Source: a virus (Duplodnaviria > Caudoviricetes). From it: a stretch of DNA of 64,000 nt. The notes beneath the pieces were generated by a model. That model ran no database searches, was not told the DNA's origin, and saw only the letters and a program-made list of their open reading frames with translations. The stretch lies in IMG/VR virus record IMGVR_UViG_2602041884_000001, positions 10,432-74,431 of that record; one strand, 5' to 3'. Within the stretch, counting starts at the first letter, position 1; every line of letters starts with the position of its first letter. Shown in pieces: positions 1-64,000 of the stretch. Made by a program: the position numbers and the translations under genes.

Positions 1-1
1 G

Positions 2-82
2 CCGAAGCCCGAAGAGGAGTCCAAGAAGGAAGAAGCTCCCAAGGGTGGACCGGAAATCACCCAGCCCTCCACCGGCCGATAA
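2..82 (+). CDS. 3' end of an upstream virion-region gene (partial)
   Basis: Open frame PKPEEESKKEEAPKGGPEITQPSTGR* ends at TAA 80-82, just before the next RBS. Confidence 0.6.
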   Translation, partial: PKPEEESKKEEAPKGGPEITQPSTGR

Positions 83-91
83 GGAAGAACG

Positions 92-607
92 ATGACTGGC
101 CCGAACCGTCCCGTGTATTGCACCGAGGGTGCAATCAGGGTTCATCTTCAGAACATCAAGCTCCCAACTGGCGTAAGCTGGGACACGATGGCGGAGACTG
201 CATCGAACGAGGTTGACAGTACGATCGGCGTTCGGTACGTCACGCCAGTCATCGTTTCTCCGCTTGACCCGGCAACAAGTGCCGCTGCCTATTGGCTGCA
301 GAATGTGTCTGCGCTTGTTGCTGCAGCTCGATTTATGCTCTCGGCGTCCGCTCCGGGGTCGATGGACACTGCCAACAGGTATGGACAGTACTTGCTTCGC
401 AACGCCCAGTCGATCATGCTGGACGTGGTCAACGGAAAGGTTGATCTGCCGGGCGCAGAGGAGCTGTCGTCTAACGACTCTGTTATTCAGGGTCCGACTA
501 CACTCAATGGAGATTCGTTCTCCCAGGTCGACATGTTCTACGACAACTTCATGGCAGAGGGAATCATGCCAGGCCGAAGGCCAAGTGGTGAGTCATGGCC
601 CCGGTAG
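92..607 (+). CDS. head-to-tail adaptor-like protein
   Basis: 171 aa; AAGGAAG RBS; position upstream of tail genes; C-terminal 'VVNGKVDLPG' is typical of Mu gp36-like adaptors. Confidence 0.6.
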   Translation: MTGPNRPVYCTEGAIRVHLQNIKLPTGVSWDTMAETASNEVDSTIGVRYVTPVIVSPLDPATSAAAYWLQNVSALVAAARFMLSASAPGSMDTANRYGQYLLRNAQSIMLDVVNGKVDLPGAEELSSNDSVIQGPTTLNGDSFSQVDMFYDNFMAEGIMPGRRPSGESWPR

Positions 608-1095
608 TTAACCTGCAGGTAGTAACCGACATTCGCAGGCCGACCCTAAAGCTCCGCGCACTGCAGGACAGGGTGAGCGGAGCTGGGCTGGCGTCCTTTA
701 TGCACGGGTTCGCGGCTCCACTCCTGCAGGATAGAGCAGCCGCCCGGTTTGCCGAGGAGGGCGATAGCGCGTCGGGTTGGTGGCAGCCGCTGCGTGAATC
801 CACTATCGCAAGACGCGAGAAGGAGAACCTCGTTCCAATCAAGATCAATGATCGAACGGGAGCCCTCCGGACCTGGGTGGAGAATGCACCAGGTAGGATT
901 GTTGCAACCAAGGCGTCGGCGGCAATCGAGTGGCCGGGCAGGCCAGCCAACTCAACAACAGCAAAGAAGCTCAAGGTTGCACAGATGGGCTTGAGTGATC
1001 CATATACGCCGAGGCGTCCAGTCGTTGCAATCGACTCGGGCGACCTCCTGACAATCATGGCAGCACTGGAAGCCTGGATTGGAAGTGTAAAGTGA
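595..1095 (+). CDS. virion morphogenesis / tail completion (neck) protein
   Basis: 'RFAEEG..WQPL..ST..TGAL..PRRP' pattern of the phage virion morphogenesis family; synteny. Confidence 0.65.
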   Translation: MAPVVNLQVVTDIRRPTLKLRALQDRVSGAGLASFMHGFAAPLLQDRAAARFAEEGDSASGWWQPLRESTIARREKENLVPIKINDRTGALRTWVENAPGRIVATKASAAIEWPGRPANSTTAKKLKVAQMGLSDPYTPRRPVVAIDSGDLLTIMAALEAWIGSVK

Positions 1096-1577
1096 TAGAC
1101 AATCCAGGCGATGTATTCTTTCCGTACAATGCCATAGCGGTCCTGGAGAGTGCAACGAGAGTTGTTATTGATCCAGACCTCAACTTCGAGCGCCGAAGGC
1201 TTATCGTAACTGATCCAAACGATACGGTTGGAATCACTCCGGTAAGCTGGAATCCTGTTGCCGGTGAGATCGGTCGAGTCGAGTCAACGCTCCAGCTGTA
1301 CACCATTTACGTGCAGACACTCATCGTTGACCCGGAAGAATCTCGTGGACTTCAAACCCATTCGTACTTCGCAAAACGTGTGAGGGAAATGCTTGTGCGA
1401 CACAAACCGTTGCATGTAGCATTGGGTTCACTCCAGACGACCGACCAAAACGGTGTGCGCGAGAAGATGCTGAAGACAACTGTTGGCGAGCAGGTCTTCC
1501 ACAATCAGGAAGCAGACGGAAACTGGCGCTACCTGAGCACCCTTGAGCTTCGGCTCGAAACTCAGATTCAAAACTAG
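1092..1577 (+). CDS. tail terminator-like protein
   Basis: 161 aa; 4-bp overlap with upstream gene; lies upstream of the major tail gene. Confidence 0.55.
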   Translation: MIDNPGDVFFPYNAIAVLESATRVVIDPDLNFERRRLIVTDPNDTVGITPVSWNPVAGEIGRVESTLQLYTIYVQTLIVDPEESRGLQTHSYFAKRVREMLVRHKPLHVALGSLQTTDQNGVREKMLKTTVGEQVFHNQEADGNWRYLSTLELRLETQIQN

Positions 1578-1589
1578 CAAGGAGTAAGG

Positions 1590-1895
1590 ATGCCTTCACA
1601 GGAAGAGCTGCAGGCAAAGCGCGACGAGCTCGCCGCACTGCAGAAGTCCAACGCCGAGAAGCAGGCCGAGAAGGACGGCGAGGCCGCCGAGGCTCGGCGT
1701 CAGGCTGACTACGATCGACTCGAGCAGGAGATCGCGTACGCCAAGCAGGCTCAGGAGATCTTGGGCAGCACCCCGCCCGACAACAGCGCAGGTAACACCA
1801 GCGCAACGCCGCCGGACAACGCAAACGTTCCCCCGGTGACGCCGCCGAGTGTGCCGAACTTCAACCTCGGCAACGACGAGAACGAGGAGAACTAA
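1590..1895 (+). CDS. hypothetical protein (coiled-coil N-terminus, Pro/Asn-rich tail)
   Basis: AAGGAG RBS; strong codon bias. Confidence 0.7.
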   Translation: MPSQEELQAKRDELAALQKSNAEKQAEKDGEAAEARRQADYDRLEQEIAYAKQAQEILGSTPPDNSAGNTSATPPDNANVPPVTPPSVPNFNLGNDENEEN

Positions 1896-1898
1896 GTC

Positions 1899-2918
1899 AT
1901 GGGTGTCAGTTCACAGCAGGGCGTCTTTGCTCTGAAGACGCAGGCGTCGCGAGGCACTCCGGCAACGAACATCGGTACCACTGGCCTGGCGATGTATCGC
2001 ACGGGCGGTTCGATGACTCCGAACCGCGAGCTCATGATCCCCGATGCGGAGATCGGCGGCGGTCGAGATGTGCCGGACGCACTGCTCGGCCCCATCTCGT
2101 TCGGCGGCGATATCGAGTTCTACACTCGATTCAACTCGATCGGCATTCTCCTGAAGGCTGCGCTCGGTGCTCCCGTCAGTGCTGCTGGCACTGCAACGGG
2201 AACCAACGAGCACGAGTTCATTCCCACCGATGCAACCACTCTGCCGTTCCTGACGGTCTACGAGCGCATCGGTGCGAATCTCGAGCGCATTCTGTACCAG
2301 GACTGCGTGGTGAATACTCTTCACCTCGAGTCGGATGCGGACGGCTACCTGACGGGTACTGCGGGCCTCATCGGCTGCCGTGGCACCTTCGGCGCACCGG
2401 ACGAGGACGTCTCGACGGTCCTGGACGAGACCACGATCACCGTGGGAACCAACATCAAGGTTCTCTACGGCGGCACGGACATCAAGGCGAAGTCGTTCTC
2501 GATCGACATCAACAACAACTTCGAAGATGACGACTTCCGTCTGGGCTCCTTCTACCTGGAGGACCTCACCCCGAAGCGCCGCGAGGTCAACGGCTCGCTC
2601 ACCCTGCGTCACGAGAACAAGGACATGATGCGCCAGGCGCTTCTGGGCTCCTCGTCTGCGACCCAGGCCGGTGGCCTCACGACCAAGGAAAAGATCGAAA
2701 TCCAGATCGACACCTACGGCGAGATTCCCGGATCGACCCCGCCCACCACCTTCGGACTCAATCTCGAGTTCGGCAAGACGGTGTTCGAGCCCTTCGGCTT
2801 CGAGCCCTCGGGCGACGACATCCTCGAGTCGGATGTGACCTTCCAGGCACTCCGTCCGGTCTCGGCAGACCCGGTGATGAAGGCGACGCTGATCAACGGC
2901 CTCGCTGCAATCCCGTAA
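1899..2918 (+). CDS. major tail (tube) protein
   Basis: 339 aa; strong codon bias; 'SFSIDINNN..R.VNGSLTL' tail-tube pattern; precedes chaperone and tape measure. Confidence 0.85.
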   Translation: MGVSSQQGVFALKTQASRGTPATNIGTTGLAMYRTGGSMTPNRELMIPDAEIGGGRDVPDALLGPISFGGDIEFYTRFNSIGILLKAALGAPVSAAGTATGTNEHEFIPTDATTLPFLTVYERIGANLERILYQDCVVNTLHLESDADGYLTGTAGLIGCRGTFGAPDEDVSTVLDETTITVGTNIKVLYGGTDIKAKSFSIDINNNFEDDDFRLGSFYLEDLTPKRREVNGSLTLRHENKDMMRQALLGSSSATQAGGLTTKEKIEIQIDTYGEIPGSTPPTTFGLNLEFGKTVFEPFGFEPSGDDILESDVTFQALRPVSADPVMKATLINGLAAIP

Positions 2919-2941
2919 GACCAGGCTACCTCCTGGGGCTG

Positions 2942-2983
2942 GCCCCTCCTGCTTTGTGTCTAACTCCCCGGGGCAGGAGGGGC
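2942..2983 (+). terminator. hairpin after major tail gene (terminator or processing site)
   Basis: GCCCCTCCTGC ... GCAGGAGGGGC 11-bp inverted repeat; no long U tract. Confidence 0.5.
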
Positions 2984-2989
2984 TTCCAA

Positions 2990-3062
2990 TGTGATATAGC
3001 TCAATTGGCAGAGCGCTGGACTGTTAATCCGGTGGTTGAAGGTTCGAGTCCTTCTATCACAG
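2990..3062 (+). tRNA. tRNA-Asn(GTT)
   Basis: Acceptor TGTGATA/TATCACA; D arm GCTC/GAGC; anticodon loop CTGTTAA; T arm GAAGG-TTCGAGT-CCTTC; CCA not encoded. Confidence 0.95.
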
Positions 3063-3114
3063 CTTTATAACTGAATACAAGAAAGTCAACCAAAGACCAC
3101 GAAAGGGTCACCCA

Positions 3115-3705
3115 ATGACTGCAGGCATCCCCGTTGCGGGAGCACAGGACACCAGCGACTTCGAAGGCCGTCCGGAGGTCGAACGCGCAAACGAGCGCGC
3201 CGTCGCAGCTGGCGAGCAGATCGAAGAGCGTCAGTTCGTCGACTACTTCGCGGCACCGCAGCCGGAGCGCTGGTACCTGCCCGACGGTGTTCAGTACTTC
3301 GAGTTCCAGGAACTTCGCGAGGGCGGCAAGGCTGCATACGAGAAGGCAACCAACAAGGACATTCGTGTCCAGCGCTCGACGGGCGATGCTCGCCTGTCGG
3401 TCGACCCGGCAACCCAGCGTCAGACGCTGATCCGCCTCTCTGTCACCGACGTGCACCTCCTGCAGTCGGACGCGCGAGGCATCGCAGTCCCGATGGTCTT
3501 CAACAAGGATCGTCCCGGCAAGTTCTGGGAGAACCTGTTCACGTTCTTCCCGGCGAAGCTCGTCGATCAGCTGCACCAGGAGATCACGAAGGCCAACGCC
3601 TGGCTGGCGGCAGACGACGACGTGGAGGCGCTGAAGGAAGAGCGCGAGCGCCTCGATGAGCGCATCGAGCGCGCCGAGGAGGAGCAAGCAAAAAAGACCT
3701 CCTAG
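3115..3705 (+). CDS. tail assembly chaperone (short form)
   Basis: Between major tail and tape measure; ends just after slippery A AAA AAG (3690-3696). Confidence 0.85.
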   Translation: MTAGIPVAGAQDTSDFEGRPEVERANERAVAAGEQIEERQFVDYFAAPQPERWYLPDGVQYFEFQELREGGKAAYEKATNKDIRVQRSTGDARLSVDPATQRQTLIRLSVTDVHLLQSDARGIAVPMVFNKDRPGKFWENLFTFFPAKLVDQLHQEITKANAWLAADDDVEALKEERERLDERIERAEEEQAKKTS

Positions 3706-3965
3706 CAGAGCAGGCGAGTGACTTCGTAAAGGGGAAGTCGATTTCAAATCCCCACCCTGCTTTGCTGATCTACGGTCGACTCGAGGCGATGAAGTGGTCA
3801 ATCCCCTATTCGCCCGGCGGACTGGAAGATCAAAGCGTGATGTTGCTCCGATCGTTCGATCTCATCAATAGAGTCAAGGGTGAGCACGAGCGCCAGGAGA
3901 ACAAGAAGCGCGAGCAAGAAATGAAGTCTAAACAGCAGAGCAGGCCGAGAGGCAAGCGACGCTAA
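3115..3965 (+). CDS. tail assembly chaperone, -1 frameshifted long form
   Basis: -1 frame is open from 3696 to TAA 3963-3965 and contains the 3762..3965 ORF. Confidence 0.85.
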
Positions 3966-4013
3966 TACACACAAAGGGTAGTGCTTGAATAGCACTACCC
4001 TTTGTGTGTATTA
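3963..4013 (+). promoter_or_regulatory. 23-bp perfect inverted repeat overlapping a putative promoter TTGAAT-18-TATTAT
   Basis: TAATACACACAAAGGGTAGTGCT-tgaat-AGCACTACCCTTTGTGTGTATTA. Confidence 0.6.
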
Positions 4014-4074
4014 TTGGCATCACTCAAAGGACACACGAGGTCCATCACCATTGGACCTTAAGTCTGGAGTAGCC

Positions 4075-7000
4075 TTGAACTCGAGCGTGAATATCCTCAT
4101 CACGGCAGCGGCTAGCCGGGCTCGCTCTACCATTAATTCGGTACAGGCGCAGCTTCGCTCGCTTCAGGCGGCAAGTGCTACCACTCGAGCTTCGTCCAAT
4201 GGACCCTGGTTTAATGGTCTCGCTCCCGCCCAGGGTCGCATCGCGAGCACCCAGGCACAGCTTCGAACCCTGACGGGTGTTACCAATACCGCTAACGCGG
4301 CGAGTAACAGGCCCTGGTTCGCCTCTATGACGGCTTCCGGTTCACGACTACAGTGGATCGGCAAGCAGCTAACAACAAACTTCACGGCCCCGGTCCTGAT
4401 TGCGTCCGCCGTTGGAGTGAAGTTTGGGCTCGACATGGAGAAGTCCATGACGCGCGTCCGAAAGGTCTACGGCGACGGTGCGCTGGCCCAGAAGGAACTC
4501 TCGAGCGGAATTAACATCACCGCTCGAGAGACCAAGGCTCTCGAGAAGAACTTCATTGCACTCTCGGATCGGTTTGGCGTTCAGGCTGACGAGGTTGCTG
4601 GCGTGGCTGCCGAATGGGCCGCTGCGGGCAGCTCTGGTGTGGCACTCGCAAAGCAGACCAAGCTCACTATGGAGACTATGGTCCTTGGCGAGATGGAGGC
4701 CGCCGAGGCAACCAAGTCTCTCATTGCGATTCAGGCCCAGTGGGGCACTGATACCGAAGGCCTTACGCACACACTTCGCCAGCTTAACGCGGTTGAAAAT
4801 GAAACTGGCACCACACTCTCTGATCTCGTTGTAGGCTTTTCGCGAGCCTCCGCGTCGGCTCGAGCCGCCGGACTCCAAACCGGCGAACTGGCCGCAATGA
4901 TTGCCGCTCTTACTCCTGCGGCAGGCTCTGCGTCCGAGGCTGGTAACTCTCTTAAGACGGTCTTCGCTCGCATTATGAAGCCGACTGCAGACTTCACGAA
5001 GGTTATGGATGCTATGGGCATCCAGACCGAATCCTCCGCTTGGCAGAGCATGAACGCTGGAAAGCGTCTTAAGTTTCTTGCGGACAGCTTCAAAGATCTT
5101 ACTGCACCGCAGCGCGCGGTCGTCTCGTCGCTCGCCGCCGGTAACTGGCAGGTCAACCGCTTCCAGCAGCTCATGGAGGAAATGGGCAAGGAGAACGGCT
5201 ACTACGGAAAGACGCTCAAGCTTCTTGCTGATAATGATCGTGTTGCAGCGATTGCACAGAACGAGCTTAATGCCGTTCTCGAGTCGAGTCCGCAGCGCGC
5301 AAAGCAGGCTGGCGTAATTATCCAGAACTCTCTTATGAAGGCTATGGAACCTTTGATTCCGGTCATCATTCAGTTGGGACTCTGGTTCGGCAAGCTGTTC
5401 CGTTCGTTCTCGGAGATTGACCCGAAGATCAGGACGACGGTCATTGCCCTCCTCCTTCTGCTTGCAGTACTCGGTCCAATGATCGTTGCGGCAGGCATCC
5501 TCAAGCTCTCTATCGGACAGCTTGCGCCAATCTTCATGTTCCTCGGTCGAGCACTTTTGCTCCCGCTGGCGCCACTAAAGCTTCTTCGTCTCTCGTTTTG
5601 GGCAACAGCAGCTCAGACCGTAGTCGGCTCTCGCCTCATGGCGGTCGCGGTCGTAACAATGAACTCTATGGCGACAATGCTCAAGGGCGTTGCGCTTATT
5701 ACGGTTGCCGCATGGAGGATCGTTGCTATTGGAGCGGCGGTAACGAGTCGAGCTATGGTGGCAGCCTGGGCTGTTGCTCACGCAAAGCTTGTTCTCATGC
5801 AGGTGGTAACCGGCATTAAGCTTACCCGACTCCAGTTTGTCATGTATGGCGCATGGCTCACTGCTCAGCTCGTGTGGGCACAAGCCTCGGCTGCTATCGT
5901 AACGCTTTGGCGCAAGCTGCAGTATGCAGGATACCTACTCTGGTCCCGCGTCAGCATTCCACTGTTTGCACTTTGGAGCGCAATCACCACCGGAATCCAG
6001 AAGACCTGGGCAGCGACATGGCTTGCCATGCAGGCAACCTGGCGAGCTGCCGTCATTATGGGCGAGGCCGCCTGGGCTGCTGCATCTGCTCTCAGGATTG
6101 CAATCTGGAGTGCCACTACACTGGCAATGCAGCGCAGCTGGTCACTTGCCTGGCTTACGATCAGCTTCGGCTGGGCTGCCGCAACCACTGCGATCACGAC
6201 CGCCTGGGCTCGCGCCCAGCCGATTCTCGTCCTGGCCGCACAGGCGTCCATGCTCGCAATCGTTCGGGCCGGAAGCGCGGCAATCCTGATTGTCCAGAAG
6301 GCTTGGGCACTCGGCATGATGCTCCTCTCTGCCTCCACATGGAAGGGGCTCATTGCCCTTTCTGCTGGCGGAATGAAGGGCATCTTCACGATGGTCCTTC
6401 GAGGCGGCGCGATGATTCTTGGCGCACTGGCTTCGCCGTGGATTCTTGCAATCGGGGCTGTCGTCGGCCTGCTTGTCGTGTTCCGCAAGCAGATCGCACA
6501 AGCCTTCAACAATATCGTTGCATACTTCAAGAACCTTCCGGCAGAGACCGCGAAGGGGCTTTCGCCTATTGCGAACATTTTTATTAAGATCAAGAACGTT
6601 GCGCTGCGTGCATTCAATGCACTGCCCAACGGAATTAAGTCTGCACTCCTCAAGGTTGTTGCGATCGTTCGCGCAGCCGCACTGAAGGTGTACGAGCTGT
6701 TTTCGTACATCAACCCGTTCGCGCACCACTCGCCCTCGCTGGTGGAGAATGTTACGAACGGCATGGAGGTTGTTAACCAGCAGTTCACCAACAGCGCTAA
6801 CCATGCCAAGCGCACGATCGGAGCTCTTCATGCTTCGATCAAGACACTGCAGGGCTTGAGCAAGCCTGTCGTTGACGCCAACACAAAGGCCGACTACGAT
6901 AAGGTTCGATCGAACGCGAACCAGGCTGGCGTCGGAAATGCAATGCCAGCCTATGACAAGCTGAACGCGCAGGTCAAGGCTGGTACGGCACAGCTGACTG

Positions 7001-10000
7001 CGATGAATAGGACAATTGATGCTCACGAGGCGAAGCTCAAGCGCATCAAGTCTGGCGTAGACCAGTACGACAAGGCACTCGAGAAGCTAAATAGCGAGCT
7101 CAATGTAACCAAGTCCATCCAGGAGGACGTGGGCCGCGCCCTGGACGGCGCAAAGGCTCGCTACGATCGCTATGCTAATGCACAGATCGCTGGAATGGGC
7201 GCGGCGGAAGATGCCGCCTTTGCTAACGAGCAGGCGCAGAAGCGTCTTCAGCTTCAGATCGCCAAGATGGAGCAGGAGTCTGGCACTATCGATAGTGTCT
7301 CCGACTCGTACTCCAAGCTTCAAGGGCAGATCGAAACGCTGACCGCGAAGCAGACTGACCTGCGCAATGCTGGCGCAGGTTCCGACATTCTCGGAACCTA
7401 TGACAAGATGATTGCTGACCTCAAGAAGCAGCAGTCGGGACTTATGTCGGGAGGTGCGGACAGTCCTGCCGGAAAGATTGCAGCACTCAATACGCAGCTC
7501 CAGAAGCTCCAGAACCAGGCCAACGTTATGGACCTGGAGAAGTCCCTTAAGTTCGACAGCCTGAATCGTAACATCGACAAGTTCAAGAACAACGTCGAAG
7601 AGCTTCCATATGGCGAGCTCATGAACGGACTCGACTCGTCTCGATCTTCCGTCAACGCACTGCAGTACTCGTACGATATGCTCGACTCTGTGATGGCAGG
7701 GCAGAATGCTCGAATTGCACAGACGCAGGCACAGCGAGACGCACTGCAGAAGGTTTACGATGCAGAGAACACCAAGCTCGAGGCCGTAAAGCAGACCTAC
7801 GAGGAGGTCGAGAAGGCTGTTCGTGATGGCGAGCAGGCCCTCACCGACTTTGCGTCGGCAGCGGAAGAGGCGGTACGTCGCCAGGAGGAGGCTGCATCTG
7901 CGGCCAAGTCTGTCGGCAAGAAGGCGAAGGGTGGCAAGGGTGGCAGTGACGCTGGTGGTCCGGGTCTTGACGCATTCAACGACGCGGCTGCTGGCGACTT
8001 TGCAACCTTCGGCGGCAAGGACGTTATCGGCCGCGAGGGAGGACTCGACGACCAGTCGCTCGGCATTGACGAGCTTACGAAGAATATAACTGGAGATCTT
8101 GAGACTGCGCTCGGTGGGCTTAATCCATTCGAGCCTCTTAAGAATGCCTGGAATAAGACAATGGACTGGTTCCGAAACCTCGGAGCCCCCATTAGTGATG
8201 TCTTTGGCGGCATTGGAAGTTCGATCAGCAGTGCTTTCAACCCAGGGGAAAACGAGAACGTAAGCGCATTCGGCGGAACGCTTGATAAGATCAAGGAATC
8301 CGGTAGCAAGATCTGGGATAGCCTCAAGAAGGTCGGCGACCTTATTGGCGGACTGTTTGGTCCAGACCTCCTGACCACAGTCAAGGAGCTTGGCGCTGGT
8401 TTTGCCGAGATTTGGGGAAAGATCGCAGACCCGCTCCGCGAGCTCGGTGGCGAGATTCTTCCATTCCTTAAGGCCGCATGGGAGCCACTTGCGGTTGCCA
8501 TTGGTGCCGCTATTGGTGTCCTGGAGATTCTCTGGGAGGTCATCAACGGCGCAATTGGGCCGGTGTTCAGCTGGCTTGGTGACATCATCGCCCAGATTAT
8601 CAATGTCATCAAGGGCGCAATCAAGATCATCACCGGAGTCATTAATGTTGTGATGGGTGTCGTAAAGACGATCATCGGTATCATTAAGGGCATCTTCACT
8701 GGCGACTGGGGCCAGATGATCGAGGGCCTCAAGCAGATCTTTGTTGACGGATTCGGTAAGATCTTTGGCGGAATCTGGGACATCGTTAAGTCCATCTTCG
8801 TTGCCATTTGGTCTACGATTAAAAACTTCGTTAAGCTTATCTGGAACACAGTCTGGGGATTCGTCAAGGGTATCATTGACTTCTTCTACCACCTGTGGGA
8901 CGTCCTGGTTGGACACTCGATCGTTCCTGATACGATCAACTCGATCATCGATTGGTTCAAGTCCCTGCCAGGAAAGATTCTCAGCGGCCTGTGGACCTTC
9001 ATCAAGACTGTCATCGGATTCTTTGCGAAGCTTCCAATGCTCATCCTCAAGGGCCTGCTTATGCTTGGCCAGTTCCTGTGGAGAGCATTTAGCGCCGCCT
9101 TCATCTGGCTTGTTCAGAATCTACCTGGCGTCATCGTTGGACTCATGACATGGGTTGGCGGACTTGTTGGCAATATTCTCGGATGGCTCGGCGACCTCGG
9201 CGGCAAGCTGCTCGAGTGGATGGGCGCTGCATGGCAGTGGCTCGTGGACAACGGTCCTACGATGCTCCTGAATCTCATGACATGGCTCATGGGTATCGCT
9301 GCCAACATTCTCGTTTGGCTCGGCAACCTCGGCGGCAAGCTGCTCGAGTGGATGGGCGCTGCCTGGAAGTGGGTCGTTGACAATGGCCCGAGCATGCTTG
9401 CATCGCTCATCGTGTGGCTGGCTTCAATTCCCGGAAAGGTCATCGGCTGGCTTGGCGACATCGGAAGCAAGCTCGGCGAGTGGCTCAAGGCCGGATGGGA
9501 TTACCTGAAGGACAACTGGCCTACGCTTCTTGCCAAGTTCATTATCTGGCTCGACGGCATCAACGACTGGATCATTGACAAGCTCAAGGGACTTGGCGGC
9601 AAGCTCGGCAAATGGATCAAGTCTGCCTGGGATTGGATCGTTGATAATGGTCCAGATCTTCTCGGGAAGTTCTGGAACTGGATCAAGGGACTGCCTGGCA
9701 AGATTCTAGAGAAGCTTGGCGACGCAAGTAAGATGCTCTACGATTTCGGCAAGAACATGATCCAGGGCCTACTTAATGGCGCTGGAGAACTCCTGTCCAA
9801 GATCGGCGAGTTCATGCTTGACAAGCTCCCCGGCTGGATCAAGACTCCGTTCAAGAAGGCGATGGGCATCAACTCGCCGTCGAAGGTCTTTGCTGGCTAC
9901 GGCAAGAACATCGGCGAGGGCCTCATCATCGGCATGGATGGAATGGGCAAGCGGGTCGAGGGTGCGTCGCATGCTATGGCGGCTGCCGCAGATGCTGGCA

Positions 10001-13000
10001 CCGTTGGCGGTATGTCGATCAGTGCAGCTGCCGATACTTCATCGGTCGGCGGCGCGGTGTCCGAACTATCCGCAGCGGCCAATTCGACGGCAAGCAAGGG
10101 GGCAGCGATTGACGTTGCCGCGACCGCAGACGTTTCGGCGGACCCCGGCGACGTGGACTACGCAGCCGCCCAGGCCGCACTGACGGCGTTCATTACCGAG
10201 TCGACGGCCCAGTTGACAACCTTCAACGCGACAGTTACCGCCTCGATCAACGGGATGGTCCTCGGAATTACTGCAGGTTTCACTACTATGCAGACAAGTG
10301 CAACCGCAGCGTTCACCAACATGAACACCATTGCCGTTACTCAGTTTACGGCGATGCAGACAAATGTAGTTACAATCGTCAGCACTATGGTGACGACTGT
10401 TAATGGACAGCTGCAGCTGCTCATCACTTACGTCACGTCGTTCGGGCAGAGCTTCAATGCTGCCTGGAATGCGGCGTGGAAGGCATGGCAGGACACCACG
10501 ACGAGCGGGGTTAACAATACCCTGTCCGAGTGGGAGCGGATGGCGCTTGGCTTGAACAACACTCTCGAGAGCGGTATTCGCCCGGTCTTCGATGAGATGC
10601 AGGTCATGCTCCAGGAGCTCGAAGATGCCTACGCCCGAACTGTAGACAACGTTGGTGCAACCTGGGACGGCATTCGCGAGAAGACCGCAGCCCCGGCACG
10701 CTTTGTTATTAACGATGTCTACAACGACGGTATTCGTGGTGCCTGGAATAAGTTCAATAAGTTCCTCGACCTGGAGGAACTGCCTGAGCATACCGCAAGC
10801 TTTGCGTCCGGTGGTAGTGTTCATGGAAAGGGCACCGGAACCAGCGACTCGATCCGCGCGATGCTCTCGAATGGTGAGCACGTCATCACAGCTCGAGAGG
10901 TTCAGGCTGCCGGTGGTCACGCGGCTATCGAGAATCAGCGTCGCGCATGGCTCGCGGGTCGAAACGGCTCGATGCAGACTGGTGTTGAGGCATTCAAGAA
11001 CGGTGGCCGCGTTGGCACCGACGGCGACAATGGCCCAGGACTTGTCCAGGGTGGCAACATTCAGCTCGGTGACGTGTCTGCAGGTGGCATCACGACGCCG
11101 ATTCAGCAGGCTATGTGGGATGCAGTTCGTACCGCTTTCCCGCAGGTGACCCTGTTCTCTGCAACTCGCTACCAGGACGTCGGTTCAGGTTACGACTACC
11201 ACATGGCAGGCATGGCGCTTGACGTCAGCCCGTCGCCGGAGATCGCAAACTGGATTTACGCGATGAACAAGACCAACCCGGTCCTGGAGCTCATCCACTG
11301 GCCCCTGGCCGGATGGGAGAACCTCAAGAACGGTGCGCCACTCGATTACGGCGCTGCAACCAACGCTGGACACATGGACCACGTACACTGGGCCATGAAT
11401 ACGATGGTTGATAACGAGGGCAAGATCGTCTCGATGGGTCCGATGGGCGCTGGGATCAACCCTGTTAATTACAAGAAGCTCGTCGAAGATGGAATCAACT
11501 CCAGCCTCGATGCAGTTCTTGATCGTGATCCGAAGTTCGGCGGCGGCATCGGCGAGTGGGTTCCGAAGTCGATCGAGCTTGCTCGCAAGAGTATGCAAGA
11601 CAAGCTCGGACCCCTCGCCGAGAAGCATTCGACAATGTTCTCGGGCAGCAAGAACTCCGGACCCGGTGGCAATATTCCGTACGACTTTAGTGCGGGTGTT
11701 GAGCAGTGGCGCAAGCTGGCCACCGAGATGCTCATCAAGCAGGGCCAGTCTGCGACCTACGTCGACCGACTGCTTATGCAGATGAACTCGGAGTCCGGCG
11801 GCAACCCGAACGCTATTAACGACTGGGACATTAACTGGCAGAACGGAGTCCCCTCCAAGGGCCTCATGCAGGTTATTGATCCTACGTTCCAGAAGTGGCG
11901 CGATCCGAGCTTGCCTAATGACATCTGGGACCCGGCTGCGAACATCGCGGCCTCGATCCGCTACACGATGGGAGAGTACGGAACACTCGACGCCTGGAAC
12001 GGTACCGGCTACGACTCGGGCGGCGTTCTGCCCCCCGGCTTCACGCTGGCTCACAACCAGACGGGTGGACCCGAGGCTATCCTCACCAAGGCTCAGTGGA
12101 GTGCGATGTTCGACATCGCAAAGAACGGAAATCTCAAGCCGGAAGATGTTCAGGACGCTGTCACGAATGCCAACATCGCAACTGGCAACACTGCAGACAA
12201 GCAGGCGGATGCGATCATCAAGGGCATGGACGTGTGGCAGAAGGCCTGGACACCAGCCCTGTATGGTGCGGCAGACGAGTCGGTCAAGGCTTCGGACAAG
12301 GTGTCGAAGGCTGCGGATGGTTCCGCAAGTGCAACGGTTGCACTGAACAAGAGTCTCGGCGCATACAGCACGCAGATCACGGCACTGTCGAAGGCGCTCG
12401 TTGCGTTCTCGAACTCGGCACAGTCTTCGGTCAAGGTTACGGTCAACGTCAAGACTGGAGCAACGACAACCGAGGGCGGCAGCGGCAACGTTAAGAAGAA
12501 CGAGAAGGGCGAGACCGTCGTTACGGTCGAGCAGCCTACACTCGAGGCATGGGCACCTACGATCAACGCCTTCGCCGACCTCCTGGATGCACTGCCATAC
12601 GCTGATCGCAACTGGGATGCCGACAACCCTGTCGCTGGCGAGACCGAGCGCGAGCGCAAGATTCGTATCGCACAGAACAACATGACGAATTACACCAAGG
12701 GTGCCTACAATGTCCTGAAGGACATGGGACCTGTGGTTATGCGTCATACCGCTATCATCGGCACTGCAGCCGAGCGACTCCTGAAGGAGGACGGCCCAGC
12801 CTGGACTGCAGCGATGACGATGATTGCGACAGGTAACCCTGGTGGATACGCATTGGCAACCCTACTAGCTGTCAAGGCAGTTGCGACCTTGCTGCCCTTG
12901 GTTATTGCTGCTATCATGGATATCGTACCGGCGCTCATCAGGGCGATTGTTAGGTTCCTGACGCAGTTCATGCCAGACTCGGTGTTCGCTTACGCCGATA

Positions 13001-13215
13001 TGGCCGCAGCGGAAGATGCCGTTCGAGAGCAGCAGGAGGGTGGAGCAACAGCCCAGGGACAGGGCCGACGCTACCCATCCGACGCAATGAGAACCAGTAA
13101 TGGTAACGAGAATATCAACCTGTACATGTACGGAGACCTGGTTATGCCCAATGTCAGCGACGGAAGCGATGCGGACGACTTCGTGACCCAGCTCAAGCTG
13201 TTGGCAGGTAAGTAA
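4075..13215 (+). CDS. tape measure protein (~3,050 aa) with C-terminal peptidase-like and lytic transglycosylase domains
   Basis: Very long ORF after the chaperone; likely TTG start at 4075 after GGAG (ORF track start 3985); Trp-periodic repeats; HMAGMALD..HMDHVH and ESGGNPNAIN..GLMQ motifs. Confidence 0.95.
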   Translation: MNSSVNILITAAASRARSTINSVQAQLRSLQAASATTRASSNGPWFNGLAPAQGRIASTQAQLRTLTGVTNTANAASNRPWFASMTASGSRLQWIGKQLTTNFTAPVLIASAVGVKFGLDMEKSMTRVRKVYGDGALAQKELSSGINITARETKALEKNFIALSDRFGVQADEVAGVAAEWAAAGSSGVALAKQTKLTMETMVLGEMEAAEATKSLIAIQAQWGTDTEGLTHTLRQLNAVENETGTTLSDLVVGFSRASASARAAGLQTGELAAMIAALTPAAGSASEAGNSLKTVFARIMKPTADFTKVMDAMGIQTESSAWQSMNAGKRLKFLADSFKDLTAPQRAVVSSLAAGNWQVNRFQQLMEEMGKENGYYGKTLKLLADNDRVAAIAQNELNAVLESSPQRAKQAGVIIQNSLMKAMEPLIPVIIQLGLWFGKLFRSFSEIDPKIRTTVIALLLLLAVLGPMIVAAGILKLSIGQLAPIFMFLGRALLLPLAPLKLLRLSFWATAAQTVVGSRLMAVAVVTMNSMATMLKGVALITVAAWRIVAIGAAVTSRAMVAAWAVAHAKLVLMQVVTGIKLTRLQFVMYGAWLTAQLVWAQASAAIVTLWRKLQYAGYLLWSRVSIPLFALWSAITTGIQKTWAATWLAMQATWRAAVIMGEAAWAAASALRIAIWSATTLAMQRSWSLAWLTISFGWAAATTAITTAWARAQPILVLAAQASMLAIVRAGSAAILIVQKAWALGMMLLSASTWKGLIALSAGGMKGIFTMVLRGGAMILGALASPWILAIGAVVGLLVVFRKQIAQAFNNIVAYFKNLPAETAKGLSPIANIFIKIKNVALRAFNALPNGIKSALLKVVAIVRAAALKVYELFSYINPFAHHSPSLVENVTNGMEVVNQQFTNSANHAKRTIGALHASIKTLQGLSKPVVDANTKADYDKVRSNANQAGVGNAMPAYDKLNAQVKAGTAQLTAMNRTIDAHEAKLKRIKSGVDQYDKALEKLNSELNVTKSIQEDVGRALDGAKARYDRYANAQIAGMGAAEDAAFANEQAQKRLQLQIAKMEQESGTIDSVSDSYSKLQGQIETLTAKQTDLRNAGAGSDILGTYDKMIADLKKQQSGLMSGGADSPAGKIAALNTQLQKLQNQANVMDLEKSLKFDSLNRNIDKFKNNVEELPYGELMNGLDSSRSSVNALQYSYDMLDSVMAGQNARIAQTQAQRDALQKVYDAENTKLEAVKQTYEEVEKAVRDGEQALTDFASAAEEAVRRQEEAASAAKSVGKKAKGGKGGSDAGGPGLDAFNDAAAGDFATFGGKDVIGREGGLDDQSLGIDELTKNITGDLETALGGLNPFEPLKNAWNKTMDWFRNLGAPISDVFGGIGSSISSAFNPGENENVSAFGGTLDKIKESGSKIWDSLKKVGDLIGGLFGPDLLTTVKELGAGFAEIWGKIADPLRELGGEILPFLKAAWEPLAVAIGAAIGVLEILWEVINGAIGPVFSWLGDIIAQIINVIKGAIKIITGVINVVMGVVKTIIGIIKGIFTGDWGQMIEGLKQIFVDGFGKIFGGIWDIVKSIFVAIWSTIKNFVKLIWNTVWGFVKGIIDFFYHLWDVLVGHSIVPDTINSIIDWFKSLPGKILSGLWTFIKTVIGFFAKLPMLILKGLLMLGQFLWRAFSAAFIWLVQNLPGVIVGLMTWVGGLVGNILGWLGDLGGKLLEWMGAAWQWLVDNGPTMLLNLMTWLMGIAANILVWLGNLGGKLLEWMGAAWKWVVDNGPSMLASLIVWLASIPGKVIGWLGDIGSKLGEWLKAGWDYLKDNWPTLLAKFIIWLDGINDWIIDKLKGLGGKLGKWIKSAWDWIVDNGPDLLGKFWNWIKGLPGKILEKLGDASKMLYDFGKNMIQGLLNGAGELLSKIGEFMLDKLPGWIKTPFKKAMGINSPSKVFAGYGKNIGEGLIIGMDGMGKRVEGASHAMAAAADAGTVGGMSISAAADTSSVGGAVSELSAAANSTASKGAAIDVAATADVSADPGDVDYAAAQAALTAFITESTAQLTTFNATVTASINGMVLGITAGFTTMQTSATAAFTNMNTIAVTQFTAMQTNVVTIVSTMVTTVNGQLQLLITYVTSFGQSFNAAWNAAWKAWQDTTTSGVNNTLSEWERMALGLNNTLESGIRPVFDEMQVMLQELEDAYARTVDNVGATWDGIREKTAAPARFVINDVYNDGIRGAWNKFNKFLDLEELPEHTASFASGGSVHGKGTGTSDSIRAMLSNGEHVITAREVQAAGGHAAIENQRRAWLAGRNGSMQTGVEAFKNGGRVGTDGDNGPGLVQGGNIQLGDVSAGGITTPIQQAMWDAVRTAFPQVTLFSATRYQDVGSGYDYHMAGMALDVSPSPEIANWIYAMNKTNPVLELIHWPLAGWENLKNGAPLDYGAATNAGHMDHVHWAMNTMVDNEGKIVSMGPMGAGINPVNYKKLVEDGINSSLDAVLDRDPKFGGGIGEWVPKSIELARKSMQDKLGPLAEKHSTMFSGSKNSGPGGNIPYDFSAGVEQWRKLATEMLIKQGQSATYVDRLLMQMNSESGGNPNAINDWDINWQNGVPSKGLMQVIDPTFQKWRDPSLPNDIWDPAANIAASIRYTMGEYGTLDAWNGTGYDSGGVLPPGFTLAHNQTGGPEAILTKAQWSAMFDIAKNGNLKPEDVQDAVTNANIATGNTADKQADAIIKGMDVWQKAWTPALYGAADESVKASDKVSKAADGSASATVALNKSLGAYSTQITALSKALVAFSNSAQSSVKVTVNVKTGATTTEGGSGNVKKNEKGETVVTVEQPTLEAWAPTINAFADLLDALPYADRNWDADNPVAGETERERKIRIAQNNMTNYTKGAYNVLKDMGPVVMRHTAIIGTAAERLLKEDGPAWTAAMTMIATGNPGGYALATLLAVKAVATLLPLVIAAIMDIVPALIRAIVRFLTQFMPDSVFAYADMAAAEDAVREQQEGGATAQGQGRRYPSDAMRTSNGNENINLYMYGDLVMPNVSDGSDADDFVTQLKLLAGK
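9194..9362 (+). repeat. 132-nt (44-aa) periodic repeat in tape measure
   Basis: Identical 37-mer ACCTCGGCGGCAAGCTGCTCGAGTGGATGGGCGCTGC at 9194 and 9326. Confidence 0.85.
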
Positions 13216-15758
13216 TGAGTAGGATTATACGCCGCCCCAACCAGGCTGTTGACTACGGAACTGTTGAGACTAACGGCTCCGGCAACGTCCTGGGAGACGG
13301 GAGCGACTCGACTCGCAAGCAGTACTACGACGACTCGGGAAGTATCCTTCTCTATCCGACGTTCGACCCGACGACCATCCCTGACGATCGAGAGATTATC
13401 GCCGTCAGGGCTGGTCATCGTCAGCAGAACGGCGGCTCGCTGATTGTGCTGCACAACGGCTGGGTCATGGGATACCTTCGCATTAATGGCGAGCGGTACT
13501 CCAAGACGAAGGCTTACCGCCAGGACGGCTACAGCACGAGTGCGCGCGCCATCGAGGGTGCTCCGATCTATAACTCGGCGTTCGCCCCCTGGTCGGCAGC
13601 GCAGATCAACACGATGACGACAGACGTCGGCACTGCAACCGGAGAGTTCGGCCCGAACAAGAAGAAGCTCTGGTGCATCTGCACCGAGTCTTACATTGTT
13701 CTGGTTCTCGACGACGATGTCGTTGTGCCTTCGATCAACTTCCCGGCTGACGGTGCTACGATCAGCACCTCGTCTGTTGACTTCAAGGGTAACGTCACGG
13801 TGACCCAGGAGGAGCAGCCTGTCGCTTGCGTTTTCCAGGTGTCACGCGTGCCCACCTTTGACGACTCGACTGTCGACACTTATGTCGGCGGTCTTGTCGA
13901 CAAGGCTGGCAGCACGAGTAACTACGACTCGATCGTGGGCAAGGATAGCTACACCAACCTTGGCCCTGGCACCTGGTATGTCCGCTGCAAGGGCAAGGAT
14001 TACCGTGGAGTGGAGTCTGCATGGGGAGATGTAACAAGCTTCAACATCGTCCACGCGGCTCTGCCGGTTCCTGTTCTGACCAATCCAGCTGACGGTTCCA
14101 CCAAGAATACTCCGTACGGTCGACGCGAGGCCACCATCCAGACGACTCCTCCGGGCGAGCGGTATGTTGGTATCCAGTGGCAGTTCAGTCAGGCCCCCGA
14201 CTTTCCGGTAGGTAATCCGACTTATCCTCTCGTAGAGTGGACCAACAACCAGGTCGGGCGATACAACGCTGGCGTTGTTGGATACAACGCTGATCCAAAC
14301 CCGCTGATCGAGCCGGGACTCAATGGCGAGAACGTTTCGACCGACGACCCTGATCAGTACATCATCCAGGGTCTGCACCACGGGCGCGTTCGCTGTGTGG
14401 ACGTATGGGGGCAGACCGGCCCTTGGTCTACCCCCATCGAGTTCGAGCTCTGGCATCCGCCGGTGGTTCAACAGCCTTGGCCCAGTGGCGGCAAGGGCTT
14501 CGATGACGCCGCATTCCCCGTGCGTTGGCAGTTCGGAGACGCATGGAAGGGCGACGCTCAGCGCTCGTATCATGTGATCGTTCGAGACCCTGCCAACAAC
14601 GTGCTGTACGACACCGGCGAGGTTCTGAGTCCGTTCAACAACGTCTTCGTCAGCATCGACCCGATCTGGAAAGAGCAGACCCTCGGCCTCTCTATCCAGC
14701 TTACCGACCGAGACGGCGTGCCGTCTGACGTTTGGACTGGAACCTTCCGGCACTCGACCGCCCCGTTCATTCACCTGAACTACCCGGCAGCCGACGAGGA
14801 GATCATCACCGGCCAGCCGTCGCTCTCCTGGACGGTCGACTTCGCGCCGGGTCAGACACAGAAGTCTTACCATATCGCCTTCATTCGTCGGGATACTGGC
14901 GTAGTGGAATACAAGACTGCCGTCATTCAGTCTAGTGCAACAAGCTGGACTGCGCCGACGGCTGTCCTGAAGAACATGTCCGCATACCAGCTGGCTCTGA
15001 CTATCACTGATACGCAGGACCTGTACACGACGCTGCTTCGGAACTTCAGTACGAACTACGTGCGACCTCCGACGATCTACTGCTCTGCGTACGATACGGA
15101 GTATGAGGAAAAGGGTTATGTCAAGATTCTGTGGCCTGCGACTACTGTCGATCCGCAGTTCGTAGAGTTCCGACTCTACCGAAAGAATGTGGACCTGGAG
15201 AATCCAGAGTGGGAACAGATTGGCACGGTCTCTGATCCTACTCGGTGGGAGTTCCATGACTGGTCAACGTCTGGCCCGTACCACTACCGATACAGCATCA
15301 CGCAGGTTGTCATGCTGTATGGCGCGCTAGTCGAGTCACTTCAGGACGAGTTCGGAGACGTGCTGCAGGTCCAGTCGAGCCACTACTGGCTCATCGTGCC
15401 GGATCGCGAGGAGCTCAATAGCAAGCTCTACCACATCACGGACGATAAGTACTCGCAGCGCATCGAGCAGAACCAGCACGTCATCATGGAGGGCGGCGGC
15501 ACTCGGGTTTCGTATGGCGCAAAGATCGGCATGGAGGGTTCGCTCACCGGCCAGATCAAGGCTGCGTCTCCGATCGACGTCAAGACCCAGCGCGAGCGCA
15601 TCGAGCGTATCCAGTTCGAGATGCACTGGTGCTACCTGCGCGACCCGTTCGGCAACTACACAAAGGTTGCCATCGGAGAGCTGTCCATCGGTCGCATCGC
15701 TGGCGTTGGCCTCAGTGAGTTCGTAGACATCGAGATTCCCTACATGGAGGTAAAGTGA
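13215..15758 (+). CDS. minor tail protein (distal tail-like, Ig/FN3-like repeats)
   Basis: First gene after tape measure; 847 aa; repeated 'P.dG..I', 'WYVR' and 'SAW' beta-sandwich motifs. Confidence 0.8.
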   Translation: MSRIIRRPNQAVDYGTVETNGSGNVLGDGSDSTRKQYYDDSGSILLYPTFDPTTIPDDREIIAVRAGHRQQNGGSLIVLHNGWVMGYLRINGERYSKTKAYRQDGYSTSARAIEGAPIYNSAFAPWSAAQINTMTTDVGTATGEFGPNKKKLWCICTESYIVLVLDDDVVVPSINFPADGATISTSSVDFKGNVTVTQEEQPVACVFQVSRVPTFDDSTVDTYVGGLVDKAGSTSNYDSIVGKDSYTNLGPGTWYVRCKGKDYRGVESAWGDVTSFNIVHAALPVPVLTNPADGSTKNTPYGRREATIQTTPPGERYVGIQWQFSQAPDFPVGNPTYPLVEWTNNQVGRYNAGVVGYNADPNPLIEPGLNGENVSTDDPDQYIIQGLHHGRVRCVDVWGQTGPWSTPIEFELWHPPVVQQPWPSGGKGFDDAAFPVRWQFGDAWKGDAQRSYHVIVRDPANNVLYDTGEVLSPFNNVFVSIDPIWKEQTLGLSIQLTDRDGVPSDVWTGTFRHSTAPFIHLNYPAADEEIITGQPSLSWTVDFAPGQTQKSYHIAFIRRDTGVVEYKTAVIQSSATSWTAPTAVLKNMSAYQLALTITDTQDLYTTLLRNFSTNYVRPPTIYCSAYDTEYEEKGYVKILWPATTVDPQFVEFRLYRKNVDLENPEWEQIGTVSDPTRWEFHDWSTSGPYHYRYSITQVVMLYGALVESLQDEFGDVLQVQSSHYWLIVPDREELNSKLYHITDDKYSQRIEQNQHVIMEGGGTRVSYGAKIGMEGSLTGQIKAASPIDVKTQRERIERIQFEMHWCYLRDPFGNYTKVAIGELSIGRIAGVGLSEFVDIEIPYMEVK

Positions 15759-15759
15759 T

Positions 15760-17499
15760 ATGGCTATGCCTCCCCGCGAGGACATTCAGCGGGCGTTTCT
15801 CGAGCCTACGATCAATGTCATTCGCCGCGTAGAGATCTACGAAGAAGACGGCACAACACCCTGGCGTCGCGACCTGTGGGGCGAGATTCTCGTCGGCGGC
15901 AACGTCGGCCTGGACTATGACCGCGACGAGCGTCGCACCTTCGACGTGGAGCTCTCCAACCTGGACGGCGACCTGAATCCGAAGGCTGGTGGACTTTGGT
16001 ACGACAAGCGATTCAAGATTTACTACGGGCTGCGACTCAATCAAGATGATCGCGGAGTTCGTGTCGCCATCGTGGAGGAGAACCTCGCTACCGGCCAGGC
16101 GTTCGAGCTGAAGAAGCACCTGTCGGCGAACGGAATCAACGAGGTTCACTACCTTCCGACAGCCACCGAGTACGAACAGATTGAGAGTTATGACGTACTC
16201 GTTGCCATTTCTAGCACCAGCATTCAGAAGACCTCGTTCCTGAATCAGTGCTACAACAGGGGCAAGGGTATCGTCACCTTCTCGATGGACCAGACGTCAT
16301 CCTCGCTGCCGTTGGTGATCGGCAACCACGGCGCGGGGGCCGTCGCCACGGGCGCAGAACGCAATTATGCTCCAATGGCGGCGGCGTCTAGCCTATCGGT
16401 AGGGTGGGACGAATGGAGTACGAGTGAAACGACTTTGTATCGCAAGATTCTAGCACCAGCAACTGGCGCTCAGGTTATTGCGATCATGGAAGACGAGAAT
16501 GGCCAGTCGGCTGGAGCTGTTTCCAGGGAAGATACCGACGGCAGGCGCTGGGTTCACTGCGTGGCAGCTGACTTTGACGAAGATACACTCGACCTTGGGT
16601 ACGAGGAGTTCGGAAAGTTTGCCTCCCGTGTCACGAATTGGGCCTCCTCCTACAGCGCACTCGATGAGTGGGAGATTCAGCTAGGCGAGTTCATGGCCGA
16701 TGCTATCTCCCTTGGTCAGTCATATGCTACAATAGCTGTGACAGGACGTGATCTAACTAAGATGTGCCAGCAGTCCAAGTTCGTTGCATCGACTACATTC
16801 ACTGCAAACACTCCGATCGAGAGTGTGGTCAAGACTGTCGCAACAAACGCTGGAATCTCTAGGTTTAGATTGCCGATTACCTCCAAGGTTCTCGACAAGG
16901 ATATGACCTGGGAACGAGACACTTCACGTTGGGACGTGATTCGAGATGTCGCAAACAGCAACAACTACGAGATATTCTTCGACAATGAAGGTTATCTTAC
17001 TATGCGTGAGTTTCGTGATCCACTCACCACTCCATCTACTCTTGATCTTAGTGTTGGGTTGGGAGGTAATCTTATCTCTCGAAGCGGGAGAACCTCGGAC
17101 GCAAGTCTTTTTAATCACATCGTTGTTGTTGGTGAATCTTCTGATTCATCGACTCCACCTGTGTATGCAGAGGCGATTAACAACTCTCCAGCTTCTCCAA
17201 CAAGCGTAAAAGAGATTGGCGATCGGGTGTCGATTACGACGCTCTCGCTGATTACAACTGTGCCACAAGCACAGGAGTATGCAGACTCTATCCTCGCAGT
17301 GTCTGCGCTGGAAGAGTTTGAGCTTTCGTTCGAAGCCACGCTGCTGCCGTGGATTGAGGTCGGAGACATCGTAGAGATGAAGCGCTCCGACAGCAGGTAC
17401 TGGGGGCCGGACCGATACCTGCTTACAAGCTTGTCATTTCCCCTAGATCTGACCCCGATGTCAGGTAATGGGAAACGAGTTGAAAAGGTAGAAAGCTAA
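15760..17499 (+). CDS. minor tail protein (baseplate hub-like)
   Basis: 'FFDNEGYL' and 'FNHIVVVG..P.IEVGD' hub-type motifs; synteny. Confidence 0.8.
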   Translation: MAMPPREDIQRAFLEPTINVIRRVEIYEEDGTTPWRRDLWGEILVGGNVGLDYDRDERRTFDVELSNLDGDLNPKAGGLWYDKRFKIYYGLRLNQDDRGVRVAIVEENLATGQAFELKKHLSANGINEVHYLPTATEYEQIESYDVLVAISSTSIQKTSFLNQCYNRGKGIVTFSMDQTSSSLPLVIGNHGAGAVATGAERNYAPMAAASSLSVGWDEWSTSETTLYRKILAPATGAQVIAIMEDENGQSAGAVSREDTDGRRWVHCVAADFDEDTLDLGYEEFGKFASRVTNWASSYSALDEWEIQLGEFMADAISLGQSYATIAVTGRDLTKMCQQSKFVASTTFTANTPIESVVKTVATNAGISRFRLPITSKVLDKDMTWERDTSRWDVIRDVANSNNYEIFFDNEGYLTMREFRDPLTTPSTLDLSVGLGGNLISRSGRTSDASLFNHIVVVGESSDSSTPPVYAEAINNSPASPTSVKEIGDRVSITTLSLITTVPQAQEYADSILAVSALEEFELSFEATLLPWIEVGDIVEMKRSDSRYWGPDRYLLTSLSFPLDLTPMSGNGKRVEKVES

Positions 17500-20267
17500 T
17501 GGCAACAGGGCTTGGCCAGTGGGAAACAACCACTAAGATCCACTCTGTACTCAAGACTATTGCGCAAGGCGAGATTGAGCGTATGCGTCCGGCCTCTCGG
17601 CTGGCCGAGGTTACGCAGATCAATCCAAGTGACAAGTCAGTGCTGGTTAAGTTTGTCGGCGAGACGAATGAGGTAAAGGTTCCATACACCTCGACCGCCC
17701 CGGCGAATACCGGCCAGTGGGTTCGAGTCGGAGGAACGACTCACGATCGTCATGTCGAAGATGTCATCGGCACTACCGACACCGAGGCGCGGCTCGAGAA
17801 CAACGAGTCTCATATCAACTCGCTCATGAGCTCAATCCTCGGCCCGTCCTGGTCGGACGACGACGACGGCGAGTCGGGCGGCTTTGTTGATCAGATCACA
17901 GACTTCTTCAACGGACTCGGCGGCGGTGCCGAGGATACGATGGAGCTCATCAGGGCTCTAGCAGACAATCCACTTGGCACGCTCGAGGATGCGAAGAACA
18001 AGATCGGAAAGATGATCGAGTCCGCGTTCGGACTGATCAATCCGAGTCGGATTCCACTCCTTCCCGCCTCGCATGTCGGCAAGAACGAGCCCAACATTCT
18101 TGCGAACTACACCTTCGAGAGTGCCATCACTATCGAGACAGGTGGCGCGTGGGTGTGGGACGGAGTCGAGGGGAGAACCGCTCCGGGCTGCGCAAAGACT
18201 ACAGCTAACGGTACTCGCAAGGTTCTCACTTCGGTCGAGGTGAAGTCGGATGCCGGGCAGTCACTCGATTTCGAGGGATATGTCAAGTGGGATGGAGTCA
18301 CCGCGACAGGGAACGCCTTCCAGCTCACTGCGGTCACATACACTGGCGAGTCCGTTGTAAGCGAGACTGTTATCCAGTCCATCACCAATCCTGCCGTCAG
18401 TGGAGGTTGGACCAAGCTTTCTGGCACGTACGTCATCCCAGAGGGCATCACTGCCGTTCGACTCCGCATCGTAGTCACCTCGACTACTACAGCCGGTACG
18501 GTCTGGTTCGATGATCTGCTACTAAAGAAGACCGGCTCAATCAAGCAGGGCTTGATCAGCAATCTGATTCCAGACCTCAGTGGACTCTGGACAAACTTCA
18601 CGAATGTCTTTCAGTTCATCACCGGCATTCCCGGCGCTACACTGACTACACTTCAGACGTGGATTGGGCAGCTCAAGAACATCCTCGGTGGCATATCGAT
18701 CCCAGGTGGATCGATTCTCCCTACGCTTTCGCAGGCTATCAACAGTACGATTAGCGGAGTTCAGGACTTTGTTCAGAACTTGCTCGATGCGATCATTAAG
18801 GGTATCCGTCGAGTTCCGTTCGTTGGTGGCGGTATCGCTGACGTTCTGTCGGCGCTGACCGGCTTTGCGAACAAGACTGAAGGCGACCACCAGAGCCTCA
18901 TGGATAATGTTTGGACTGGCGCAACCCAGCCCAGCAGCGAGGTTGTCGTTGGCAAGACCGACGAAGAGATTCGCCAGGCTGTCGCAGCACTGAAGGCTCG
19001 GGCCGAGGCTGCGACGGCCGCCCAGGAGATGGAGTTCCTCTCGGCGGTTCCGCTGTGGCAGGGGCTCATTCCAGGAGGTGATGTCACAACTCCACTTCAG
19101 GGCGTGAACTCGGAGATGACTTCAACCAACACGTCGAACCTCATGACGCTATTCCGTCCCAGGTCTTCGTTTCCTATTGAGCGTATATCGTTCATGGGCA
19201 AGGTCGCATCCGGCACCAACCCACTCCTCTGGACGGCTGCCCGACTGCTGCTGGCAAGCTATGATGAAGACACAAACATGTGGAGATGTGTTGCTAGGTC
19301 TGCGGATTTCAGGACCGAGCTTGGAACGGCGATCTCGTGGATTCACACGACATTTCTTGTTCCGTACGTCCCTCGTGTTGGTGAAGACCTTGCAATTATT
19401 GCAAAGCCTTACGCCGGAGGTACGGACGGCTTTGCCGTCAGTCTAATGAGGAACACTCCAACTGGTGTCGGCGTGAACGCCTACACCATTCCGCCATCCT
19501 CGATTCACCCGAGGGCAATCACAGCACTGGTCACTGGCGCAAGTACTATGTCAGATGTGGGGGATTCATTCAGCGGAGACGACGGCACGAAGGTCACTTC
19601 GTGGACCAATGGCCTGGTGCCCTTCTATCACTACAGTCCAGACCTCGGCCAGGTTGAGACATACCCGCCACTTTACTGGTTCGATGACTTCAACTCGTTC
19701 ACAGTTACAGAATCCAAGTACAAGAAGATCTCGAGCACCTCGCTAAATGCAACGTTCTCTAGCGGCAAGATGGAGTTCAACGGAACAACCGATGGTCGTC
19801 AGGGCATCCTGTACACCACTCCGATGAATACTGATTTTATGAGTGTTCAGGCCGATGTGGTGTATGATGCGGTGAACTATGGCGAGACGACATGCTCTGT
19901 CATTGGCATTCACCAAGACGTCAACGGCGTGGGCGGAGTGCACCTTACTATCGATCGAACTGCCGGTGGCTCTGTTGTCATGAGAACGGGCGGAAGCCTC
20001 TCGACCCCGATCACCGGAACAACCGTGCGAGCCTCCATCATGAGTGGGCACAACCCAGAAGGCCGCTGGGAGCTTTTCTACGATGCACCAACCTCGACAT
20101 ACAGGGTTGTCCACAATGGGGTCGGACTTGGTGCACTTACCTGGACAGACGGGTCAAACTCGATAGGGCGAGGAAAGGTTCGACGCTATACCATGCTCAA
20201 CGTTGGGCGCGCCTCGTTCCAGGACTCGCTCGGCTGGGATAACCTGCTGATTAAGGACATCACCTAA
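17499..20267 (+). CDS. minor tail protein with carbohydrate-binding-like module
   Basis: 922 aa; 'GWTKLSGTYVIP..VWFDD' module typical of actinophage tail proteins. Confidence 0.8.
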   Translation: MATGLGQWETTTKIHSVLKTIAQGEIERMRPASRLAEVTQINPSDKSVLVKFVGETNEVKVPYTSTAPANTGQWVRVGGTTHDRHVEDVIGTTDTEARLENNESHINSLMSSILGPSWSDDDDGESGGFVDQITDFFNGLGGGAEDTMELIRALADNPLGTLEDAKNKIGKMIESAFGLINPSRIPLLPASHVGKNEPNILANYTFESAITIETGGAWVWDGVEGRTAPGCAKTTANGTRKVLTSVEVKSDAGQSLDFEGYVKWDGVTATGNAFQLTAVTYTGESVVSETVIQSITNPAVSGGWTKLSGTYVIPEGITAVRLRIVVTSTTTAGTVWFDDLLLKKTGSIKQGLISNLIPDLSGLWTNFTNVFQFITGIPGATLTTLQTWIGQLKNILGGISIPGGSILPTLSQAINSTISGVQDFVQNLLDAIIKGIRRVPFVGGGIADVLSALTGFANKTEGDHQSLMDNVWTGATQPSSEVVVGKTDEEIRQAVAALKARAEAATAAQEMEFLSAVPLWQGLIPGGDVTTPLQGVNSEMTSTNTSNLMTLFRPRSSFPIERISFMGKVASGTNPLLWTAARLLLASYDEDTNMWRCVARSADFRTELGTAISWIHTTFLVPYVPRVGEDLAIIAKPYAGGTDGFAVSLMRNTPTGVGVNAYTIPPSSIHPRAITALVTGASTMSDVGDSFSGDDGTKVTSWTNGLVPFYHYSPDLGQVETYPPLYWFDDFNSFTVTESKYKKISSTSLNATFSSGKMEFNGTTDGRQGILYTTPMNTDFMSVQADVVYDAVNYGETTCSVIGIHQDVNGVGGVHLTIDRTAGGSVVMRTGGSLSTPITGTTVRASIMSGHNPEGRWELFYDAPTSTYRVVHNGVGLGALTWTDGSNSIGRGKVRRYTMLNVGRASFQDSLGWDNLLIKDIT

Positions 20268-21271
20268 TGCTAGGCTGGAGCGAGTCTGGACCCCCAGCGC
20301 CGATCCCAGAATCGGTGCTGGGGTGGTTTGACGTGCCCCAGCTTACTTCATCCGAAGACCTATACCTTCAGGACGAGGGCTTCCTCTCCTGGCTGGACAA
20401 TAATCAGACAATGTTCGGTGATCTTGGATTGAATAAGTTGTCCATAACTAATTCAGATCGCCTACACTTCGGCGACGAGGCAGTTGTAAAGATTCCACAG
20501 TCCGTGGATGATCGACTTGTTTCCCAGGACCAAGGTGCATTCAGATTCCCGGGTGAAGGATTTACCCAGTATGGCGATACTGGAATGCTTCTGCCGAGAT
20601 CGACAGGCAGCGACACTGTCGCGTTCGCTGACGGGGATTCGTCTAGACTGAAGCTCGAGTCTGGGGCCTCGCTAGCTTACCAGAGTGAGGGCGACATAGC
20701 CTTTACTCCACGGACTGAAACCTACACGCAGATAACAGTGACCGGCTCCGTCCAGCAGTACAGGGTGCCAGCCTGGTGCAACTTTTTGGACATCATAGGA
20801 CTGAGTGCTGGCGCGTCCGGCCAGACTGGTCACGGCGGTAACGGAAATGCAGGCAAGGGAGGAAAAGCTGGCTCGTGGGATTACGCGATGCGCGAGCGCG
20901 GCAGGTCCAACTTCCCGTCTACGCTTATCATCCTCAGCGTTACGATCGGCGCGGGTGGATCACAGCCTGCCAACTCGGACCTCGCTGGACCTAATGCAGG
21001 TGGCGCAACCATCGTGACCTCGCCAGAAACCGGAACAATACTGAACATTCCAGGCGGCTCCGGCACGGCTGGCGGACAGAACGGCGAGTCTCCGGGCGGC
21101 CTTACTGTTAACGGCGTGTCATACACAGGAGGAGCCGGAGGCACGGGAAACGGAGGCAACGCAACCGCCCCCGGCGGGGCTGGGGCAGGCGGAAACGGCG
21201 GCTTCTTTACCTCGAGAACTAGAGGTGGAGTTGGCTCTGCCGGTCGAGTGTGGATAAGGGCGTACCAGTAA
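20267..21271 (+). CDS. glycine-rich minor tail protein
   Basis: Gly-rich C-terminus ending 'GRVWIRAYQ', typical of actinophage minor tail proteins. Confidence 0.85.
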   Translation: MLGWSESGPPAPIPESVLGWFDVPQLTSSEDLYLQDEGFLSWLDNNQTMFGDLGLNKLSITNSDRLHFGDEAVVKIPQSVDDRLVSQDQGAFRFPGEGFTQYGDTGMLLPRSTGSDTVAFADGDSSRLKLESGASLAYQSEGDIAFTPRTETYTQITVTGSVQQYRVPAWCNFLDIIGLSAGASGQTGHGGNGNAGKGGKAGSWDYAMRERGRSNFPSTLIILSVTIGAGGSQPANSDLAGPNAGGATIVTSPETGTILNIPGGSGTAGGQNGESPGGLTVNGVSYTGGAGGTGNGGNATAPGGAGAGGNGGFFTSRTRGGVGSAGRVWIRAYQ

Positions 21272-21564
21272 TGCCAAACATCATAGAGGCTGACGCACTT
21301 GTCTCCGTGGAGTTCGACAAGGTTATTCCATTTCCATCAGGTGTTATCGTTCACTCGATAGAGATAGACGAGGATGATACGCCACTCGTGAGATGTCATT
21401 TTTCTTACGACTACGAGCCGTTCGAGTCGCTTTCTGCTCCAGAGTTCGAGTTCGATGCGGACGAAGTTGTTGTAAGCAAGCAGTTCGAGTACACAATCAA
21501 TCGCGGAGTCACGTACATAAGTGCTCCCGGCACACGGTCCAGGCCGTCACGAAAGAAGGTTTGA
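21271..21564 (+). CDS. hypothetical protein
   Basis: ATG overlaps the upstream TAA. Confidence 0.65.
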   Translation: MPNIIEADALVSVEFDKVIPFPSGVIVHSIEIDEDDTPLVRCHFSYDYEPFESLSAPEFEFDADEVVVSKQFEYTINRGVTYISAPGTRSRPSRKKV

Positions 21565-21565
21565 A

Positions 21566-21943
21566 ATGCCCATCGCAACCACAGTCTACGAGGATGCTCA
21601 CCTCATCGACTTGGCCGACTACCAGGCGAGCAAGGGGAATCGCATCGCGCTGTTCTACGGAGACACTCGGGTCGGCACTGTGTATGCAGACACAACCTGG
21701 GGAACATCTGCCGCAGTGACCGAGGGTGGAGTTCGACTCGGTCGCAAGCCCGGAAGCACTGTGACGATCAACGTGGGGGCAAGTGTTGTTCCCAATGGAA
21801 CAATCATCGATCGTTATGGAGTCTACAATGGTACAACACTTCTTCGCAAGGTTGGCCTGAACATCGCTGCCGTCGTTAATGATGGCAGTATCGCATTCTC
21901 TGTCGACGTCACACCAGTCATTAAGGTCGGCCCCAAGGCTTGA
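21566..21943 (+). CDS. hypothetical tail-region protein
   Basis: GAAGG RBS; ATG at 21566. Confidence 0.65.
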   Translation: MPIATTVYEDAHLIDLADYQASKGNRIALFYGDTRVGTVYADTTWGTSAAVTEGGVRLGRKPGSTVTINVGASVVPNGTIIDRYGVYNGTTLLRKVGLNIAAVVNDGSIAFSVDVTPVIKVGPKA

Positions 21944-21977
21944 TAGCTGGAAGATAACGGCACCATTACAATGCTTG

Positions 21978-22007
21978 ACCCGACTTCAGCTGTCGGAGTA
22001 GTATAAT
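21978..22007 (+). promoter_or_regulatory. putative lysis-cassette promoter with a small hairpin
   Basis: TATAAT at 22002-22007, preceded by a CCCGAC/GTCGGG hairpin; weak -35. Confidence 0.45.
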
Positions 22008-22028
22008 CGATCGACACAGGAGGAACTC

Positions 22029-22448
22029 ATGACGCAGAACGACACCAGCTCGCCCACGCCCAATCTTCTCAATATCCGCTCGTTCAACGACCTGATCGCA
22101 ATGCTGTACGCACTCTTTCCGGTGCTTACTGGCATGCTAATGGCGTACGGAATCCTCGCAGAAGAGCATGCAGCACTGTGGGCCGCAGTAGGCACTGGCG
22201 CATGCCAGCTGATCCTGCAGTTCGCACGAACCCAAGAGGGCGTGCGCCGCGCAATCTACACCGCGCTGAATCTCGTGAACATGGTACTGATCGCTTACGT
22301 TGCAGGCTGGAATCCCGACAACGTGACAAACCTCCTCCCACTGCTGAACGTCCTCCTGGGCGGCGCTCCGGCTATCGTGGCCGTCCAGAACGTGAACACC
22401 TCCGGCGACGAGACGCGGTACGGCAAGCACGCTGCAAAGGTGGACTAA
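22029..22448 (+). CDS. holin
   Basis: 139 aa; about 4 hydrophobic segments; ACAGGAGG RBS; upstream of the lysins. Confidence 0.7.
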   Translation: MTQNDTSSPTPNLLNIRSFNDLIAMLYALFPVLTGMLMAYGILAEEHAALWAAVGTGACQLILQFARTQEGVRRAIYTALNLVNMVLIAYVAGWNPDNVTNLLPLLNVLLGGAPAIVAVQNVNTSGDETRYGKHAAKVD

Positions 22449-22771
22449 TGATTGTCTACCACCGGACGAGTTACAAAGAGGACTCGCTAGAGGAAACGAT
22501 CGAGCATGTGCGAGATCATGTTGCCTCCATCGCAAACGCGAATGACGATCCGTCGGAGTATCGAGATCAGGTCAAGATTCAGACCACTCGATACGATGAC
22601 GGCTCGGTGCGCGTCTTTGGCGAGCTGGACATGGACCCGTGCTGCGATTACAGCGTGCCAGAGTCCTATGTCGAGCCGCCGGAAGATCAATACCAGAAGG
22701 GCTTCGGCGTGCGCGAGATGACGCCCGACGAGCTTCAGGGGCACCTGCTCAAGAAGGAAGGTCTTCAGTGA
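22448..22771 (+). CDS. hypothetical acidic protein in the lysis cassette
   Basis: ATG overlaps the holin stop; stop overlaps the lysin start. Confidence 0.7.
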   Translation: MIVYHRTSYKEDSLEETIEHVRDHVASIANANDDPSEYRDQVKIQTTRYDDGSVRVFGELDMDPCCDYSVPESYVEPPEDQYQKGFGVREMTPDELQGHLLKKEGLQ

Positions 22772-23403
22772 GTCTTGCAATCGTCAGGGCAATCGCCCAG
22801 GAGTATGTCAAGCTTGGCGGCAAGGCTGTCTACACTCGTGGCTACGAGACGCGAGGCAACGGCCAGACTTCCAACTACAAGGGCATCGTCTTTCATCACA
22901 CCGCTGGAGCTCGCAATGTCAACATCGATCAGATTCTCATCGACGGACGCTGGGACCTTCCCGGCCCGCTCTGTAACTTCTGTATCATGTATGATGGAGA
23001 CCTTGGGGTCATTGCTGCGAACCCTGCGAACCACGCTGGTGCGTCTGGCGGATGGGATACTGCGCCGCTACCGCACACTGGCCTCTTCAATCGCGAGGTT
23101 CTCGGCTGTGAAATCCAGTACCCAGGCACAGAGCCGATGGCTGCAGTTCAGTACGAGTCCGCGAAGCGCCTCGCTGTCGCCACACTCAAGGTACTCAACA
23201 AGCCCGGTCAAACCCAGTGGCTCAAGTTTCACCAGGGTACGTCGATAGAGGGCAAGTGGGACCCAGGTTACCACATTAACCCCACAAAGACGTACAGCAT
23301 CACACAGTTCCGCAACGACGTTAAGGGTATGCAGCAGGGCGAAGACCCGAACTCTGCAGACTGGAAAGACAACGTCCGCCAGCTTATGGGGTACCCGGAA
23401 TGA
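22768..23403 (+). CDS. lysin A, N-acetylmuramoyl-L-alanine amidase
   Basis: Amidase_2 motifs FHHTAG, ANHAG, GCEI, H..K.DPG; GTG start at 22768. Confidence 0.9.
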   Translation: MSLAIVRAIAQEYVKLGGKAVYTRGYETRGNGQTSNYKGIVFHHTAGARNVNIDQILIDGRWDLPGPLCNFCIMYDGDLGVIAANPANHAGASGGWDTAPLPHTGLFNREVLGCEIQYPGTEPMAAVQYESAKRLAVATLKVLNKPGQTQWLKFHQGTSIEGKWDPGYHINPTKTYSITQFRNDVKGMQQGEDPNSADWKDNVRQLMGYPE

Positions 23404-24227
23404 CAACTCGTTATCATCCGCTCAAGCGCGGTTACGTCATCACCAGTAACTTCGGATGGCGCTCGTTTGACAACGCGGTCCACACTGGTATCGACTTCGG
23501 CAACCCGAAGGGATCGTCCGCTGGCTGGCCAGTGTATGCCATCCAGGGTGGGCGAGTGATCTTCGCTGGATCGGCCTCTGGTTACGGTGGTCCCGATCCT
23601 GCAGGTTGGCTCGTGATCGACTCGGACGACTCGCAGGGGTCTGGCGTTTTCGAGTACGGCCACATCGTTCGCAGCCCTCGCGTTACCGTCGGAACAGTCG
23701 TAAGGGCTGGCGATCAGATCGGAACGATCAATCCCAACAGTGCGACGAACGGCGGGGTTGCTCCACATCTGCATGTGTCTTACATGCCGTACGAGTACAA
23801 TCCCCAAAAGAAGAAGGACTTCGCTCCATTCCTGACGGGTGCCACATTCCCCGGCGAAGCAGCACCCGCACCGAAGCCAAGCGAGAATAACACAGGAGGC
23901 ACCATGTCAGACGCAAAAGACGTTCGAGTCCAGCTTCGTGGACCAGGCGACAACGGGTGGACCCAGCTCGCACCCCAGCCTGACGAAAAGGGGGTGCGAT
24001 TCAGCATCTTTAAGGGACGTCACGTCACCGCCCAGACCGTAGTTGAGGCTCTCGCTACCGTCGTGTTCGAGCTCACGTATCGACTTCCCCGAAAGGGACG
24101 AGGGTATGCCGACTACAAGTCGCGAGCCGGAGATACCGTACTTGGAAACGCTGGCAATGCAGCTGCAATCGCTGCAGAGAACCAGGACATCCTACGACGT
24201 ATCGAAGACAAACTCGACGGAAAGTGA
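23400..24227 (+). CDS. lysin A, M23 peptidase plus C-terminal putative cell-wall-binding domain
   Basis: HTGIDF, YGH and PHLH M23 motifs; Pro-rich linker; 'QLRGP..GWTQL' C-terminal domain. Confidence 0.9.
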   Translation: MTTRYHPLKRGYVITSNFGWRSFDNAVHTGIDFGNPKGSSAGWPVYAIQGGRVIFAGSASGYGGPDPAGWLVIDSDDSQGSGVFEYGHIVRSPRVTVGTVVRAGDQIGTINPNSATNGGVAPHLHVSYMPYEYNPQKKKDFAPFLTGATFPGEAAPAPKPSENNTGGTMSDAKDVRVQLRGPGDNGWTQLAPQPDEKGVRFSIFKGRHVTAQTVVEALATVVFELTYRLPRKGRGYADYKSRAGDTVLGNAGNAAAIAAENQDILRRIEDKLDGK

Positions 24228-24231
24228 GCCG

Positions 24232-24657
24232 GTGCTATCCGGCAGGCGACACCAAGATGCGAGTAAGTTCGAAGCGCTGAGATCGTTTCTAATGATCTTG
24301 GCCTTCGTTCTTGCTTCCGTTCCGGCTATCTATGGTATCGTCTTGATTACCTTCGATGAGATTTGGCCTCCGGAACGGTCGGCTATGTCAATTCCTTACG
24401 CGCCTCGGTCGTGGGGGGTTGCGATGCTTGTTGTCGCAGTCGTTGCTGGCATCACCTCGCTTCGTTCGAGGTGGTCGCGCTACTACTCGTACTCTCTTCG
24501 TACGCTCTGCCTGGTTTGGTCCGTGCTCGATGTTACCTTTTTCATCGACATGGTCACAGATGTTGGCAAGCAAGCCGTCATCCCGATCGTGTTCGCAACA
24601 ACGCTTGCTGTTCTATCTGCCAGCGCTTCGGTTTTGGAGGACGAATGGCGCGACTAG
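24232..24657 (+). CDS. membrane protein (lysis accessory)
   Basis: About 4 hydrophobic segments; start uncertain (GTG 24232 or ATG 24292). Confidence 0.7.
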   Translation: MLSGRRHQDASKFEALRSFLMILAFVLASVPAIYGIVLITFDEIWPPERSAMSIPYAPRSWGVAMLVVAVVAGITSLRSRWSRYYSYSLRTLCLVWSVLDVTFFIDMVTDVGKQAVIPIVFATTLAVLSASASVLEDEWRD

Positions 24658-25115
24658 GAAACTTCATCCACAAGATACTCGGGCGGACTCGCGTCGTCGA
24701 GTCCGGCTCCTACCCGTTGTATCGACTTATCGCCCTGTCGGCGACAATCTCTGCAATTTTGCAGATGGCTACACAGACCTGGCCTCAGTCATTTGTTGAC
24801 GCTGCCACGACCACCTGGTCGGGTTGGGTGTTCTCTACCGCGCAACTCTTCGGAGGATTGTTCGTCTGGATCGCACTCTACATGCACGAGGACTCCGAGC
24901 CTAGCCTATCTCGAGTCCAGATTTCACTTTCCCTCGAGCGCATGGGCTGCGCTCTAATGATCTCGGTAATCGGAACCTACACTTACGGTGTTGTCGACCA
25001 GAACGGCGGCATTCCTAAGACGTGGGCGACGTGGGCTCTCATGTTCTTTGGGCTATACCTCGTCTACAGATTCAACGAGATCAGAAAAGCTCTAAAGGAG
25101 TTGCGTAGTGAATGA
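24645..25115 (+). CDS. membrane protein (lysis accessory)
   Basis: GGAGG RBS before ATG 24645; about 4 hydrophobic segments. Confidence 0.75.
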   Translation: MARLGNFIHKILGRTRVVESGSYPLYRLIALSATISAILQMATQTWPQSFVDAATTTWSGWVFSTAQLFGGLFVWIALYMHEDSEPSLSRVQISLSLERMGCALMISVIGTYTYGVVDQNGGIPKTWATWALMFFGLYLVYRFNEIRKALKELRSE

Positions 25116-25440
25116 TGTTGTTACGCTTCTCCTCGGCGGAGGACTTGCCGCCACCATTATCGAAGCAATAAAGTTCGTCGCAAACTTCCGACAGGTACGA
25201 CAGAGGGACGAAGCTGCAACCAGAGTAGACTCCACCGCCGCAGATGTTACAGCTATCAGCGCGTGGAAGGATCTTTGGCAGACCGACTCGCAGCGTGCAA
25301 AAGAGTTCGAGAAAGAACGTAATCATGAAAGAGAGCGCGGCGAAAAGTTGATCGACCTCGTTCAAGACGCTGCCGATCTACTTCCCGCCGCTGATGCTGA
25401 CGCTATTCTGGATAGACTCTCTGTACTTCGAAGGTTCTAG
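25108..25440 (+). CDS. single-TM coiled-coil membrane protein
   Basis: N-terminal hydrophobic helix with GGG, followed by a charged coiled coil. Confidence 0.7.
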   Translation: MNDVVTLLLGGGLAATIIEAIKFVANFRQVRQRDEAATRVDSTAADVTAISAWKDLWQTDSQRAKEFEKERNHERERGEKLIDLVQDAADLLPAADADAILDRLSVLRRF

Positions 25441-25841
25441 TACACCGAGTCAGGCTTGTGCTTCGGCGCAGGCGAGTCATCATGCTGACCGCGAGGCCCT
25501 TGGAGATATTCTTCCACGGCTTCGCGGTCTTCCTCTTCTTTGCCGTCGGCCTCGGGTAGCTCCTCTTTCGATTCGTCCGGAATGATCTCGGCCATTGCTA
25601 TCAGTCCCTCTATCTCTCGTGGTATGACGCCGATCGTGGCATTTGTGATGTCGTAAGGTCCTGCGTACAGGGCGAGACTTGTCGACGGTAGTGGAATCCA
25701 GTCTCCCTCGTACTTGTTGGTATTCACGTTGAAGATGCGACCGAGAATCTCGATGTTGTCTCCGGTGACAGAGCTGCCGTCCTCGCGACCCTTGCCGCTG
25801 ATCTTTACGTGGATTACCTTGTCGTCAATCTCCGTTGACAT
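25437..25841 (-). CDS. hypothetical protein
   Basis: AGGAGG RBS; convergent with the lysis cassette and sharing a CTAG stop. Confidence 0.75.
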   Translation of the reverse strand: MSTEIDDKVIHVKISGKGREDGSSVTGDNIEILGRIFNVNTNKYEGDWIPLPSTSLALYAGPYDITNATIGVIPREIEGLIAMAEIIPDESKEELPEADGKEEEDREAVEEYLQGPRGQHDDSPAPKHKPDSVY

Positions 25842-25941
25842 TATCTACCTCCTGGTTTGACTTCCGCTTGATTACAAACAGCAGTGCATCTAAGACCACC
25901 ACGGCGACGCCGATGCACACAAGCGTCTGCGTGTGATTCAC
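25825..25941 (-). CDS. small membrane protein (38 aa; not in ORF track)
   Basis: MNHTQTLVCIGVAVVVLDALLFVIKRK...; GTG overlaps the upstream stop. Confidence 0.55.
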   Translation of the reverse strand: MNHTQTLVCIGVAVVVLDALLFVIKRKSNQEVDNVNGD

Positions 25942-27140
25942 TCCTTGATCACTCTCTTAATGACCTTCGGTCGCGGCTCCGAGATGGACTCGCGAACAGA
26001 GGAGCGAAGCCTCGACCGCTGCGCCATCGTGAGCACGTCGCCCTCCAGGAGCTTGTTGATCTCCTGGTTGTTGAACTTGCCCATGTTGGCGAACAGGTTA
26101 TCTCCGATGATCTCCCGCACCGTGGCCGGATCGTAAGACTTGCGACGCTGCGACTTGAACACGACGTGGTGGTTCTCGGTGTCGTACTCTATCTCGTCGG
26201 TGTTCATGGCATCTTCAAGCATAGACTCTACGACTTCTTCGATTGCATACTTGATAGCCTTCGAAGCGCCCTCGAGTTCCATGAGACGAGCTGCCATAGC
26301 GTCTCGGTCGCCAGTGATTGCCATGAGGCCACCGGCGTTGACGCTTTTGACGAGTTCTTTGCATGTGGGCTTGAGTACGCAGAACTGACATTCCGAGTTC
26401 AGTGTAGCCCTGCCCTCGCCCTTTTCTGCGATGATTCGCTCCGCGACCTTGCGGACATAGCGCCAGGTGGCTACATTGTCGTCGCGAGTAAACTTCGCAT
26501 CGACAGAGTCGTAGCGGAGCTGATCAAAGCAAACCCAAATCTCATCAGGCTTCAGCGGGAAGCCTAGCTCGGCCTCGATCTCCTTGAAGGCAAGCTGAAT
26601 CGCCATAGCGTACAGACGACCCTGCGGCTTCTGGCGCAACCCTTCCGGTGTTAGCACCTGCCTCCATGTCTTGTAGTCGACGATCCTGACAACAGTCTTG
26701 CCGTCGTCCTCGAACATGTCGAGACGGTCGAAGATGAACGTGTAGGGAATCTCTCCGATCGAGGTCTTGATGTTCACCCTGATCTTGCGCTCGACCATGA
26801 GTACCTGAACGTCATCGAGGTACGTTCTCTCCAGCCAGCGTTCGAGCATGTCGACACCGTCAGAGTAGAACGGGTCCTTCTTGTCGGGCACCCGCCCGAA
26901 CTGCTTCATAAAGTTCTGCTTGAAGAATGCCAGCATGCGCGCCCACTCGACCGGATGCGTCTTGTCGATGAACGCCTCCTTCACCGTGGTCTCGAGCGTG
27001 TCATGCACTGCGGTTCCAAGTTTAGCTGGCTCACCACTCCCACCCGGCGACGGCACGCGCTCGATATACTCAGCGTAGTACCGCTTAGTGCAACCCTCGA
27101 ACGTCTGGATGGATGACGCCGAGATGGAAGTGAGTTTCAC
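25938..27140 (-). CDS. Cas4/RecB-like PD-(D/E)xK exonuclease
   Basis: S.S....F..C, GTAVH, E..DRLD..IVDYKT motifs; CQFC...C completes a 4-Cys set. Confidence 0.85.
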   Translation of the reverse strand: MKLTSISASSIQTFEGCTKRYYAEYIERVPSPGGSGEPAKLGTAVHDTLETTVKEAFIDKTHPVEWARMLAFFKQNFMKQFGRVPDKKDPFYSDGVDMLERWLERTYLDDVQVLMVERKIRVNIKTSIGEIPYTFIFDRLDMFEDDGKTVVRIVDYKTWRQVLTPEGLRQKPQGRLYAMAIQLAFKEIEAELGFPLKPDEIWVCFDQLRYDSVDAKFTRDDNVATWRYVRKVAERIIAEKGEGRATLNSECQFCVLKPTCKELVKSVNAGGLMAITGDRDAMAARLMELEGASKAIKYAIEEVVESMLEDAMNTDEIEYDTENHHVVFKSQRRKSYDPATVREIIGDNLFANMGKFNNQEINKLLEGDVLTMAQRSRLRSSVRESISEPRPKVIKRVIKE

Positions 27141-27141
27141 T

Positions 27142-27360
27142 TTACTTGGCTCCTCTCTTTGTGGACATGCCGCCCCAGATTCCGTCGGTGGAACCTGTTC
27201 TCTTGCGGTAGTCTTGGCATTCTAGCTTTACTGGACACATCATGCAGATCTTCTTCGCCTCGTTTGCGCGAGCCGATTGACCCGGCCCTGGAAAGAATGC
27301 GTCAGGGTCGTGATACCCGGCGCATAGTGCCTGTTCTTTCCAGGGCTCGCGTTCACTTAG
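27142..27360 (-). CDS. whiB: WhiB-family transcription factor domain (no canonical in-frame start; not in ORF track)
   Basis: WKEQALC..DPDAFFP..AKKICMMCPVKLEC..GIWGG; all four Cys and the GIWGG turn are present. Confidence 0.85.
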   Translation of the reverse strand, partial: LSEREPWKEQALCAGYHDPDAFFPGPGQSARANEAKKICMMCPVKLECQDYRKRTGSTDGIWGGMSTKRGAK

Positions 27361-27770
27361 GAAGCTGGCGTAACTTTCGGAGCGGGAATTGGCGTCGGCT
27401 GCTTTGGCTCCTTCGCCACAGTGACAGGTTCCGCCTTCTTTTCCTGGTCTGAATCCTGCTCCCGTTGAGTCTGTTCGGGCTGCGATGGCTCGACAGACTC
27501 CGGTGCACCTAAAGGGGCTCGGCCCCCACGGCGGGACTCGAGCTCGAAGGCCGTCTTCGGCTCTCCATCTCCGTCGCCGAACAGTGCACGCGCGTCGGCT
27601 TCTGCGTCATCGCGAGCACTGTTTTCTTTCTGGAATGCAGTCTGCTCCATGTGAACTTGGAATGCAGTCTTCTCTGTAGGGGCTGTCTGCTTGGGTCGAA
27701 AGTCCACGTAGCTGGAGGAGTCTGTTCCAGTTATCGGATTCATTTCGTACGGTCCTGCAGGTGTCGACAC
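27357..27770 (-). CDS. hypothetical low-complexity protein
   Basis: Probable GTG start at 27770 after GAAGGG; repeated 'KTAF' motif. Confidence 0.65.
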   Translation of the reverse strand: MSTPAGPYEMNPITGTDSSSYVDFRPKQTAPTEKTAFQVHMEQTAFQKENSARDDAEADARALFGDGDGEPKTAFELESRRGGRAPLGAPESVEPSQPEQTQREQDSDQEKKAEPVTVAKEPKQPTPIPAPKVTPAS

Positions 27771-27797
27771 TTTGTGTCCCTTCGTGGTTGTGGTCCT

Positions 27798-27846
27798 ACC
27801 AACGGGTAGCGTATCATGCCGACACATTCATACGCTACCCGTTGGT
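27798..27846 (-). promoter_or_regulatory. 17-bp inverted repeat containing a putative promoter TAGCGT-18-TACGCT
   Basis: ACCAACGGGTAGCGTAT ... ATACGCTACCCGTTGGT. Confidence 0.55.
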
Positions 27847-27851
27847 GTTGC

Positions 27852-27965
27852 CTACTTGTTCTTGTTTTTCCCGTTGTTCTCGCCCCATGCGAACAGCAGG
27901 AAGACTGCCGCAAGTGTGATGACGATTGTCAGCACAATGATCTGAAACACCGTTTCCCAGCTCAT
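27852..27965 (-). CDS. small membrane protein (37 aa; not in ORF track)
   Basis: MSWETVFQIIVLTIVITLAAVFLLFAWGE...; GGGAGG RBS; ATGA overlap. Confidence 0.7.
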   Translation of the reverse strand: MSWETVFQIIVLTIVITLAAVFLLFAWGENNGKNKNK

Positions 27966-28216
27966 TTTGCCTCCCTTCTGTATCGACGTCGGAGCTTTCT
28001 AGCTTCCCGCCTATGCCGAAAGCTCATGTAGTACTCTTCAACCCACATATCGTGATTACTCACGATATAGAGTCTCTCGCACACTGGACACATCCAGATG
28101 GTTCCAGCGCCGTATGGCGGATTGTCTAGAAGCCAATCGTCCGCCGCCTCGTCCTTCTTGCGGGGCATCTCGCATACATGCAGTTCTGTGCGAGGCTTCA
28201 ACTTTAGGACCGGCAC
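27962..28216 (-). CDS. hypothetical protein (HxC..CxxC)
   Basis: ORF packs into the operon. Confidence 0.65.
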   Translation of the reverse strand: MPVLKLKPRTELHVCEMPRKKDEAADDWLLDNPPYGAGTIWMCPVCERLYIVSNHDMWVEEYYMSFRHRREARKLRRRYRREAK

Positions 28217-28410
28217 CTTGGCAACCTTCCCTGTTTCCGGAGACGCATGACCTCAAACAAACCTGCAATGTACCACCCGTTGCCCCTTGATCGCCACACG
28301 GCTCCACAGTAATCGCACGGTCCTAGAACCTTGTCGACACTTGCAGAGAGTGGAAAGAGCTTGGGCACGTCGGCACAGTGCTCGCAGTCAGAGGTCGGCA
28401 AAAGCGTCAT
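28204..28410 (-). CDS. hypothetical zinc-finger-like protein
   Basis: CEHC..CDYC; GGAGG RBS before ATG 28410. Confidence 0.6.
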   Translation of the reverse strand: MTLLPTSDCEHCADVPKLFPLSASVDKVLGPCDYCGAVWRSRGNGWYIAGLFEVMRLRKQGRLPRCRS

Positions 28411-29107
28411 GACTTTCCTCCTCCAGCGCACGAGCTGCGCGCTCGTACCGGACCTCGTCTAGCTCGATCGCAACGGCATTCCGGCCGCAAGACCTTGCCG
28501 CTCGAACGAGCGAGCCTGATCCGCCGAAGGGGTCAACAAGGAACGCACCCTCTTGCGTCGAGTGACGAATGAGTAGCTCCAGAAGTGCGCCCGGCTTCTC
28601 GTGCGGATGAATGAGCTTCTCTGGCCGGAGTTGGGGTACATGTAGTACACCGTTCCTCCGCTTCGCGTTTCGAGGCGCACGACCCTTCTTGAGAAAGATG
28701 ATGAACTCGTGCCCCTGGCCCCACGATTCCAGATCACCCATGCCTGGGCCATCCTTCTCCCAAACCAGGACTGCCTTGCGAACGAAGCCGTACTGAGCAC
28801 AGAAATCGTCGAGCATGACGAGCCAATCGCTGAGGACCTGGTATGCGGTGAAGACGTAGAGGTCGCAGTGCTCTTTGGTCTTGGGAAGCAAAGCCCCCAT
28901 AACCTCTTTGAACACCTTAATTGCAACCTCTGGAGACTCGTCATTGGCGATCTTTGTTGCATACTTCTTTCCGCCCTCAGTGACAGCCATGTTAGACAGG
29001 TTGTCCACCCCGAAGGGGGGGTCAGTGATAATGCAATCCACTGACCCCTCCTTGAAGCGCTGGCACAACTCTTCGGACTTGCCGTGCCAGATCTGATGGA
29101 TTTTCAC
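28388..29107 (-). CDS. DNA methyltransferase (N6-A/N4-C, beta class)
   Basis: TDPPF catalytic motif precedes HPHEKP and the DPFGGSGS SAM-binding motif. Confidence 0.9.
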   Translation of the reverse strand: MKIHQIWHGKSEELCQRFKEGSVDCIITDPPFGVDNLSNMAVTEGGKKYATKIANDESPEVAIKVFKEVMGALLPKTKEHCDLYVFTAYQVLSDWLVMLDDFCAQYGFVRKAVLVWEKDGPGMGDLESWGQGHEFIIFLKKGRAPRNAKRRNGVLHVPQLRPEKLIHPHEKPGALLELLIRHSTQEGAFLVDPFGGSGSLVRAARSCGRNAVAIELDEVRYERAARALEEESHDAFADL

Positions 29108-29370
29108 GGCAGATCGATCTCCGACTCGTCATCGAACTGAACATGCTGAAGCGTGAGCTTCTTGAGGGAGCCGCCGATTGAGCTGCTGATGTCATCGATG
29201 CCATCAGCGTCCTCCACGATTGCATCGAGGGTCGCAGTTCCGAGCTTCTCCAGCAGGTCCGAGTCGAGGTCGTCCTCTTCGATGCCCTCTTCTGACAGGA
29301 AGTTTTCGAGCTCGTCTTCCTCGACCGGCACACTGGGGTTGTCCAGTTCGATCTTAAGTGTGATGATCAT
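29104..29370 (-). CDS. hypothetical highly acidic protein
   Basis: 4-bp overlaps on both sides; very Asp/Glu-rich. Confidence 0.7.
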   Translation of the reverse strand: MIITLKIELDNPSVPVEEDELENFLSEEGIEEDDLDSDLLEKLGTATLDAIVEDADGIDDISSSIGGSLKKLTLQHVQFDDESEIDLP

Positions 29371-29600
29371 TCGTTCTTCTCCTTGGTTGTTTCTTCTTCG
29401 GTGACGGATACGAGTTTAACCTTGAGCTCCCCGCCGTATCCATGCGCAAGCTCTTCGAGTGTTACCGAACCTTCGCGGTAAACGTCGAGGTCAACGAGTA
29501 CTGCCTCTCGAGCATCCTCAACGAACTCGTCCTGATTGTAGTCCGCGAGTTCTATCTCCGCTCCGGTTATTTCTAACTGGAGCACGATCTTCTGGGTCAC
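29367..29600 (-). CDS. hypothetical acidic protein
   Basis: 4-bp overlaps. Confidence 0.7.
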   Translation of the reverse strand: MTQKIVLQLEITGAEIELADYNQDEFVEDAREAVLVDLDVYREGSVTLEELAHGYGGELKVKLVSVTEEETTKEKNE

Positions 29601-30496
29601 GACTCTTCGTCCTCCTTCAGGGAGTCTTCCGCCTCCTGGTGGAGCTTTAGGTTGCGCAGAATGTCGTCCTTGATGAACTCTGGAACCGTCGGACCCTGGC
29701 CACTCTTCGAGCCGAGACGATAGCTACCGTACTTGACATGAACCTGGCTGGTCATGTAGTATAGTCCGCGATCGAGCGTGCGCTGCAGCTTCTTGTTGAA
29801 CCGGAACCAGCCAAGCAGGCCAGGGTAGTTCTTTCGAAGCTGCTTCTGGAATGCCGGGTCGGTCAACCGAGCGAACGTGAAGCCCACCCAGGAGGCTACA
29901 TCGCCGATCCAGAACTCGTTTGTGAACTGGCTCGCCTCCATGAAGAGATCTTCTTCTGGGTTGGATGACGCGATGATGTCTGCCGGTGCGCAGAACTGAA
30001 ACATGCGATCCGATGCGCGACCAGAAGCACCACGCTGACCAGTGATTCCGAAGCCTCCGGGATCAGGGCCGACGATATCGCCCGAGTTCCGGCGAGGGTC
30101 CGCGATTCCGTAGTAAGCCTCCATGTAGTGCGGAAGCTGCGACTCGAGTCGCTCGGTAAGCGTCTCGAGTCCCCACTCTTGCATGATGTTTCCGGCGATC
30201 GTGGCACCCTGACTGTAGCCGATCAAGAACACAAGCGCGTTCGGATCGCTCGAGTCGATCGACTTGAGAATCTTGCGGAGATTCTTTTCGCCGTTCTTTA
30301 CCGAGTTGCTGTAGCTCGCCTTGTCTCCGTATGCGGAGGTGTACGGCACCGACATGCTGGTGATCTCGTACCCGAAGGCGATCGGCGGGAGCTTGTCGGT
30401 GATCGTCTTCGTGAACCCCACAGGGGGCAGTGGCGCAAGTGCTTCGTGGGTTTCCGACGTGCCTGGCACGCAGATTACATATGCACGCTTGGTCAT
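29597..30496 (-). CDS. lysin B-like cutinase/serine esterase
   Basis: VPGTSE, GYSQGA nucleophile elbow, IADPRR, C...D and HVKY; likely ATG at 30496. Confidence 0.85.
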   Translation of the reverse strand: MTKRAYVICVPGTSETHEALAPLPPVGFTKTITDKLPPIAFGYEITSMSVPYTSAYGDKASYSNSVKNGEKNLRKILKSIDSSDPNALVFLIGYSQGATIAGNIMQEWGLETLTERLESQLPHYMEAYYGIADPRRNSGDIVGPDPGGFGITGQRGASGRASDRMFQFCAPADIIASSNPEEDLFMEASQFTNEFWIGDVASWVGFTFARLTDPAFQKQLRKNYPGLLGWFRFNKKLQRTLDRGLYYMTSQVHVKYGSYRLGSKSGQGPTVPEFIKDDILRNLKLHQEAEDSLKEDEES

Positions 30497-30497
30497 G

Positions 30498-30983
30498 TCA
30501 GTACTTCCGTCCGTGCTTGTAGGGGCGAGTGGTGTTGTAGTCCATCTTGAAGATGAGCGCCTCGGCGAGCGGGAGTGCCCGACCCTCTGCCGAGTCGCCG
30601 CAGCGAATGAAGATGTCTGCGAACTCGGCGGCGGCACCTTCGGCCTTGCGTGGTGAGCCGTCCTCGTTGTACGGATCGAGCGGGAAGTTTTCGCCGGACT
30701 CATCCGCCTTGAACCAGAGCGACGGCTCGCCCGAACGGTTCGACTCCAGCGCTTCGCTGACTTCGGAGTGAATGAGTGCGATCTCCTCGGAGAACGGTCG
30801 ATCGCCCTCGTGGAACCCCTTGCTTTCGGTGGTCGCCCAGGCGGCGGCCTGGAGCAGGTTGATCGCCTCGTAGATCAGCGTTCGGCCCTCGTCGTTCAGT
30901 ACGCCGGTCTTCGGGTCGTAGAACGAGTCGATGTTTCGCGCTCCGAGGAACGGGAGTGCCTGGTCGGGTGTAGGGTATGTCAT
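30498..30983 (-). CDS. MazG-like nucleotide pyrophosphohydrolase
   Basis: IALIHSEVSEALE..EFADIFIR..KMDYN..RPYKHG. Confidence 0.85.
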   Translation of the reverse strand: MTYPTPDQALPFLGARNIDSFYDPKTGVLNDEGRTLIYEAINLLQAAAWATTESKGFHEGDRPFSEEIALIHSEVSEALESNRSGEPSLWFKADESGENFPLDPYNEDGSPRKAEGAAAEFADIFIRCGDSAEGRALPLAEALIFKMDYNTTRPYKHGRKY

Positions 30984-31135
30984 TTCTTGCTCTCTCTTGT
31001 TACGATGTGGCCGCTAATCTTGTTAACGTACCTGATTTTATTGTTCATTACTCCGTCGTACTTGAGAATGAACCTGTCCAGAAACTCGAAGCGTTGCAGA
31101 AACATTCCGAGTCGTTCGCGTTTTGAGTATCCCAC
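30980..31135 (-). CDS. small hypothetical protein (51 aa; not in ORF track)
   Basis: GTG..TGA fills the gap, overlapping both neighbours. Confidence 0.5.
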   Translation of the reverse strand: MGYSKRERLGMFLQRFEFLDRFILKYDGVMNNKIRYVNKISGHIVTRESKK

Positions 31136-31710
31136 TAGGGCTCCCACTCGTTGTCTGTGATATCGTTACCGCCGAGCTCTGCTCGAATCATCTCTTCCCA
31201 TGCCTGCTGGCCAGCGGGCGAGAACATTTCTGTCGAGTGACAGATGGCAGTAGCCTCTGGGTTGAACTCTGCGACGCTGTGTCGAACCTCGATCACGACG
31301 AACGGCAGAGTGCTTGACCTTTGTTCTGCGTGCAGCCGGGATTCGACGCGGATCACATGGCGGTCGTTGTCGATGCTGCCGCCCTGCATCGCGTCCTCTG
31401 TTCCCTTTTGCATGTTGGTCACGTCGGCCCAGTTGCGAGTTAAAGTGGCACCACTCGCTATCTTGGTTTTCGTTAGCTGCCGACTGAATGTGAACCTGAT
31501 GCTGTAGTATGGGCCGGGAAGGTTGTGAAGACCAGTGAGAACCAGCTCGTCCTCGAGTGCGTTCTGATACATCTTCAGAACCTGGTTCGGCGTGATCTTT
31601 GTGATCCTCTTCTTGTTCTTGAGTGGAATCACCTGGACCTTGCCCATTGCCCAGGGCTCTGGATTCAGGGGGAACGCAGCAGCTACTACATTCTCGAAGC
31701 TACTAGTCAT
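31135..31710 (-). CDS. RusA-like Holliday junction resolvase
   Basis: ADVTNMQKGTEDAM..IDNDRHV matches RusA DxxN..K..D..DD; likely ATG at 31710. Confidence 0.75.
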   Translation of the reverse strand: MTSSFENVVAAAFPLNPEPWAMGKVQVIPLKNKKRITKITPNQVLKMYQNALEDELVLTGLHNLPGPYYSIRFTFSRQLTKTKIASGATLTRNWADVTNMQKGTEDAMQGGSIDNDRHVIRVESRLHAEQRSSTLPFVVIEVRHSVAEFNPEATAICHSTEMFSPAGQQAWEEMIRAELGGNDITDNEWEP

Positions 31711-31888
31711 CCTCTGACTCCAGATCAAAGACATCGCGCGAGTTGGTGAAGCTGATGTTATGTCTTTCCAACTCGGCTTGCGCATCGAGCATGATGTACT
31801 TTGCTCGATCTACTTTCTTTGCGTCTTCGAGTGGAACTCGAATCGTAAGGCTCATGATTACGATTCTCTCAGACACTTCGATCACCAT
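31703..31888 (-). CDS. hypothetical protein
   Basis: ORF packs into the operon. Confidence 0.55.
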   Translation of the reverse strand: MVIEVSERIVIMSLTIRVPLEDAKKVDRAKYIMLDAQAELERHNISFTNSRDVFDLESEDD

Positions 31889-32234
31889 ACTCTAGTCGAT
31901 GTAGCTGACCCTGTGCGCCCAGGGACCAGACCTTGAACTTGAGGAAGTCTGCGACGTTGAGCTCGTTCATCGCGCCGCGCGAACCTCGCCAGCCGCTCAG
32001 GAGAACGAGGTCGGTGCAGTCTAGCATGGCGCGGAGCGACTCGCGCGCATACACCTCGTACGGAAGCGAGCCCGGAACGCCTGGAAGGGCCCGGGCCGTC
32101 TCGGCTGGCGAGACGACTTCGTATCCGGCCTTGCGCAGGGCAACCGCCGCCTCGTCGAACGCGCCGAAGTTGTGATCTTTCTTTCCGCTCATCGGCCCAG
32201 CGATGTACAGTCGCCGCAGTGTGCTAATTGCCAT
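31869..32234 (-). CDS. DUF4406 / nucleoside deoxyribosyltransferase-like protein
   Basis: YIAGPMSG..NF.AF..V.SPAE..C..L.GW..SRGA..E. Confidence 0.8.
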   Translation of the reverse strand: MAISTLRRLYIAGPMSGKKDHNFGAFDEAAVALRKAGYEVVSPAETARALPGVPGSLPYEVYARESLRAMLDCTDLVLLSGWRGSRGAMNELNVADFLKFKVWSLGAQGQLHRLEYGDRSV

Positions 32235-33363
32235 CCTTCTTGATCTCCTTCATGTCGATGCGCGGCATGATCGCCGCCTCGTATCCACCGACCGCCTGAA
32301 CCTTGACGACCGAGACCGGCTTCGAGGGGTTGTAGAACATCGTGAGTTCTTTTGTAGGCGACTTCGATATCGCCTCCGTGAAGAACTCAATCGAGAAGAT
32401 GTATCGAACCAGCTCGTCGTGCGGAGCATCCTCGATCAGGAGGATCGACTCCTCGATCTCTTCGGACGAGTCCCTGTCTCGAATTGCCAGCGTCATCATC
32501 TCGCCCACGATGAACACATCGAGTGCGATCTGCCGATCGGCACGCCCAACCTTCGAGACGCGGTTGAGTGCATTGACAACCTCGTCGCGGTTGAATGAGA
32601 TAGAAGCCTCGTACTCCTTCTCCATGACGCGGTTCACCGGGTCGAAGCCCGGGTCGAACATCGTGCACTTGATGAGAATATCCTCGGTCGGAGACATGAC
32701 GAGGTGGTTGCCGATCACGCCCACCTCAACCTCCTCGAGCGTGCGGAGGATTGGGGACACAAGCTGGTAAGGAATGACGACGTTCTCGCGTCCGTCCTTG
32801 AACTTGTACTCGTTCGGCACCCGAACCAAGGCGATCCCGTTCGTCGCGCAGAGGTAATCCTCGTCCATGTAGACTCCACACCTGGGTGGCATGCCGTCGT
32901 TGGTGGTTGCCCAGCCTACCAGGTCCATGCGAGCGCCGAGGCCGGTCATCTGAATCATGTTCTCGGGCTCGTACAAGAAGTGCTCGATGTCTGGATACTC
33001 ACCGCCCCGAATGAGCGGAGTCGTAGCCTTCATTCGACCACTGGTCATGCGAATCTTTCCGCCCTCGTCCTTCATCTTGATGTTGCCCTTGACGGACAGG
33101 TTCGAGATGATTCCAGGGGTTGACACGGACGAGACGCGCCACGACACTGCCTGATCGACTTCCATGTTCACCGGGTACAGGTACTCGGTGTAGTACAGCT
33201 CGCCGTTCGTTGCACGAAGCGTTACGAACTCTTCGTCGGGATTAATGTCAAAGACAAACCCCTTGAACATGTCAAACTCGCGGCCTCGTGTGGGAGCAAC
33301 CGTGTTTGCGCGCTTGATGGCATCCGCCAGCGTTGCGTTGTTGAACTCGATTACTGTAGCCAC
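32224..33363 (-). CDS. DNA polymerase III beta sliding clamp-like protein
   Basis: 379 aa; LRATN, EYP, GV..ATNG..L and C-terminal IMPR motifs of DnaN. Confidence 0.8.
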   Translation of the reverse strand: MATVIEFNNATLADAIKRANTVAPTRGREFDMFKGFVFDINPDEEFVTLRATNGELYYTEYLYPVNMEVDQAVSWRVSSVSTPGIISNLSVKGNIKMKDEGGKIRMTSGRMKATTPLIRGGEYPDIEHFLYEPENMIQMTGLGARMDLVGWATTNDGMPPRCGVYMDEDYLCATNGIALVRVPNEYKFKDGRENVVIPYQLVSPILRTLEEVEVGVIGNHLVMSPTEDILIKCTMFDPGFDPVNRVMEKEYEASISFNRDEVVNALNRVSKVGRADRQIALDVFIVGEMMTLAIRDRDSSEEIEESILLIEDAPHDELVRYIFSIEFFTEAISKSPTKELTMFYNPSKPVSVVKVQAVGGYEAAIMPRIDMKEIKKDGN

Positions 33364-33364
33364 A

Positions 33365-33562
33365 TCACTCCTTTACTGAGAATCTTACGGTTGAGACGCC
33401 AGCGTGTTTGGAATCAGCGTCGTCTGGAATTGTACTTACCCCTACCTCGACATAAGTGTCCTCGTCGAGTCCAGCAACGAACGAGGCAAGATCTTTCACC
33501 CGAAGGTTCCCGGTTGAAGTTGGGGTTGTAAAAGACAAGCGCCTATCCCTGTAGACCGCCAT
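33365..33562 (-). CDS. hypothetical protein
   Basis: Fills the gap in the operon. Confidence 0.6.
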   Translation of the reverse strand: MAVYRDRRLSFTTPTSTGNLRVKDLASFVAGLDEDTYVEVGVSTIPDDADSKHAGVSTVRFSVKE

Positions 33563-33563
33563 A

Positions 33564-34184
33564 TCACGACTCTGGAAGAATCATCGCGGTAGCTGCGGTC
33601 TTGGTAACCCACTTGTCGATCCGGCGTTCGAGGTCGACGGAGTGCTGAATGTCGACAAGCGGTCGGTGATCGGGCGAGTCGGACCGGAACTTGGTCTCGT
33701 CGTTGTCGATCTTCTTCCACAGGAGCGGGTTGGTAACCTTGAGGCGCTCCATGTCCGACGACGAGTCGATGTTGCGGTAGTGGAAGAAGTCGTTCAGCTC
33801 CGGCATCTTGGCCGCCATGAAGCGGCGATCGAAGTGAACCGAGCTTCCCCACACCGGAAGTCGCTTCGCACCCCAGGCCTTGACGACCTCGAGGATCGAA
33901 GCCTCGGCCTCGAAGTACTGGCGAGGCATGACGCCTCGCTCCTGCAGAGACTCGAGCTCTCCGAGCAGGCCAGACTTGCGGTGCATGCGAACGATGAAGT
34001 CGTCGAGGTCGTTGCTCTTGAGGCGTGCCGCGAGCTGCGGAGTCCAGATCACAGCCTGGTGGGACTCTGTGATCTCCCATGTGCGGGTGTCGACTCGGGC
34101 AATGCCGAACTCGATCATCTCTTCCTTGTTCGCATCCAGGCCGGTGGTCTCGACGTCGATGAATACTGCTTCGTACGGCTTCAT
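33564..34184 (-). CDS. oligoribonuclease-like DEDDh exonuclease
   Basis: IDVETTGLD, MH.KSGL, GSSVHFDRRF..MPEL..FHYRNID.SS and HR...DI, all Orn hallmarks. Confidence 0.85.
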   Translation of the reverse strand: MKPYEAVFIDVETTGLDANKEEMIEFGIARVDTRTWEITESHQAVIWTPQLAARLKSNDLDDFIVRMHRKSGLLGELESLQERGVMPRQYFEAEASILEVVKAWGAKRLPVWGSSVHFDRRFMAAKMPELNDFFHYRNIDSSSDMERLKVTNPLLWKKIDNDETKFRSDSPDHRPLVDIQHSVDLERRIDKWVTKTAATAMILPES

Positions 34185-34372
34185 GAGTTTGACTCCTTGA
34201 TGTATTTGTGCACGTCTGACCGGGGGATCAGCCAGGACTTGCCGGGTCGGCTTGCGTTCGGGAACACTCCTTCGCGCAACTTAACTCGCACGGTCGCTTC
34301 TGTGACCATGAGAATTTCTGACACTTCGCGCGTGTTGAGTAGCTCTTGATCTGGCGCGATTCTCACTGTCAC
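34181..34372 (-). CDS. excisionase-like helix-turn-helix DNA-binding protein
   Basis: LLNTREVSEIL.V...TVR..G..WLIP. Confidence 0.85.
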   Translation of the reverse strand: MTVRIAPDQELLNTREVSEILMVTEATVRVKLREGVFPNASRPGKSWLIPRSDVHKYIKESNS

Positions 34373-34661
34373 TCCTTTCGTAGTAGCTATCTATTGCTTT
34401 GGCTTCATCTACAACCTCTAGGTCATATACCATGACCTTCATTCTGCAGGCAGAACAGAGTCCTTCGGACCTGCGCAACTCTACCGATCCGCTGGGGTGT
34501 CTCTTGTCCCACTCTATGTAATAGTCGAACGAAGATGTCATATGCATTGACGACAGTCCATATTGACTGTCGAGTGCTACCGGCGTGATGTCGGCCAGCG
34601 CGTCCTTCGGCATCCCGCACCACTTGACGTGACTGATGCAGCCGTTAGCCTTCATCCTCAT
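34281..34661 (-). CDS. hypothetical protein
   Basis: Fills the gap; 3' end overlaps the HTH gene by ~90 nt. Confidence 0.45.
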   Translation of the reverse strand: MRMKANGCISHVKWCGMPKDALADITPVALDSQYGLSSMHMTSSFDYYIEWDKRHPSGSVELRRSEGLCSACRMKVMVYDLEVVDEAKAIDSYYERSDSENRARSRATQHARSVRNSHGHRSDRAS

Positions 34662-34896
34662 CGCCAGCCTTGAGCCATGCGAGGAGCCTCTCGGACACTG
34701 TAATGATCAGCTCTGATCGCTTCACGCCGGGCGTGTTTCCGGTGCCCATGTAGATATCTGTCGCACACCTCATCGCAAGCATGCGCAACTCGCGCTCGGT
34801 TGTTGCCGAGCCGATCTGCATTGCAGGGCCTAGCGCAATTGCGGAGTTGTCTCCGCTGATCGGCCCGAGCGTGTAGTCTCTCTGTGTCTCTTCCAT
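34645..34896 (-). CDS. hypothetical protein
   Basis: ATG overlaps the helicase stop. Confidence 0.65.
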   Translation of the reverse strand: MEETQRDYTLGPISGDNSAIALGPAMQIGSATTERELRMLAMRCATDIYMGTGNTPGVKRSELIITVSERLLAWLKAGDEDEG

Positions 34897-36527
34897 TACA
34901 GCGTGCCCTCCAATGCTTCACTGAGCTTCTCCATGAAGCTCGAATCCTGCGATCCCTTCGTGCCACCGCGAACGATGGTGTCGAATGAGAACTCTTTGTC
35001 TTTGATGATCTGCTCAACCCGATACTCGGCAGAGTTTTTAACCTGGTAGTCGAAGATCGTAATTGAACTGTGCTTCTCGGAGCCGACGCGGCGCATGCGA
35101 CCGATGCACTGATCGTTCAATCCCGGCGAGAACTCCTTGCCAACGAACTGCCCGTGATTGGCAGCAGTCATGTTGAGTCCAACGCCGATAGCCTTGATGA
35201 TTCCGATAACCACAGCGCCGCCCTCGAGTGCTTCCCACTCCTTGACGACGCCCTGCCGCTTATCCTTCGACACTCGGCCACTGATCTCGTAGATCGGCGT
35301 GCCCGGTCGCGCCACCTCGAGCCTGCGCTTGTAGCAGTCAATGACTTCCTTGAACTGCGTGAACACAATCAGCTTGTGCCCGTTGTCGAGAATCTCTACT
35401 GCATCCTCGATAGCCAGGTCGAGCTTCGGCGACTCGTCCCAGCTAGGAACGAGCGTCGCGGTAGTCGAGCAAATCTGGCGCATACGAAGCTGGCGGACCA
35501 TCGGCCACTCGAGTGCCTCTTCCTGCTCTTCGGTCATGGCGGGTACAAACTTTTGCAGCTTATGCTCGGTGGCGAGGTAGTTGTACATCTCGCGTGGTCG
35601 ATCAACTAGCGAGACCAGTCGCCGTATGACGTTCACCTCGGGCAGGTCGATCACATTGTCGATCTCGCGACGCAGCATAACCTGCGATAGGCGCGTGGTC
35701 AGCTGTCGAGGATTCTTGACAGACACAACCTGCTTGCCGTTGAAGCCGCCCAGTGAGCAGTACTTCGCACGGAAACCAGCGAACGTCCCCCACTGGCCGG
35801 GGGTGACCCAGTCGAGTAGAGTCCACAGGTCGTCGACCTGGTTCGTCATCGGCGTGCCGGTCATCGCGAGTCTACGCGGCGCGGCGATCTGCGAGATGTT
35901 CTTGTAGGCGTTCGTCTCTTTGTTCTTGATGACATGAGCCTCGTCGGCGACGATGAAGTCGACGCCCATTGAGTTGATTTGCTGAAGATGGTCCGCAAGA
36001 ACTTCATAGTTGATAACGAGAATCTTGTGGTTGTCAATCTTCTTGAAGGTCTCGATCTGCTTGAAGCGGTCGATCACGTTGCCGGTCGGCACACAGTAGT
36101 CCAGGTACGTGAACTTCTCGATCTCGTCTGCCCAGTTCATACGGAGCGAAGCTGGAACAACTGCCACCATAAAGCAGCGCTTCGACGGGTCCTTCTTGAC
36201 GCTCATCCAGATGTGCATTCCGAATGTGAACAGCGCCTGAATGGTCTTGCCGAGACCCATCTCGTCGCCGAGGATTGCGCCTCGCTTGTTCTTGAGCCAC
36301 TTGACGCCCTCTTCCTGGTATGGCTTGAGAACGATCTCTGGCTTGATCCAGTTGTCGAGCGAACCACGACTCTTCGGAACGGTTATTGGTGGTGCTGTCA
36401 TCGACTTCCTTCTCGACGTATCGGGAGGTACTGCAGACTTGGGGTCCAGTGTTGGCACACTCATGCCAAGTTCCGAGGCTCGACGGTTAATCGAGGCCGT
36501 AAGTTTTGACTCCAAGTCTGCTAGCAT
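34896..36527 (-). CDS. SNF2-family DNA helicase/translocase
   Basis: DEMGLGKT, DEAH, MTGTP, GVGLN and Q..GR..R.G motifs. Confidence 0.92.
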   Translation of the reverse strand: MLADLESKLTASINRRASELGMSVPTLDPKSAVPPDTSRRKSMTAPPITVPKSRGSLDNWIKPEIVLKPYQEEGVKWLKNKRGAILGDEMGLGKTIQALFTFGMHIWMSVKKDPSKRCFMVAVVPASLRMNWADEIEKFTYLDYCVPTGNVIDRFKQIETFKKIDNHKILVINYEVLADHLQQINSMGVDFIVADEAHVIKNKETNAYKNISQIAAPRRLAMTGTPMTNQVDDLWTLLDWVTPGQWGTFAGFRAKYCSLGGFNGKQVVSVKNPRQLTTRLSQVMLRREIDNVIDLPEVNVIRRLVSLVDRPREMYNYLATEHKLQKFVPAMTEEQEEALEWPMVRQLRMRQICSTTATLVPSWDESPKLDLAIEDAVEILDNGHKLIVFTQFKEVIDCYKRRLEVARPGTPIYEISGRVSKDKRQGVVKEWEALEGGAVVIGIIKAIGVGLNMTAANHGQFVGKEFSPGLNDQCIGRMRRVGSEKHSSITIFDYQVKNSAEYRVEQIIKDKEFSFDTIVRGGTKGSQDSSFMEKLSEALEGTL

Positions 36528-36530
36528 CTC

Positions 36531-37133
36531 TTACCCCCACTTCTCTTTCATGATGCAGTTCGAGCATCCGCCCTTGCGGTTGATCGTCTCGATTGCATCC
36601 TTGAGTGTTCCGTATGGCATCTTGCACTTGCGGCACTGAACGCCCTCGTCCGAGTCGGACGTGCGCTCGAGATTGTAGTTGCCCATTGCGATGGACTGGT
36701 CGATCTCATCCTGGACTTTCTCCAGTTCAGTGTCTGCGGTCAGTGGGGCGATGCCACCTGACATTACCTCGTCTACGAGCTGCGGTACGGTCTTGATCTT
36801 CGCCTCGCCCTCGTCCTGGTTCGGCCCAATGTCGAGTCCGAGCGCCTCCTCGTACGTTCGACCATCGACCATGAGTCCGCGTCGGAACAGTCGGCACCCG
36901 ACCAGGATGCCCTTGTAGAGGTAGGCGTTGGCAGTTCCGCCGACGTTGGAGATCAGTTTCTCGATGTAGTCGAGCTGGTCGTTATCGAGGTCGTCGATGA
37001 ATGCTGCGAACGAGGCAAGGTCCGCGTTGTGTTCTTGCTCTTGCTCGCGTGCGCGCAATTGGTACTCTTCCTGCTGCCAGGCGGTGTATTCCTTGGCCTG
37101 ACGTACAGCTTCCGACATGTCGTCGTCGGTCAT
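36531..37133 (-). CDS. hypothetical protein with C-terminal CxxC..CxxC
   Basis: GGGAG RBS before ATG 37133. Confidence 0.7.
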   Translation of the reverse strand: MTDDDMSEAVRQAKEYTAWQQEEYQLRAREQEQEHNADLASFAAFIDDLDNDQLDYIEKLISNVGGTANAYLYKGILVGCRLFRRGLMVDGRTYEEALGLDIGPNQDEGEAKIKTVPQLVDEVMSGGIAPLTADTELEKVQDEIDQSIAMGNYNLERTSDSDEGVQCRKCKMPYGTLKDAIETINRKGGCSNCIMKEKWG

Positions 37134-37152
37134 TGTGACTCCCTTCTTTGCA

Positions 37153-37190
37153 CAATTGAAGGGGCTGCGTCGGTGCAGCCCCTTCAATTG
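37153..37190. terminator. 16-bp inverted repeat (terminator or processing hairpin)
   Basis: CAATTGAAGGGGCTGC-gtcggt-GCAGCCCCTTCAATTG; intergenic. Confidence 0.6.
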
Positions 37191-37253
37191 CCTTGCTCCC
37201 CTTGCAACTCCGCTCTTTGGGTGGGTTATAGGAACCCTTTCAGGGGAAGACCC

Positions 37254-38300
37254 TTAGAACGGAGGCTCTTCGTCGTCATCGATGATGACTTCACCAGCCG
37301 CCTGTGGCGCCTTGACCTTGCCGACCGTGGAGAATACGGGCTCCTCCGGGGGCGGGGGCGGCGTGGGTGCCGCCGGTGTCGGAGCGGGCGTCTCCGTTGC
37401 AGCTGGGGTAGCGGACGGTGCCGGTGCCGGGGCGGATGCCCACGGGTCGGAACCGTCCACGACGTTGCCCTCGATGTCGCCCTCGGGGACCGAGGCTGCC
37501 GGATCGTCGTCCTCATCCTTGGGCATCGGAATCTGGCCGAGGAATGCCTGGGCGGACTTGAACGAGTCGAAGTAGTCCTGCCATGCGGCCTGATCGGTCT
37601 TGCCCACCTTGGTGAACTTCGGCGTGCAGTACTTCACACTGCCGCGACGGTTCGCATCGAGCTCCAGTCGAGTTGCAACCGTGAAGATCGGAGCCTTCTT
37701 GGTTGCAAACGGAGTCACGTACGCCCGTGCAGGCTTGATGCCCGAGCGTCGAATCGTCCACAGCGCAGGCACCCAGGTGTCCGGGTCCTCGGGGTCCTGG
37801 TAGAGGAGCGGGAAGGTCCACTCCTCGGAGCACCAAGGACGCTTGCCGGACGGGTCGGTGTTCCACTCCTTGAAGTGGCAACCCTTGCAGGCGATCGATG
37901 GAAGCGACTTCTGTCCGTCCGCGAGTTGCAGCGGGATTGCATCGCCCGGATTGTAGACCGACTGTGCGCCCCAGGGGAACTGCTTCGCCTCGGGCAGCTG
38001 TGGGTCCATGTTTGGGAAGCCCTCGCGAGTATTCGGCGACTTGCACAGGGGCGCATCCGCCTCGTTGCCTTCGCTGACCTCGCCCCACATGATGCGCGAC
38101 TTGTGCAGTCCAAGGAGGACGACGACGAGACTGTCGAAGAGTTCCTCGGTCTGCGTGTTCTTGAACTTGCCCTCGATGTGATCGATACCGAGGCGCGGCA
38201 TCGTGAGGTCACTGGTATCGAAGTCTTCGAGTCCAGTCTCGCCACCATCCCACTGAACGAGTTCGTTGCCCGTCGTCTGACTGGGCTGCAGAGATGTCAT
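37254..38300 (-). CDS. putative single-stranded DNA-binding protein
   Basis: Strong codon bias; C..C..C; Pro/Ala linker; acidic DDDEEPPF C-terminus; likely ATG at 38300. Confidence 0.6.
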   Translation of the reverse strand: MTSLQPSQTTGNELVQWDGGETGLEDFDTSDLTMPRLGIDHIEGKFKNTQTEELFDSLVVVLLGLHKSRIMWGEVSEGNEADAPLCKSPNTREGFPNMDPQLPEAKQFPWGAQSVYNPGDAIPLQLADGQKSLPSIACKGCHFKEWNTDPSGKRPWCSEEWTFPLLYQDPEDPDTWVPALWTIRRSGIKPARAYVTPFATKKAPIFTVATRLELDANRRGSVKYCTPKFTKVGKTDQAAWQDYFDSFKSAQAFLGQIPMPKDEDDDPAASVPEGDIEGNVVDGSDPWASAPAPAPSATPAATETPAPTPAAPTPPPPPEEPVFSTVGKVKAPQAAGEVIIDDDEEPPF

Positions 38301-38390
38301 TTCTTGTTTGCTCCGTTCATGCGTTCTGAAGTCTTGGCTGTTTCGTGAGTTTTGCAGGTTTTGCACGTACGCATTCGTTCGTACCCATAC

Positions 38391-38419
38391 ATATTAACAC
38401 ACATGGATTTGATTGTCAA
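38391..38419 (-). promoter_or_regulatory. SigA-type promoter TTGACA-17-TAATAT
   Basis: Consensus hexamers in an intergenic gap. Confidence 0.75.
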
Positions 38420-38433
38420 CCCCAAACTTTGGG

Positions 38434-38736
38434 CTACCTACCTTTCATCCTGACGTTACGTTGTTCAGTGAAGCGAATCTTCCGATATCGCATCCACGAC
38501 TTGAACTCCATCTCGGCCACTCGCCATACCGGATTGTCGCCGGGCGCTGCTATGTTGACGGAAAGCAGTTTACCCTTCCTGGAGCCAATTGAGCGCCCGT
38601 AGAAGAAGATGATATTGCCCGTCAGATACTTCATCGAGACGTCGAGCATCTGCGCAATCTGATCCAACGAGAACAGAAACTCCCTGGCCGGAAGATTCAC
38701 TTCCGACTCGATCGCGTCCTCGTCAAAGGAGTTCAT
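38434..38736 (-). CDS. putative DNA-binding (HTH-like) protein
   Basis: FSLDQIAQMLDVS..WRV. Confidence 0.6.
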   Translation of the reverse strand: MNSFDEDAIESEVNLPAREFLFSLDQIAQMLDVSMKYLTGNIIFFYGRSIGSRKGKLLSVNIAAPGDNPVWRVAEMEFKSWMRYRKIRFTEQRNVRMKGR

Positions 38737-39071
38737 TCCTCGCGCACCTGATTGTAGTTCGCGGAGCGCATCTTAAATGCATCCTTGCCGCCCGTTGGTA
38801 CGCCAGTGAGATCACAGTTGGCGAACTCGAAGAAATACTCTGCCATCCAGGGGGCGAGGTTGACGCCGTATCGCAGGTGTCCGTAGACCTCGAGCGATCG
38901 AGTGCTTTCGCGCTCGAGTCGTTCGAGCTCCTCCTTGATGATCGTCGGAGCTCCGTCCGCGCAGGAGAAGTCTTGCATGCGAGCGTAGACATAAGTCACG
39001 TCCGAGAATCGCTTGAGCTCTCGCTTCTTTGCTGATTCCACCGTGAGCATGTCGGTCTGTCCTTCTTGCAT
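38733..39071 (-). CDS. hypothetical protein
   Basis: GGGAGG RBS; 4-bp overlap. Confidence 0.7.
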   Translation of the reverse strand: MQEGQTDMLTVESAKKRELKRFSDVTYVYARMQDFSCADGAPTIIKEELERLERESTRSLEVYGHLRYGVNLAPWMAEYFFEFANCDLTGVPTGGKDAFKMRSANYNQVREE

Positions 39072-39076
39072 GGTGT

Positions 39077-39265
39077 CTACCTCCCCGTTCGCTTTCGCTT
39101 TGCGCGAGCCTTATCGCGCTTCTTCTGGCGTTCGACCTTCCTGATCTTATCCAGCTTCTCGGCCTTTTCGATCCGTTCGATGTAGTCACCCCAGGACTCA
39201 TCCTCCGGAGCGTTCGCCTTGCTGGAGAGCTTCCAGTGGTCGTTGACGATCTGATTGTCTCGCAT
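39077..39265 (-). CDS. hypothetical basic protein
   Basis: ATG overlaps the upstream TAA. Confidence 0.6.
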   Translation of the reverse strand: MRDNQIVNDHWKLSSKANAPEDESWGDYIERIEKAEKLDKIRKVERQKKRDKARAKRKRTGR

Positions 39266-39900
39266 TACCTTTTGTTCCTCCTCTTGCACGCCTCAAGTCC
39301 GTCGCGCATACCCTCGACCGTGAGGTGGGCGAAGTACAAAGGCTTGCGGTGAATCTTTGCGTAGCCGATGGATTCCCAGCGATTAAAGACCGCGCCGATT
39401 GCGCCCGTGCTGGGCGGCGACTCTGGATTGATCTGCTCCGCTATGAACTGTGGAGTCAAGCGCTCGCTGAACTCCCCGTTCATAGACTTGATGCAGACCT
39501 GCTGCACTTCGAGTTCCAGCTGGCCTCGCTGCCGATAGCCGCTCGAGGTTTGTGTGAACTCGCGTACCGAAACCTTCACGCTTGGTACGATCTCTGAAGG
39601 TTGATCGATCGTTCTCGTTGTTGTAGTCACGCCGAGACTCTCGCCGTCCAGTTCGGGCGAGACGGAGAAGTACTCCGCGAACGAGGGGTGAATCACTGGC
39701 ACGTAGTTGGGGTTCTGGTGAACCTGCCTCTCGGCTCCGGCCATCTCGTACATTCGGTTGAACTTTGCGTGACATGTGCATGTGCAGATCTCGAATGCCG
39801 TGCACACCTTCATGGGCTTGCCCGTGAAGGATACGGGAGCGGTCCCCTCGCAGCATCCCGTTCCGCAGAAGCCAGTCTTGTATGGCATCGCTCGACTCAC
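39265..39900 (-). CDS. hypothetical protein (Cys-rich N-terminus, possible wHTH C-terminus)
   Basis: C..C..C.C.CH cluster; 'PPSTGAIGAV' motif. Confidence 0.7.
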   Translation of the reverse strand: MSRAMPYKTGFCGTGCCEGTAPVSFTGKPMKVCTAFEICTCTCHAKFNRMYEMAGAERQVHQNPNYVPVIHPSFAEYFSVSPELDGESLGVTTTTRTIDQPSEIVPSVKVSVREFTQTSSGYRQRGQLELEVQQVCIKSMNGEFSERLTPQFIAEQINPESPPSTGAIGAVFNRWESIGYAKIHRKPLYFAHLTVEGMRDGLEACKRRNKR

Positions 39901-40421
39901 TCCTCTCCATATGAACCGGCCTCGTCCGAAACGTCGACCTCTTTGTTGCTTGTATCTCGCGTCTGCACGACGCGGTCCAGGTAGGAAGCCTCATCACTGT
40001 CGAGGCTGCATGTGTCTGGAAGCGTCTCGATCGTTTCGAGAAAGGCTGGCCCCTCCCTCTTCCAGACAATGGGTGGCGGTCGGAAGCACCGGGGATAACT
40101 GGTGTCACCATCCTCGAGTGCAGCCTCTGCGTACTCGTCCCGCTCCCTTGATACCGGAGCGGCGAGCTCGAAAGCTGTATCGATCACACGCTTATGTGCG
40201 ATCAGCTCTTCGTATGTTAGTGAAGACAGGTTAATGAAGTACCGCATCCTCCCGTCTTCAAAGTTAAGTCCTACGTCGTTTCCGGCTTCATGCTCAGCCT
40301 TTGCGACAGAGAGTGAAACCTTCTTCAGGTTTCCATCGGTCCACATTCTTCTCGTTGAGGAATATAGACCCTTCTTTCTGGCCTTAACTGCCGGTTTGCT
40401 TTGTCCGCCGGGTACGCGCAA
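39897..40421 (-). CDS. hypothetical protein
   Basis: AAAGGA RBS; operon packing. Confidence 0.65.
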   Translation of the reverse strand: MRVPGGQSKPAVKARKKGLYSSTRRMWTDGNLKKVSLSVAKAEHEAGNDVGLNFEDGRMRYFINLSSLTYEELIAHKRVIDTAFELAAPVSRERDEYAEAALEDGDTSYPRCFRPPPIVWKREGPAFLETIETLPDTCSLDSDEASYLDRVVQTRDTSNKEVDVSDEAGSYGEE

Positions 40422-40629
40422 TTCTCATCCTTTCAGATCGTGGCATGTCCTTGGGGTAGTTGTAGCTCTCGTCCGCCCCGAGGCATTCTTCACACAGCCA
40501 GTCGACCGTGCGGGATCGAAAGACTGTGGTCTGATTTCCGATGCCAGCGAACAAAACCTTCTTCGAGGTGAGTTCGTCCCGGGCCTTGTCCTTTCCGCAG
40601 ACTGTGCAAACGTACATGGGCTCTTTCAT
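40384..40629 (-). CDS. hypothetical zinc-finger protein
   Basis: CTVC..CEEC. Confidence 0.7.
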   Translation of the reverse strand: MKEPMYVCTVCGKDKARDELTSKKVLFAGIGNQTTVFRSRTVDWLCEECLGADESYNYPKDMPRSERMRIARTRRTKQTGS

Positions 40630-40644
40630 TACTTGCCTTTCTAA

Positions 40645-41508
40645 TCAGAATGGTGGTGGAGATGCACTGGAAAACATATCAATCATGTCCTTCTTTAGAA
40701 CCACTGCGTCGTAGCAGTCTTTACAGAATCCGGTAGACGGAATGAATAGTCGATCGATTGTGAAGGACTCGGTATTTCGCGCGCCACTCTCGCACGCCTG
40801 GCACGACATATCGAAGCGACCGTCGTCAACACTGAAGACTCTGTCTAGAACGGAATCCATAGCCGATACAAACATCTCGCCAAGCGCCTCTACCGTTGGT
40901 GGACTTTTCAGACTCCACACTCCAATATTGATTGGAACGAGTGCCTTCTGTCCGAAGGCATCGAGGCGAGAGTGGGACCTCATGTCCACCAGGGCCATCG
41001 TGGCGACGAGTTCGCACGTAGGTGATACTCGCGAGATGAAGATCACCTCGCGATGCCCAGGGGCGTACGGACTTTCTATTTTGCCCCAAGTTGTGGGATC
41101 CCCTGGGCCTCCGGAGTATAGGTGAGGCCACGCCAGTGGTAGCACAAAGTGACGCCGTGTCATCGATCCAACGCAAAGAGCATATCTAAAAATGACATTC
41201 ATCTTGGCTTTACTGAACCAGCTCTCACTGTCCCACGAGAACCTCGTTCCCGAATTGCCAGACGTTGTAGACTCCCTAGTGACAACCGCATTCATAGCAC
41301 AGCGCTGAAGGCGTATTTGGATAGAGGCAGAGTTCATTGACATGTATGTAATGGGATTCTGAATCCCATTCTCTATCATAAAGTCGCCGTATGATCCCAT
41401 TGCATCCCGCAGGGAGAGGGAATCTGATTGATCAGCCCAGGCAAACATCGGGGTCTCGATCTCGTTGAGCATGGTTATGCCATCTTGCATGCTGTTAGCC
41501 ATCTTCAC
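40645..41508 (-). CDS. hypothetical protein with C-terminal CxxC..CxxC
   Basis: 287-aa ORF; lower GC than neighbours; start uncertain. Confidence 0.65.
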   Translation of the reverse strand: MKMANSMQDGITMLNEIETPMFAWADQSDSLSLRDAMGSYGDFMIENGIQNPITYMSMNSASIQIRLQRCAMNAVVTRESTTSGNSGTRFSWDSESWFSKAKMNVIFRYALCVGSMTRRHFVLPLAWPHLYSGGPGDPTTWGKIESPYAPGHREVIFISRVSPTCELVATMALVDMRSHSRLDAFGQKALVPINIGVWSLKSPPTVEALGEMFVSAMDSVLDRVFSVDDGRFDMSCQACESGARNTESFTIDRLFIPSTGFCKDCYDAVVLKKDMIDMFSSASPPPF

Positions 41509-41839
41509 CCCCCTCCAGGTAGTCGAGGAGTCGTCCCGTCACTGGCGGATCGACCCGCTCTGCGTGCGTTCGTAGCTCCTTGCGATCAAGCATCCCCAGT
41601 CCCGCGAACACCTGGACGGCACGGTGGGTGGCCAGGTCCTTTGTGAAGCGACGAGAACCTCTGCGCTTTGGCGGCTCTGGCTTCTCGTCTGGCGCGGGGG
41701 ACTTGACTACAGCTTTCGGCTCGGTCTTTGTTTGAGCTTTGGGCTTCGGCTTGGGCTTAGCCTTTGGCTTCGGCTTTGCCCCGTTGCAGATGCATGGCAT
41801 CTCTTCGCAGAACATGCACGGGCCTAGAGCTTTAGCCAT
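41495..41839 (-). CDS. hypothetical protein (CxxC..CxC, KP repeats)
   Basis: GGAG RBS. Confidence 0.7.
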   Translation of the reverse strand: MAKALGPCMFCEEMPCICNGAKPKPKAKPKPKPKAQTKTEPKAVVKSPAPDEKPEPPKRRGSRRFTKDLATHRAVQVFAGLGMLDRKELRTHAERVDPPVTGRLLDYLEGGEDG

Positions 41840-41842
41840 AAC

Positions 41843-42106
41843 TTACTCCGGTAGCTGCCCAAGCATTGCTTGGCTGAAGTGTGTGGTTGCGTACGTTCCC
41901 AGTCCAACAGCCTCGGCTGTTGAACCTGCAAGAACCGCCGCCTGGTAGCGCTCGTCGTCCGTCTCGAGACTCGAGAGCTTGATGGAGACGATTGCCGACG
42001 AGACGTGCCATCCGCTGCCTGCCTCGCTGATTGCGACAAGGTTCTCGATAGCCTCGACAACCTTCTGGAAAGCATTCTTCTCTTCTTCTGAAATACCCTC
42101 GTGCAT
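41843..42106 (-). CDS. hypothetical protein
   Basis: AAGGAGG RBS before ATG 42106. Confidence 0.7.
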   Translation of the reverse strand: MHEGISEEEKNAFQKVVEAIENLVAISEAGSGWHVSSAIVSIKLSSLETDDERYQAAVLAGSTAEAVGLGTYATTHFSQAMLGQLPE

Positions 42107-42128
42107 GCTACCTCCTTGCTGCCCATCG

Positions 42129-42157
42129 ATAGTACCACATCGGCGAGCTAATGTCAA
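42129..42157 (-). promoter_or_regulatory. SigA-type promoter TTGACA-17-TACTAT
   Basis: Consensus match with TG extension; shares ATGTGGTACTAT with the 49.4-kb promoter. Confidence 0.8.
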
Positions 42158-42267
42158 ATGTTCTTCTTGCCTGTAGTGTAGGTCACTCGGGACTAGAAGT
42201 ACCAGTCCGCGCCCAATACTCGCCTAGCGCGCAATCCCAAGTCGTTACCGCGAGTTCGACCCAGCTT

Positions 42268-43002
42268 CTACAGCTTGGATTTCTCTGTCTCGAATTGCTC
42301 TTCGGAGATCTTTAGCATGCCCTGGATAACAGCGTCCGGCAGCCCCTGCTCGATCATTCCCTTCAGGTGCTCGCGATCCTCGTTCGACATGGCGCGAAAC
42401 TTGCCAGTCTTGGGATCAGCCTTGGGGCCTCGCTTGATGGGCGCAGACTTGCGCGTAGCCTTGGGCTGCACCTTTGTCGGCTCTGGCATGGGGTTGTGAC
42501 CCTGAACGCCAGGCGTGGGCATGAAGTCGATCTCGCCCTTGTTCATTCGGTACCGCTTCAGAGACCACTTGCTTACCGCAGTGACGTCCTCGAAGTGTGG
42601 CCCAGAAATGATCTGCAGGGCAATCGCAATGCCCTGCGCCTGCCCCTGAAGTTTGAAGTAACCCTCGAGTTCCTCGGGACTCATCTCGTCGTTCTTGAAT
42701 CGAGGACGCTGATCCATGAGCGCCTTGGTTACTCGATCCAGTTCGAGCCAGTACTGCTCAATTATGCTCGGCCCAACCGGCATGAATCCACCTCCGTCTG
42801 CGAGTAACATTCGAGTCTCTGTGTATGGACACAGGTCGTTTTCGTGGTGACGCTCTCGCTCGGATTCGGCACCGCTTTTTGTCTTGTGATACGTTGTCCA
42901 TACACAGTGCGGATCACCGCAGGCGTATGTCCAATCGAGATGGCCCTCGTGATCGGGCTGGTTTACGGTCGGAAAAATCTCCGGCCAGGAGGCGTAAGTC
43001 AC
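42268..43002 (-). CDS. hypothetical protein
   Basis: 244-aa ORF; C..C..H..H near the N-terminus. Confidence 0.7.
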   Translation of the reverse strand: MTYASWPEIFPTVNQPDHEGHLDWTYACGDPHCVWTTYHKTKSGAESERERHHENDLCPYTETRMLLADGGGFMPVGPSIIEQYWLELDRVTKALMDQRPRFKNDEMSPEELEGYFKLQGQAQGIAIALQIISGPHFEDVTAVSKWSLKRYRMNKGEIDFMPTPGVQGHNPMPEPTKVQPKATRKSAPIKRGPKADPKTGKFRAMSNEDREHLKGMIEQGLPDAVIQGMLKISEEQFETEKSKL

Positions 43003-43145
43003 GGCTCATCCTCCGGGTCTGGCGGGAGTTCCTCCTTCTCCTCGTCGGTCAGTGGCACGTCGAACGGTACGTACTGGAGCGCCTCTTCCCAGGGGTGAGG
43101 CTCGGGCCAGTCGGGCGGGCCGTAGTAATACGGAGGTCCGTACAT
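42999..43145 (-). CDS. small Pro-rich hypothetical protein
   Basis: ATG overlaps the upstream TAA. Confidence 0.55.
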   Translation of the reverse strand: MYGPPYYYGPPDWPEPHPWEEALQYVPFDVPLTDEEKEELPPDPEDEP

Positions 43146-43402
43146 TACTCGCCGCCGTTCGTCCACGCATCGAAGCGGTCGCCCCACTTGCACTTGACGC
43201 GCGAGCCGTCTTCGAGGACCAGGATCATGTGCTCGTTCTGGTACAGGTGCGACGCCTCGACGAGTGATTTGGTCTGGTAAACCTTGCCGTCGACTCCGAC
43301 GTGATCGACTCGAACCATCATGCCCGGAAGGATTCGACGGGCCTGGCGAGTTCCGATGTAACTCATCTTGTTGACTCGACTTGACGTTAGTGTGTTGCTC
43401 AC
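43145..43402 (-). CDS. hypothetical protein
   Basis: ACAGGAGG RBS. Confidence 0.7.
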   Translation of the reverse strand: MSNTLTSSRVNKMSYIGTRQARRILPGMMVRVDHVGVDGKVYQTKSLVEASHLYQNEHMILVLEDGSRVKCKWGDRFDAWTNGGE

Positions 43403-43456
43403 GGTGTTACCTCCTGTGGTTATTCATACCAGACCCAGCTGGTACTACCTACTCTT

Positions 43457-43501
43457 TAAAAATCAGGCACGAGCAGTGATCCATACTGCTCGTGCCTGAT
43501 T
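43457..43501 (-). terminator. intrinsic terminator
   Basis: 17-bp inverted repeat AATCAGGCACGAGCAGT/ACTGCTCGTGCCTGATT running into a T tract on the minus strand. Confidence 0.75.
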
Positions 43502-43575
43502 GTTTCAGCCTGCCGGAGTTGTTGTTCTCCCGCTCAATCATTCCTCAATTAAGAATTGACTGAAGCTCCAGCAGA

Positions 43576-43998
43576 CTAGTCTTCGACTTCCTCGCTGGAC
43601 TTCTCCGACTTCGAGGGCGGGTCAGCGTGGAAGTGCGACAGTGGCTCGTGATCGAGGCTGTCGTGGAATGACAGCGCGGCTTCCGGCGTCATCGCGTTGA
43701 TGTCGGCCAGGGAGTAGCCGTGGCGGTCGGCCAGGTGACGCTTCACTGTGTCGAGGTTGACGAGGTTAAGGCGTCGTGCCTTCATCTCAGCTTCGGCTTC
43801 CTGCGCCACTCGGATGTCTGCGATGTCCTCGGCCTTGATCAGGCTCAGGTTCGACTTGCCCTTCTCCTTGAAGGCGATCATCTTCTCGGCTCCGGAGGCC
43901 ACTGTGCCTGTGACGTACTCCTCGGCACCCTGGATCAGGAGCTCCACCTTCTTGCCGTCGTAGTCGGTGAGCTCGAGTTCGGTGGCGGGTGCGGTCAT
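43576..43998 (-). CDS. hypothetical protein
   Basis: ACAGGAGG RBS; strong codon bias. Confidence 0.8.
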   Translation of the reverse strand: MTAPATELELTDYDGKKVELLIQGAEEYVTGTVASGAEKMIAFKEKGKSNLSLIKAEDIADIRVAQEAEAEMKARRLNLVNLDTVKRHLADRHGYSLADINAMTPEAALSFHDSLDHEPLSHFHADPPSKSEKSSEEVED

Positions 43999-44041
43999 TT
44001 TGAAATCCTCCTGTTTGTGGTGGTCAGTGACGGTTACCCGC

Positions 44042-44098
44042 CGTTACCCGTTCATGGTACCACACATGACGATGCACGCGCAACACGAACGGGTAACG
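44042..44098 (-). promoter_or_regulatory. promoter TTGCGC-18-TACCAT flanked by a 12-bp inverted repeat
   Basis: CGTTACCCGTTC (44042-53) / GAACGGGTAACG (44087-98). Confidence 0.65.
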
Positions 44099-44112
44099 AC
44101 TTTGGGCGTACG

Positions 44113-44664
44113 TCAGGCGTCGTAAACCCCGCGAAGGATTTCGAGGCTTGCGACGTTGCTTTCCCCGATGAAGTCCACGAGCTCACTCCAGCTGTACGGC
44201 TTGGTTGTGGCACCAGTGACGTACCACTCCTGGGTATCGTACCAGATCGACTCGGAGTGCACGCCGTACGATGACGGATCGAAGATCTGCTGTTTCCGAG
44301 CCACCACGCCGATAGCCGAGTAGGAGTAGACTCGGTTCCCGAAACGCTTCACGAAGGCGACTACCGGAGGATTCCCCTCGTGATCCGGCTTCGGCTCCTG
44401 GCTGGCGAACTTGGACTTCAGTGCCTCTCGAAGGAGGTTGATCTGATGATCACTTTCCTCGAGTCGTTCGTTGATCTCGCGACGTTCGCGTCGCGCCTGC
44501 TCGAGCATCTGCGACAGTGACATGGGATCACGACGCGACTCGGCGAGCACCTCCTCCGGCTGCGCCCGGACGCGCTCGACACGAGCGTATGCCGCTCGGC
44601 ACTTGGCGCGAGCCGAGGAGGTCTTCGGGTGTGTGCATTCCGCGTGAGACATTCGAGTTGCCAT
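44113..44664 (-). CDS. hypothetical protein
   Basis: AGGAG RBS; H..C.H..C N-terminal motif; coiled coil. Confidence 0.75.
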   Translation of the reverse strand: MATRMSHAECTHPKTSSARAKCRAAYARVERVRAQPEEVLAESRRDPMSLSQMLEQARRERREINERLEESDHQINLLREALKSKFASQEPKPDHEGNPPVVAFVKRFGNRVYSYSAIGVVARKQQIFDPSSYGVHSESIWYDTQEWYVTGATTKPYSWSELVDFIGESNVASLEILRGVYDA

Positions 44665-44673
44665 GTTGTTCTC

Positions 44674-44877
44674 CTATCCTCTTAGCCTGATCTTTAGGCC
44701 AAGGTAATCCGAACCTGGTACTGGTTCCCAGGTCTTTTTTCCTTCGACTTTGACGACAAGGGAGCATACAACACCCTTGGTCTCGTTATCTATCTGAGCC
44801 TTGACGGCATCCTCAAGAGTGTCGAAGGTTCCAGAGTACAGTGGAAACTTGAGGTATGAGATAACTAGTCTGTACAT
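44674..44877 (-). CDS. hypothetical protein
   Basis: GGGAG RBS. Confidence 0.6.
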   Translation of the reverse strand: MYRLVISYLKFPLYSGTFDTLEDAVKAQIDNETKGVVCSLVVKVEGKKTWEPVPGSDYLGLKIRLRG

Positions 44878-45126
44878 TTACTCCCGCCTCGCCATTCCGG
44901 CCCCACCAGGGGGCGGTCGCCTTGGTGGTCTTACATTATCGAGGGTACCGTTCTCTACCCTGCGGAGATACTGCTTCGGGTCTCTCGCCCAGAGTTCATT
45001 CTGCCGTTCGGCCCGTGCTGCCAACTCTGCTGGCGTTTCTTTCTTCTTCGCAGTCGGCTGCCTGCGGATGGGACTGCGCCCCATGACGCTAGAAGCAGTC
45101 GCCGTTGTGGACGAGGTTGCAGTCAT
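44878..45126 (-). CDS. hypothetical protein
   Basis: Operon packing; start uncertain. Confidence 0.55.
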   Translation of the reverse strand: MTATSSTTATASSVMGRSPIRRQPTAKKKETPAELAARAERQNELWARDPKQYLRRVENGTLDNVRPPRRPPPGGAGMARRE

Positions 45127-45328
45127 CGCAGCGCTCCGGCTGACGCTTGCGCGACTGGCTGTACGTCACGCCCTCTTCTTTTACTAGACGCTCGCCTCGA
45201 TCGTTCTGAAATGCGGAGCTCGCAGCACAGGACTCATGCTTCCATGAAGCTCCCGACGGCTCGATGTCCTCGCCCTTCTCGATCGAGGTTCCGCACTCGA
45301 TGCAGGCACCGTCGAACTTTGCTTTCAC
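45089..45328 (-). CDS. hypothetical zinc-binding protein
   Basis: AKFDGAC..C...I..G..I..H..C motif; GTG at 45328. Confidence 0.7.
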   Translation of the reverse strand: MKAKFDGACIECGTSIEKGEDIEPSGASWKHESCAASSAFQNDRGERLVKEEGVTYSQSRKRQPERCDDCNLVHNGDCF

Positions 45329-45552
45329 AGTGCCTTCTTCTCCTTGAAGTACTGGATCATATCGAAGACCCAGATGACGAAGTCCGAAATGATAATCACC
45401 GCCGCCACCAGCGACAGCCAGTCGGTGGACTGTCCGCGCACGATCTCCGACAAGATCGTGCCGAACGCGATCATCACAAGACTGTTTCGCCACAGCGGAC
45501 TCTTTGGAAGTTCTGCCCTCAGCTTCTCCAGCTCATCCTTCTGTGCGATCAT
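45325..45552 (-). CDS. membrane protein
   Basis: Two hydrophobic segments; 4-bp overlaps. Confidence 0.7.
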   Translation of the reverse strand: MIAQKDELEKLRAELPKSPLWRNSLVMIAFGTILSEIVRGQSTDWLSLVAAVIIISDFVIWVFDMIQYFKEKKAL

Positions 45553-45881
45553 TCTTTATCCTCCTCGTTGTTGTATGCCCAGCCGTCAAGCCACTCTTTT
45601 GCTAGCTTATCTGGCCGAATAAACGAGGCTGCCCAGCCGGTGTCCTCGTCTATGTTTTCTTGCAGGTGAATGTTGCATACCGCAAATGCCCCAGACCCAC
45701 CGTAACCTCCATCCTTTGGGAGGTAGAGGAACCTGGCCGTGTTGCCGCACGCCTGCCCCTTTAGATTCTTGCAGGCACAGGGTGGTCGATGACGACCGCG
45801 AAGCTTGAGCGCGTACGGAAACGAGGCGCGCGCAACGTCCCCACTCTTTACGCGAAGTATTCGCTCCAGGAACTTTGTCAT
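45549..45881 (-). CDS. hypothetical Cys-rich protein
   Basis: 4-bp overlaps. Confidence 0.65.
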   Translation of the reverse strand: MTKFLERILRVKSGDVARASFPYALKLRGRHRPPCACKNLKGQACGNTARFLYLPKDGGYGGSGAFAVCNIHLQENIDEDTGWAASFIRPDKLAKEWLDGWAYNNEEDKE

Positions 45882-47788
45882 TTCATCAACCTCTTTCCCA
45901 GGTGCTCAACAACCTTCTTGTAGTCACTCGAGCTATCGACTTGAGCTGTATCGAAGCCGTGCTTGCTTGGGGTATCAACACCCATACCAACTGCCATGAG
46001 TGTTATGTTGTTACGCTTGCAGTACCTGATCTCTGACTGCATCACCTCTAACTCCTCCTGGTAGTTGGAAGCTGGCATAGCTCCGTCAGTGTAGTACATG
46101 ACAATCTTGTCAGTTGCCCGAGACTTCTCGGCCTGCTTGCGATAGAACTGGAGGGTATGTCCGTCCAGGTTCGCCCCCGAGGCGTTGAGTGAGCGCAGGT
46201 TCTCGCGAGTCTTACCTCCCCACGGGTCCGACGCGGACTTGACTTTAGTCAGCACGGGCGCGTCCATGTCCTGGCTGTACCAGTCGGAGCAGTGTGCCCA
46301 AATCTCGAACGACACTCCGATGCGACTGCAGACGTCAGCCATAGCAAGCACTGCCATCTTCTCCATCTCGAGCGTCGCACCCTCCGATGAGCCTGATGCG
46401 TCCATGCCGATCACGACGTGATACGAACGCGAGTCTGGCACGATGCGTCGTGCGAACAGTCGATCATCACTGAATGGAACACGCTTCGCGAGCGTCTTGC
46501 CTGCGATGCGCCCGCTCCTCTGGTTGCGATGATGCTCAACCCTGGCGTTGACTCCGAACGCCAGACGTGCTGCACCTACCGCATGCCCTATGTCACGCTC
46601 ATTTGACTTGAGTGGATGAGGAGAGATCTGCGACCTCTTGTAGTTCGGTCCCTCGTTGTATTCGTATATCTGCGGAGGCGAGATATTGACGGGGACATGA
46701 TCGAAAGTGTCAATCATCGACATGACTTCGACAACCCTCTCTGGAGTCAGTCCGTCCTTGACGGGCTCTCCGTTCTCGGACGAACGACCGCCGAAGCCTC
46801 CACCTTCACCCACCTCCGTGCCGTGCCCGATGATCCGCTTAAGAAGCTTTCCGATCTCTTCGATCAGCTCCTGAAGCTGCTCATCACTGGCGCCACTGTC
46901 AACAAGCATGTACCCCTTGGAATTGAACCAAGACAGCTGCGCAAGCACACAATCAAATGTGTCGACAGTGTTGGTAGCACTGAGTGCCTCACGAGAGAGC
47001 CTGCTGACCTCCGGGTCACGCAGCAAATCGACAACTTCTTCGGCGAAGTATCCATCGATCTGGTGGCCAGTAGTCTTGAACATGAAGGCCATTCCGCACT
47101 GCATGTCAAGTTCCATGTCCGTGTAGAAGGTTACTCCATCTTTAGACTCAATGCCGTTGACCATAAAGTCGTCGTTGATTGCGAAGAAATTGTCTCGCTC
47201 TTCCTTGTCATTAGCGAGGCGCCTGGTATCGCAACGGATATCCTCGCTCATTAGCATGAGCATGCTCAGCCAGGGGTGCATAGCCTGATTGACATGCCAG
47301 ATCAGGGGACCGTCCTTCGGCGCGCTTGTCGAGGGATTCAGCGACAGGCGGATGCGCTCGTAGAACTTCGTCGGGAGGCTGGGCCTGGCATCAGACCTGT
47401 GATCAATCAGGATATTGGCAACCCTGCCTCGACTGAAAGTGTCGAAGCTCCCGTGCATGATGTGACCAATCTCGTGCTGAAGAACGGACGAGATATACTC
47501 CTGATTTGCGCAGGCCGGACACGCCTGAATGCCATACTCGCGAACACCGCACTGGCCGTTGTGCGACTGCACACTTGCGAGCGCAAGTGGCGGACAAATC
47601 CAGATGGTCTTTCCGTCCGTCATGGACTTATCGCCAGCCTCGAGCCGGAGGTTCGGCTTGCCGGTAGCCTGACGTGCATACGCCCGAAGGCCAGGAAGCA
47701 ATCGCTTGAACCTCTGGGCGGCGACGACCGCGTCGTTGCGCTTAGCGCGGGTGCGGGTTGAAGTTGATTGTGCCTGTGAATGAGCCAC
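45878..47788 (-). CDS. CobT-like VWA-domain protein with HExxH motif
   Basis: HEIGH and ED.R in the N-terminal half; MIDAS DASGS and YTDG.P in the C-terminal half. Confidence 0.85.
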   Translation of the reverse strand: MAHSQAQSTSTRTRAKRNDAVVAAQRFKRLLPGLRAYARQATGKPNLRLEAGDKSMTDGKTIWICPPLALASVQSHNGQCGVREYGIQACPACANQEYISSVLQHEIGHIMHGSFDTFSRGRVANILIDHRSDARPSLPTKFYERIRLSLNPSTSAPKDGPLIWHVNQAMHPWLSMLMLMSEDIRCDTRRLANDKEERDNFFAINDDFMVNGIESKDGVTFYTDMELDMQCGMAFMFKTTGHQIDGYFAEEVVDLLRDPEVSRLSREALSATNTVDTFDCVLAQLSWFNSKGYMLVDSGASDEQLQELIEEIGKLLKRIIGHGTEVGEGGGFGGRSSENGEPVKDGLTPERVVEVMSMIDTFDHVPVNISPPQIYEYNEGPNYKRSQISPHPLKSNERDIGHAVGAARLAFGVNARVEHHRNQRSGRIAGKTLAKRVPFSDDRLFARRIVPDSRSYHVVIGMDASGSSEGATLEMEKMAVLAMADVCSRIGVSFEIWAHCSDWYSQDMDAPVLTKVKSASDPWGGKTRENLRSLNASGANLDGHTLQFYRKQAEKSRATDKIVMYYTDGAMPASNYQEELEVMQSEIRYCKRNNITLMAVGMGVDTPSKHGFDTAQVDSSSDYKKVVEHLGKRLMK

Positions 47789-49358
47789 TCTTGACCGCCC
47801 CCTTCTTCTTTGAGTGCGCGAGCACTACCTCCATCACCGTCTCTCTTGCCTCGGGCTCGAGATAATCGAGCACCGCAAGTCGGTATGCCTTCTCGAGATC
47901 GAACCAGGCTGTAGCTCGTGCGACCTTGATCTGATTACGAACACCCCAGGTGATCGGGAGCGTGCCGTCGTCCGACAACTCTCGAATATCCTTAGCGACT
48001 CGCATAAGTGTTTCGAGCATGTCGTCCTCGATTAGGTACTGATCGAGCTTGCATCGTTCAACGATGATCGAACGCTCGACACTCTCCGGTGGCATGTCGA
48101 CGTAGATATGCATGAGGCGTGACCCGTCAGCATCACCGATCTGCTCAGCTCCGACGTTGCGGTGATCCCAGGCAGGGTTCATGGCGAGTCCGAGGAATGC
48201 GAACGGATGACGACTGATTGTCTCGCCCTCGTTCTTGTCGTTGACGAGTTGCTTGCTGTTGTCGGTGAGCGGTCGAATGTACTGCCACACCTCTGGTGGT
48301 CCGGTGTTCGGCTCATCCAACACAAGCACGTTCGGCTTTACCCAGGCCTTCGGAATGCGACCCGGCTTGAAGACCGTCTCGTTGTTCTCGAAGTGCATCT
48401 TCCCGGCCAGGTCGTCAATCTCCGAGTCTCGGGTGATCGAGATGCGCTCGAACGGAACCTGCATGAGCCATGCCATGTAGCGGTAGAACTCCGTCTTACC
48501 CGTGCCAGCCTTGCCAACTAGCGAGGGCGTCTCATCGAGATGGAACCACAGTGCTGCGACAGTGAACGTCAGCTGCATGTGATCGACGTAGGTCTCGGGG
48601 TGCTCGTCGTCGCCGGTAGCGGGAATCTTTGCAGCCTCGACTGCCGAGAAGATCTCTCGCTTGAAGATCGGGATGAACAGCTCGCGTCCACCCATCGTGA
48701 TTCGTCTCCAGGCGCGGATTCCCTGGGCATCCTGCTGCGCCGTGACGGCCCTATCGCTCGGATAGGTGGACGGTTCGACGGTCATGTCGATCATGTCGTT
48801 AGAGGCGGCAGCGTTGTTCCGTTCGGGGAACAGGTGACGCTCTAGAGTTGGGTCGAGAACCAACGAATCGAGCAGGCCTCTGTAGTGGGCCTCGGGGTCG
48901 GTGACAGCCGATCGGGTAGACGAGTTGCACCCGCGTGCAATCATCGAGGCGCGCTGCTCTGGAATCAGCTTGCCATATCTCGCGCAAGCTCCCATCGGGA
49001 TGGTAGTCTTCTCTATCATCTTTCCAACGGGAATGTGGAAGTAGCACGCGCGGCAAGAACCGGCCTTGCCGTTTGCCCCCGATACGTCCGTGTCCACCGT
49101 AGCGGCACTGCTAAAGATGCCGATACGAAGACGGTCAGTCTGGTCGGAAGAACTGATTTCCCTGTTGTATGACGTGCAATCAGATGCGAAGTCTTCCATT
49201 GACTTGATCTGCTCTTCGGCAGACATGGTATCGACGGAGACGACTCGACCGATTGCTCGACACCCCACGACTGGAATCGGGCTGCCGAATACTGCAACAG
49301 AGCTGTTCGATCCCAAGCGATTTGTGCAGTTCATGCACGACTTTACTTCATTGCTCAT
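47742..49358 (-). CDS. CobS/MoxR-like AAA+ ATPase
   Basis: Walker A GKAGTGKT; Walker B VLVLDE; AMNP sensor; adjacent to the VWA gene. Confidence 0.9.
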   Translation of the reverse strand: MSNEVKSCMNCTNRLGSNSSVAVFGSPIPVVGCRAIGRVVSVDTMSAEEQIKSMEDFASDCTSYNREISSSDQTDRLRIGIFSSAATVDTDVSGANGKAGSCRACYFHIPVGKMIEKTTIPMGACARYGKLIPEQRASMIARGCNSSTRSAVTDPEAHYRGLLDSLVLDPTLERHLFPERNNAAASNDMIDMTVEPSTYPSDRAVTAQQDAQGIRAWRRITMGGRELFIPIFKREIFSAVEAAKIPATGDDEHPETYVDHMQLTFTVAALWFHLDETPSLVGKAGTGKTEFYRYMAWLMQVPFERISITRDSEIDDLAGKMHFENNETVFKPGRIPKAWVKPNVLVLDEPNTGPPEVWQYIRPLTDNSKQLVNDKNEGETISRHPFAFLGLAMNPAWDHRNVGAEQIGDADGSRLMHIYVDMPPESVERSIIVERCKLDQYLIEDDMLETLMRVAKDIRELSDDGTLPITWGVRNQIKVARATAWFDLEKAYRLAVLDYLEPEARETVMEVVLAHSKKKGAVKSGSFTGTINFNPHPR

Positions 49359-49414
49359 TGAGCCACTCCTTAAGGTAGTGATGTTATGGTTTGATTGACC
49401 TGTTCACATGCTAC

Positions 49415-49443
49415 ATAGTACCACATGCGACACAAAATGTCAA
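49415..49443 (-). promoter_or_regulatory. SigA-type promoter TTGACA-17-TACTAT for the AAA/VWA operon
   Basis: Consensus match with TG extension. Confidence 0.8.
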
Positions 49444-50069
49444 TTCAATTCTTTCTTCCTACGATCTTCGTGAGCTCGATTCCACTCAATCCGATGGTGC
49501 TTGCACATCGGAACAACTCGATGCGACCGAACCTGCTGCATCTTGCAGCCTCGCTTGACTTGCGAGGCGAGCACGCCGTGAATCTGCATGTCGTCCTCTA
49601 CGCAGACGACACACACTCGTTCGGGATGACTGATCATCCATGCTTGCTTCTTCTCGAGCGCGTATGTGGGATCTGGAACGATCTCGTATCCGGCTCCGAT
49701 GCTCTCGCGTTCGAGACGATTCAGGATGCGGCGTACGCGCGTGACCTTGACGTAGTAGTCTTTCCAGACTGGGAAGTTATCTCCGGTGATGTAGACGACC
49801 GTAACTGGCACAACCGGCTCGCGGTCCTCGGTTGCCATCGCGCTATTGAAGATGGATGCACACGCCTGCGTGTCTTCGTCGTCCCACTCGGGCAGGTCCG
49901 AGAAGATTGACTGCAGCCAGTGGTGGTGGATGATGCTGAACTGCCCGACGTTGGTCTCTACGAACGACGGCTCGTCGGGCACCGCGTCGACCATGACCTC
50001 CAGCCTGGCTGGCGTATCGTAGTCGCCGGACAGGGCCGGGTCGATGACCTCGGCTGAGATGATTTTCAT
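49440..50069 (-). CDS. hypothetical protein
   Basis: ATG at 50069 with ATGA overlap; C-terminal CxxC..CxxH. Confidence 0.7.
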   Translation of the reverse strand: MKIISAEVIDPALSGDYDTPARLEVMVDAVPDEPSFVETNVGQFSIIHHHWLQSIFSDLPEWDDEDTQACASIFNSAMATEDREPVVPVTVVYITGDNFPVWKDYYVKVTRVRRILNRLERESIGAGYEIVPDPTYALEKKQAWMISHPERVCVVCVEDDMQIHGVLASQVKRGCKMQQVRSHRVVPMCKHHRIEWNRAHEDRRKKELN

Positions 50070-50296
50070 TCTTCGTACACCTCGATACCAGCTGCGTAGG
50101 ATACCTCTTCGAGCGAGGCCTCGCACGTCAGATGGAACCATGTGACCTTGACGCGCTCGTTCGATGTTGTCTTAGTGCACGGCTGGCCTGCCGGTGCGAA
50201 ACAGTTCAGGCACTCGAAGTTAATCGGCGTGAGTATGACATCACCGAGCTTCAGTTTCTTGACTTTCGTCTTCATTGGTGTCTCCTTTATCGGCAT
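50066..50296 (-). CDS. small zinc-finger protein
   Basis: C..C.A..G.PC...H motif; start 50296 or 50275. Confidence 0.7.
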   Translation of the reverse strand: MPIKETPMKTKVKKLKLGDVILTPINFECLNCFAPAGQPCTKTTSNERVKVTWFHLTCEASLEEVSYAAGIEVYEE

Positions 50297-50718
50297 GGGC
50301 CTTCGCCCGGCATGTACGAATCGATGAGTGCCGATGCGTCACCGATCTTGAGCCATGCTTTGTTGGTTTCGTTCTCGAGGTCGTACATGTCTCGCGACAT
50401 CTTGACGACCGTGTTCGAGTCCTTTGACATGAGGTTGAGCTCGATCTGGCTAATCATGTTGCGCATCTTGCCGCGCGCGCGGGACAGCTCGCCCTGTCCT
50501 TCGCGCAGCTTCGTCACCGCATCGAGGTATGTGTTACACTCGCGCGACGAGACCGGAACCTCAACGCGCTTCTCTTCGATCTTCGTTTGTGTCACGATGA
50601 CCGGATCGTGTGGTGTTACCTCTCGAGGTGGCTGGTTCTCGGCCCACAACAGCCATGACATGCCTGTGATGAGGACTCCAAACGCGAAGGCCGCGACTAC
50701 ATTACGCTTTCTGATCAA
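50287..50718 (-). CDS. membrane-anchored or secreted protein
   Basis: N-terminal basic and hydrophobic segment. Confidence 0.7.
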   Translation of the reverse strand: MIRKRNVVAAFAFGVLITGMSWLLWAENQPPREVTPHDPVIVTQTKIEEKRVEVPVSSRECNTYLDAVTKLREGQGELSRARGKMRNMISQIELNLMSKDSNTVVKMSRDMYDLENETNKAWLKIGDASALIDSYMPGEGPCR

Positions 50719-50847
50719 CTACTCCTCCGCTCCCGACCAGGTGATGATCGTTTTTGTCTTTTCGTACACAGCGACATGCTCGAATGGGTGGCCGAGCCGG
50801 AGGCAGCATACGTCTCCGTACTCGTTCACCGCTTTACATGCTTCCAT
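50719..50847 (-). CDS. small Cys/His protein (42 aa; not in ORF track)
   Basis: MEACKAVNEYGDVCCLRLGHPFEH..W; fills the gap. Confidence 0.55.
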   Translation of the reverse strand: MEACKAVNEYGDVCCLRLGHPFEHVAVYEKTKTIITWSGAEE

Positions 50848-51727
50848 CTCGACTAGCCTTCCCCGGCGTCCAGACGCCGTACTTGTTGTCAACGTAGTCG
50901 ACGAGATCGGGACGGTAGCTGATGCACTCGCTGCCGAGTCGGTAGTAGCGCGACTTGTCGTCGGTCAGTTCCCGACCACAGCGAACGCACTCGCTGTACC
51001 GATCGCCGTATCGGTCAGAGCATCCGGCCTTGTCCATCATAATCTGCGTCAGCAGATCGGCGATGACTGTTCCATGAATGCGATTGATTCCAAAGTTGTG
51101 ACCAGACTTGCTGTATGTCTGGCGAGTCAGCCACTTGTCGGACGACTTCTGTTGAACGAGTCGGCGCTCGGAGCCGCGACTCGTGGGCTTGCGCGTGACG
51201 AGGCGCATGAACACCGTCTGCTTTCCATCGTCCGAGGTGACCGCGTAGCGCCCGTCTGGAACCATGTTGAGCACGTTGTACTCGAGGTACTCGACCTGCT
51301 CGACAGTGGGTGCGGGCATGGGCGATCGCGAGTACCAAGGCTTCTCGGTCGACAGATCTCGCTGATCGAGCGGAACCTTGGGCATACCCATGAGCGTTCC
51401 GATGATTGAACTGGCCTGCTGTGCGGAAACGAGCTCGCCCTCGATCCGGGCGAACCGCTCGCCACAAAGGTTCTTGATGTACTCCTGCTGCGGAAACGTC
51501 ATAGCCTTTCCGCCCTTCATCTTGTCGGCACCGATTGCGATTGCTCGCTGTGCGATCAGGCCCAGTCCAGACGGCCCAGAGGATGCACCCACCAAGTCGT
51601 TACGCAGTGTCGTGAGCTTGTCGAGCTGAAGGTCGACCGCTATGATCATACCCTTCTTGAACTTGTTCAGTTCGTCGGCGATCTCGTCGATCTGTGCCTC
51701 GATTTCACGAGGTGTGAGTGCCATCAT
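50834..51727 (-). CDS. hypothetical protein with DUF6011-like C-terminal zinc finger
   Basis: CVRCGRELTD..S....LG.EC. Confidence 0.75.
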   Translation of the reverse strand: MMALTPREIEAQIDEIADELNKFKKGMIIAVDLQLDKLTTLRNDLVGASSGPSGLGLIAQRAIAIGADKMKGGKAMTFPQQEYIKNLCGERFARIEGELVSAQQASSIIGTLMGMPKVPLDQRDLSTEKPWYSRSPMPAPTVEQVEYLEYNVLNMVPDGRYAVTSDDGKQTVFMRLVTRKPTSRGSERRLVQQKSSDKWLTRQTYSKSGHNFGINRIHGTVIADLLTQIMMDKAGCSDRYGDRYSECVRCGRELTDDKSRYYRLGSECISYRPDLVDYVDNKYGVWTPGKASRDGSM

Positions 51728-51941
51728 TCACCTCCAGTACCTCCGCCCAGCCCACGCGCTTGTCGTCCCGGTCGAGCATCTCGTACTCGATGACACTGTC
51801 CATCTCGAGTGTGCGCTTCAGCCGTGTTCCCGGGCGGAGGTTCCGCTCGAGCTCCGAGCGAGTGGCGATGAAGTTCTTGGGCTGGCTGGTCTCGAACACC
51901 GAATTGTCCTCGTGGTGGAGCTTGCCGGTGTAGTTCGTCAC
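51705..51941 (-). CDS. hypothetical protein
   Basis: AGGAGG RBS. Confidence 0.65.
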   Translation of the reverse strand: MTNYTGKLHHEDNSVFETSQPKNFIATRSELERNLRPGTRLKRTLEMDSVIEYEMLDRDDKRVGWAEVLEVNDGTHTS

Positions 51942-52120
51942 TTGCGATCCTCCTTTGCGAGCGCTCGGAACATGACAGCAACCTCGGAGCCCTTGAGCTC
52001 CATGTCGGTTGCATAGAACAGCGTCTGGCCGCTCGCGTCCGTTCCGAGCATCACCACTGCAACCCTGTCACAGGTTGCGAAGTTGTCGGCGTCGTCGTCG
52101 TAGTCGCTGCGTTCTTTCAC
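51938..52120 (-). CDS. hypothetical protein
   Basis: GTG at 52120 with 4-bp overlap. Confidence 0.55.
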   Translation of the reverse strand: MKERSDYDDDADNFATCDRVAVVMLGTDASGQTLFYATDMELKGSEVAVMFRALAKEDRK

Positions 52121-52491
52121 TTGCGCCGTCCGGTGATCAGTGCGTCGATGATCCAGACCGGAAGCCAGAGCCCGGCGGTCAGTACCGTCAACACAAAGTG
52201 CAGCAGGTGTGGGCATTTGCGATGCGACTCGTTGCTCGACAGGTTCACGACCTGCTGCACCGATGACGCCGGACCGGGCACGTAGGCGGGTTGCGGCGCA
52301 GGCTGCGGCTCCGTTGAAGCGTGGCGGAAGCACGGCACCGCGTACACGTCGGATAGCGAATACCCGGCCCGTGCGATGGCCGCGACGGCGGACTCGGCGG
52401 TGATGCGCTTGAGCACCTGGTGATGCCCGTCTCGGATTTCATACTCACGCTGGACCTGGACGGGTCCGGTGATCTCGTTGTGATTGCTCAT
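52117..52491 (-). CDS. membrane protein
   Basis: HLLHFVLTVLTAGLWLPVW motif; GAAAGGGG RBS. Confidence 0.75.
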   Translation of the reverse strand: MSNHNEITGPVQVQREYEIRDGHHQVLKRITAESAVAAIARAGYSLSDVYAVPCFRHASTEPQPAPQPAYVPGPASSVQQVVNLSSNESHRKCPHLLHFVLTVLTAGLWLPVWIIDALITGRRK

Positions 52492-52522
52492 GATTGATCC
52501 CCTTTCGGTGGTGGGTTGATAG

Positions 52523-52605
52523 TGGGAAGGGTGGACTCGAACCACCACAGCGCCTAGTTGGTGCGCCGTTCCAGTTCCGCTCCGCTACGCGTGGCGAACT
52601 TTCCC
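52523..52605 (-). ncRNA. tRNA-like element (non-canonical)
   Basis: T arm GGTGG-TTCGAGT-CCACC followed by CTTCCC-A, which pairs with the 5' GGGAAAG; two atypical internal arms. Confidence 0.5.
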
Positions 52606-52624
52606 TACGAGGCCTGCGCCTCGC

Positions 52625-52846
52625 CTACTCGCGATACCCAGGCGCCCCCGGGCCGTATCCGTCTGGTCGACTCAATTCGCCGCGCTCGATGAGCACGGCT
52701 TCGATCGCCCACAGGTTGAGTCGCGCGGACTTGTCGCGCGGCCCAAACTTGCGGAACCTGGCGGACCATTCCGCCCGTGCCTCGTGCAGTTCAGAGGTTG
52801 TTTCGTCGCGCGCAGAGCGTAGCGCGCGCTGGTGGTCCTCGGTCAT
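52625..52846 (-). CDS. hypothetical protein
   Basis: ATGA overlap. Confidence 0.6.
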   Translation of the reverse strand: MTEDHQRALRSARDETTSELHEARAEWSARFRKFGPRDKSARLNLWAIEAVLIERGELSRPDGYGPGAPGYRE

Positions 52847-52977
52847 GCAGACTCGGCCTCGTTACGAGCATCCATGCACACGTCGCACAGGTGCATGTCG
52901 AGCTCCTCGACGTAGTCGAACATCCAGTGTACGAACTCGCCGCATTCACCACACCGGGCGAGGTCGCGCGGTGCCAT
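52843..52977 (-). CDS. small zinc-finger protein (44 aa; not in ORF track)
   Basis: MAPRDLARCGECGE..LCDVC. Confidence 0.6.
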   Translation of the reverse strand: MAPRDLARCGECGEFVHWMFDYVEELDMHLCDVCMDARNEAESA

Positions 52978-52978
52978 G

Positions 52979-53236
52979 CTAGCGCGCCAGTCCACAGGGA
53001 CCGTGACCGGGCAGCCCGTCCAGGATGGCGATCAGGTCACGCGCGAGCCTGGCGAGCTGGCCCACCGGGTAGCTGTCGCCGTCCGACTCGGCGGCCTTCT
53101 TGAGCGCGTGCGTCAGCGGCAGTGTCCTGCCCATGATCGCGTACCCGGTCGCCCTCTTGAGCTCCTCGCCGGGTTCGACGCCGAACTCCTCGAGGTCGAG
53201 TTCCACTTCGCGGACGAGCTCGGAGTAGTTCTTCAT
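52979..53236 (-). CDS. hypothetical protein
   Basis: GAAAGGGG RBS. Confidence 0.7.
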   Translation of the reverse strand: MKNYSELVREVELDLEEFGVEPGEELKRATGYAIMGRTLPLTHALKKAAESDGDSYPVGQLARLARDLIAILDGLPGHGPCGLAR

Positions 53237-53267
53237 GTGATTCTTCCCCTTTCGGTGGGTGTCAACT

Positions 53268-53620
53268 TCAATAGATCAGGTGGCCGGTGGGAAATGCCAA
53301 CGGTTACCAGCGAAAGCATTTCGATCAGTGCCCACCGGCCACCTGGTCTATTGAGTTTGGAAGGAAGCTGCCGGGTAGGTGCGTGATGATTGGAGTAACT
53401 CCACACCTACCCGGCGCTCACTTGCGGACCTTCCGTATCGTGTGACCACCGGCGGACCTCGGGCATGGGGTACCCATAACGCCGATGCGATACTTTCAAT
53501 CCACAGGCCGAACAGCAATTCGGCCTCGGTTGGCAGATCAACCGACGTACACCTCCCCCAACCCCGAGAATAGGGGAGGTGTACCGCTCTGAGCCTAACG
53601 GCTATTTAACGTCGCTCAGA
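53268..53620. ncRNA. hairpin-dense intergenic region, putative structured RNA
   Basis: At least six stem-loops, mostly back to back, in a 395-nt gap. Confidence 0.5.
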
Positions 53621-53631
53621 CGACGGGTCGA

Positions 53632-54570
53632 TCAGGCCTTGGCTGCACCCTTAACCTGCTCGTCCGAGTAGCCGGGGATGATGCCCTCGATGGTGCAGTT
53701 CGCCGCGTCACCCTTGGGGAACAGACGGGCCGAGATCGCACCCGAGCTCGGGTGGTCGTCACCGTACTCTTCCGAGGTGTGATTGACGATCTGCGACACG
53801 GTCAGGAACTCGCCGGGCGCGAGGCCCTCGAACGCCGACGTGATGTGCGCTGCGACGTCACGCCGGGTGCCGGTGTAGCTCGAGCGGGTGCCGGTGGCTG
53901 CACGGGTGCCGCGCTTGCCGAGACCCTTGCCGTTGAACAGCTTGACGGCTGCGGTTGCCAGACCGTCGAGTTCCGGGGCCTCGCCCTTGTCCTCGTCGTC
54001 CGACTCCTGCCAGTCGAGGTACGCCCGTGCCTGGTCGAACGCGCTGGTCGTCGAGGGGACCTCGAAGCCTTCCACCTCTTCGGTGGCACGCTCCTCGAGG
54101 AGCTCCTTGGCCAGTTCCAGGGCTGCGACACGCTCGCCGTACGCGATCTTCGGGTCGACCTTCGGCGCTGCAGGCTTCGGCTCGGCCTTGGTCACGATCA
54201 GCTTGTCGCTGATCTCGTTGAACGCGACGGCCTTCTGGTACTCGCGACCGTCGAGGGCAGCCTTCATGCCGTCCTGGACGTAGTTCTTGGCGAGGTTCTT
54301 GTACTTGATCCCGCCGTTCACGGCCCGGTACGCCTGGCTGATCGCGTCGAGGTCAGCCTCGCTCACGGTGCCGGTGCTGGGGTCCGAGGCCTCCACGGCG
54401 TTTTCCACGACCTGCTTGAATGACTCGACTGCGGGCATGTGCTCCGCGTCCTTGGCGGCCTGCTCGTCGGACTTGTCCGCCACGGGCTCGGCGGGTGCCT
54501 GTGCCTCTTCGGTGACGAAGCTCTCGTCGGTCACGTCGTCGGTCTGGTCGAAGATGTCGGTACGGCTCAT
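53632..54570 (-). CDS. abundant hypothetical protein (acidic, possible C-terminal DNA-binding domain)
   Basis: ACAGGAGG RBS before ATG 54570; extreme codon bias; own promoter. Confidence 0.8.
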   Translation of the reverse strand: MSRTDIFDQTDDVTDESFVTEEAQAPAEPVADKSDEQAAKDAEHMPAVESFKQVVENAVEASDPSTGTVSEADLDAISQAYRAVNGGIKYKNLAKNYVQDGMKAALDGREYQKAVAFNEISDKLIVTKAEPKPAAPKVDPKIAYGERVAALELAKELLEERATEEVEGFEVPSTTSAFDQARAYLDWQESDDEDKGEAPELDGLATAAVKLFNGKGLGKRGTRAATGTRSSYTGTRRDVAAHITSAFEGLAPGEFLTVSQIVNHTSEEYGDDHPSSGAISARLFPKGDAANCTIEGIIPGYSDEQVKGAAKA

Positions 54571-54639
54571 GATGTCTACCTCCTGTGTAGGGTGACCGAT
54601 CGTCACTTTTGTGTCGATCGGGGTAATGCGTTTTGGTGC

Positions 54640-54687
54640 TGCATTCGTTCGTAAACTAACTATAACTCGGCCCACGAACGAATGCAA
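54640..54687 (-). promoter_or_regulatory. promoter TTGCAT-17-TATAGT within a 13-bp inverted repeat
   Basis: TGCATTCGTTCGT / ACGAACGAATGCA arms. Confidence 0.75.
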
Positions 54688-54694
54688 CCCGGTA

Positions 54695-54976
54695 CTAGCT
54701 CGTTGTGATGTAGATCACAACGTCGTTTTCCTGCCACCATTCGGTGCCGAGTTTTAGCTCCGCACCTAGCACGGTCCACAAAAACCTCGTAGAACGGTGG
54801 GTGTTCGACAATCGGACGATCGCCCGACCCCAGTGAAGTGCTTCTGTTAGGTTAGGCTTTCTGATCGTATCGATCAGCCTACCGTTCTTCCACACCTTGA
54901 TTGTGTAGGGCACCTCGCGGTCCCACGTCGCCACTAGGTGACTAGGCACCTGCGGACACGGCTGGAGTTCCGTCAC
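54695..54976 (-). CDS. hypothetical protein
   Basis: 4-bp overlap. Confidence 0.6.
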   Translation of the reverse strand: MTELQPCPQVPSHLVATWDREVPYTIKVWKNGRLIDTIRKPNLTEALHWGRAIVRLSNTHRSTRFLWTVLGAELKLGTEWWQENDVVIYITTS

Positions 54977-55071
54977 GGCTTGCGCCGTTCGCGCCAGTCG
55001 TTCACGTAGACTCCCACGATGTAGAGAACCACGTAGCCGACCAGGGCGAGGAACAGGTGAAGTCCGTTCAC
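54973..55071 (-). CDS. small membrane protein (32 aa)
   Basis: GTG at 55071; one TM segment; overlaps on both sides. Confidence 0.6.
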   Translation of the reverse strand: MNGLHLFLALVGYVVLYIVGVYVNDWRERRKP

Positions 55072-55337
55072 AGTCCCACGCTCCAGAACCAACACGTACC
55101 GTTCGTGCGAGTCGCGTCGGCGTACCACGCGGTGCCGTCCGAGTATGCGATCAGTTCCGCGCCGAACGGCGACACGTAGGGCGACTCGTCCTCGTGCATG
55201 AAACGAGTCCCGTCGTTGTCGATCTGCGCACCCACGCACGGAAGTGCGACGGTGTGCGATGATGCCTGGGCCGGTGCCGCCACGGGCGCGACCACGAGGG
55301 CTGCGCACGCGACGACCACGCTAGCGAGTTTCTTCAC
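55068..55337 (-). CDS. secreted protein
   Basis: MKK + hydrophobic core + AQA signal peptide. Confidence 0.75.
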   Translation of the reverse strand: MKKLASVVVACAALVVAPVAAPAQASSHTVALPCVGAQIDNDGTRFMHEDESPYVSPFGAELIAYSDGTAWYADATRTNGTCWFWSVGL

Positions 55338-55492
55338 TTGCGCACCTCGTTGGCGAACACGAATCCCACGATCGGGGCGAGGCTGGTGGACATCATGCGA
55401 TCGACCTCACGACGCTCGGAGGCGGACAGGCGGCGACCACGCTTGATCTGGTTGTTCACGCGGGTGCTGTTGCGCTTGATGGTCTTGGACAT
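55334..55492 (-). CDS. small basic protein
   Basis: AAGGGAG RBS before ATG 55492. Confidence 0.65.
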   Translation of the reverse strand: MSKTIKRNSTRVNNQIKRGRRLSASERREVDRMMSTSLAPIVGFVFANEVRK

Positions 55493-55584
55493 TGGAACTC
55501 CCTTGTTAAAGGTGTTGGTTGAGTCGGGCGACTCCCTATGTACACCTACCACGTGGGTAGATGTACATAGAATAACGTCCGAGT

Positions 55585-55749
55585 CTAGTCGTTGGTGAAC
55601 GTGAATACGATACCGGGCGTGCCACACTGGGCGCACTTGCCCTTGTTCCACGTCCACGGGGCGTCGGAGTCCATGTCCGGTTCGTCGCCGTACTTCTTCT
55701 CGAAGTCGACCGAACACATGGGCACGTGCTTGTCAAGTGTGATGGTCAT
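55585..55749 (-). CDS. small hypothetical protein (54 aa; not in ORF track)
   Basis: GGAGG RBS; MTITLDKHVPMC..CAQC. Confidence 0.65.
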   Translation of the reverse strand: MTITLDKHVPMCSVDFEKKYGDEPDMDSDAPWTWNKGKCAQCGTPGIVFTFTND

Positions 55750-56045
55750 GCCTCCACCTGCATCCCGGTCGTCATGACGATCAGGCGCATGAGGCCTTCC
55801 ACGCGTGCGAGGTTTTCGGGTGTGGTGTTGAGGGGCGTGATGCCGAGTTCCATGAGGTATTCCGTCGCCACGTCGGCGAGGTCGTCCTCGAAGTTCGATG
55901 CCACGTTCGGTGTGGGCGAGTCCGCGTAGTGGGACTTCAGACCCTCGGTCACGTCCGCCACGATCTTGTAGACGTCGTGGTCGATCTCGGTCGCCCGGGT
56001 CTGCCCGAGCATGGCCGTGGACACATGGACAATGCTTGCGTTCAT
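55746..56045 (-). CDS. hypothetical protein
   Basis: AGGGAG RBS. Confidence 0.75.
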   Translation of the reverse strand: MNASIVHVSTAMLGQTRATEIDHDVYKIVADVTEGLKSHYADSPTPNVASNFEDDLADVATEYLMELGITPLNTTPENLARVEGLMRLIVMTTGMQVEA

Positions 56046-56086
56046 TTGAGTCTCCCTAGTTAAAGGTGGATTGGAACTTTCTGCTC

Positions 56087-56128
56087 CGTTGGTAGTACTA
56101 GTGTATCACGCTAGTACTACCAACGCAA
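56087..56128 (-). promoter_or_regulatory. promoter TTGCGT-17-TACACT within a 15-bp inverted repeat
   Basis: CGTTGGTAGTACTAG / CTAGTACTACCAACG. Confidence 0.75.
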
Positions 56129-56163
56129 CACTGGATTTATGTGATCCAGGTTCACGTCGAACT

Positions 56164-56637
56164 TTAGGCGGCGAGTTGTACCACGGCCGCCCGGTAGCGT
56201 TCGGGAACTTCCGTTAGGATGAACCGAACCGGGTTGATCTGGTTACGCGCCCGATCGTACCACGTGCGCACGTCCGCGTCAAACTTGGTGTTACGCTCGT
56301 TTTCGGACATTGTGCGGGTGGACGTACCACGACGCTTTTTGACGGGCGCGACGGGGCGCTCGTTTTCGTGCCCGAAGAATGCGATCTCGGACTCGACACG
56401 TTGTGCGGGTGTGGCATCCCACGACAAATCGTCGGGGTGCACAACCCTGCCCACTGGTACCGTGGACTTGATCGACTTGATACCACGTTCGGTATCCCTC
56501 GCGTTCAACTCGTACGGCAACGGTCCAAGATTGGCCGATTGTGCCGTTTTTCCGGTGACCATTCCGGGCGTACGGGCGGTCACGCGAGTTTCGCGCATGA
56601 TGCCGTAGCCGTGTCCCACGAGGTTGTGTTCCATCAC
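56164..56637 (-). CDS. early hypothetical protein
   Basis: GAAAGGG RBS; own promoter. Confidence 0.7.
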   Translation of the reverse strand: MMEHNLVGHGYGIMRETRVTARTPGMVTGKTAQSANLGPLPYELNARDTERGIKSIKSTVPVGRVVHPDDLSWDATPAQRVESEIAFFGHENERPVAPVKKRRGTSTRTMSENERNTKFDADVRTWYDRARNQINPVRFILTEVPERYRAAVVQLAA

Positions 56638-56681
56638 GCTACCCTTTCGGTGTAGTAGGTTGTTCGTTCGTTGTTAGTACT

Positions 56682-56711
56682 AGTCTAACATGAACTAGTC
56701 GGTTGTTGCAA
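56682..56711 (-). promoter_or_regulatory. promoter TTGCAA-18-TAGACT
   Basis: TG extension; followed by AGTAC like its neighbours. Confidence 0.7.
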
Positions 56712-56739
56712 CCGGCTAGATCAAATTAGGTTAGGACTT

Positions 56740-57057
56740 TTAGACCATGTGCCGTGATGCGTAGTCGTCCGCCCACGCGGCGAAGTTTTCGTGGTCCATC
56801 GTGCCGATGAAAGTTTCCACGGTCGTATGCGACGGACTACCCATGATGTAGGCGTGGACACGCCCACGGAACTCGTTGTATCGCACGGCTACGCCGGTGG
56901 CCGAGTCGTTGTGCCACACCATGACACGGGTCGTGTTGTTGAACATGAACTCGTCGCGCAAGATTTCACGCAACGTGTCACGTTCGTCGGTGGGCAATTC
57001 GCGGATAGCGTGTTCCACGATAGCGTCCCGAAACTTTTCCATATCGGCGTACGACAT
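56740..57057 (-). CDS. early hypothetical protein
   Basis: AGGTG RBS; own promoter. Confidence 0.7.
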   Translation of the reverse strand: MSYADMEKFRDAIVEHAIRELPTDERDTLREILRDEFMFNNTTRVMVWHNDSATGVAVRYNEFRGRVHAYIMGSPSHTTVETFIGTMDHENFAAWADDYASRHMV

Positions 57058-57096
57058 GGTGCACCTACTTTCGTAGTGTTGTTGTTGTGTGGTACT

Positions 57097-57125
57097 AGTG
57101 TATCACATAGCGAACCTAGACGCTA
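57097..57125 (-). promoter_or_regulatory. promoter TAGCGT-17-TACACT
   Basis: GTGATACACTAGTAC is identical to the 56.1-kb promoter. Confidence 0.65.
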
Positions 57126-57157
57126 GTTCTAGGGCCACTAAATGCACGCTAGTGGTA

Positions 57158-57397
57158 CTAGGTGTTGCGGACGTTGATCGACATAGCGCCGTTCATGTCG
57201 TTGTCGAATAGGAACAACCGACGACCATAGATCACGTCGGTACGTGCCGGTGCCAATTCGTAGGCGTTCTCGTTGGTGAACGACACCACGTAGGCGTAGG
57301 CGTCACGGTAGGACTCGAACCGCCCCGCAACCCAATCGCGCCCACCCACCGAACGTTCAAAGTCGTCCACGTGCCGGATTACTACGTAGTGTGCCAT
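57158..57397 (-). CDS. early hypothetical protein
   Basis: AGGA RBS. Confidence 0.65.
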   Translation of the reverse strand: MAHYVVIRHVDDFERSVGGRDWVAGRFESYRDAYAYVVSFTNENAYELAPARTDVIYGRRLFLFDNDMNGAMSINVRNT

Positions 57398-57517
57398 GGT
57401 ACTAGATCCTATCCCATCACGTTAGTGATGTAGTGGTGCACCCACGGGTTGTGGGTACTAGTGCACGGTTAACCTATGACGGTTGTAGGGCTAAACCCTA
57501 CCGCGCGTTGTGGTACT

Positions 57518-57546
57518 AGTCTAACACGTAGCTAGTACTAGTGCAA
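57518..57546 (-). promoter_or_regulatory. promoter TTGCAC-17-TAGACT
   Basis: TGTTAGACTAGTAC is identical to the 56.7-kb promoter. Confidence 0.7.
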
Positions 57547-57547
57547 C

Positions 57548-58000
57548 CTATCGGGCGTGCGCACCCGCGCCGGTCCGGCGTGCGCGTGTAGCGGGTCGCG
57601 TGCCGCGCATCACGCGACGGTCGTTCATCGCGCGCATGCGGTCCGACGTTGCACGGGCACGTAGTACCACATCCATGCGCGCGATGTAGGCGACGGTTGC
57701 AACGGTCACATCGTAATCGATCGACCATGTATCGATGCAATCGACGCACACCGTTTCGGTGTGGTGGCACGTGGTACTAGCGGCCATTGGGACATCCGCG
57801 TTCACGCCGTCGATGGTCATGGGTGCCGTGGTACTAGCACCATCCGCCCATGACCAACCACCGTTGCGGTATGCGGTCGATCCCGGGCAATGGTGGTCAC
57901 CATCGTGACCCGCGTCGAGAAGACAGTCCACCCCCATGTTTGCGCGAGTCGGATGGGGCGCGCGGCATCGCGCGGGTCGGGAAACTTCGTTTTTGTTCAT
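57548..58000 (-). CDS. early hypothetical Cys/His-rich protein, probably leaderless
   Basis: ATG is 6 nt downstream of the -10; C..C.L..GH.G.H and C.H..CxxC motifs. Confidence 0.65.
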   Translation of the reverse strand: MNKNEVSRPARCRAPHPTRANMGVDCLLDAGHDGDHHCPGSTAYRNGGWSWADGASTTAPMTIDGVNADVPMAASTTCHHTETVCVDCIDTWSIDYDVTVATVAYIARMDVVLRARATSDRMRAMNDRRVMRGTRPATRARRTGAGAHAR

Positions 58001-58006
58001 AACTAC

Positions 58007-58035
58007 AATCTACATGGTGGTACTAGTCATGTCTA
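58007..58035 (-). promoter_or_regulatory. promoter TAGACA-17-TAGATT
   Basis: Spacing predicts a transcription start at or next to ATG 58000. Confidence 0.6.
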
Positions 58036-59004
58036 GTCCAAACGCGAAATAACTCGTGTGATCTATTTAACAGTCGTGACGACTTGGCAAATAGACCCGC
58101 GCGTGATAATGCAAATCTTTCGTTCGATGGTCATCGAACTTGTTTTGTGGACTCGAAATGTGGACCGGCGTCGTGGCATCCATCTTTTGCGATTACACCC
58201 CGCTGGTTGCAACGCTGGCGGGCGGAATGGGGGCCGCCGGTACTATGTAGCCGATTGGGGACTCGTGCCGCGTACGGGCCATATGGCGGCCAGCAATTGG
58301 GGCTTGACATTGGGAGCAAAGTTTGATCTACCCGGCGGGTCGGAGAAAGCTCTCTGCTTAGTTTGCGGTAACCAAAAAAATATTCTGAGATCATAGGTAG
58401 TACCACACAGGCAATGTAGGAAAGAATGACCAGTTAATGGTGCAATGGTGTTAATTGTGCCTACCAGGATCGTGGGAATAAGATGGAAATTAGTAAGTAC
58501 GAACGTATGTTCTAATTTTACGATTGCCTACGGTTGTTTTGGATTCTCAGCCCGTCTACCTGCAGGAATAGGAATATGTAAATAATAATAACTATATATA
58601 GATATACACCTACCTTGTTACTCGTCAGGTCTGGGGTACCCGTAGCTAGTACCACACCCACAGGCTTGCTTCTTACTACATCTTCACCCATCTATACCGG
58701 ACCCCCCGGTTTTGGTTCTACGGTTATCGAAAAACACCCCGTGACCTGCGAACTAAACCGAAATCGGGGGTGTTTTTATAGTGCGGTTTACGGTTACACC
58801 TTTTTACGTTCACTGACTTTCCCCATGACCGAACGCCCACCCGCTGGCCGGAATCGTACATGTGTTCTAATCCGAAAACGTGGAGCCGTCTCGGGCCGAA
58901 GTAAACTATAATAACTGTAAGTAGATGTTTACGGTTTACTTCCGACAAAGAGGAAACACCCGCCGACCCCTGGAGGGAAGGCGGGTGTTCGATCGATGTT
59001 CGAT
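58036..59004. other. ~1-kb non-coding region (candidate genome terminus or origin)
   Basis: No convincing ORF; AT-rich core near 58567-58606; inverted repeats near 58731-58777 and 58955-58989. Confidence 0.55.
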
Positions 59005-59238
59005 TTACAGGAGGCCTTGTTCTTGCATCTTGTTGTAGAGCTCGTTCGACTGGATTGTGAGCTCTTCTACCTCGGCCCCGAGTGTCAAAGTCTCGACGTA
59101 CTTGAGCTCGAGCTTCGTGATCGTCGCGACGTACTCCTTCACGACATCAGGCATCCGCTCGAGCTTCTCCGGAGGGAACGTATTTCGGACCCTCTTTAGA
59201 CTGTCGAGTATCTGGATCGTACTGTAGGTGTCCGTCAT
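59005..59238 (-). CDS. hypothetical protein
   Basis: Last gene of the operon; followed by a hairpin. Confidence 0.65.
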   Translation of the reverse strand: MTDTYSTIQILDSLKRVRNTFPPEKLERMPDVVKEYVATITKLELKYVETLTLGAEVEELTIQSNELYNKMQEQGLL

Positions 59239-59239
59239 C

Positions 59240-59689
59240 TCATCGACCCGGTAGGATCAGTGTCGATCCAGTCTGCTTGAGCACCTTCGGATACGTCAAC
59301 CCCTTGCCGCTGAAGATTCGCTCCATCGAGGTAGCCCGGTCCGCGTCGTCCCCCAGTACGTGCCCCAAGATTGAGCCCAGCGCCGAGGTCGCTCCAGCCA
59401 CTTCGCTCAGCGCGATCGCCAAGCCTGAGCGCTCCTTGGGGTCGGTGGACAGCCGGAGCTTCACATTGAGCTTCTCGTAGAGCGCGCCGTGGTAAGCTGC
59501 GCCGTTCTCGATCAGCTGCATCAGCGACTTGATTGCTTCTGCCGACATCTCCGCGTCGACCGTGACACTCGGCGCTCGCAGAATCTGTGCGGCTCGATCC
59601 AGATTGGCCGCGTCTTCAGCGTCGCCATTCTCGATCATCTCCGCGACCGCGCTGACCAGGTAGTCGAGTGCTTCTTCTTTGGTTTTCAT
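59240..59689 (-). CDS. hypothetical protein
   Basis: 4-bp overlap. Confidence 0.7.
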   Translation of the reverse strand: MKTKEEALDYLVSAVAEMIENGDAEDAANLDRAAQILRAPSVTVDAEMSAEAIKSLMQLIENGAAYHGALYEKLNVKLRLSTDPKERSGLAIALSEVAGATSALGSILGHVLGDDADRATSMERIFSGKGLTYPKVLKQTGSTLILPGR

Positions 59690-59946
59690 GCAACCTTATC
59701 CTTCTTCTTGAGTGATTCCTTGTGCTCGGCAAGTCGCTGACTGAGGTACATATCCTCGATCGGCGTCCTGGAGGCCGTCCCTGGTAGGCGCACTCGGTCT
59801 CGGTTTGACTTCGTGCACAGTGGCCCCTTGCAGCCCTTGTTGTATCCGCTTGGCCTGCCGTGTAGGTGTGACGGGATTGTCTGGTCTTCGAGCTCGGCGT
59901 CGACCCGAGCCACAAGGTCGGCCAGAAGCTTCTCGATTTCGTTCAC
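59686..59946 (-). CDS. hypothetical protein (HG..GY..GCK...C motif)
   Basis: AGGAG RBS; motif common in actinophage small proteins. Confidence 0.7.
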   Translation of the reverse strand: MNEIEKLLADLVARVDAELEDQTIPSHLHGRPSGYNKGCKGPLCTKSNRDRVRLPGTASRTPIEDMYLSQRLAEHKESLKKKDKVA

Positions 59947-62186
59947 TTGCTTCTCCTGTTCTTGTTGCCTGCGTCGGACACCAGCTCGAGCTGTCGTCCG
60001 TCTAGACTTTCTACGTGAATGTATCTTGCCTTCTTTGGGCCGCGAGCGGCTTGCCTGGGGTCTAGCATGAGTATCCCTCTATCGACAAGCATCTCGATGC
60101 GCTTGTGCACCTCTGCCGGGTCCCAGCCCATCTTGCTTGGCTTGACGTGATTGTTGATCTTTCCGATGGTTGCGTACCCGTCGCGCCCTGTGTAGTACTT
60201 GACTGCATGAATGATCTTGTCTTCCATCTGTCCGCCGAAGGTCTTGGTGACCTTCTCGCCGGATAGTGTAGTTGACCTGTTGAGGTACTCCATCAGCCAC
60301 ATTGCGGACCTGATGTCTTCCTCCATGACAACATCGGCCTTGCGGTTGATCGCAAACAAGGTCGCTAGCTTGAACAGCTTGAGGTCGAAGCGCGACTTGA
60401 TATCCTCATCGTGCTTCCACTTCTCTACCTGCTCGTATGACTTCTGCATGAGCGGGCGCGCCGATCGGTCGACATCGATGTAATGAAGGCGGCGAACGCG
60501 CTTGCTCTCCGGGTCAACCTTGTTGGAGTAGTACACTGCAACATCTGTATACAGTTCCTGGGCATGGGTCATGTCTTTCATCTTGTTGTCGAAGATGTCG
60601 TTCGAGATAACCTTGTTGCCCGTGACCACCTCAAAGCGCGCAAGGAGGCCGTTACTGATGTTACCCCTGCCGATAAGCGAAGGAAGCGCCCCCGGCTGCA
60701 CGCCAGCACTAAAGACAAGATTCGGATTCACTGCGACCACCGTGCCACCGGCACGGGAGCCTGCTCGAAGGGCGGCGTCCAGGGCGGGACTGTTGTCCAT
60801 TTCCTGGAAGATTCCGACCAGCGAGCTACCCGTGACCGCGCCCTTGCCCATGAACCGTGAAAGCTCGTCGACCTCGAGGTCGGCCATCACGTCCGCGACA
60901 GTGTAAGGCTTCCCCTCGTCGATCTCCTGGCTGAGCTCCTGAAGAAGAAACTCGCCCGATCCCGGCTCGATAAGAGACTTGATCCCGGTGTGGTTGCCGA
61001 ACCTGTTGCCGTTGCCGGGAGACGGGTTCCACTTGTACACGATGTGATCGAGAATCGCGTTCATGGCATGCCTGGACTGAGACTTACCAGCTCCCGATGC
61101 GCCGACAAACAGGACCGACAAGGTCGTCTTGAACGCGCCGCCGACCCTGCCGCGCACATAAGGCCCGGCAGAGAGCGAAAGAAGCTGCAAGCCACGAAAG
61201 AGGCTGAACTCCTTGGGGATACTCATCTCTTCAACAGCTCGCATGAACTCGTAAAGAGGGGTGCCTTCAGGTATGTGGTCGAAGATGCCGTCAATCTCCG
61301 GCAGCAGCTCGTCAACCCCGAGCTCGCTGTCGTCATCGTCTTTTGGGGAATCAACCAAACTCAGCGCCGGAGGCGCTGCTGTCGTAGTGCTGGCTGGCTT
61401 CGCCTCTGCCTGGACGGGCTCACTCTTCTTTACGGGCTGCTGAATCTGCTGCTCGGGTTCGGCCTGTCCAAACTCTTTGCGGCTGAACTTGGTTGGTCCG
61501 ATAGACGGAAGGTCTTCGTCCCCGGGGAGCATCTGGATTCCGAGAGGATTTTCCGGCTTGTCTTCCTTGATCTCGGGAAGTGGGCCATACTCGGCCTCGA
61601 ACTGTGCGACTTCCTCTTTCTGCTTAGCTGGCGACACGCCAACATAGCCGCCCTTGGTCTTGTCGAACCTCCAGCCACAAAAGTCCTCGAGGGTCTTCTG
61701 CTTGGCCTGAGCGTACTCCTTGCCCTTGAGCTGCTTGCCGAACGGCATGCCGTTAGCTGCAGCGACCATGTCGATCACGCCGCCGCCCTCTTCGCACTGT
61801 CCGTAGCAAACCCATGTGTTCTTCTCGGTGTTAAGGCATGCGGCCTCCGAGTTCTTGTTCACATGGCCAGCCGTGGGACAGAACACGAGCTTCTCGTTCT
61901 GTCCGCCGGATAGCTTCACATCGTTGCCGGTAAGCTTCTTGTAGACGGCAACGATGTTCAGCTTCTTGAGTGCGACGTCCTCCTCGGCCTGCTCTTCAGC
62001 CTTCCGTGCGGCGTAGTTGTCCTCGTCGTGAACGACCGGCGCGGCCTCGAGGAACTGCTCGGGAACCTCGATGTTCTCGATGTTCTCAACATCTTTTGCA
62101 TCCTGCGACTTCTTGTCGCCCTCTGCAATAGTCTTGTTGATTTCGGCGAACATCTGATCCCAGCGACCGCCACCGTTGACACTCAT
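59943..62186 (-). CDS. primase-type zinc finger fused to a P-loop helicase-like domain
   Basis: CP...H......C...C..GG.VID zinc-binding domain; GASGAGKS; VDE; GLLARF (DUF3987-like). Confidence 0.75.
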   Translation of the reverse strand: MSVNGGGRWDQMFAEINKTIAEGDKKSQDAKDVENIENIEVPEQFLEAAPVVHDEDNYAARKAEEQAEEDVALKKLNIVAVYKKLTGNDVKLSGGQNEKLVFCPTAGHVNKNSEAACLNTEKNTWVCYGQCEEGGGVIDMVAAANGMPFGKQLKGKEYAQAKQKTLEDFCGWRFDKTKGGYVGVSPAKQKEEVAQFEAEYGPLPEIKEDKPENPLGIQMLPGDEDLPSIGPTKFSRKEFGQAEPEQQIQQPVKKSEPVQAEAKPASTTTAAPPALSLVDSPKDDDDSELGVDELLPEIDGIFDHIPEGTPLYEFMRAVEEMSIPKEFSLFRGLQLLSLSAGPYVRGRVGGAFKTTLSVLFVGASGAGKSQSRHAMNAILDHIVYKWNPSPGNGNRFGNHTGIKSLIEPGSGEFLLQELSQEIDEGKPYTVADVMADLEVDELSRFMGKGAVTGSSLVGIFQEMDNSPALDAALRAGSRAGGTVVAVNPNLVFSAGVQPGALPSLIGRGNISNGLLARFEVVTGNKVISNDIFDNKMKDMTHAQELYTDVAVYYSNKVDPESKRVRRLHYIDVDRSARPLMQKSYEQVEKWKHDEDIKSRFDLKLFKLATLFAINRKADVVMEEDIRSAMWLMEYLNRSTTLSGEKVTKTFGGQMEDKIIHAVKYYTGRDGYATIGKINNHVKPSKMGWDPAEVHKRIEMLVDRGILMLDPRQAARGPKKARYIHVESLDGRQLELVSDAGNKNRRSK

Positions 62187-62416
62187 GAGTACTCCACCCG
62201 GTTGATCTTGATCCGGCCCTCCGGCACACTGAGTGCCATCGCCGCTACCTGGGTGGCCTTAGATGCCACGTTTGACCGTGCGACGCAGAATGTCTTTGCG
62301 ACCATGCCCGCAGTGTCGTGAACTTGAATCTCGTAATGCTTGCCGTTGCAGTCTTCGATGAGGAAGGCCTCGACTCGAACCTCGGTCCGGTTACGACTTA
62401 CTTTCTTCTGCCGCAA
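62183..62416 (-). CDS. hypothetical protein
   Basis: 4-bp overlap at the 3' end; start uncertain. Confidence 0.55.
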   Translation of the reverse strand: MRQKKVSRNRTEVRVEAFLIEDCNGKHYEIQVHDTAGMVAKTFCVARSNVASKATQVAAMALSVPEGRIKINRVEYS

Positions 62417-62504
62417 TTGCCTCGGCCTCCTCTCGTGTGCGAACGACTCCGATCTCGTTCATGTACTCGACTGCTTCTTCTCGCGTGTAGTGCTTCTCGG
62501 TCAC
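62391..62504 (-). CDS. small hypothetical protein (37 aa; not in ORF track)
   Basis: AAGGAGG RBS; repeated TREEA motif. Confidence 0.55.
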   Translation of the reverse strand: MTEKHYTREEAVEYMNEIGVVRTREEAEAIAAEESKS

Positions 62505-62875
62505 GAGTTACCCTCCTTGAGTGCGCAGTTGAGATAGACCAGTGCGTCGGCAATCTCGTCGACAGCGTCCTTGAGATTGTTGCGACCGTTGCCAGCCTGA
62601 AGCACGGTGCCGTACTTCTCGAGTCCGAATGCCTTGCGCTTCTCCATGATCTCGACTGGATCGAGGTTCGTCATGTCGCACAGGCTGATGAAGCTCTCGA
62701 GCATGATGTCATACTCGAGTCGAACCTTGTCTTCCTCGACCCAGATCTTCGTCTCGAGGTCGCGACCAACCAGGTCGTGCGCGCTCTCGTTGCCATTCGG
62801 CTTGGGGTCGGGCTGGACAACGAGACCGAACTTGCTGCGCATCTCGTTGTCCTTGTCGTTTACGTTACTGCTCAC
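62501..62875 (-). CDS. hypothetical protein, possibly NTP-pyrophosphatase-like fold
   Basis: R...G.EKYG..L..A.DEIAD..VY motif; start uncertain. Confidence 0.55.
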   Translation of the reverse strand: MSSNVNDKDNEMRSKFGLVVQPDPKPNGNESAHDLVGRDLETKIWVEEDKVRLEYDIMLESFISLCDMTNLDPVEIMEKRKAFGLEKYGTVLQAGNGRNNLKDAVDEIADALVYLNCALKEGNS

Positions 62876-62906
62876 CGATGTACCGCCTTGCTGTTGGGAG
62901 GGCTGA

Positions 62907-63086
62907 TTAAAACTTTGTTCCACCGCTGTGGACAGGGCACTTCGCGTCACCGCTCGTTCCCAGGTGCCACCGCAGCGTCCAGAGCTGCGCGGCTACCTCG
63001 CGGAAGTTATTCGTACGGAACAGGACGGTCTGGTTGGCCTTGCAGCCTTCCGTGTCGCAGTAGACTGTAGCTTTGTACTTGATCAT
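62907..63086 (-). CDS. small zinc-binding protein
   Basis: CD..GC..W..CP.H. Confidence 0.6.
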   Translation of the reverse strand: MIKYKATVYCDTEGCKANQTVLFRTNNFREVAAQLWTLRWHLGTSGDAKCPVHSGGTKF

Positions 63087-63919
63087 GCGAACGGGTTTCC
63101 CGTCTCGAGAAGGTGGACAGGATCGGGGTGAGGCTTGAACTCGGCCTGCGCAACGCGCTGATCCAGAAAGAAGCACGGGTCCTTGGGGTTTTTGTTGTTG
63201 ACCCCTCCGGGCAGGCGAACCAGATTGCCGAGGTCTTTCCCCTCCATGCTGGACTGCTTGGGGAAGATCTCTACCGTGAAGTTCTGAATACCGAAGTAGG
63301 GATGGGGCTCCATGTGCTTGAAGAAGTTGGAACCCTTGACCGCCTCGAATCCGTAATTGGGCGAGATGATCCGACCGGCGTGCTCAAGTGCCATAAGCGC
63401 TGCCTGGCGCGCGACACGAGCTTCGACCGGCTCGGGAAAGAATGCGTAGATGTGAACACCCTTGTTTCCCGAGTATGCGGAAGCGGCCTCGAGTCCGAGG
63501 TGATTCACAACAGAAGCTGCGATCGTGTCCGCGATGGTGCGCATCTGCTTTTTGTACCAGGTGCGACCGGGATGCTTTCGATCGTGCCAGTCCTTGCGCG
63601 GCGTGGCGGGATAGATCGTGAGTGCATCCATGAACTCGCTATCAGAAGTGATGTCAGCGAGTACATCGTCCGATGGGACGTCGACCCAGGTTCCGGTGTC
63701 GTCCAGATCGCAATCGAATACGATCAGCTTGGTTTTGCTTTCTGTGTCGCAGGTGTAGTGACCGAAGGTCTGCTCTCCTGCGATATGAGCGCGAAGGTCA
63801 CCCATCTTCCAGGGCTCGCGGACGGGGCGATATCCGCCGTCGGCGACCTGAATGGCCTTCACGTCCTTTCGTTGAATGAATCGCTTTGCGATTAGTCCTG
63901 CTAGTTCGTCGTGAGACAA
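63083..63919 (-). CDS. archaeo-eukaryotic primase (AEP) / prim-pol catalytic domain
   Basis: VFDCD, SGNKGVH and EIFPKQ..GNLVRLP; likely TTG start at 63919 after AAGGAG. Confidence 0.85.
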   Translation of the reverse strand: MSHDELAGLIAKRFIQRKDVKAIQVADGGYRPVREPWKMGDLRAHIAGEQTFGHYTCDTESKTKLIVFDCDLDDTGTWVDVPSDDVLADITSDSEFMDALTIYPATPRKDWHDRKHPGRTWYKKQMRTIADTIAASVVNHLGLEAASAYSGNKGVHIYAFFPEPVEARVARQAALMALEHAGRIISPNYGFEAVKGSNFFKHMEPHPYFGIQNFTVEIFPKQSSMEGKDLGNLVRLPGGVNNKNPKDPCFFLDQRVAQAEFKPHPDPVHLLETGNPFA

Positions 63920-63969
63920 GGTACCACTCCTTCTGTACGTGCACGGCGTGGTCGTCGTGCGTTGTGATA

Positions 63970-63998
63970 ACACTACCATAGATTGTTATTGTTGTCAA
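63970..63998 (-). promoter_or_regulatory. SigA-type promoter TTGACA-17-TAGTGT
   Basis: Consensus match with TG extension, upstream of the primase gene. Confidence 0.75.
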
Positions 63999-64000
63999 AT

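Follow-up and report, generated by a model that had tools for sequence, protein, structure and literature searches.

The question of a word-free early segment

Why are CAG and CTG missing from almost 1.5 kb of early DNA in a phage genome where both trinucleotides are common? The genome belongs to a lytic Gordonia phage of Cluster CS1 (GTE7/GMA7-type), and the analyzed stretch of 64,000 nucleotides (the window) contains 1126 CAG and 1230 CTG. None of these sites, on either strand, falls within the 1467 bp between positions 56457 and 57923 (the void), which is flanked by a last CTG at 56454 and a next CAG at 57924. At the density of the remaining window, 55.2 CAG/CTG (CWG) sites would be expected there. 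The biggest CWG gap in the window measured 1470 bp and the second 234 bp, the latter being also the runner-up genome-wide (74.4 kb). For the whole genome (74,431 bp, 2767 CWG) the product of gap and density was 54.6, compared with ln(n) = 7.9 for a random spread, and in 100 third-order Markov genomes the biggest CWG gap averaged 214 bp with a maximum of 339 bp. A Poisson estimate for the void, with all starts counted, was about 6e-21. Chance is excluded as the cause. A preliminary description of this DNA had given the same limits, had put the expectation at about 50 from base composition and had called both trinucleotides common in the rest of the window; the computed counts reproduce its coordinates exactly and show a significant depletion, stronger than first stated.

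Depletion of AG/CT words on both strands

The actual rule is wider than CAG/CTG: AG/CT persists in the void nearly only as TAG/CTA, which makes up 73 of the 95 AG/CT occurrences and is itself enriched about four-fold (73 versus 18.5 expected). GAG/CTC was found 10 times (62.2 expected), AAG/CTT 12 times (48.6 expected), and AGC/GCT 16 times (52.7 expected), all 16 of the latter as TAGC. The scarcity of GAG/CTC and AAG/CTT and the predominance of TAG/CTA had already been noted by eye, and the counts bear out both. CTAG occurred 16 times versus 1.6 expected, AAC/GTT was enriched (67 versus 42.5), and gains were also seen in ACG, CAC, GTA, and ACC. TT and CC steps were unchanged and the rigid AC/GT step was the most enriched, on which grounds avoidance of UV dimers and DNA bendability were dropped as explanations. 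For each of CAG/CTG, GAG/CTC, AAG/CTT, AGG/CCT, AGC/GCT, and AGA/TCT, the longest gap in the genome lies at the void. VAG/CTB, with a genome density of 112 per kb (about one per 9 bp), is absent from 557 bp at 57360-57917, and its largest gap beyond the early region is 75 bp.

The two strands are depleted equally. Sense-strand counts in the void were 0 for both CAG and CTG, 6 GAG and 4 CTC, and 6 AAG and 6 CTT, and coding frames, off-frames, and intergenic DNA were all purged alike; the depletion operates at the level of double-stranded DNA. It fades across about 3.5 kb from the void start. On the sense strand of the graded zone (Table 1), CAG and CTG occur at 10.8 and 6.5 per kb, compared with 18.8 and 16.7 in other leftward genes, and the remaining AG/CT trinucleotides are also about halved. 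A search of 54000-60000 for tandem repeats and low complexity returned just two tiny arrays.

Cost to codons and amino acids

A comparison of 372 void codons with 12,560 reference codons revealed a marked shift in the encoded proteins. Gln made up 0.3% of the void codons (3.6% in the reference), Lys 1.1% (4.7%), and Leu 3.5% (8.2%), and Arg rose from 5.7% to 10.2%. Synonymous usage moved as well: the CTG share of Leu went from 26% in the reference ORFs to 0%, the GAG share of Glu from 77% to 28%, and the AGC share of Ser from 18% to 0%. The same proteins recoded with normal codon usage contained on average 26.4 CWG, with a minimum of 14 in 300 trials, versus 1 observed. These figures agree with the preliminary remarks that CTG is almost unused for Leu and that the proteins at 56740, 57158, and 57548 lack Gln (0 in each).

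Genome end, early promoters, and an oriented motif

The records of the relatives HayZem, Austin, and Amore2 stop at window position ~58354, where the segment equivalent to the HayZem terminal repeat also finishes (Table 1), and the physical right end probably lies at about this position. Measured from this putative end, the void spans 431-1897 bp, and the terminal ~430 bp contain 6 CWG. Its right edge falls at the first early promoter, which lies about 0.3-0.4 kb inward of the terminal-repeat end, and not at the physical end; in close relatives, the right void edge likewise lies just upstream of P1. The void adjoins an AT-rich non-coding stretch (46-49% GC), and genes over ~32 kb from the void side all point away from the right end. 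The earlier view of an early block bordering a genome end, with individually promoted genes, is thus consistent with a leftward-transcribed segment whose direct-terminal-repeat end is placed by comparison with HayZem, and with the presence of the genes' own promoter-like elements.

Table 1. Coordinates of the features discussed in the text (window positions).
Feature	Position	Strand	Remarks
Beta-class N6-adenine DNA methyltransferase	28391..29107	-	PF01555; outside void region
Graded zone	54600..56456	.	Partial AG/CT depletion, both strands
Array of oriented 8-mer CTAGTACC	54691..58026	-	9 copies on minus strand
ORF E	55746..56045	-	99 aa; pI 4.3; within graded zone
Promoter-like element upstream of ORF E	56100..56128	-	TTGCGT-17-TACACT
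ORF D	56164..56634	-	156 aa; pI 9.8; void ends within
Promoter-like element upstream of ORF D	56682..56711	-	TTGCAA-18-TAGACT
ORF C	56740..57057	-	105 aa; pI 5.2; no Gln
Promoter-like repeat upstream of ORF C	57091..57125	-	…GTGATACACTAGTACCAC
ORF B	57158..57397	-	79 aa; no Gln, no Lys
Core without AG/CT except TAG/CTA	57363..57916	.	29 TAG/CTA, 0 VAG/CTB
Promoter-like element upstream of ORF B	57518..57546	-	TTGCAC-17-TAGACT, then AGTACCAC
ORF A	57548..58000	-	150 aa; no Gln; doubtful gene; two motif copies inside
First early promoter P1	58007..58035	-	TAGACA-17-TAGATT; CTAGTACCAC motif within spacer
Terminal-repeat equivalent	58176..58354	.	Matches exact 179-bp direct terminal repeat of HayZem

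The same region carries an oriented motif. The 8-mer CTAGTACC occurs 10 times in the window versus 0.72 expected, and nine of these copies lie on one strand inside 3.4 kb, with minus-strand starts at 54691, 57091, 57154, 57398, 57454, 57512, 57773, 57830, and 58019. Seven-mer variants (CTAGTAC without the following C) are found as GTACTAG on the plus strand at 56095, 56677, and 57535. Copies follow -10 elements, sit in a promoter spacer, span a start codon and a stop codon, and lie within ORF A. The motif is kept in HayZem, Hotorobo, and two IMG/VR relatives (L050 and L075).

The void in related phages

At the equivalent place, a void was present in 9 of 12 related genomes or loci, so that the bias extends to relatives of this phage. 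All five CS1 genomes had voids of 593-1470 bp at the same position, and the more distant CS2 and CS3 phages and the two IMG/VR relatives had voids of 325-753 bp. The DNA of the void is mostly non-homologous between relatives, with about 360 bp aligning to close relatives by blastn. Gene order differs as well (A, B, C, D, E here versus gp104, D, B, C, E in HayZem), and the early genes common to this phage and HayZem are only 31-58% identical. The same gap being kept in relatives that have different genes there points to strong selection against a very short motif, and the void appears to be kept by selection, not by shared ancestry. In Hotorobo, ~1.2 kb of CWG-bearing DNA separates the end from the void, and the equivalent AT-rich stretch contains iteron-like repeats.

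The CS4 phages Katyusha and ASerpRocky, together with ReqiDocB7, have no CWG void (normalized gaps 6.7-10.1), and Katyusha plates on the same host as void phages, Gordonia terrae 3612. All nine void genomes or loci have 1-10 copies of CTAGTACC within 2 kb of the void. Of the three void-less genomes, two had no copy and ReqiDocB7 had one of its five copies near its largest gap; the co-located, oriented array is missing from all three.

The IMG/VR relatives came from an 8-mer scan in which 120 loci were fetched and 4 compared by tblastx, 2 of them proving to be relatives. Most of the other top-ranked loci had a low GC content and contained the 8-mer many times, which suggests that they are repetitive. 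In public sequencing runs, relatives were detected as partial contigs only, in wastewater metagenomes and one isolate-like run, and none of these runs spans the whole stretch. No mention of the bias was found in the literature retrieved under GTE7/GMA7 and the genus names, which included genome announcements, PMC4524720, and PMC5559632.

The early ORFs

ORF D is the sole early gene common to CS1, CS2, and CS3. Searches for its family turned up few members (2 and 9), and its AlphaFold model (pLDDT 69.5, with three confident C-terminal helices) had no Foldseek match in the PDB with E <= 0.001. ORF B is 35% identical to HayZem gp102 and GMA7 gp89, both of which are likewise CWG-free. ORF C is 31-34% identical to HayZem gp101 and GMA7 gp88, which are more distant from the end and contain 7 and 3 CWG, respectively; gene C here has 0 CWG at 1.3-1.6 kb from the end, compared with the 7 of HayZem at 1.8-2.1 kb. 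No homologues of ORF C were found in the protein collection or in IMG/VR, and its single-sequence model was of low confidence (pLDDT 60.5). The GC content of ORF A is flat across codon positions (0.64/0.60/0.68), so it may not be a gene, and a non-coding leader may occupy this place instead.

Searches of ORFs A-E against Pfam gave no match above the curated cut-off, and those against PHROG matched only families of unknown function; ORFs A and D had no match in NCBIfam, and the ESM Atlas returned only unnamed clusters, below 0.9, for the early ORFs. No nuclease or anti-defence fold was recognized among them by Pfam or PHROG, or in the fold search with ORF D. As to the proposal that these small genes are candidate anti-defence factors, the Pfam, NCBIfam, PHROG, fold, and ESM Atlas searches assigned no such function to any of them.

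The phage adenine methyltransferase

The phage encodes an adenine methyltransferase (Table 1) that is conserved, with 80 of 259 matching phage records at least 80% identical. Its nearest match in the PDB is 5HEK/5HFJ (full length, E 4e-15), that is, M1.HpyAVI, a promiscuous enzyme that methylates GAGG, GGAG, and GAAG (PMC5173035). M1.HpyAVI is its closest solved relative, and length and motif order match; identity, as read off the alignment, is only about 28-30%, so that the specificity is not transferable. These RAG-type words are nearly missing from the void, where GAGG, GGAG, and GAAG occur 2, 0, and 2 times versus 16.0, 14.2, and 19.9 expected, and it is plausible that targets of the AG type are contested among these phages. 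On the other hand, CAG/CTG, the most fully missing word of the void, is not a target of M1.HpyAVI, and homologues of the phage enzyme also occur in void-less phages. Presence of the methyltransferase was accordingly rejected as a predictor, given that a homologue occurs without a void in Katyusha, ASerpRocky, and ReqiDocB7.

Avoidance of a DNA-acting factor and its rivals

We tentatively favor, with confidence that stops short of the halfway mark, continuing purifying selection that purges from the immediate-early unit a 2-3-nt double-stranded DNA motif that would be targeted early in infection. This explanation starts from the directly observed void, with its strand symmetry, position, conservation across diverged sequence, and codon and amino-acid cost, from which we infer avoidance of a DNA-acting factor as the driver. 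The avoided motif would be AG/CT in all contexts but TAG/CTA, with CAG/CTG purged absolutely, and the protected unit would run leftward from the first early promoter for ~1.5 kb, the effect fading by ~3.5 kb. Most likely, the DNA read in the first moments of infection would thereby be made immune to a DNA-targeting activity, one that may cut, mark, or block, reads 2-3 bases, and would be active before later phage functions. In a rough split within this explanation, a host defence receives the most weight as the factor, slightly ahead of a host-shutoff effector made early by the phage, and a link to the phage's own adenine methyltransferase receives less again. Against the explanation, we know of no nuclease, methylase, defence, or host-shutoff system with VAG/CWG specificity in Actinobacteria.

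Some observations run contrary to the favored view. What anchors the void is the first promoter and not the physical end of the DNA, and a cutting host enzyme should meet sites in the terminal DNA, given the 6 CWG here and the site-bearing lead-in of Hotorobo. A simple model in which the first DNA to enter is site-free does not fit, since the void starts at the promoter and Hotorobo has this lead-in. The idea of first-entering DNA put forward in the preliminary description thus finds partial support: a terminal early segment is free of the word, but the void does not start at the DNA end. The enrichment of TAG/CTA is not predicted by simple avoidance, void-less Katyusha shares the host G. terrae 3612, and the searches of the early genes showed no anti-defence or nuclease fold.

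A rather unlikely alternative is that the void results from, or is required by, a regulatory DNA array built from the oriented operator or promoter motif (A)CTAGTACC(AC). A protein binding the CTAG motif, possibly spreading or roadblocking like stoperators, might need an AG/CT-poor background; alternatively, the bound protein might keep the phage methyltransferase off this region late in infection, with unprotected sites selected away, a form that would explain why the methyltransferase alone fails to predict the void. Void and motif co-occur perfectly across the 12 genomes or loci, the over-representation and one-strandedness of the 8-mer are those given above, its contexts (spacer, start and stop codons, ORF A) suit an operator over a plain promoter element, and the void begins where the first promoter bears the motif, not at the DNA end. 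Against this, ORF D, the sole shared early protein, has no recognizable fold. In HayZem, HTH proteins (gp60 and gp65) are annotated in other parts of the genome. In addition, the graded zone reaches ~2 kb past the dense part of the array, and we know of no operator array in which the coding DNA between motifs is purged of a dinucleotide over 1.5 kb at a cost in amino-acid usage.

It is improbable that the void is a desert of primase start sites, removed on both strands beside a possible AT-rich origin and preventing priming inside a heavily transcribed early unit. DnaG-type primases are the only enzyme class we found with a CTN recognition unit on either strand: they use the template 5'-CTN-3', most primers begin with pppAG, and the cryptic third base is determined by residues of the zinc-binding domain, with d(CTG) used in gamma-proteobacteria and d(CTA)/d(TTA) in Firmicutes (PMC2978363). 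The void pattern, in which CTG is 0, CTC and CTT are very low, and CTA is abundant, has this CTN form; the phage encodes primase-like proteins, one with a zinc-finger-like N-terminus, and the adjoining AT-rich non-coding stretch has the iteron-bearing counterpart in Hotorobo. However, the data presented in PMC2978363 cover no actinobacterial primase, E. coli-type enzymes also use CTA (PMC2978363), which is enriched here, a priming desert has no established benefit, and CTG/CAG sites are present both in the terminal 430 bp and in the AT-rich region.

A mutational artefact without selection, in which methylated CWG is deaminated, early-exposed DNA is damaged, or another local, context-specific process acts, is very improbable. 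The TAG/CTA excess (+54.5) approximates the CWG deficit (-55.2), as C-to-T changes at CAG would give, but the companion product CAA/TTG is outside the 10 most enriched trinucleotide pairs, at 18.4 and 12.3 per kb versus 22.0 and 7.6 in the reference. As CAA/TTG is not enriched, CWG deamination was rejected. Moreover, GAG and AAG are also depleted, the gains in ACG, CAC, GTA, and ACC need transversions, the proteins retain open frames and homologues despite the shift in composition, and the void occupies the same position in lineages with different genes there.

Avoidance at the RNA level is disfavored and scarcely credible. Early mRNAs would evade a ribonuclease motif (a MazF-like toxin or a host-shutoff RNase) or certain codons and tRNAs, in keeping with the coincidence of the void with the early transcription unit and with the avoidance of in-frame CAG, CTG, AAG, and GAG. 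Trinucleotides and their reverse complements are, however, equally depleted on the sense strand, off-frame and intergenic DNA is purged to the same degree, and the stretch that is purged most completely (57363-57916) may not be coding. An Rfam search of 54000-60000 gave no match below E = 0.3, and the minus-strand RNA fold of 57540-58010 was not better than shuffles (z = -1.19).

Least probable of all is depletion of CRISPR PAMs in an interference-vulnerable segment. In its favor, PAMs are the best-known 2-3-nt defence motifs, read in double-stranded DNA on either strand, and T5 is CRISPR-sensitive only in its first-step-transfer region (bioRxiv 10.1101/866236). Against it, the type I-E GTT (bioRxiv 10.1101/2020.04.21.053553), the sole Gordonia PAM that we found in print and for which PAM avoidance was rejected, is enriched in the void as AAC/GTT, and the remaining genome would still be fully targetable.

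Implications of the favored explanation

Returning to avoidance of a DNA-acting factor, the signal implies a DNA-reading activity of 2-3-nt specificity that acts at the very start of infection. A more specific and doubtful version takes the void as the negative image of an enzyme reading 2-3 bases of double-stranded DNA (VAG/CTB, most strictly CAG/CTG). This enzyme might be a promiscuous, RAG-type phage adenine methyltransferase paired with a methyl-dependent or methyl-sensitive opponent, or else a phage effector of the immediate-early phase whose marking, blocking, or cutting would affect host DNA genome-wide. Cluster CS phages would then carry an "unmarkable" immediate-early cassette, bounded by the oriented CTAGTACCAC operator array, which would remain readable while all other DNA in the cell is hit. 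If true, local sequence vocabulary would serve to tell self from non-self, which would be a new principle, and Actinobacteria or their phages would possess an undescribed DNA-targeting activity with an ultra-short motif. The CS phages plate on G. terrae 3612, are engineerable, and naturally differ in the presence of the void. Local k-mer voids at early promoters also offer a computable signature for immediate-early or anti-defence cassettes in other phages.

Comparison with known systems

Local site avoidance in the first-expressed DNA of phages is known for single 6-bp restriction sites. A di- and trinucleotide purge over 1.5 kb of mostly coding DNA is a far stronger signal, and here its position is conserved while genes are swapped, and Gln is removed from the encoded proteins. 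The leading end of T7 has strong host-RNAP promoters, ocr as its first gene, and transcription-driven genome entry. Our phage is similar in its host-type promoter cluster near the end, genes pointing away from that end, and tiny early genes, but differs in that no Ocr-like or anti-restriction fold was found among its early ORFs; T7, to our knowledge, has no dinucleotide-level void.

Stoperators consist of an asymmetric motif of ~10-13 bp, present in many copies in one orientation to transcription, at promoters and in genes; as far as we know, they are not tied to a compositional void. The motif array described here is alike in being asymmetric, repeated, over-represented, and co-oriented with transcription, at promoters as well as inside genes. 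It differs in that this phage is lytic with no repressor annotated, and in that the motif is confined to ~3.4 kb. Stoperators of Cluster A mycobacteriophages are mentioned in PMC5559632.

Genome-wide restriction-site avoidance and PAM depletion resemble the void in that short, defence-related words are selected against strand-symmetrically. Here, by contrast, the depletion is local and complete and the motif far shorter than restriction sites, and GTT, the published Gordonia PAM that we found, is not avoided. DnaG primase shares a 5'-CTN-3' unit with a discriminating third base on either strand, as presented in PMC2978363.

The proposed purpose of the void follows the logic of T5, whose first-step-transfer DNA lacks EcoRI sites. 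That region is the only part of T5 on which EcoRI and CRISPR take effect, natural T5 escapes them there, and a pre-early nuclease has been proposed to degrade host DNA at sites missing from it (bioRxiv 10.1101/866236). By analogy, the locus described here may be likened to T5 as a terminal first-expressed segment with small genes that locally lacks a target common elsewhere, the remaining genome being protected in other ways, and a genome-common word is indeed missing from its terminal early segment (0 versus 55.2). The site-free zone does not start at the DNA end, given the terminal CWG sites and the ~1.2 kb of Hotorobo; the void starts at the first promoter, and two-step entry is a T5 feature. 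Finally, T5 lacks the 6-bp site of one enzyme over ~10 kb, whereas in this phage a 2-3-nt motif is missing over ~1.5 kb, with codons and amino acids reshaped.

A segment of the early region without CAG or CTG

The CTG at 56454 is followed by no further CAG or CTG (together CWG) until the CAG at 57924, whereas about 55.2 would be expected in these 1467 bp, so that the absence noticed by eye in the preliminary description was confirmed by counting. The window contains 2356 CAG/CTG sites, and the gap they leave here (1470 bp) is followed at a distance by the second widest (234 bp). For the whole genome, a single contig of 74,431 bp in which the window spans bases 10432-74431, the product of CWG gap and density was 54.6 versus about 7.9 if sites were randomly spread, and in 100 third-order Markov genomes the maximal gap averaged 214 bp and reached at most 339 bp. 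Counts also bore out the scarcity of GAG/CTC (10 versus 62.2 expected) and AAG/CTT (12 versus 48.6) and the retention of TAG/CTA that had been described for this segment, hereafter the void. Specifically, 95 AG/CT dinucleotides were found versus 184.6 expected, 73 of them as TAG/CTA, which is itself enriched (18.5 expected), as are CTAG (16 versus 1.6 expected), ACG/CGT, CAC/GTG and GTA/TAC. AGC is present solely as TAGC, and from 57360 to 57917 AG/CT is absent except as TAG/CTA. Genome-wide, AG/CT words other than TAG/CTA (VAG/CTB) occur once per 9 bp, with a largest gap outside the early region of 75 bp, and for each of the six trinucleotide pairs that contain AG the longest gap in the genome falls at the void. 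The rule behind the void is broader than CAG/CTG and concerns AG/CT outside TAG/CTA.

On the sense (minus) strand of the void, CAG and CTG are both absent and GAG, CTC, AAG and CTT occur 6, 4, 6 and 6 times, respectively; the adjoining stretch (54600-56456) is likewise depleted on both strands. Within the void, depletion was equal in coding frames, off-frames and intergenic DNA. This equality, together with the strand symmetry, points to an action on double-stranded DNA rather than on mRNA or codons. The encoded proteins were analyzed by comparing 372 void codons with 12,560 codons from 26 long ORFs that served as reference (a rough selection by length and GC3). Gln (0.3% versus 3.6%), Lys (1.1% versus 4.7%) and Leu (3.5% versus 8.2%) were less frequent in the void, and Arg (10.2% versus 5.7%) and His (4.3% versus 1.7%) more so. 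Among synonymous codons, CTG for Leu went from 26% in the reference to 0%, GAG for Glu from 77% to 28% and AGC for Ser from 18% to 0%. When the void proteins were re-encoded with reference codon usage (300 trials), the mean was 26.4 CWG and the minimum 14, compared to one observed, which is a boundary site.

Features of the early region and the methyltransferase gene (window coordinates)
Feature	Position	Strand	Basis or remark
Void	56457-57923		CAG/CTG-free, 1467 bp
P1, predicted first early promoter	58007-58035	-	Consensus scan
ORF A	57548-58000	-	150 aa
Piece aligned to relatives	56177-56310		blastn; just left of void
Piece aligned to relatives	56579-56690		blastn; inside void
Piece aligned to relatives	57436-57547		blastn; inside void
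Adenine methyltransferase, beta-class	28391-29107	-	PF01555, E 8.9e-22

Genome layout and related phages

Nucleotide searches with the window retrieved the Gordonia phages GMA7, HayZem, Austin and Amore2 (genus Getseptimavirus). According to Table 1 of PMC5559632, GTE7 and GMA7 belong to subcluster CS1, Hotorobo and Monty to CS2 and Woes to CS3, where direct terminal repeats (DTRs) measure 191 and 184 bp, and Katyusha, Benczkowski14 and Demosthenes to CS4, with DTRs of 1,172-1,182 bp. Genome announcements characterise phages of this group as lytic siphoviruses whose tails are very long. The HayZem annotation places genes 1-9 leftward, genes 10-41 (terminase, structural, lysis) rightward and genes 42-104 leftward, starting from the right end. 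Since the records of HayZem, Austin and Amore2 stop at window position ~58354, and HayZem has an exact DTR of 179 bp with both of its ends aligning to 58176-58354, homology suggests a physical right end of the window phage at ~58354. The void would then lie 431-1897 bp from this end.

One metagenome contig from a wild relative (run X7) breaks off at window ~58340-58354, where the HayZem record ends, and continues with letters that we take to be library adapter; this stop weakly suggests that a real DNA end lies here. Across the predicted genome ends, positions 58250-59000 are AT-rich (46-49% GC) and non-coding. The equivalent stretch of Hotorobo (locus L007, ~9950-10130) carries about five tandem copies of a ~30 bp unit resembling the iterons of a replication origin. 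The GMA7 tail, with a length of 474 nm given in PMC4524720, has room for ~1.4 kb of B-form DNA, nearly the void length of 1.0-1.5 kb, which may be a coincidence.

Conservation of the void over exchanged genes

The preliminary description had proposed looking for the bias in the orthologous region of relatives, where it was indeed found. A void occupies the same place in each of the five CS1 genomes (1470, 1008, 1020, 1026 and 593 (+227) bp) and contains a VAG/CTB-free core of 443-581 bp. Voids were also detected in more distant relatives, namely Hotorobo (500 + 398 bp), Woes (325 bp) and two IMG/VR contigs found by way of the motif described below (L050, 753 bp; L075, 517 bp), with normalised gaps of 12-24. 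No void was observed in Katyusha, ASerpRocky (both CS4) and ReqiDocB7 (normalised gaps 6.7-10.1), and the last kilobase of Katyusha showed a weaker depletion of GAG/AAG-type words. Overall, 9 of the 12 genomes or loci compared have a void.

Only three short pieces of the early region align to relatives by blastn. The leftward early ORFs, named A to E from the right end, follow the order A, B, C, D, E in the window phage and gp104, D, B, C, E in HayZem, and those shared are partly identical in sequence (B 35%, C 31-34%, D 56-58%, E 40%). ORF B is CWG-free in both lineages. ORF C has no CWG in the window phage, where it lies 1.3-1.6 kb from the end. Its homologues, at 1.8-2.1 kb from the end, have 7 (HayZem) and 3 (GMA7). 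These comparisons indicate that being CWG-free goes with location rather than with the genes themselves.

Each early gene resembles a cassette placed downstream of a copy of the same promoter repeat, and the order of these genes is permuted among close relatives (56000-58000 versus HayZem locus L002 7100-8900). This suggests that cassettes have been shuffled via recombination between promoter repeats.

Predicted early promoters, an oriented motif and the early ORFs

The pattern TTGC-N18-20-TA(G/C)ACT occurs four times in the window (0.34 expected), three times upstream of ORFs B, D and E, and a repeat family ties these promoter-like elements to another one upstream of ORF C. An oriented 8-mer, CTAGTACC, usually present as ACTAGTACCAC, has ten copies (0.72 expected), nine on the minus strand at 54691-58026 and one on the plus strand at 58646. 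The minus-strand copies are located after -10 elements, in the P1 spacer, at the start and stop codons of B and twice within ORF A. Read on the plus strand as GTGGTACTAG, the 10-mer points to the right end, and it is conserved in CS1, CS2 and CS3 phages (e.g., HayZem L002 8400-8960, Hotorobo L007 9340-10530). A cluster of CTAGTACC adjoins the void in all nine void-bearing genomes or loci. Among the void-less genomes it is absent from two of three, the exception being ReqiDocB7 with five scattered copies and no cluster. In CS4 phages, which lack it, the 1,172-bp terminal repeat contains another repeat centred on CTAG, CTAGGGTTCTAGC with variants (Katyusha locus L009 10700-11100), and is depleted in GAG/AAG-type words. 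From its contexts, ACTAGTACCAC looks like an operator or roadblock site, or possibly like a Chi-like end-protection signal.

GC by codon position is flat in ORF A (0.64/0.60/0.68), unlike ORFs B-E (GC2 0.39-0.48, GC3 0.71-0.86). ORF A also scored low on the Atlas recognition measure and, for these two reasons, may be a non-coding leader rather than a gene. Its two motif copies are in frame, each translated Ala-Ser-Thr-Thr, and the matching place in HayZem is a 318-bp intergenic motif array. Searches of Pfam, PHROG and the ESM Atlas, and of NCBIfam for A and D, gave no recognisable function for ORFs A-E. ORF D, from a small family, is the only early gene common to CS1, CS2 and CS3. Its C-terminal unit of three helices is modelled confidently and its N-terminal half, which bears a conserved MxHNxxGxGYGIMRxVRVT motif, with low confidence; Foldseek gave no fold match for the model in the PDB. 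ORFs C and E encode acidic products (pI 5.2 and 4.3), which is compatible with DNA mimicry but is not evidence for it. To regard the early genes as candidate anti-defence factors is a reasonable guess, nothing more.

Proposed selection on the immediate-early unit

The terminal ~430 bp of the window phage contain six CWG, the right edge of the void lies just upstream of P1 in close relatives, and in Hotorobo the void is set back from the end by ~1.2 kb of ordinary DNA. These positions tie the void to the first promoter that bears the motif rather than to the end of the DNA. Of the original proposal, the picture of an early segment near the end holds, and so does its maintenance by selection, as voids recur at the same place over exchanged genes, but a simple model in which the first DNA to enter carries no sites does not fit. 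A host enzyme simply cutting the first DNA in should also select against CWG in the terminal stretch. The depletion fades over ~3.5 kb, which fits a need that falls off in time, or with distance into the early transcription unit.

We tentatively favour, as the most credible of the readings considered, selection that would keep the immediate-early unit safe from a DNA-acting factor recognising 2-3 nt. Foremost among the alternatives, and unlikely in our view, is that the void reflects an operator array, including a variant in which an array-bound protein would shield it from the phage's methyltransferase. We give distinctly less weight to a desert of primase sites, although DnaG-type primases, which recognise 5'-CTN-3' (PMC2978363), are the one enzyme class found with such a recognition unit. 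Mutation bias is suggested by the matching TAG excess, but enrichment of CAA/TTG is lacking and the gains are mostly of the transversion type, which makes this reading highly improbable. Avoidance at the RNA level is contradicted by the strand symmetry and fares slightly worse still. Least probable of all is depletion of a CRISPR PAM, as the published Gordonia type I-E PAM is GTT (bioRxiv 10.1101/2020.04.21.053553), which is enriched in the void rather than avoided.

If immunity of the immediate-early unit is what has been selected, three agents may be envisaged. The first would be host defence, with a precedent in EcoRI and CRISPR for T5, as treated in bioRxiv 10.1101/866236; two observations count against it, namely that the void is anchored at P1 and that CS4 phages of the same host have none. 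The second would be a phage effector made early, which would mark, block or cut host DNA at a time when only the early unit must be read, similar to what Davison proposed for T5 A1 (bioRxiv 10.1101/866236). Such a candidate effector accords with anchoring at the promoter and with a void specific to certain lineages, but profile searches recognised no nuclease or effector among the early ORFs.

The third would involve the phage's own conserved beta-class adenine methyltransferase; of 259 phage records matching it, 80 are at least 80% identical. Identity is 85-87% across CS2, CS3 and Tsukamurella phages, versus typically 35-70% for other proteins, and the enzyme is therefore unusually conserved. 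Its nearest solved relative (5HEK/5HFJ; E 4e-15; residues 5-228 on 3-229) is the promiscuous M1.HpyAVI, with targets GAGG, GGAG and GAAG given in PMC5173035. These words occur 2, 0 and 2 times in the void, versus 16.0, 14.2 and 19.9 expected. However, since identity to M1.HpyAVI is low and homologues are also present in void-less phages, the possible link to the void is a lead only.

In the literature searched on these phages, no account of this bias was found. The void would be a case of local target avoidance in first-expressed phage DNA, which is a known phenomenon. What sets it apart from known cases is the shortness of the motif, the completeness of the avoidance and the conservation of its position over exchanged genes.
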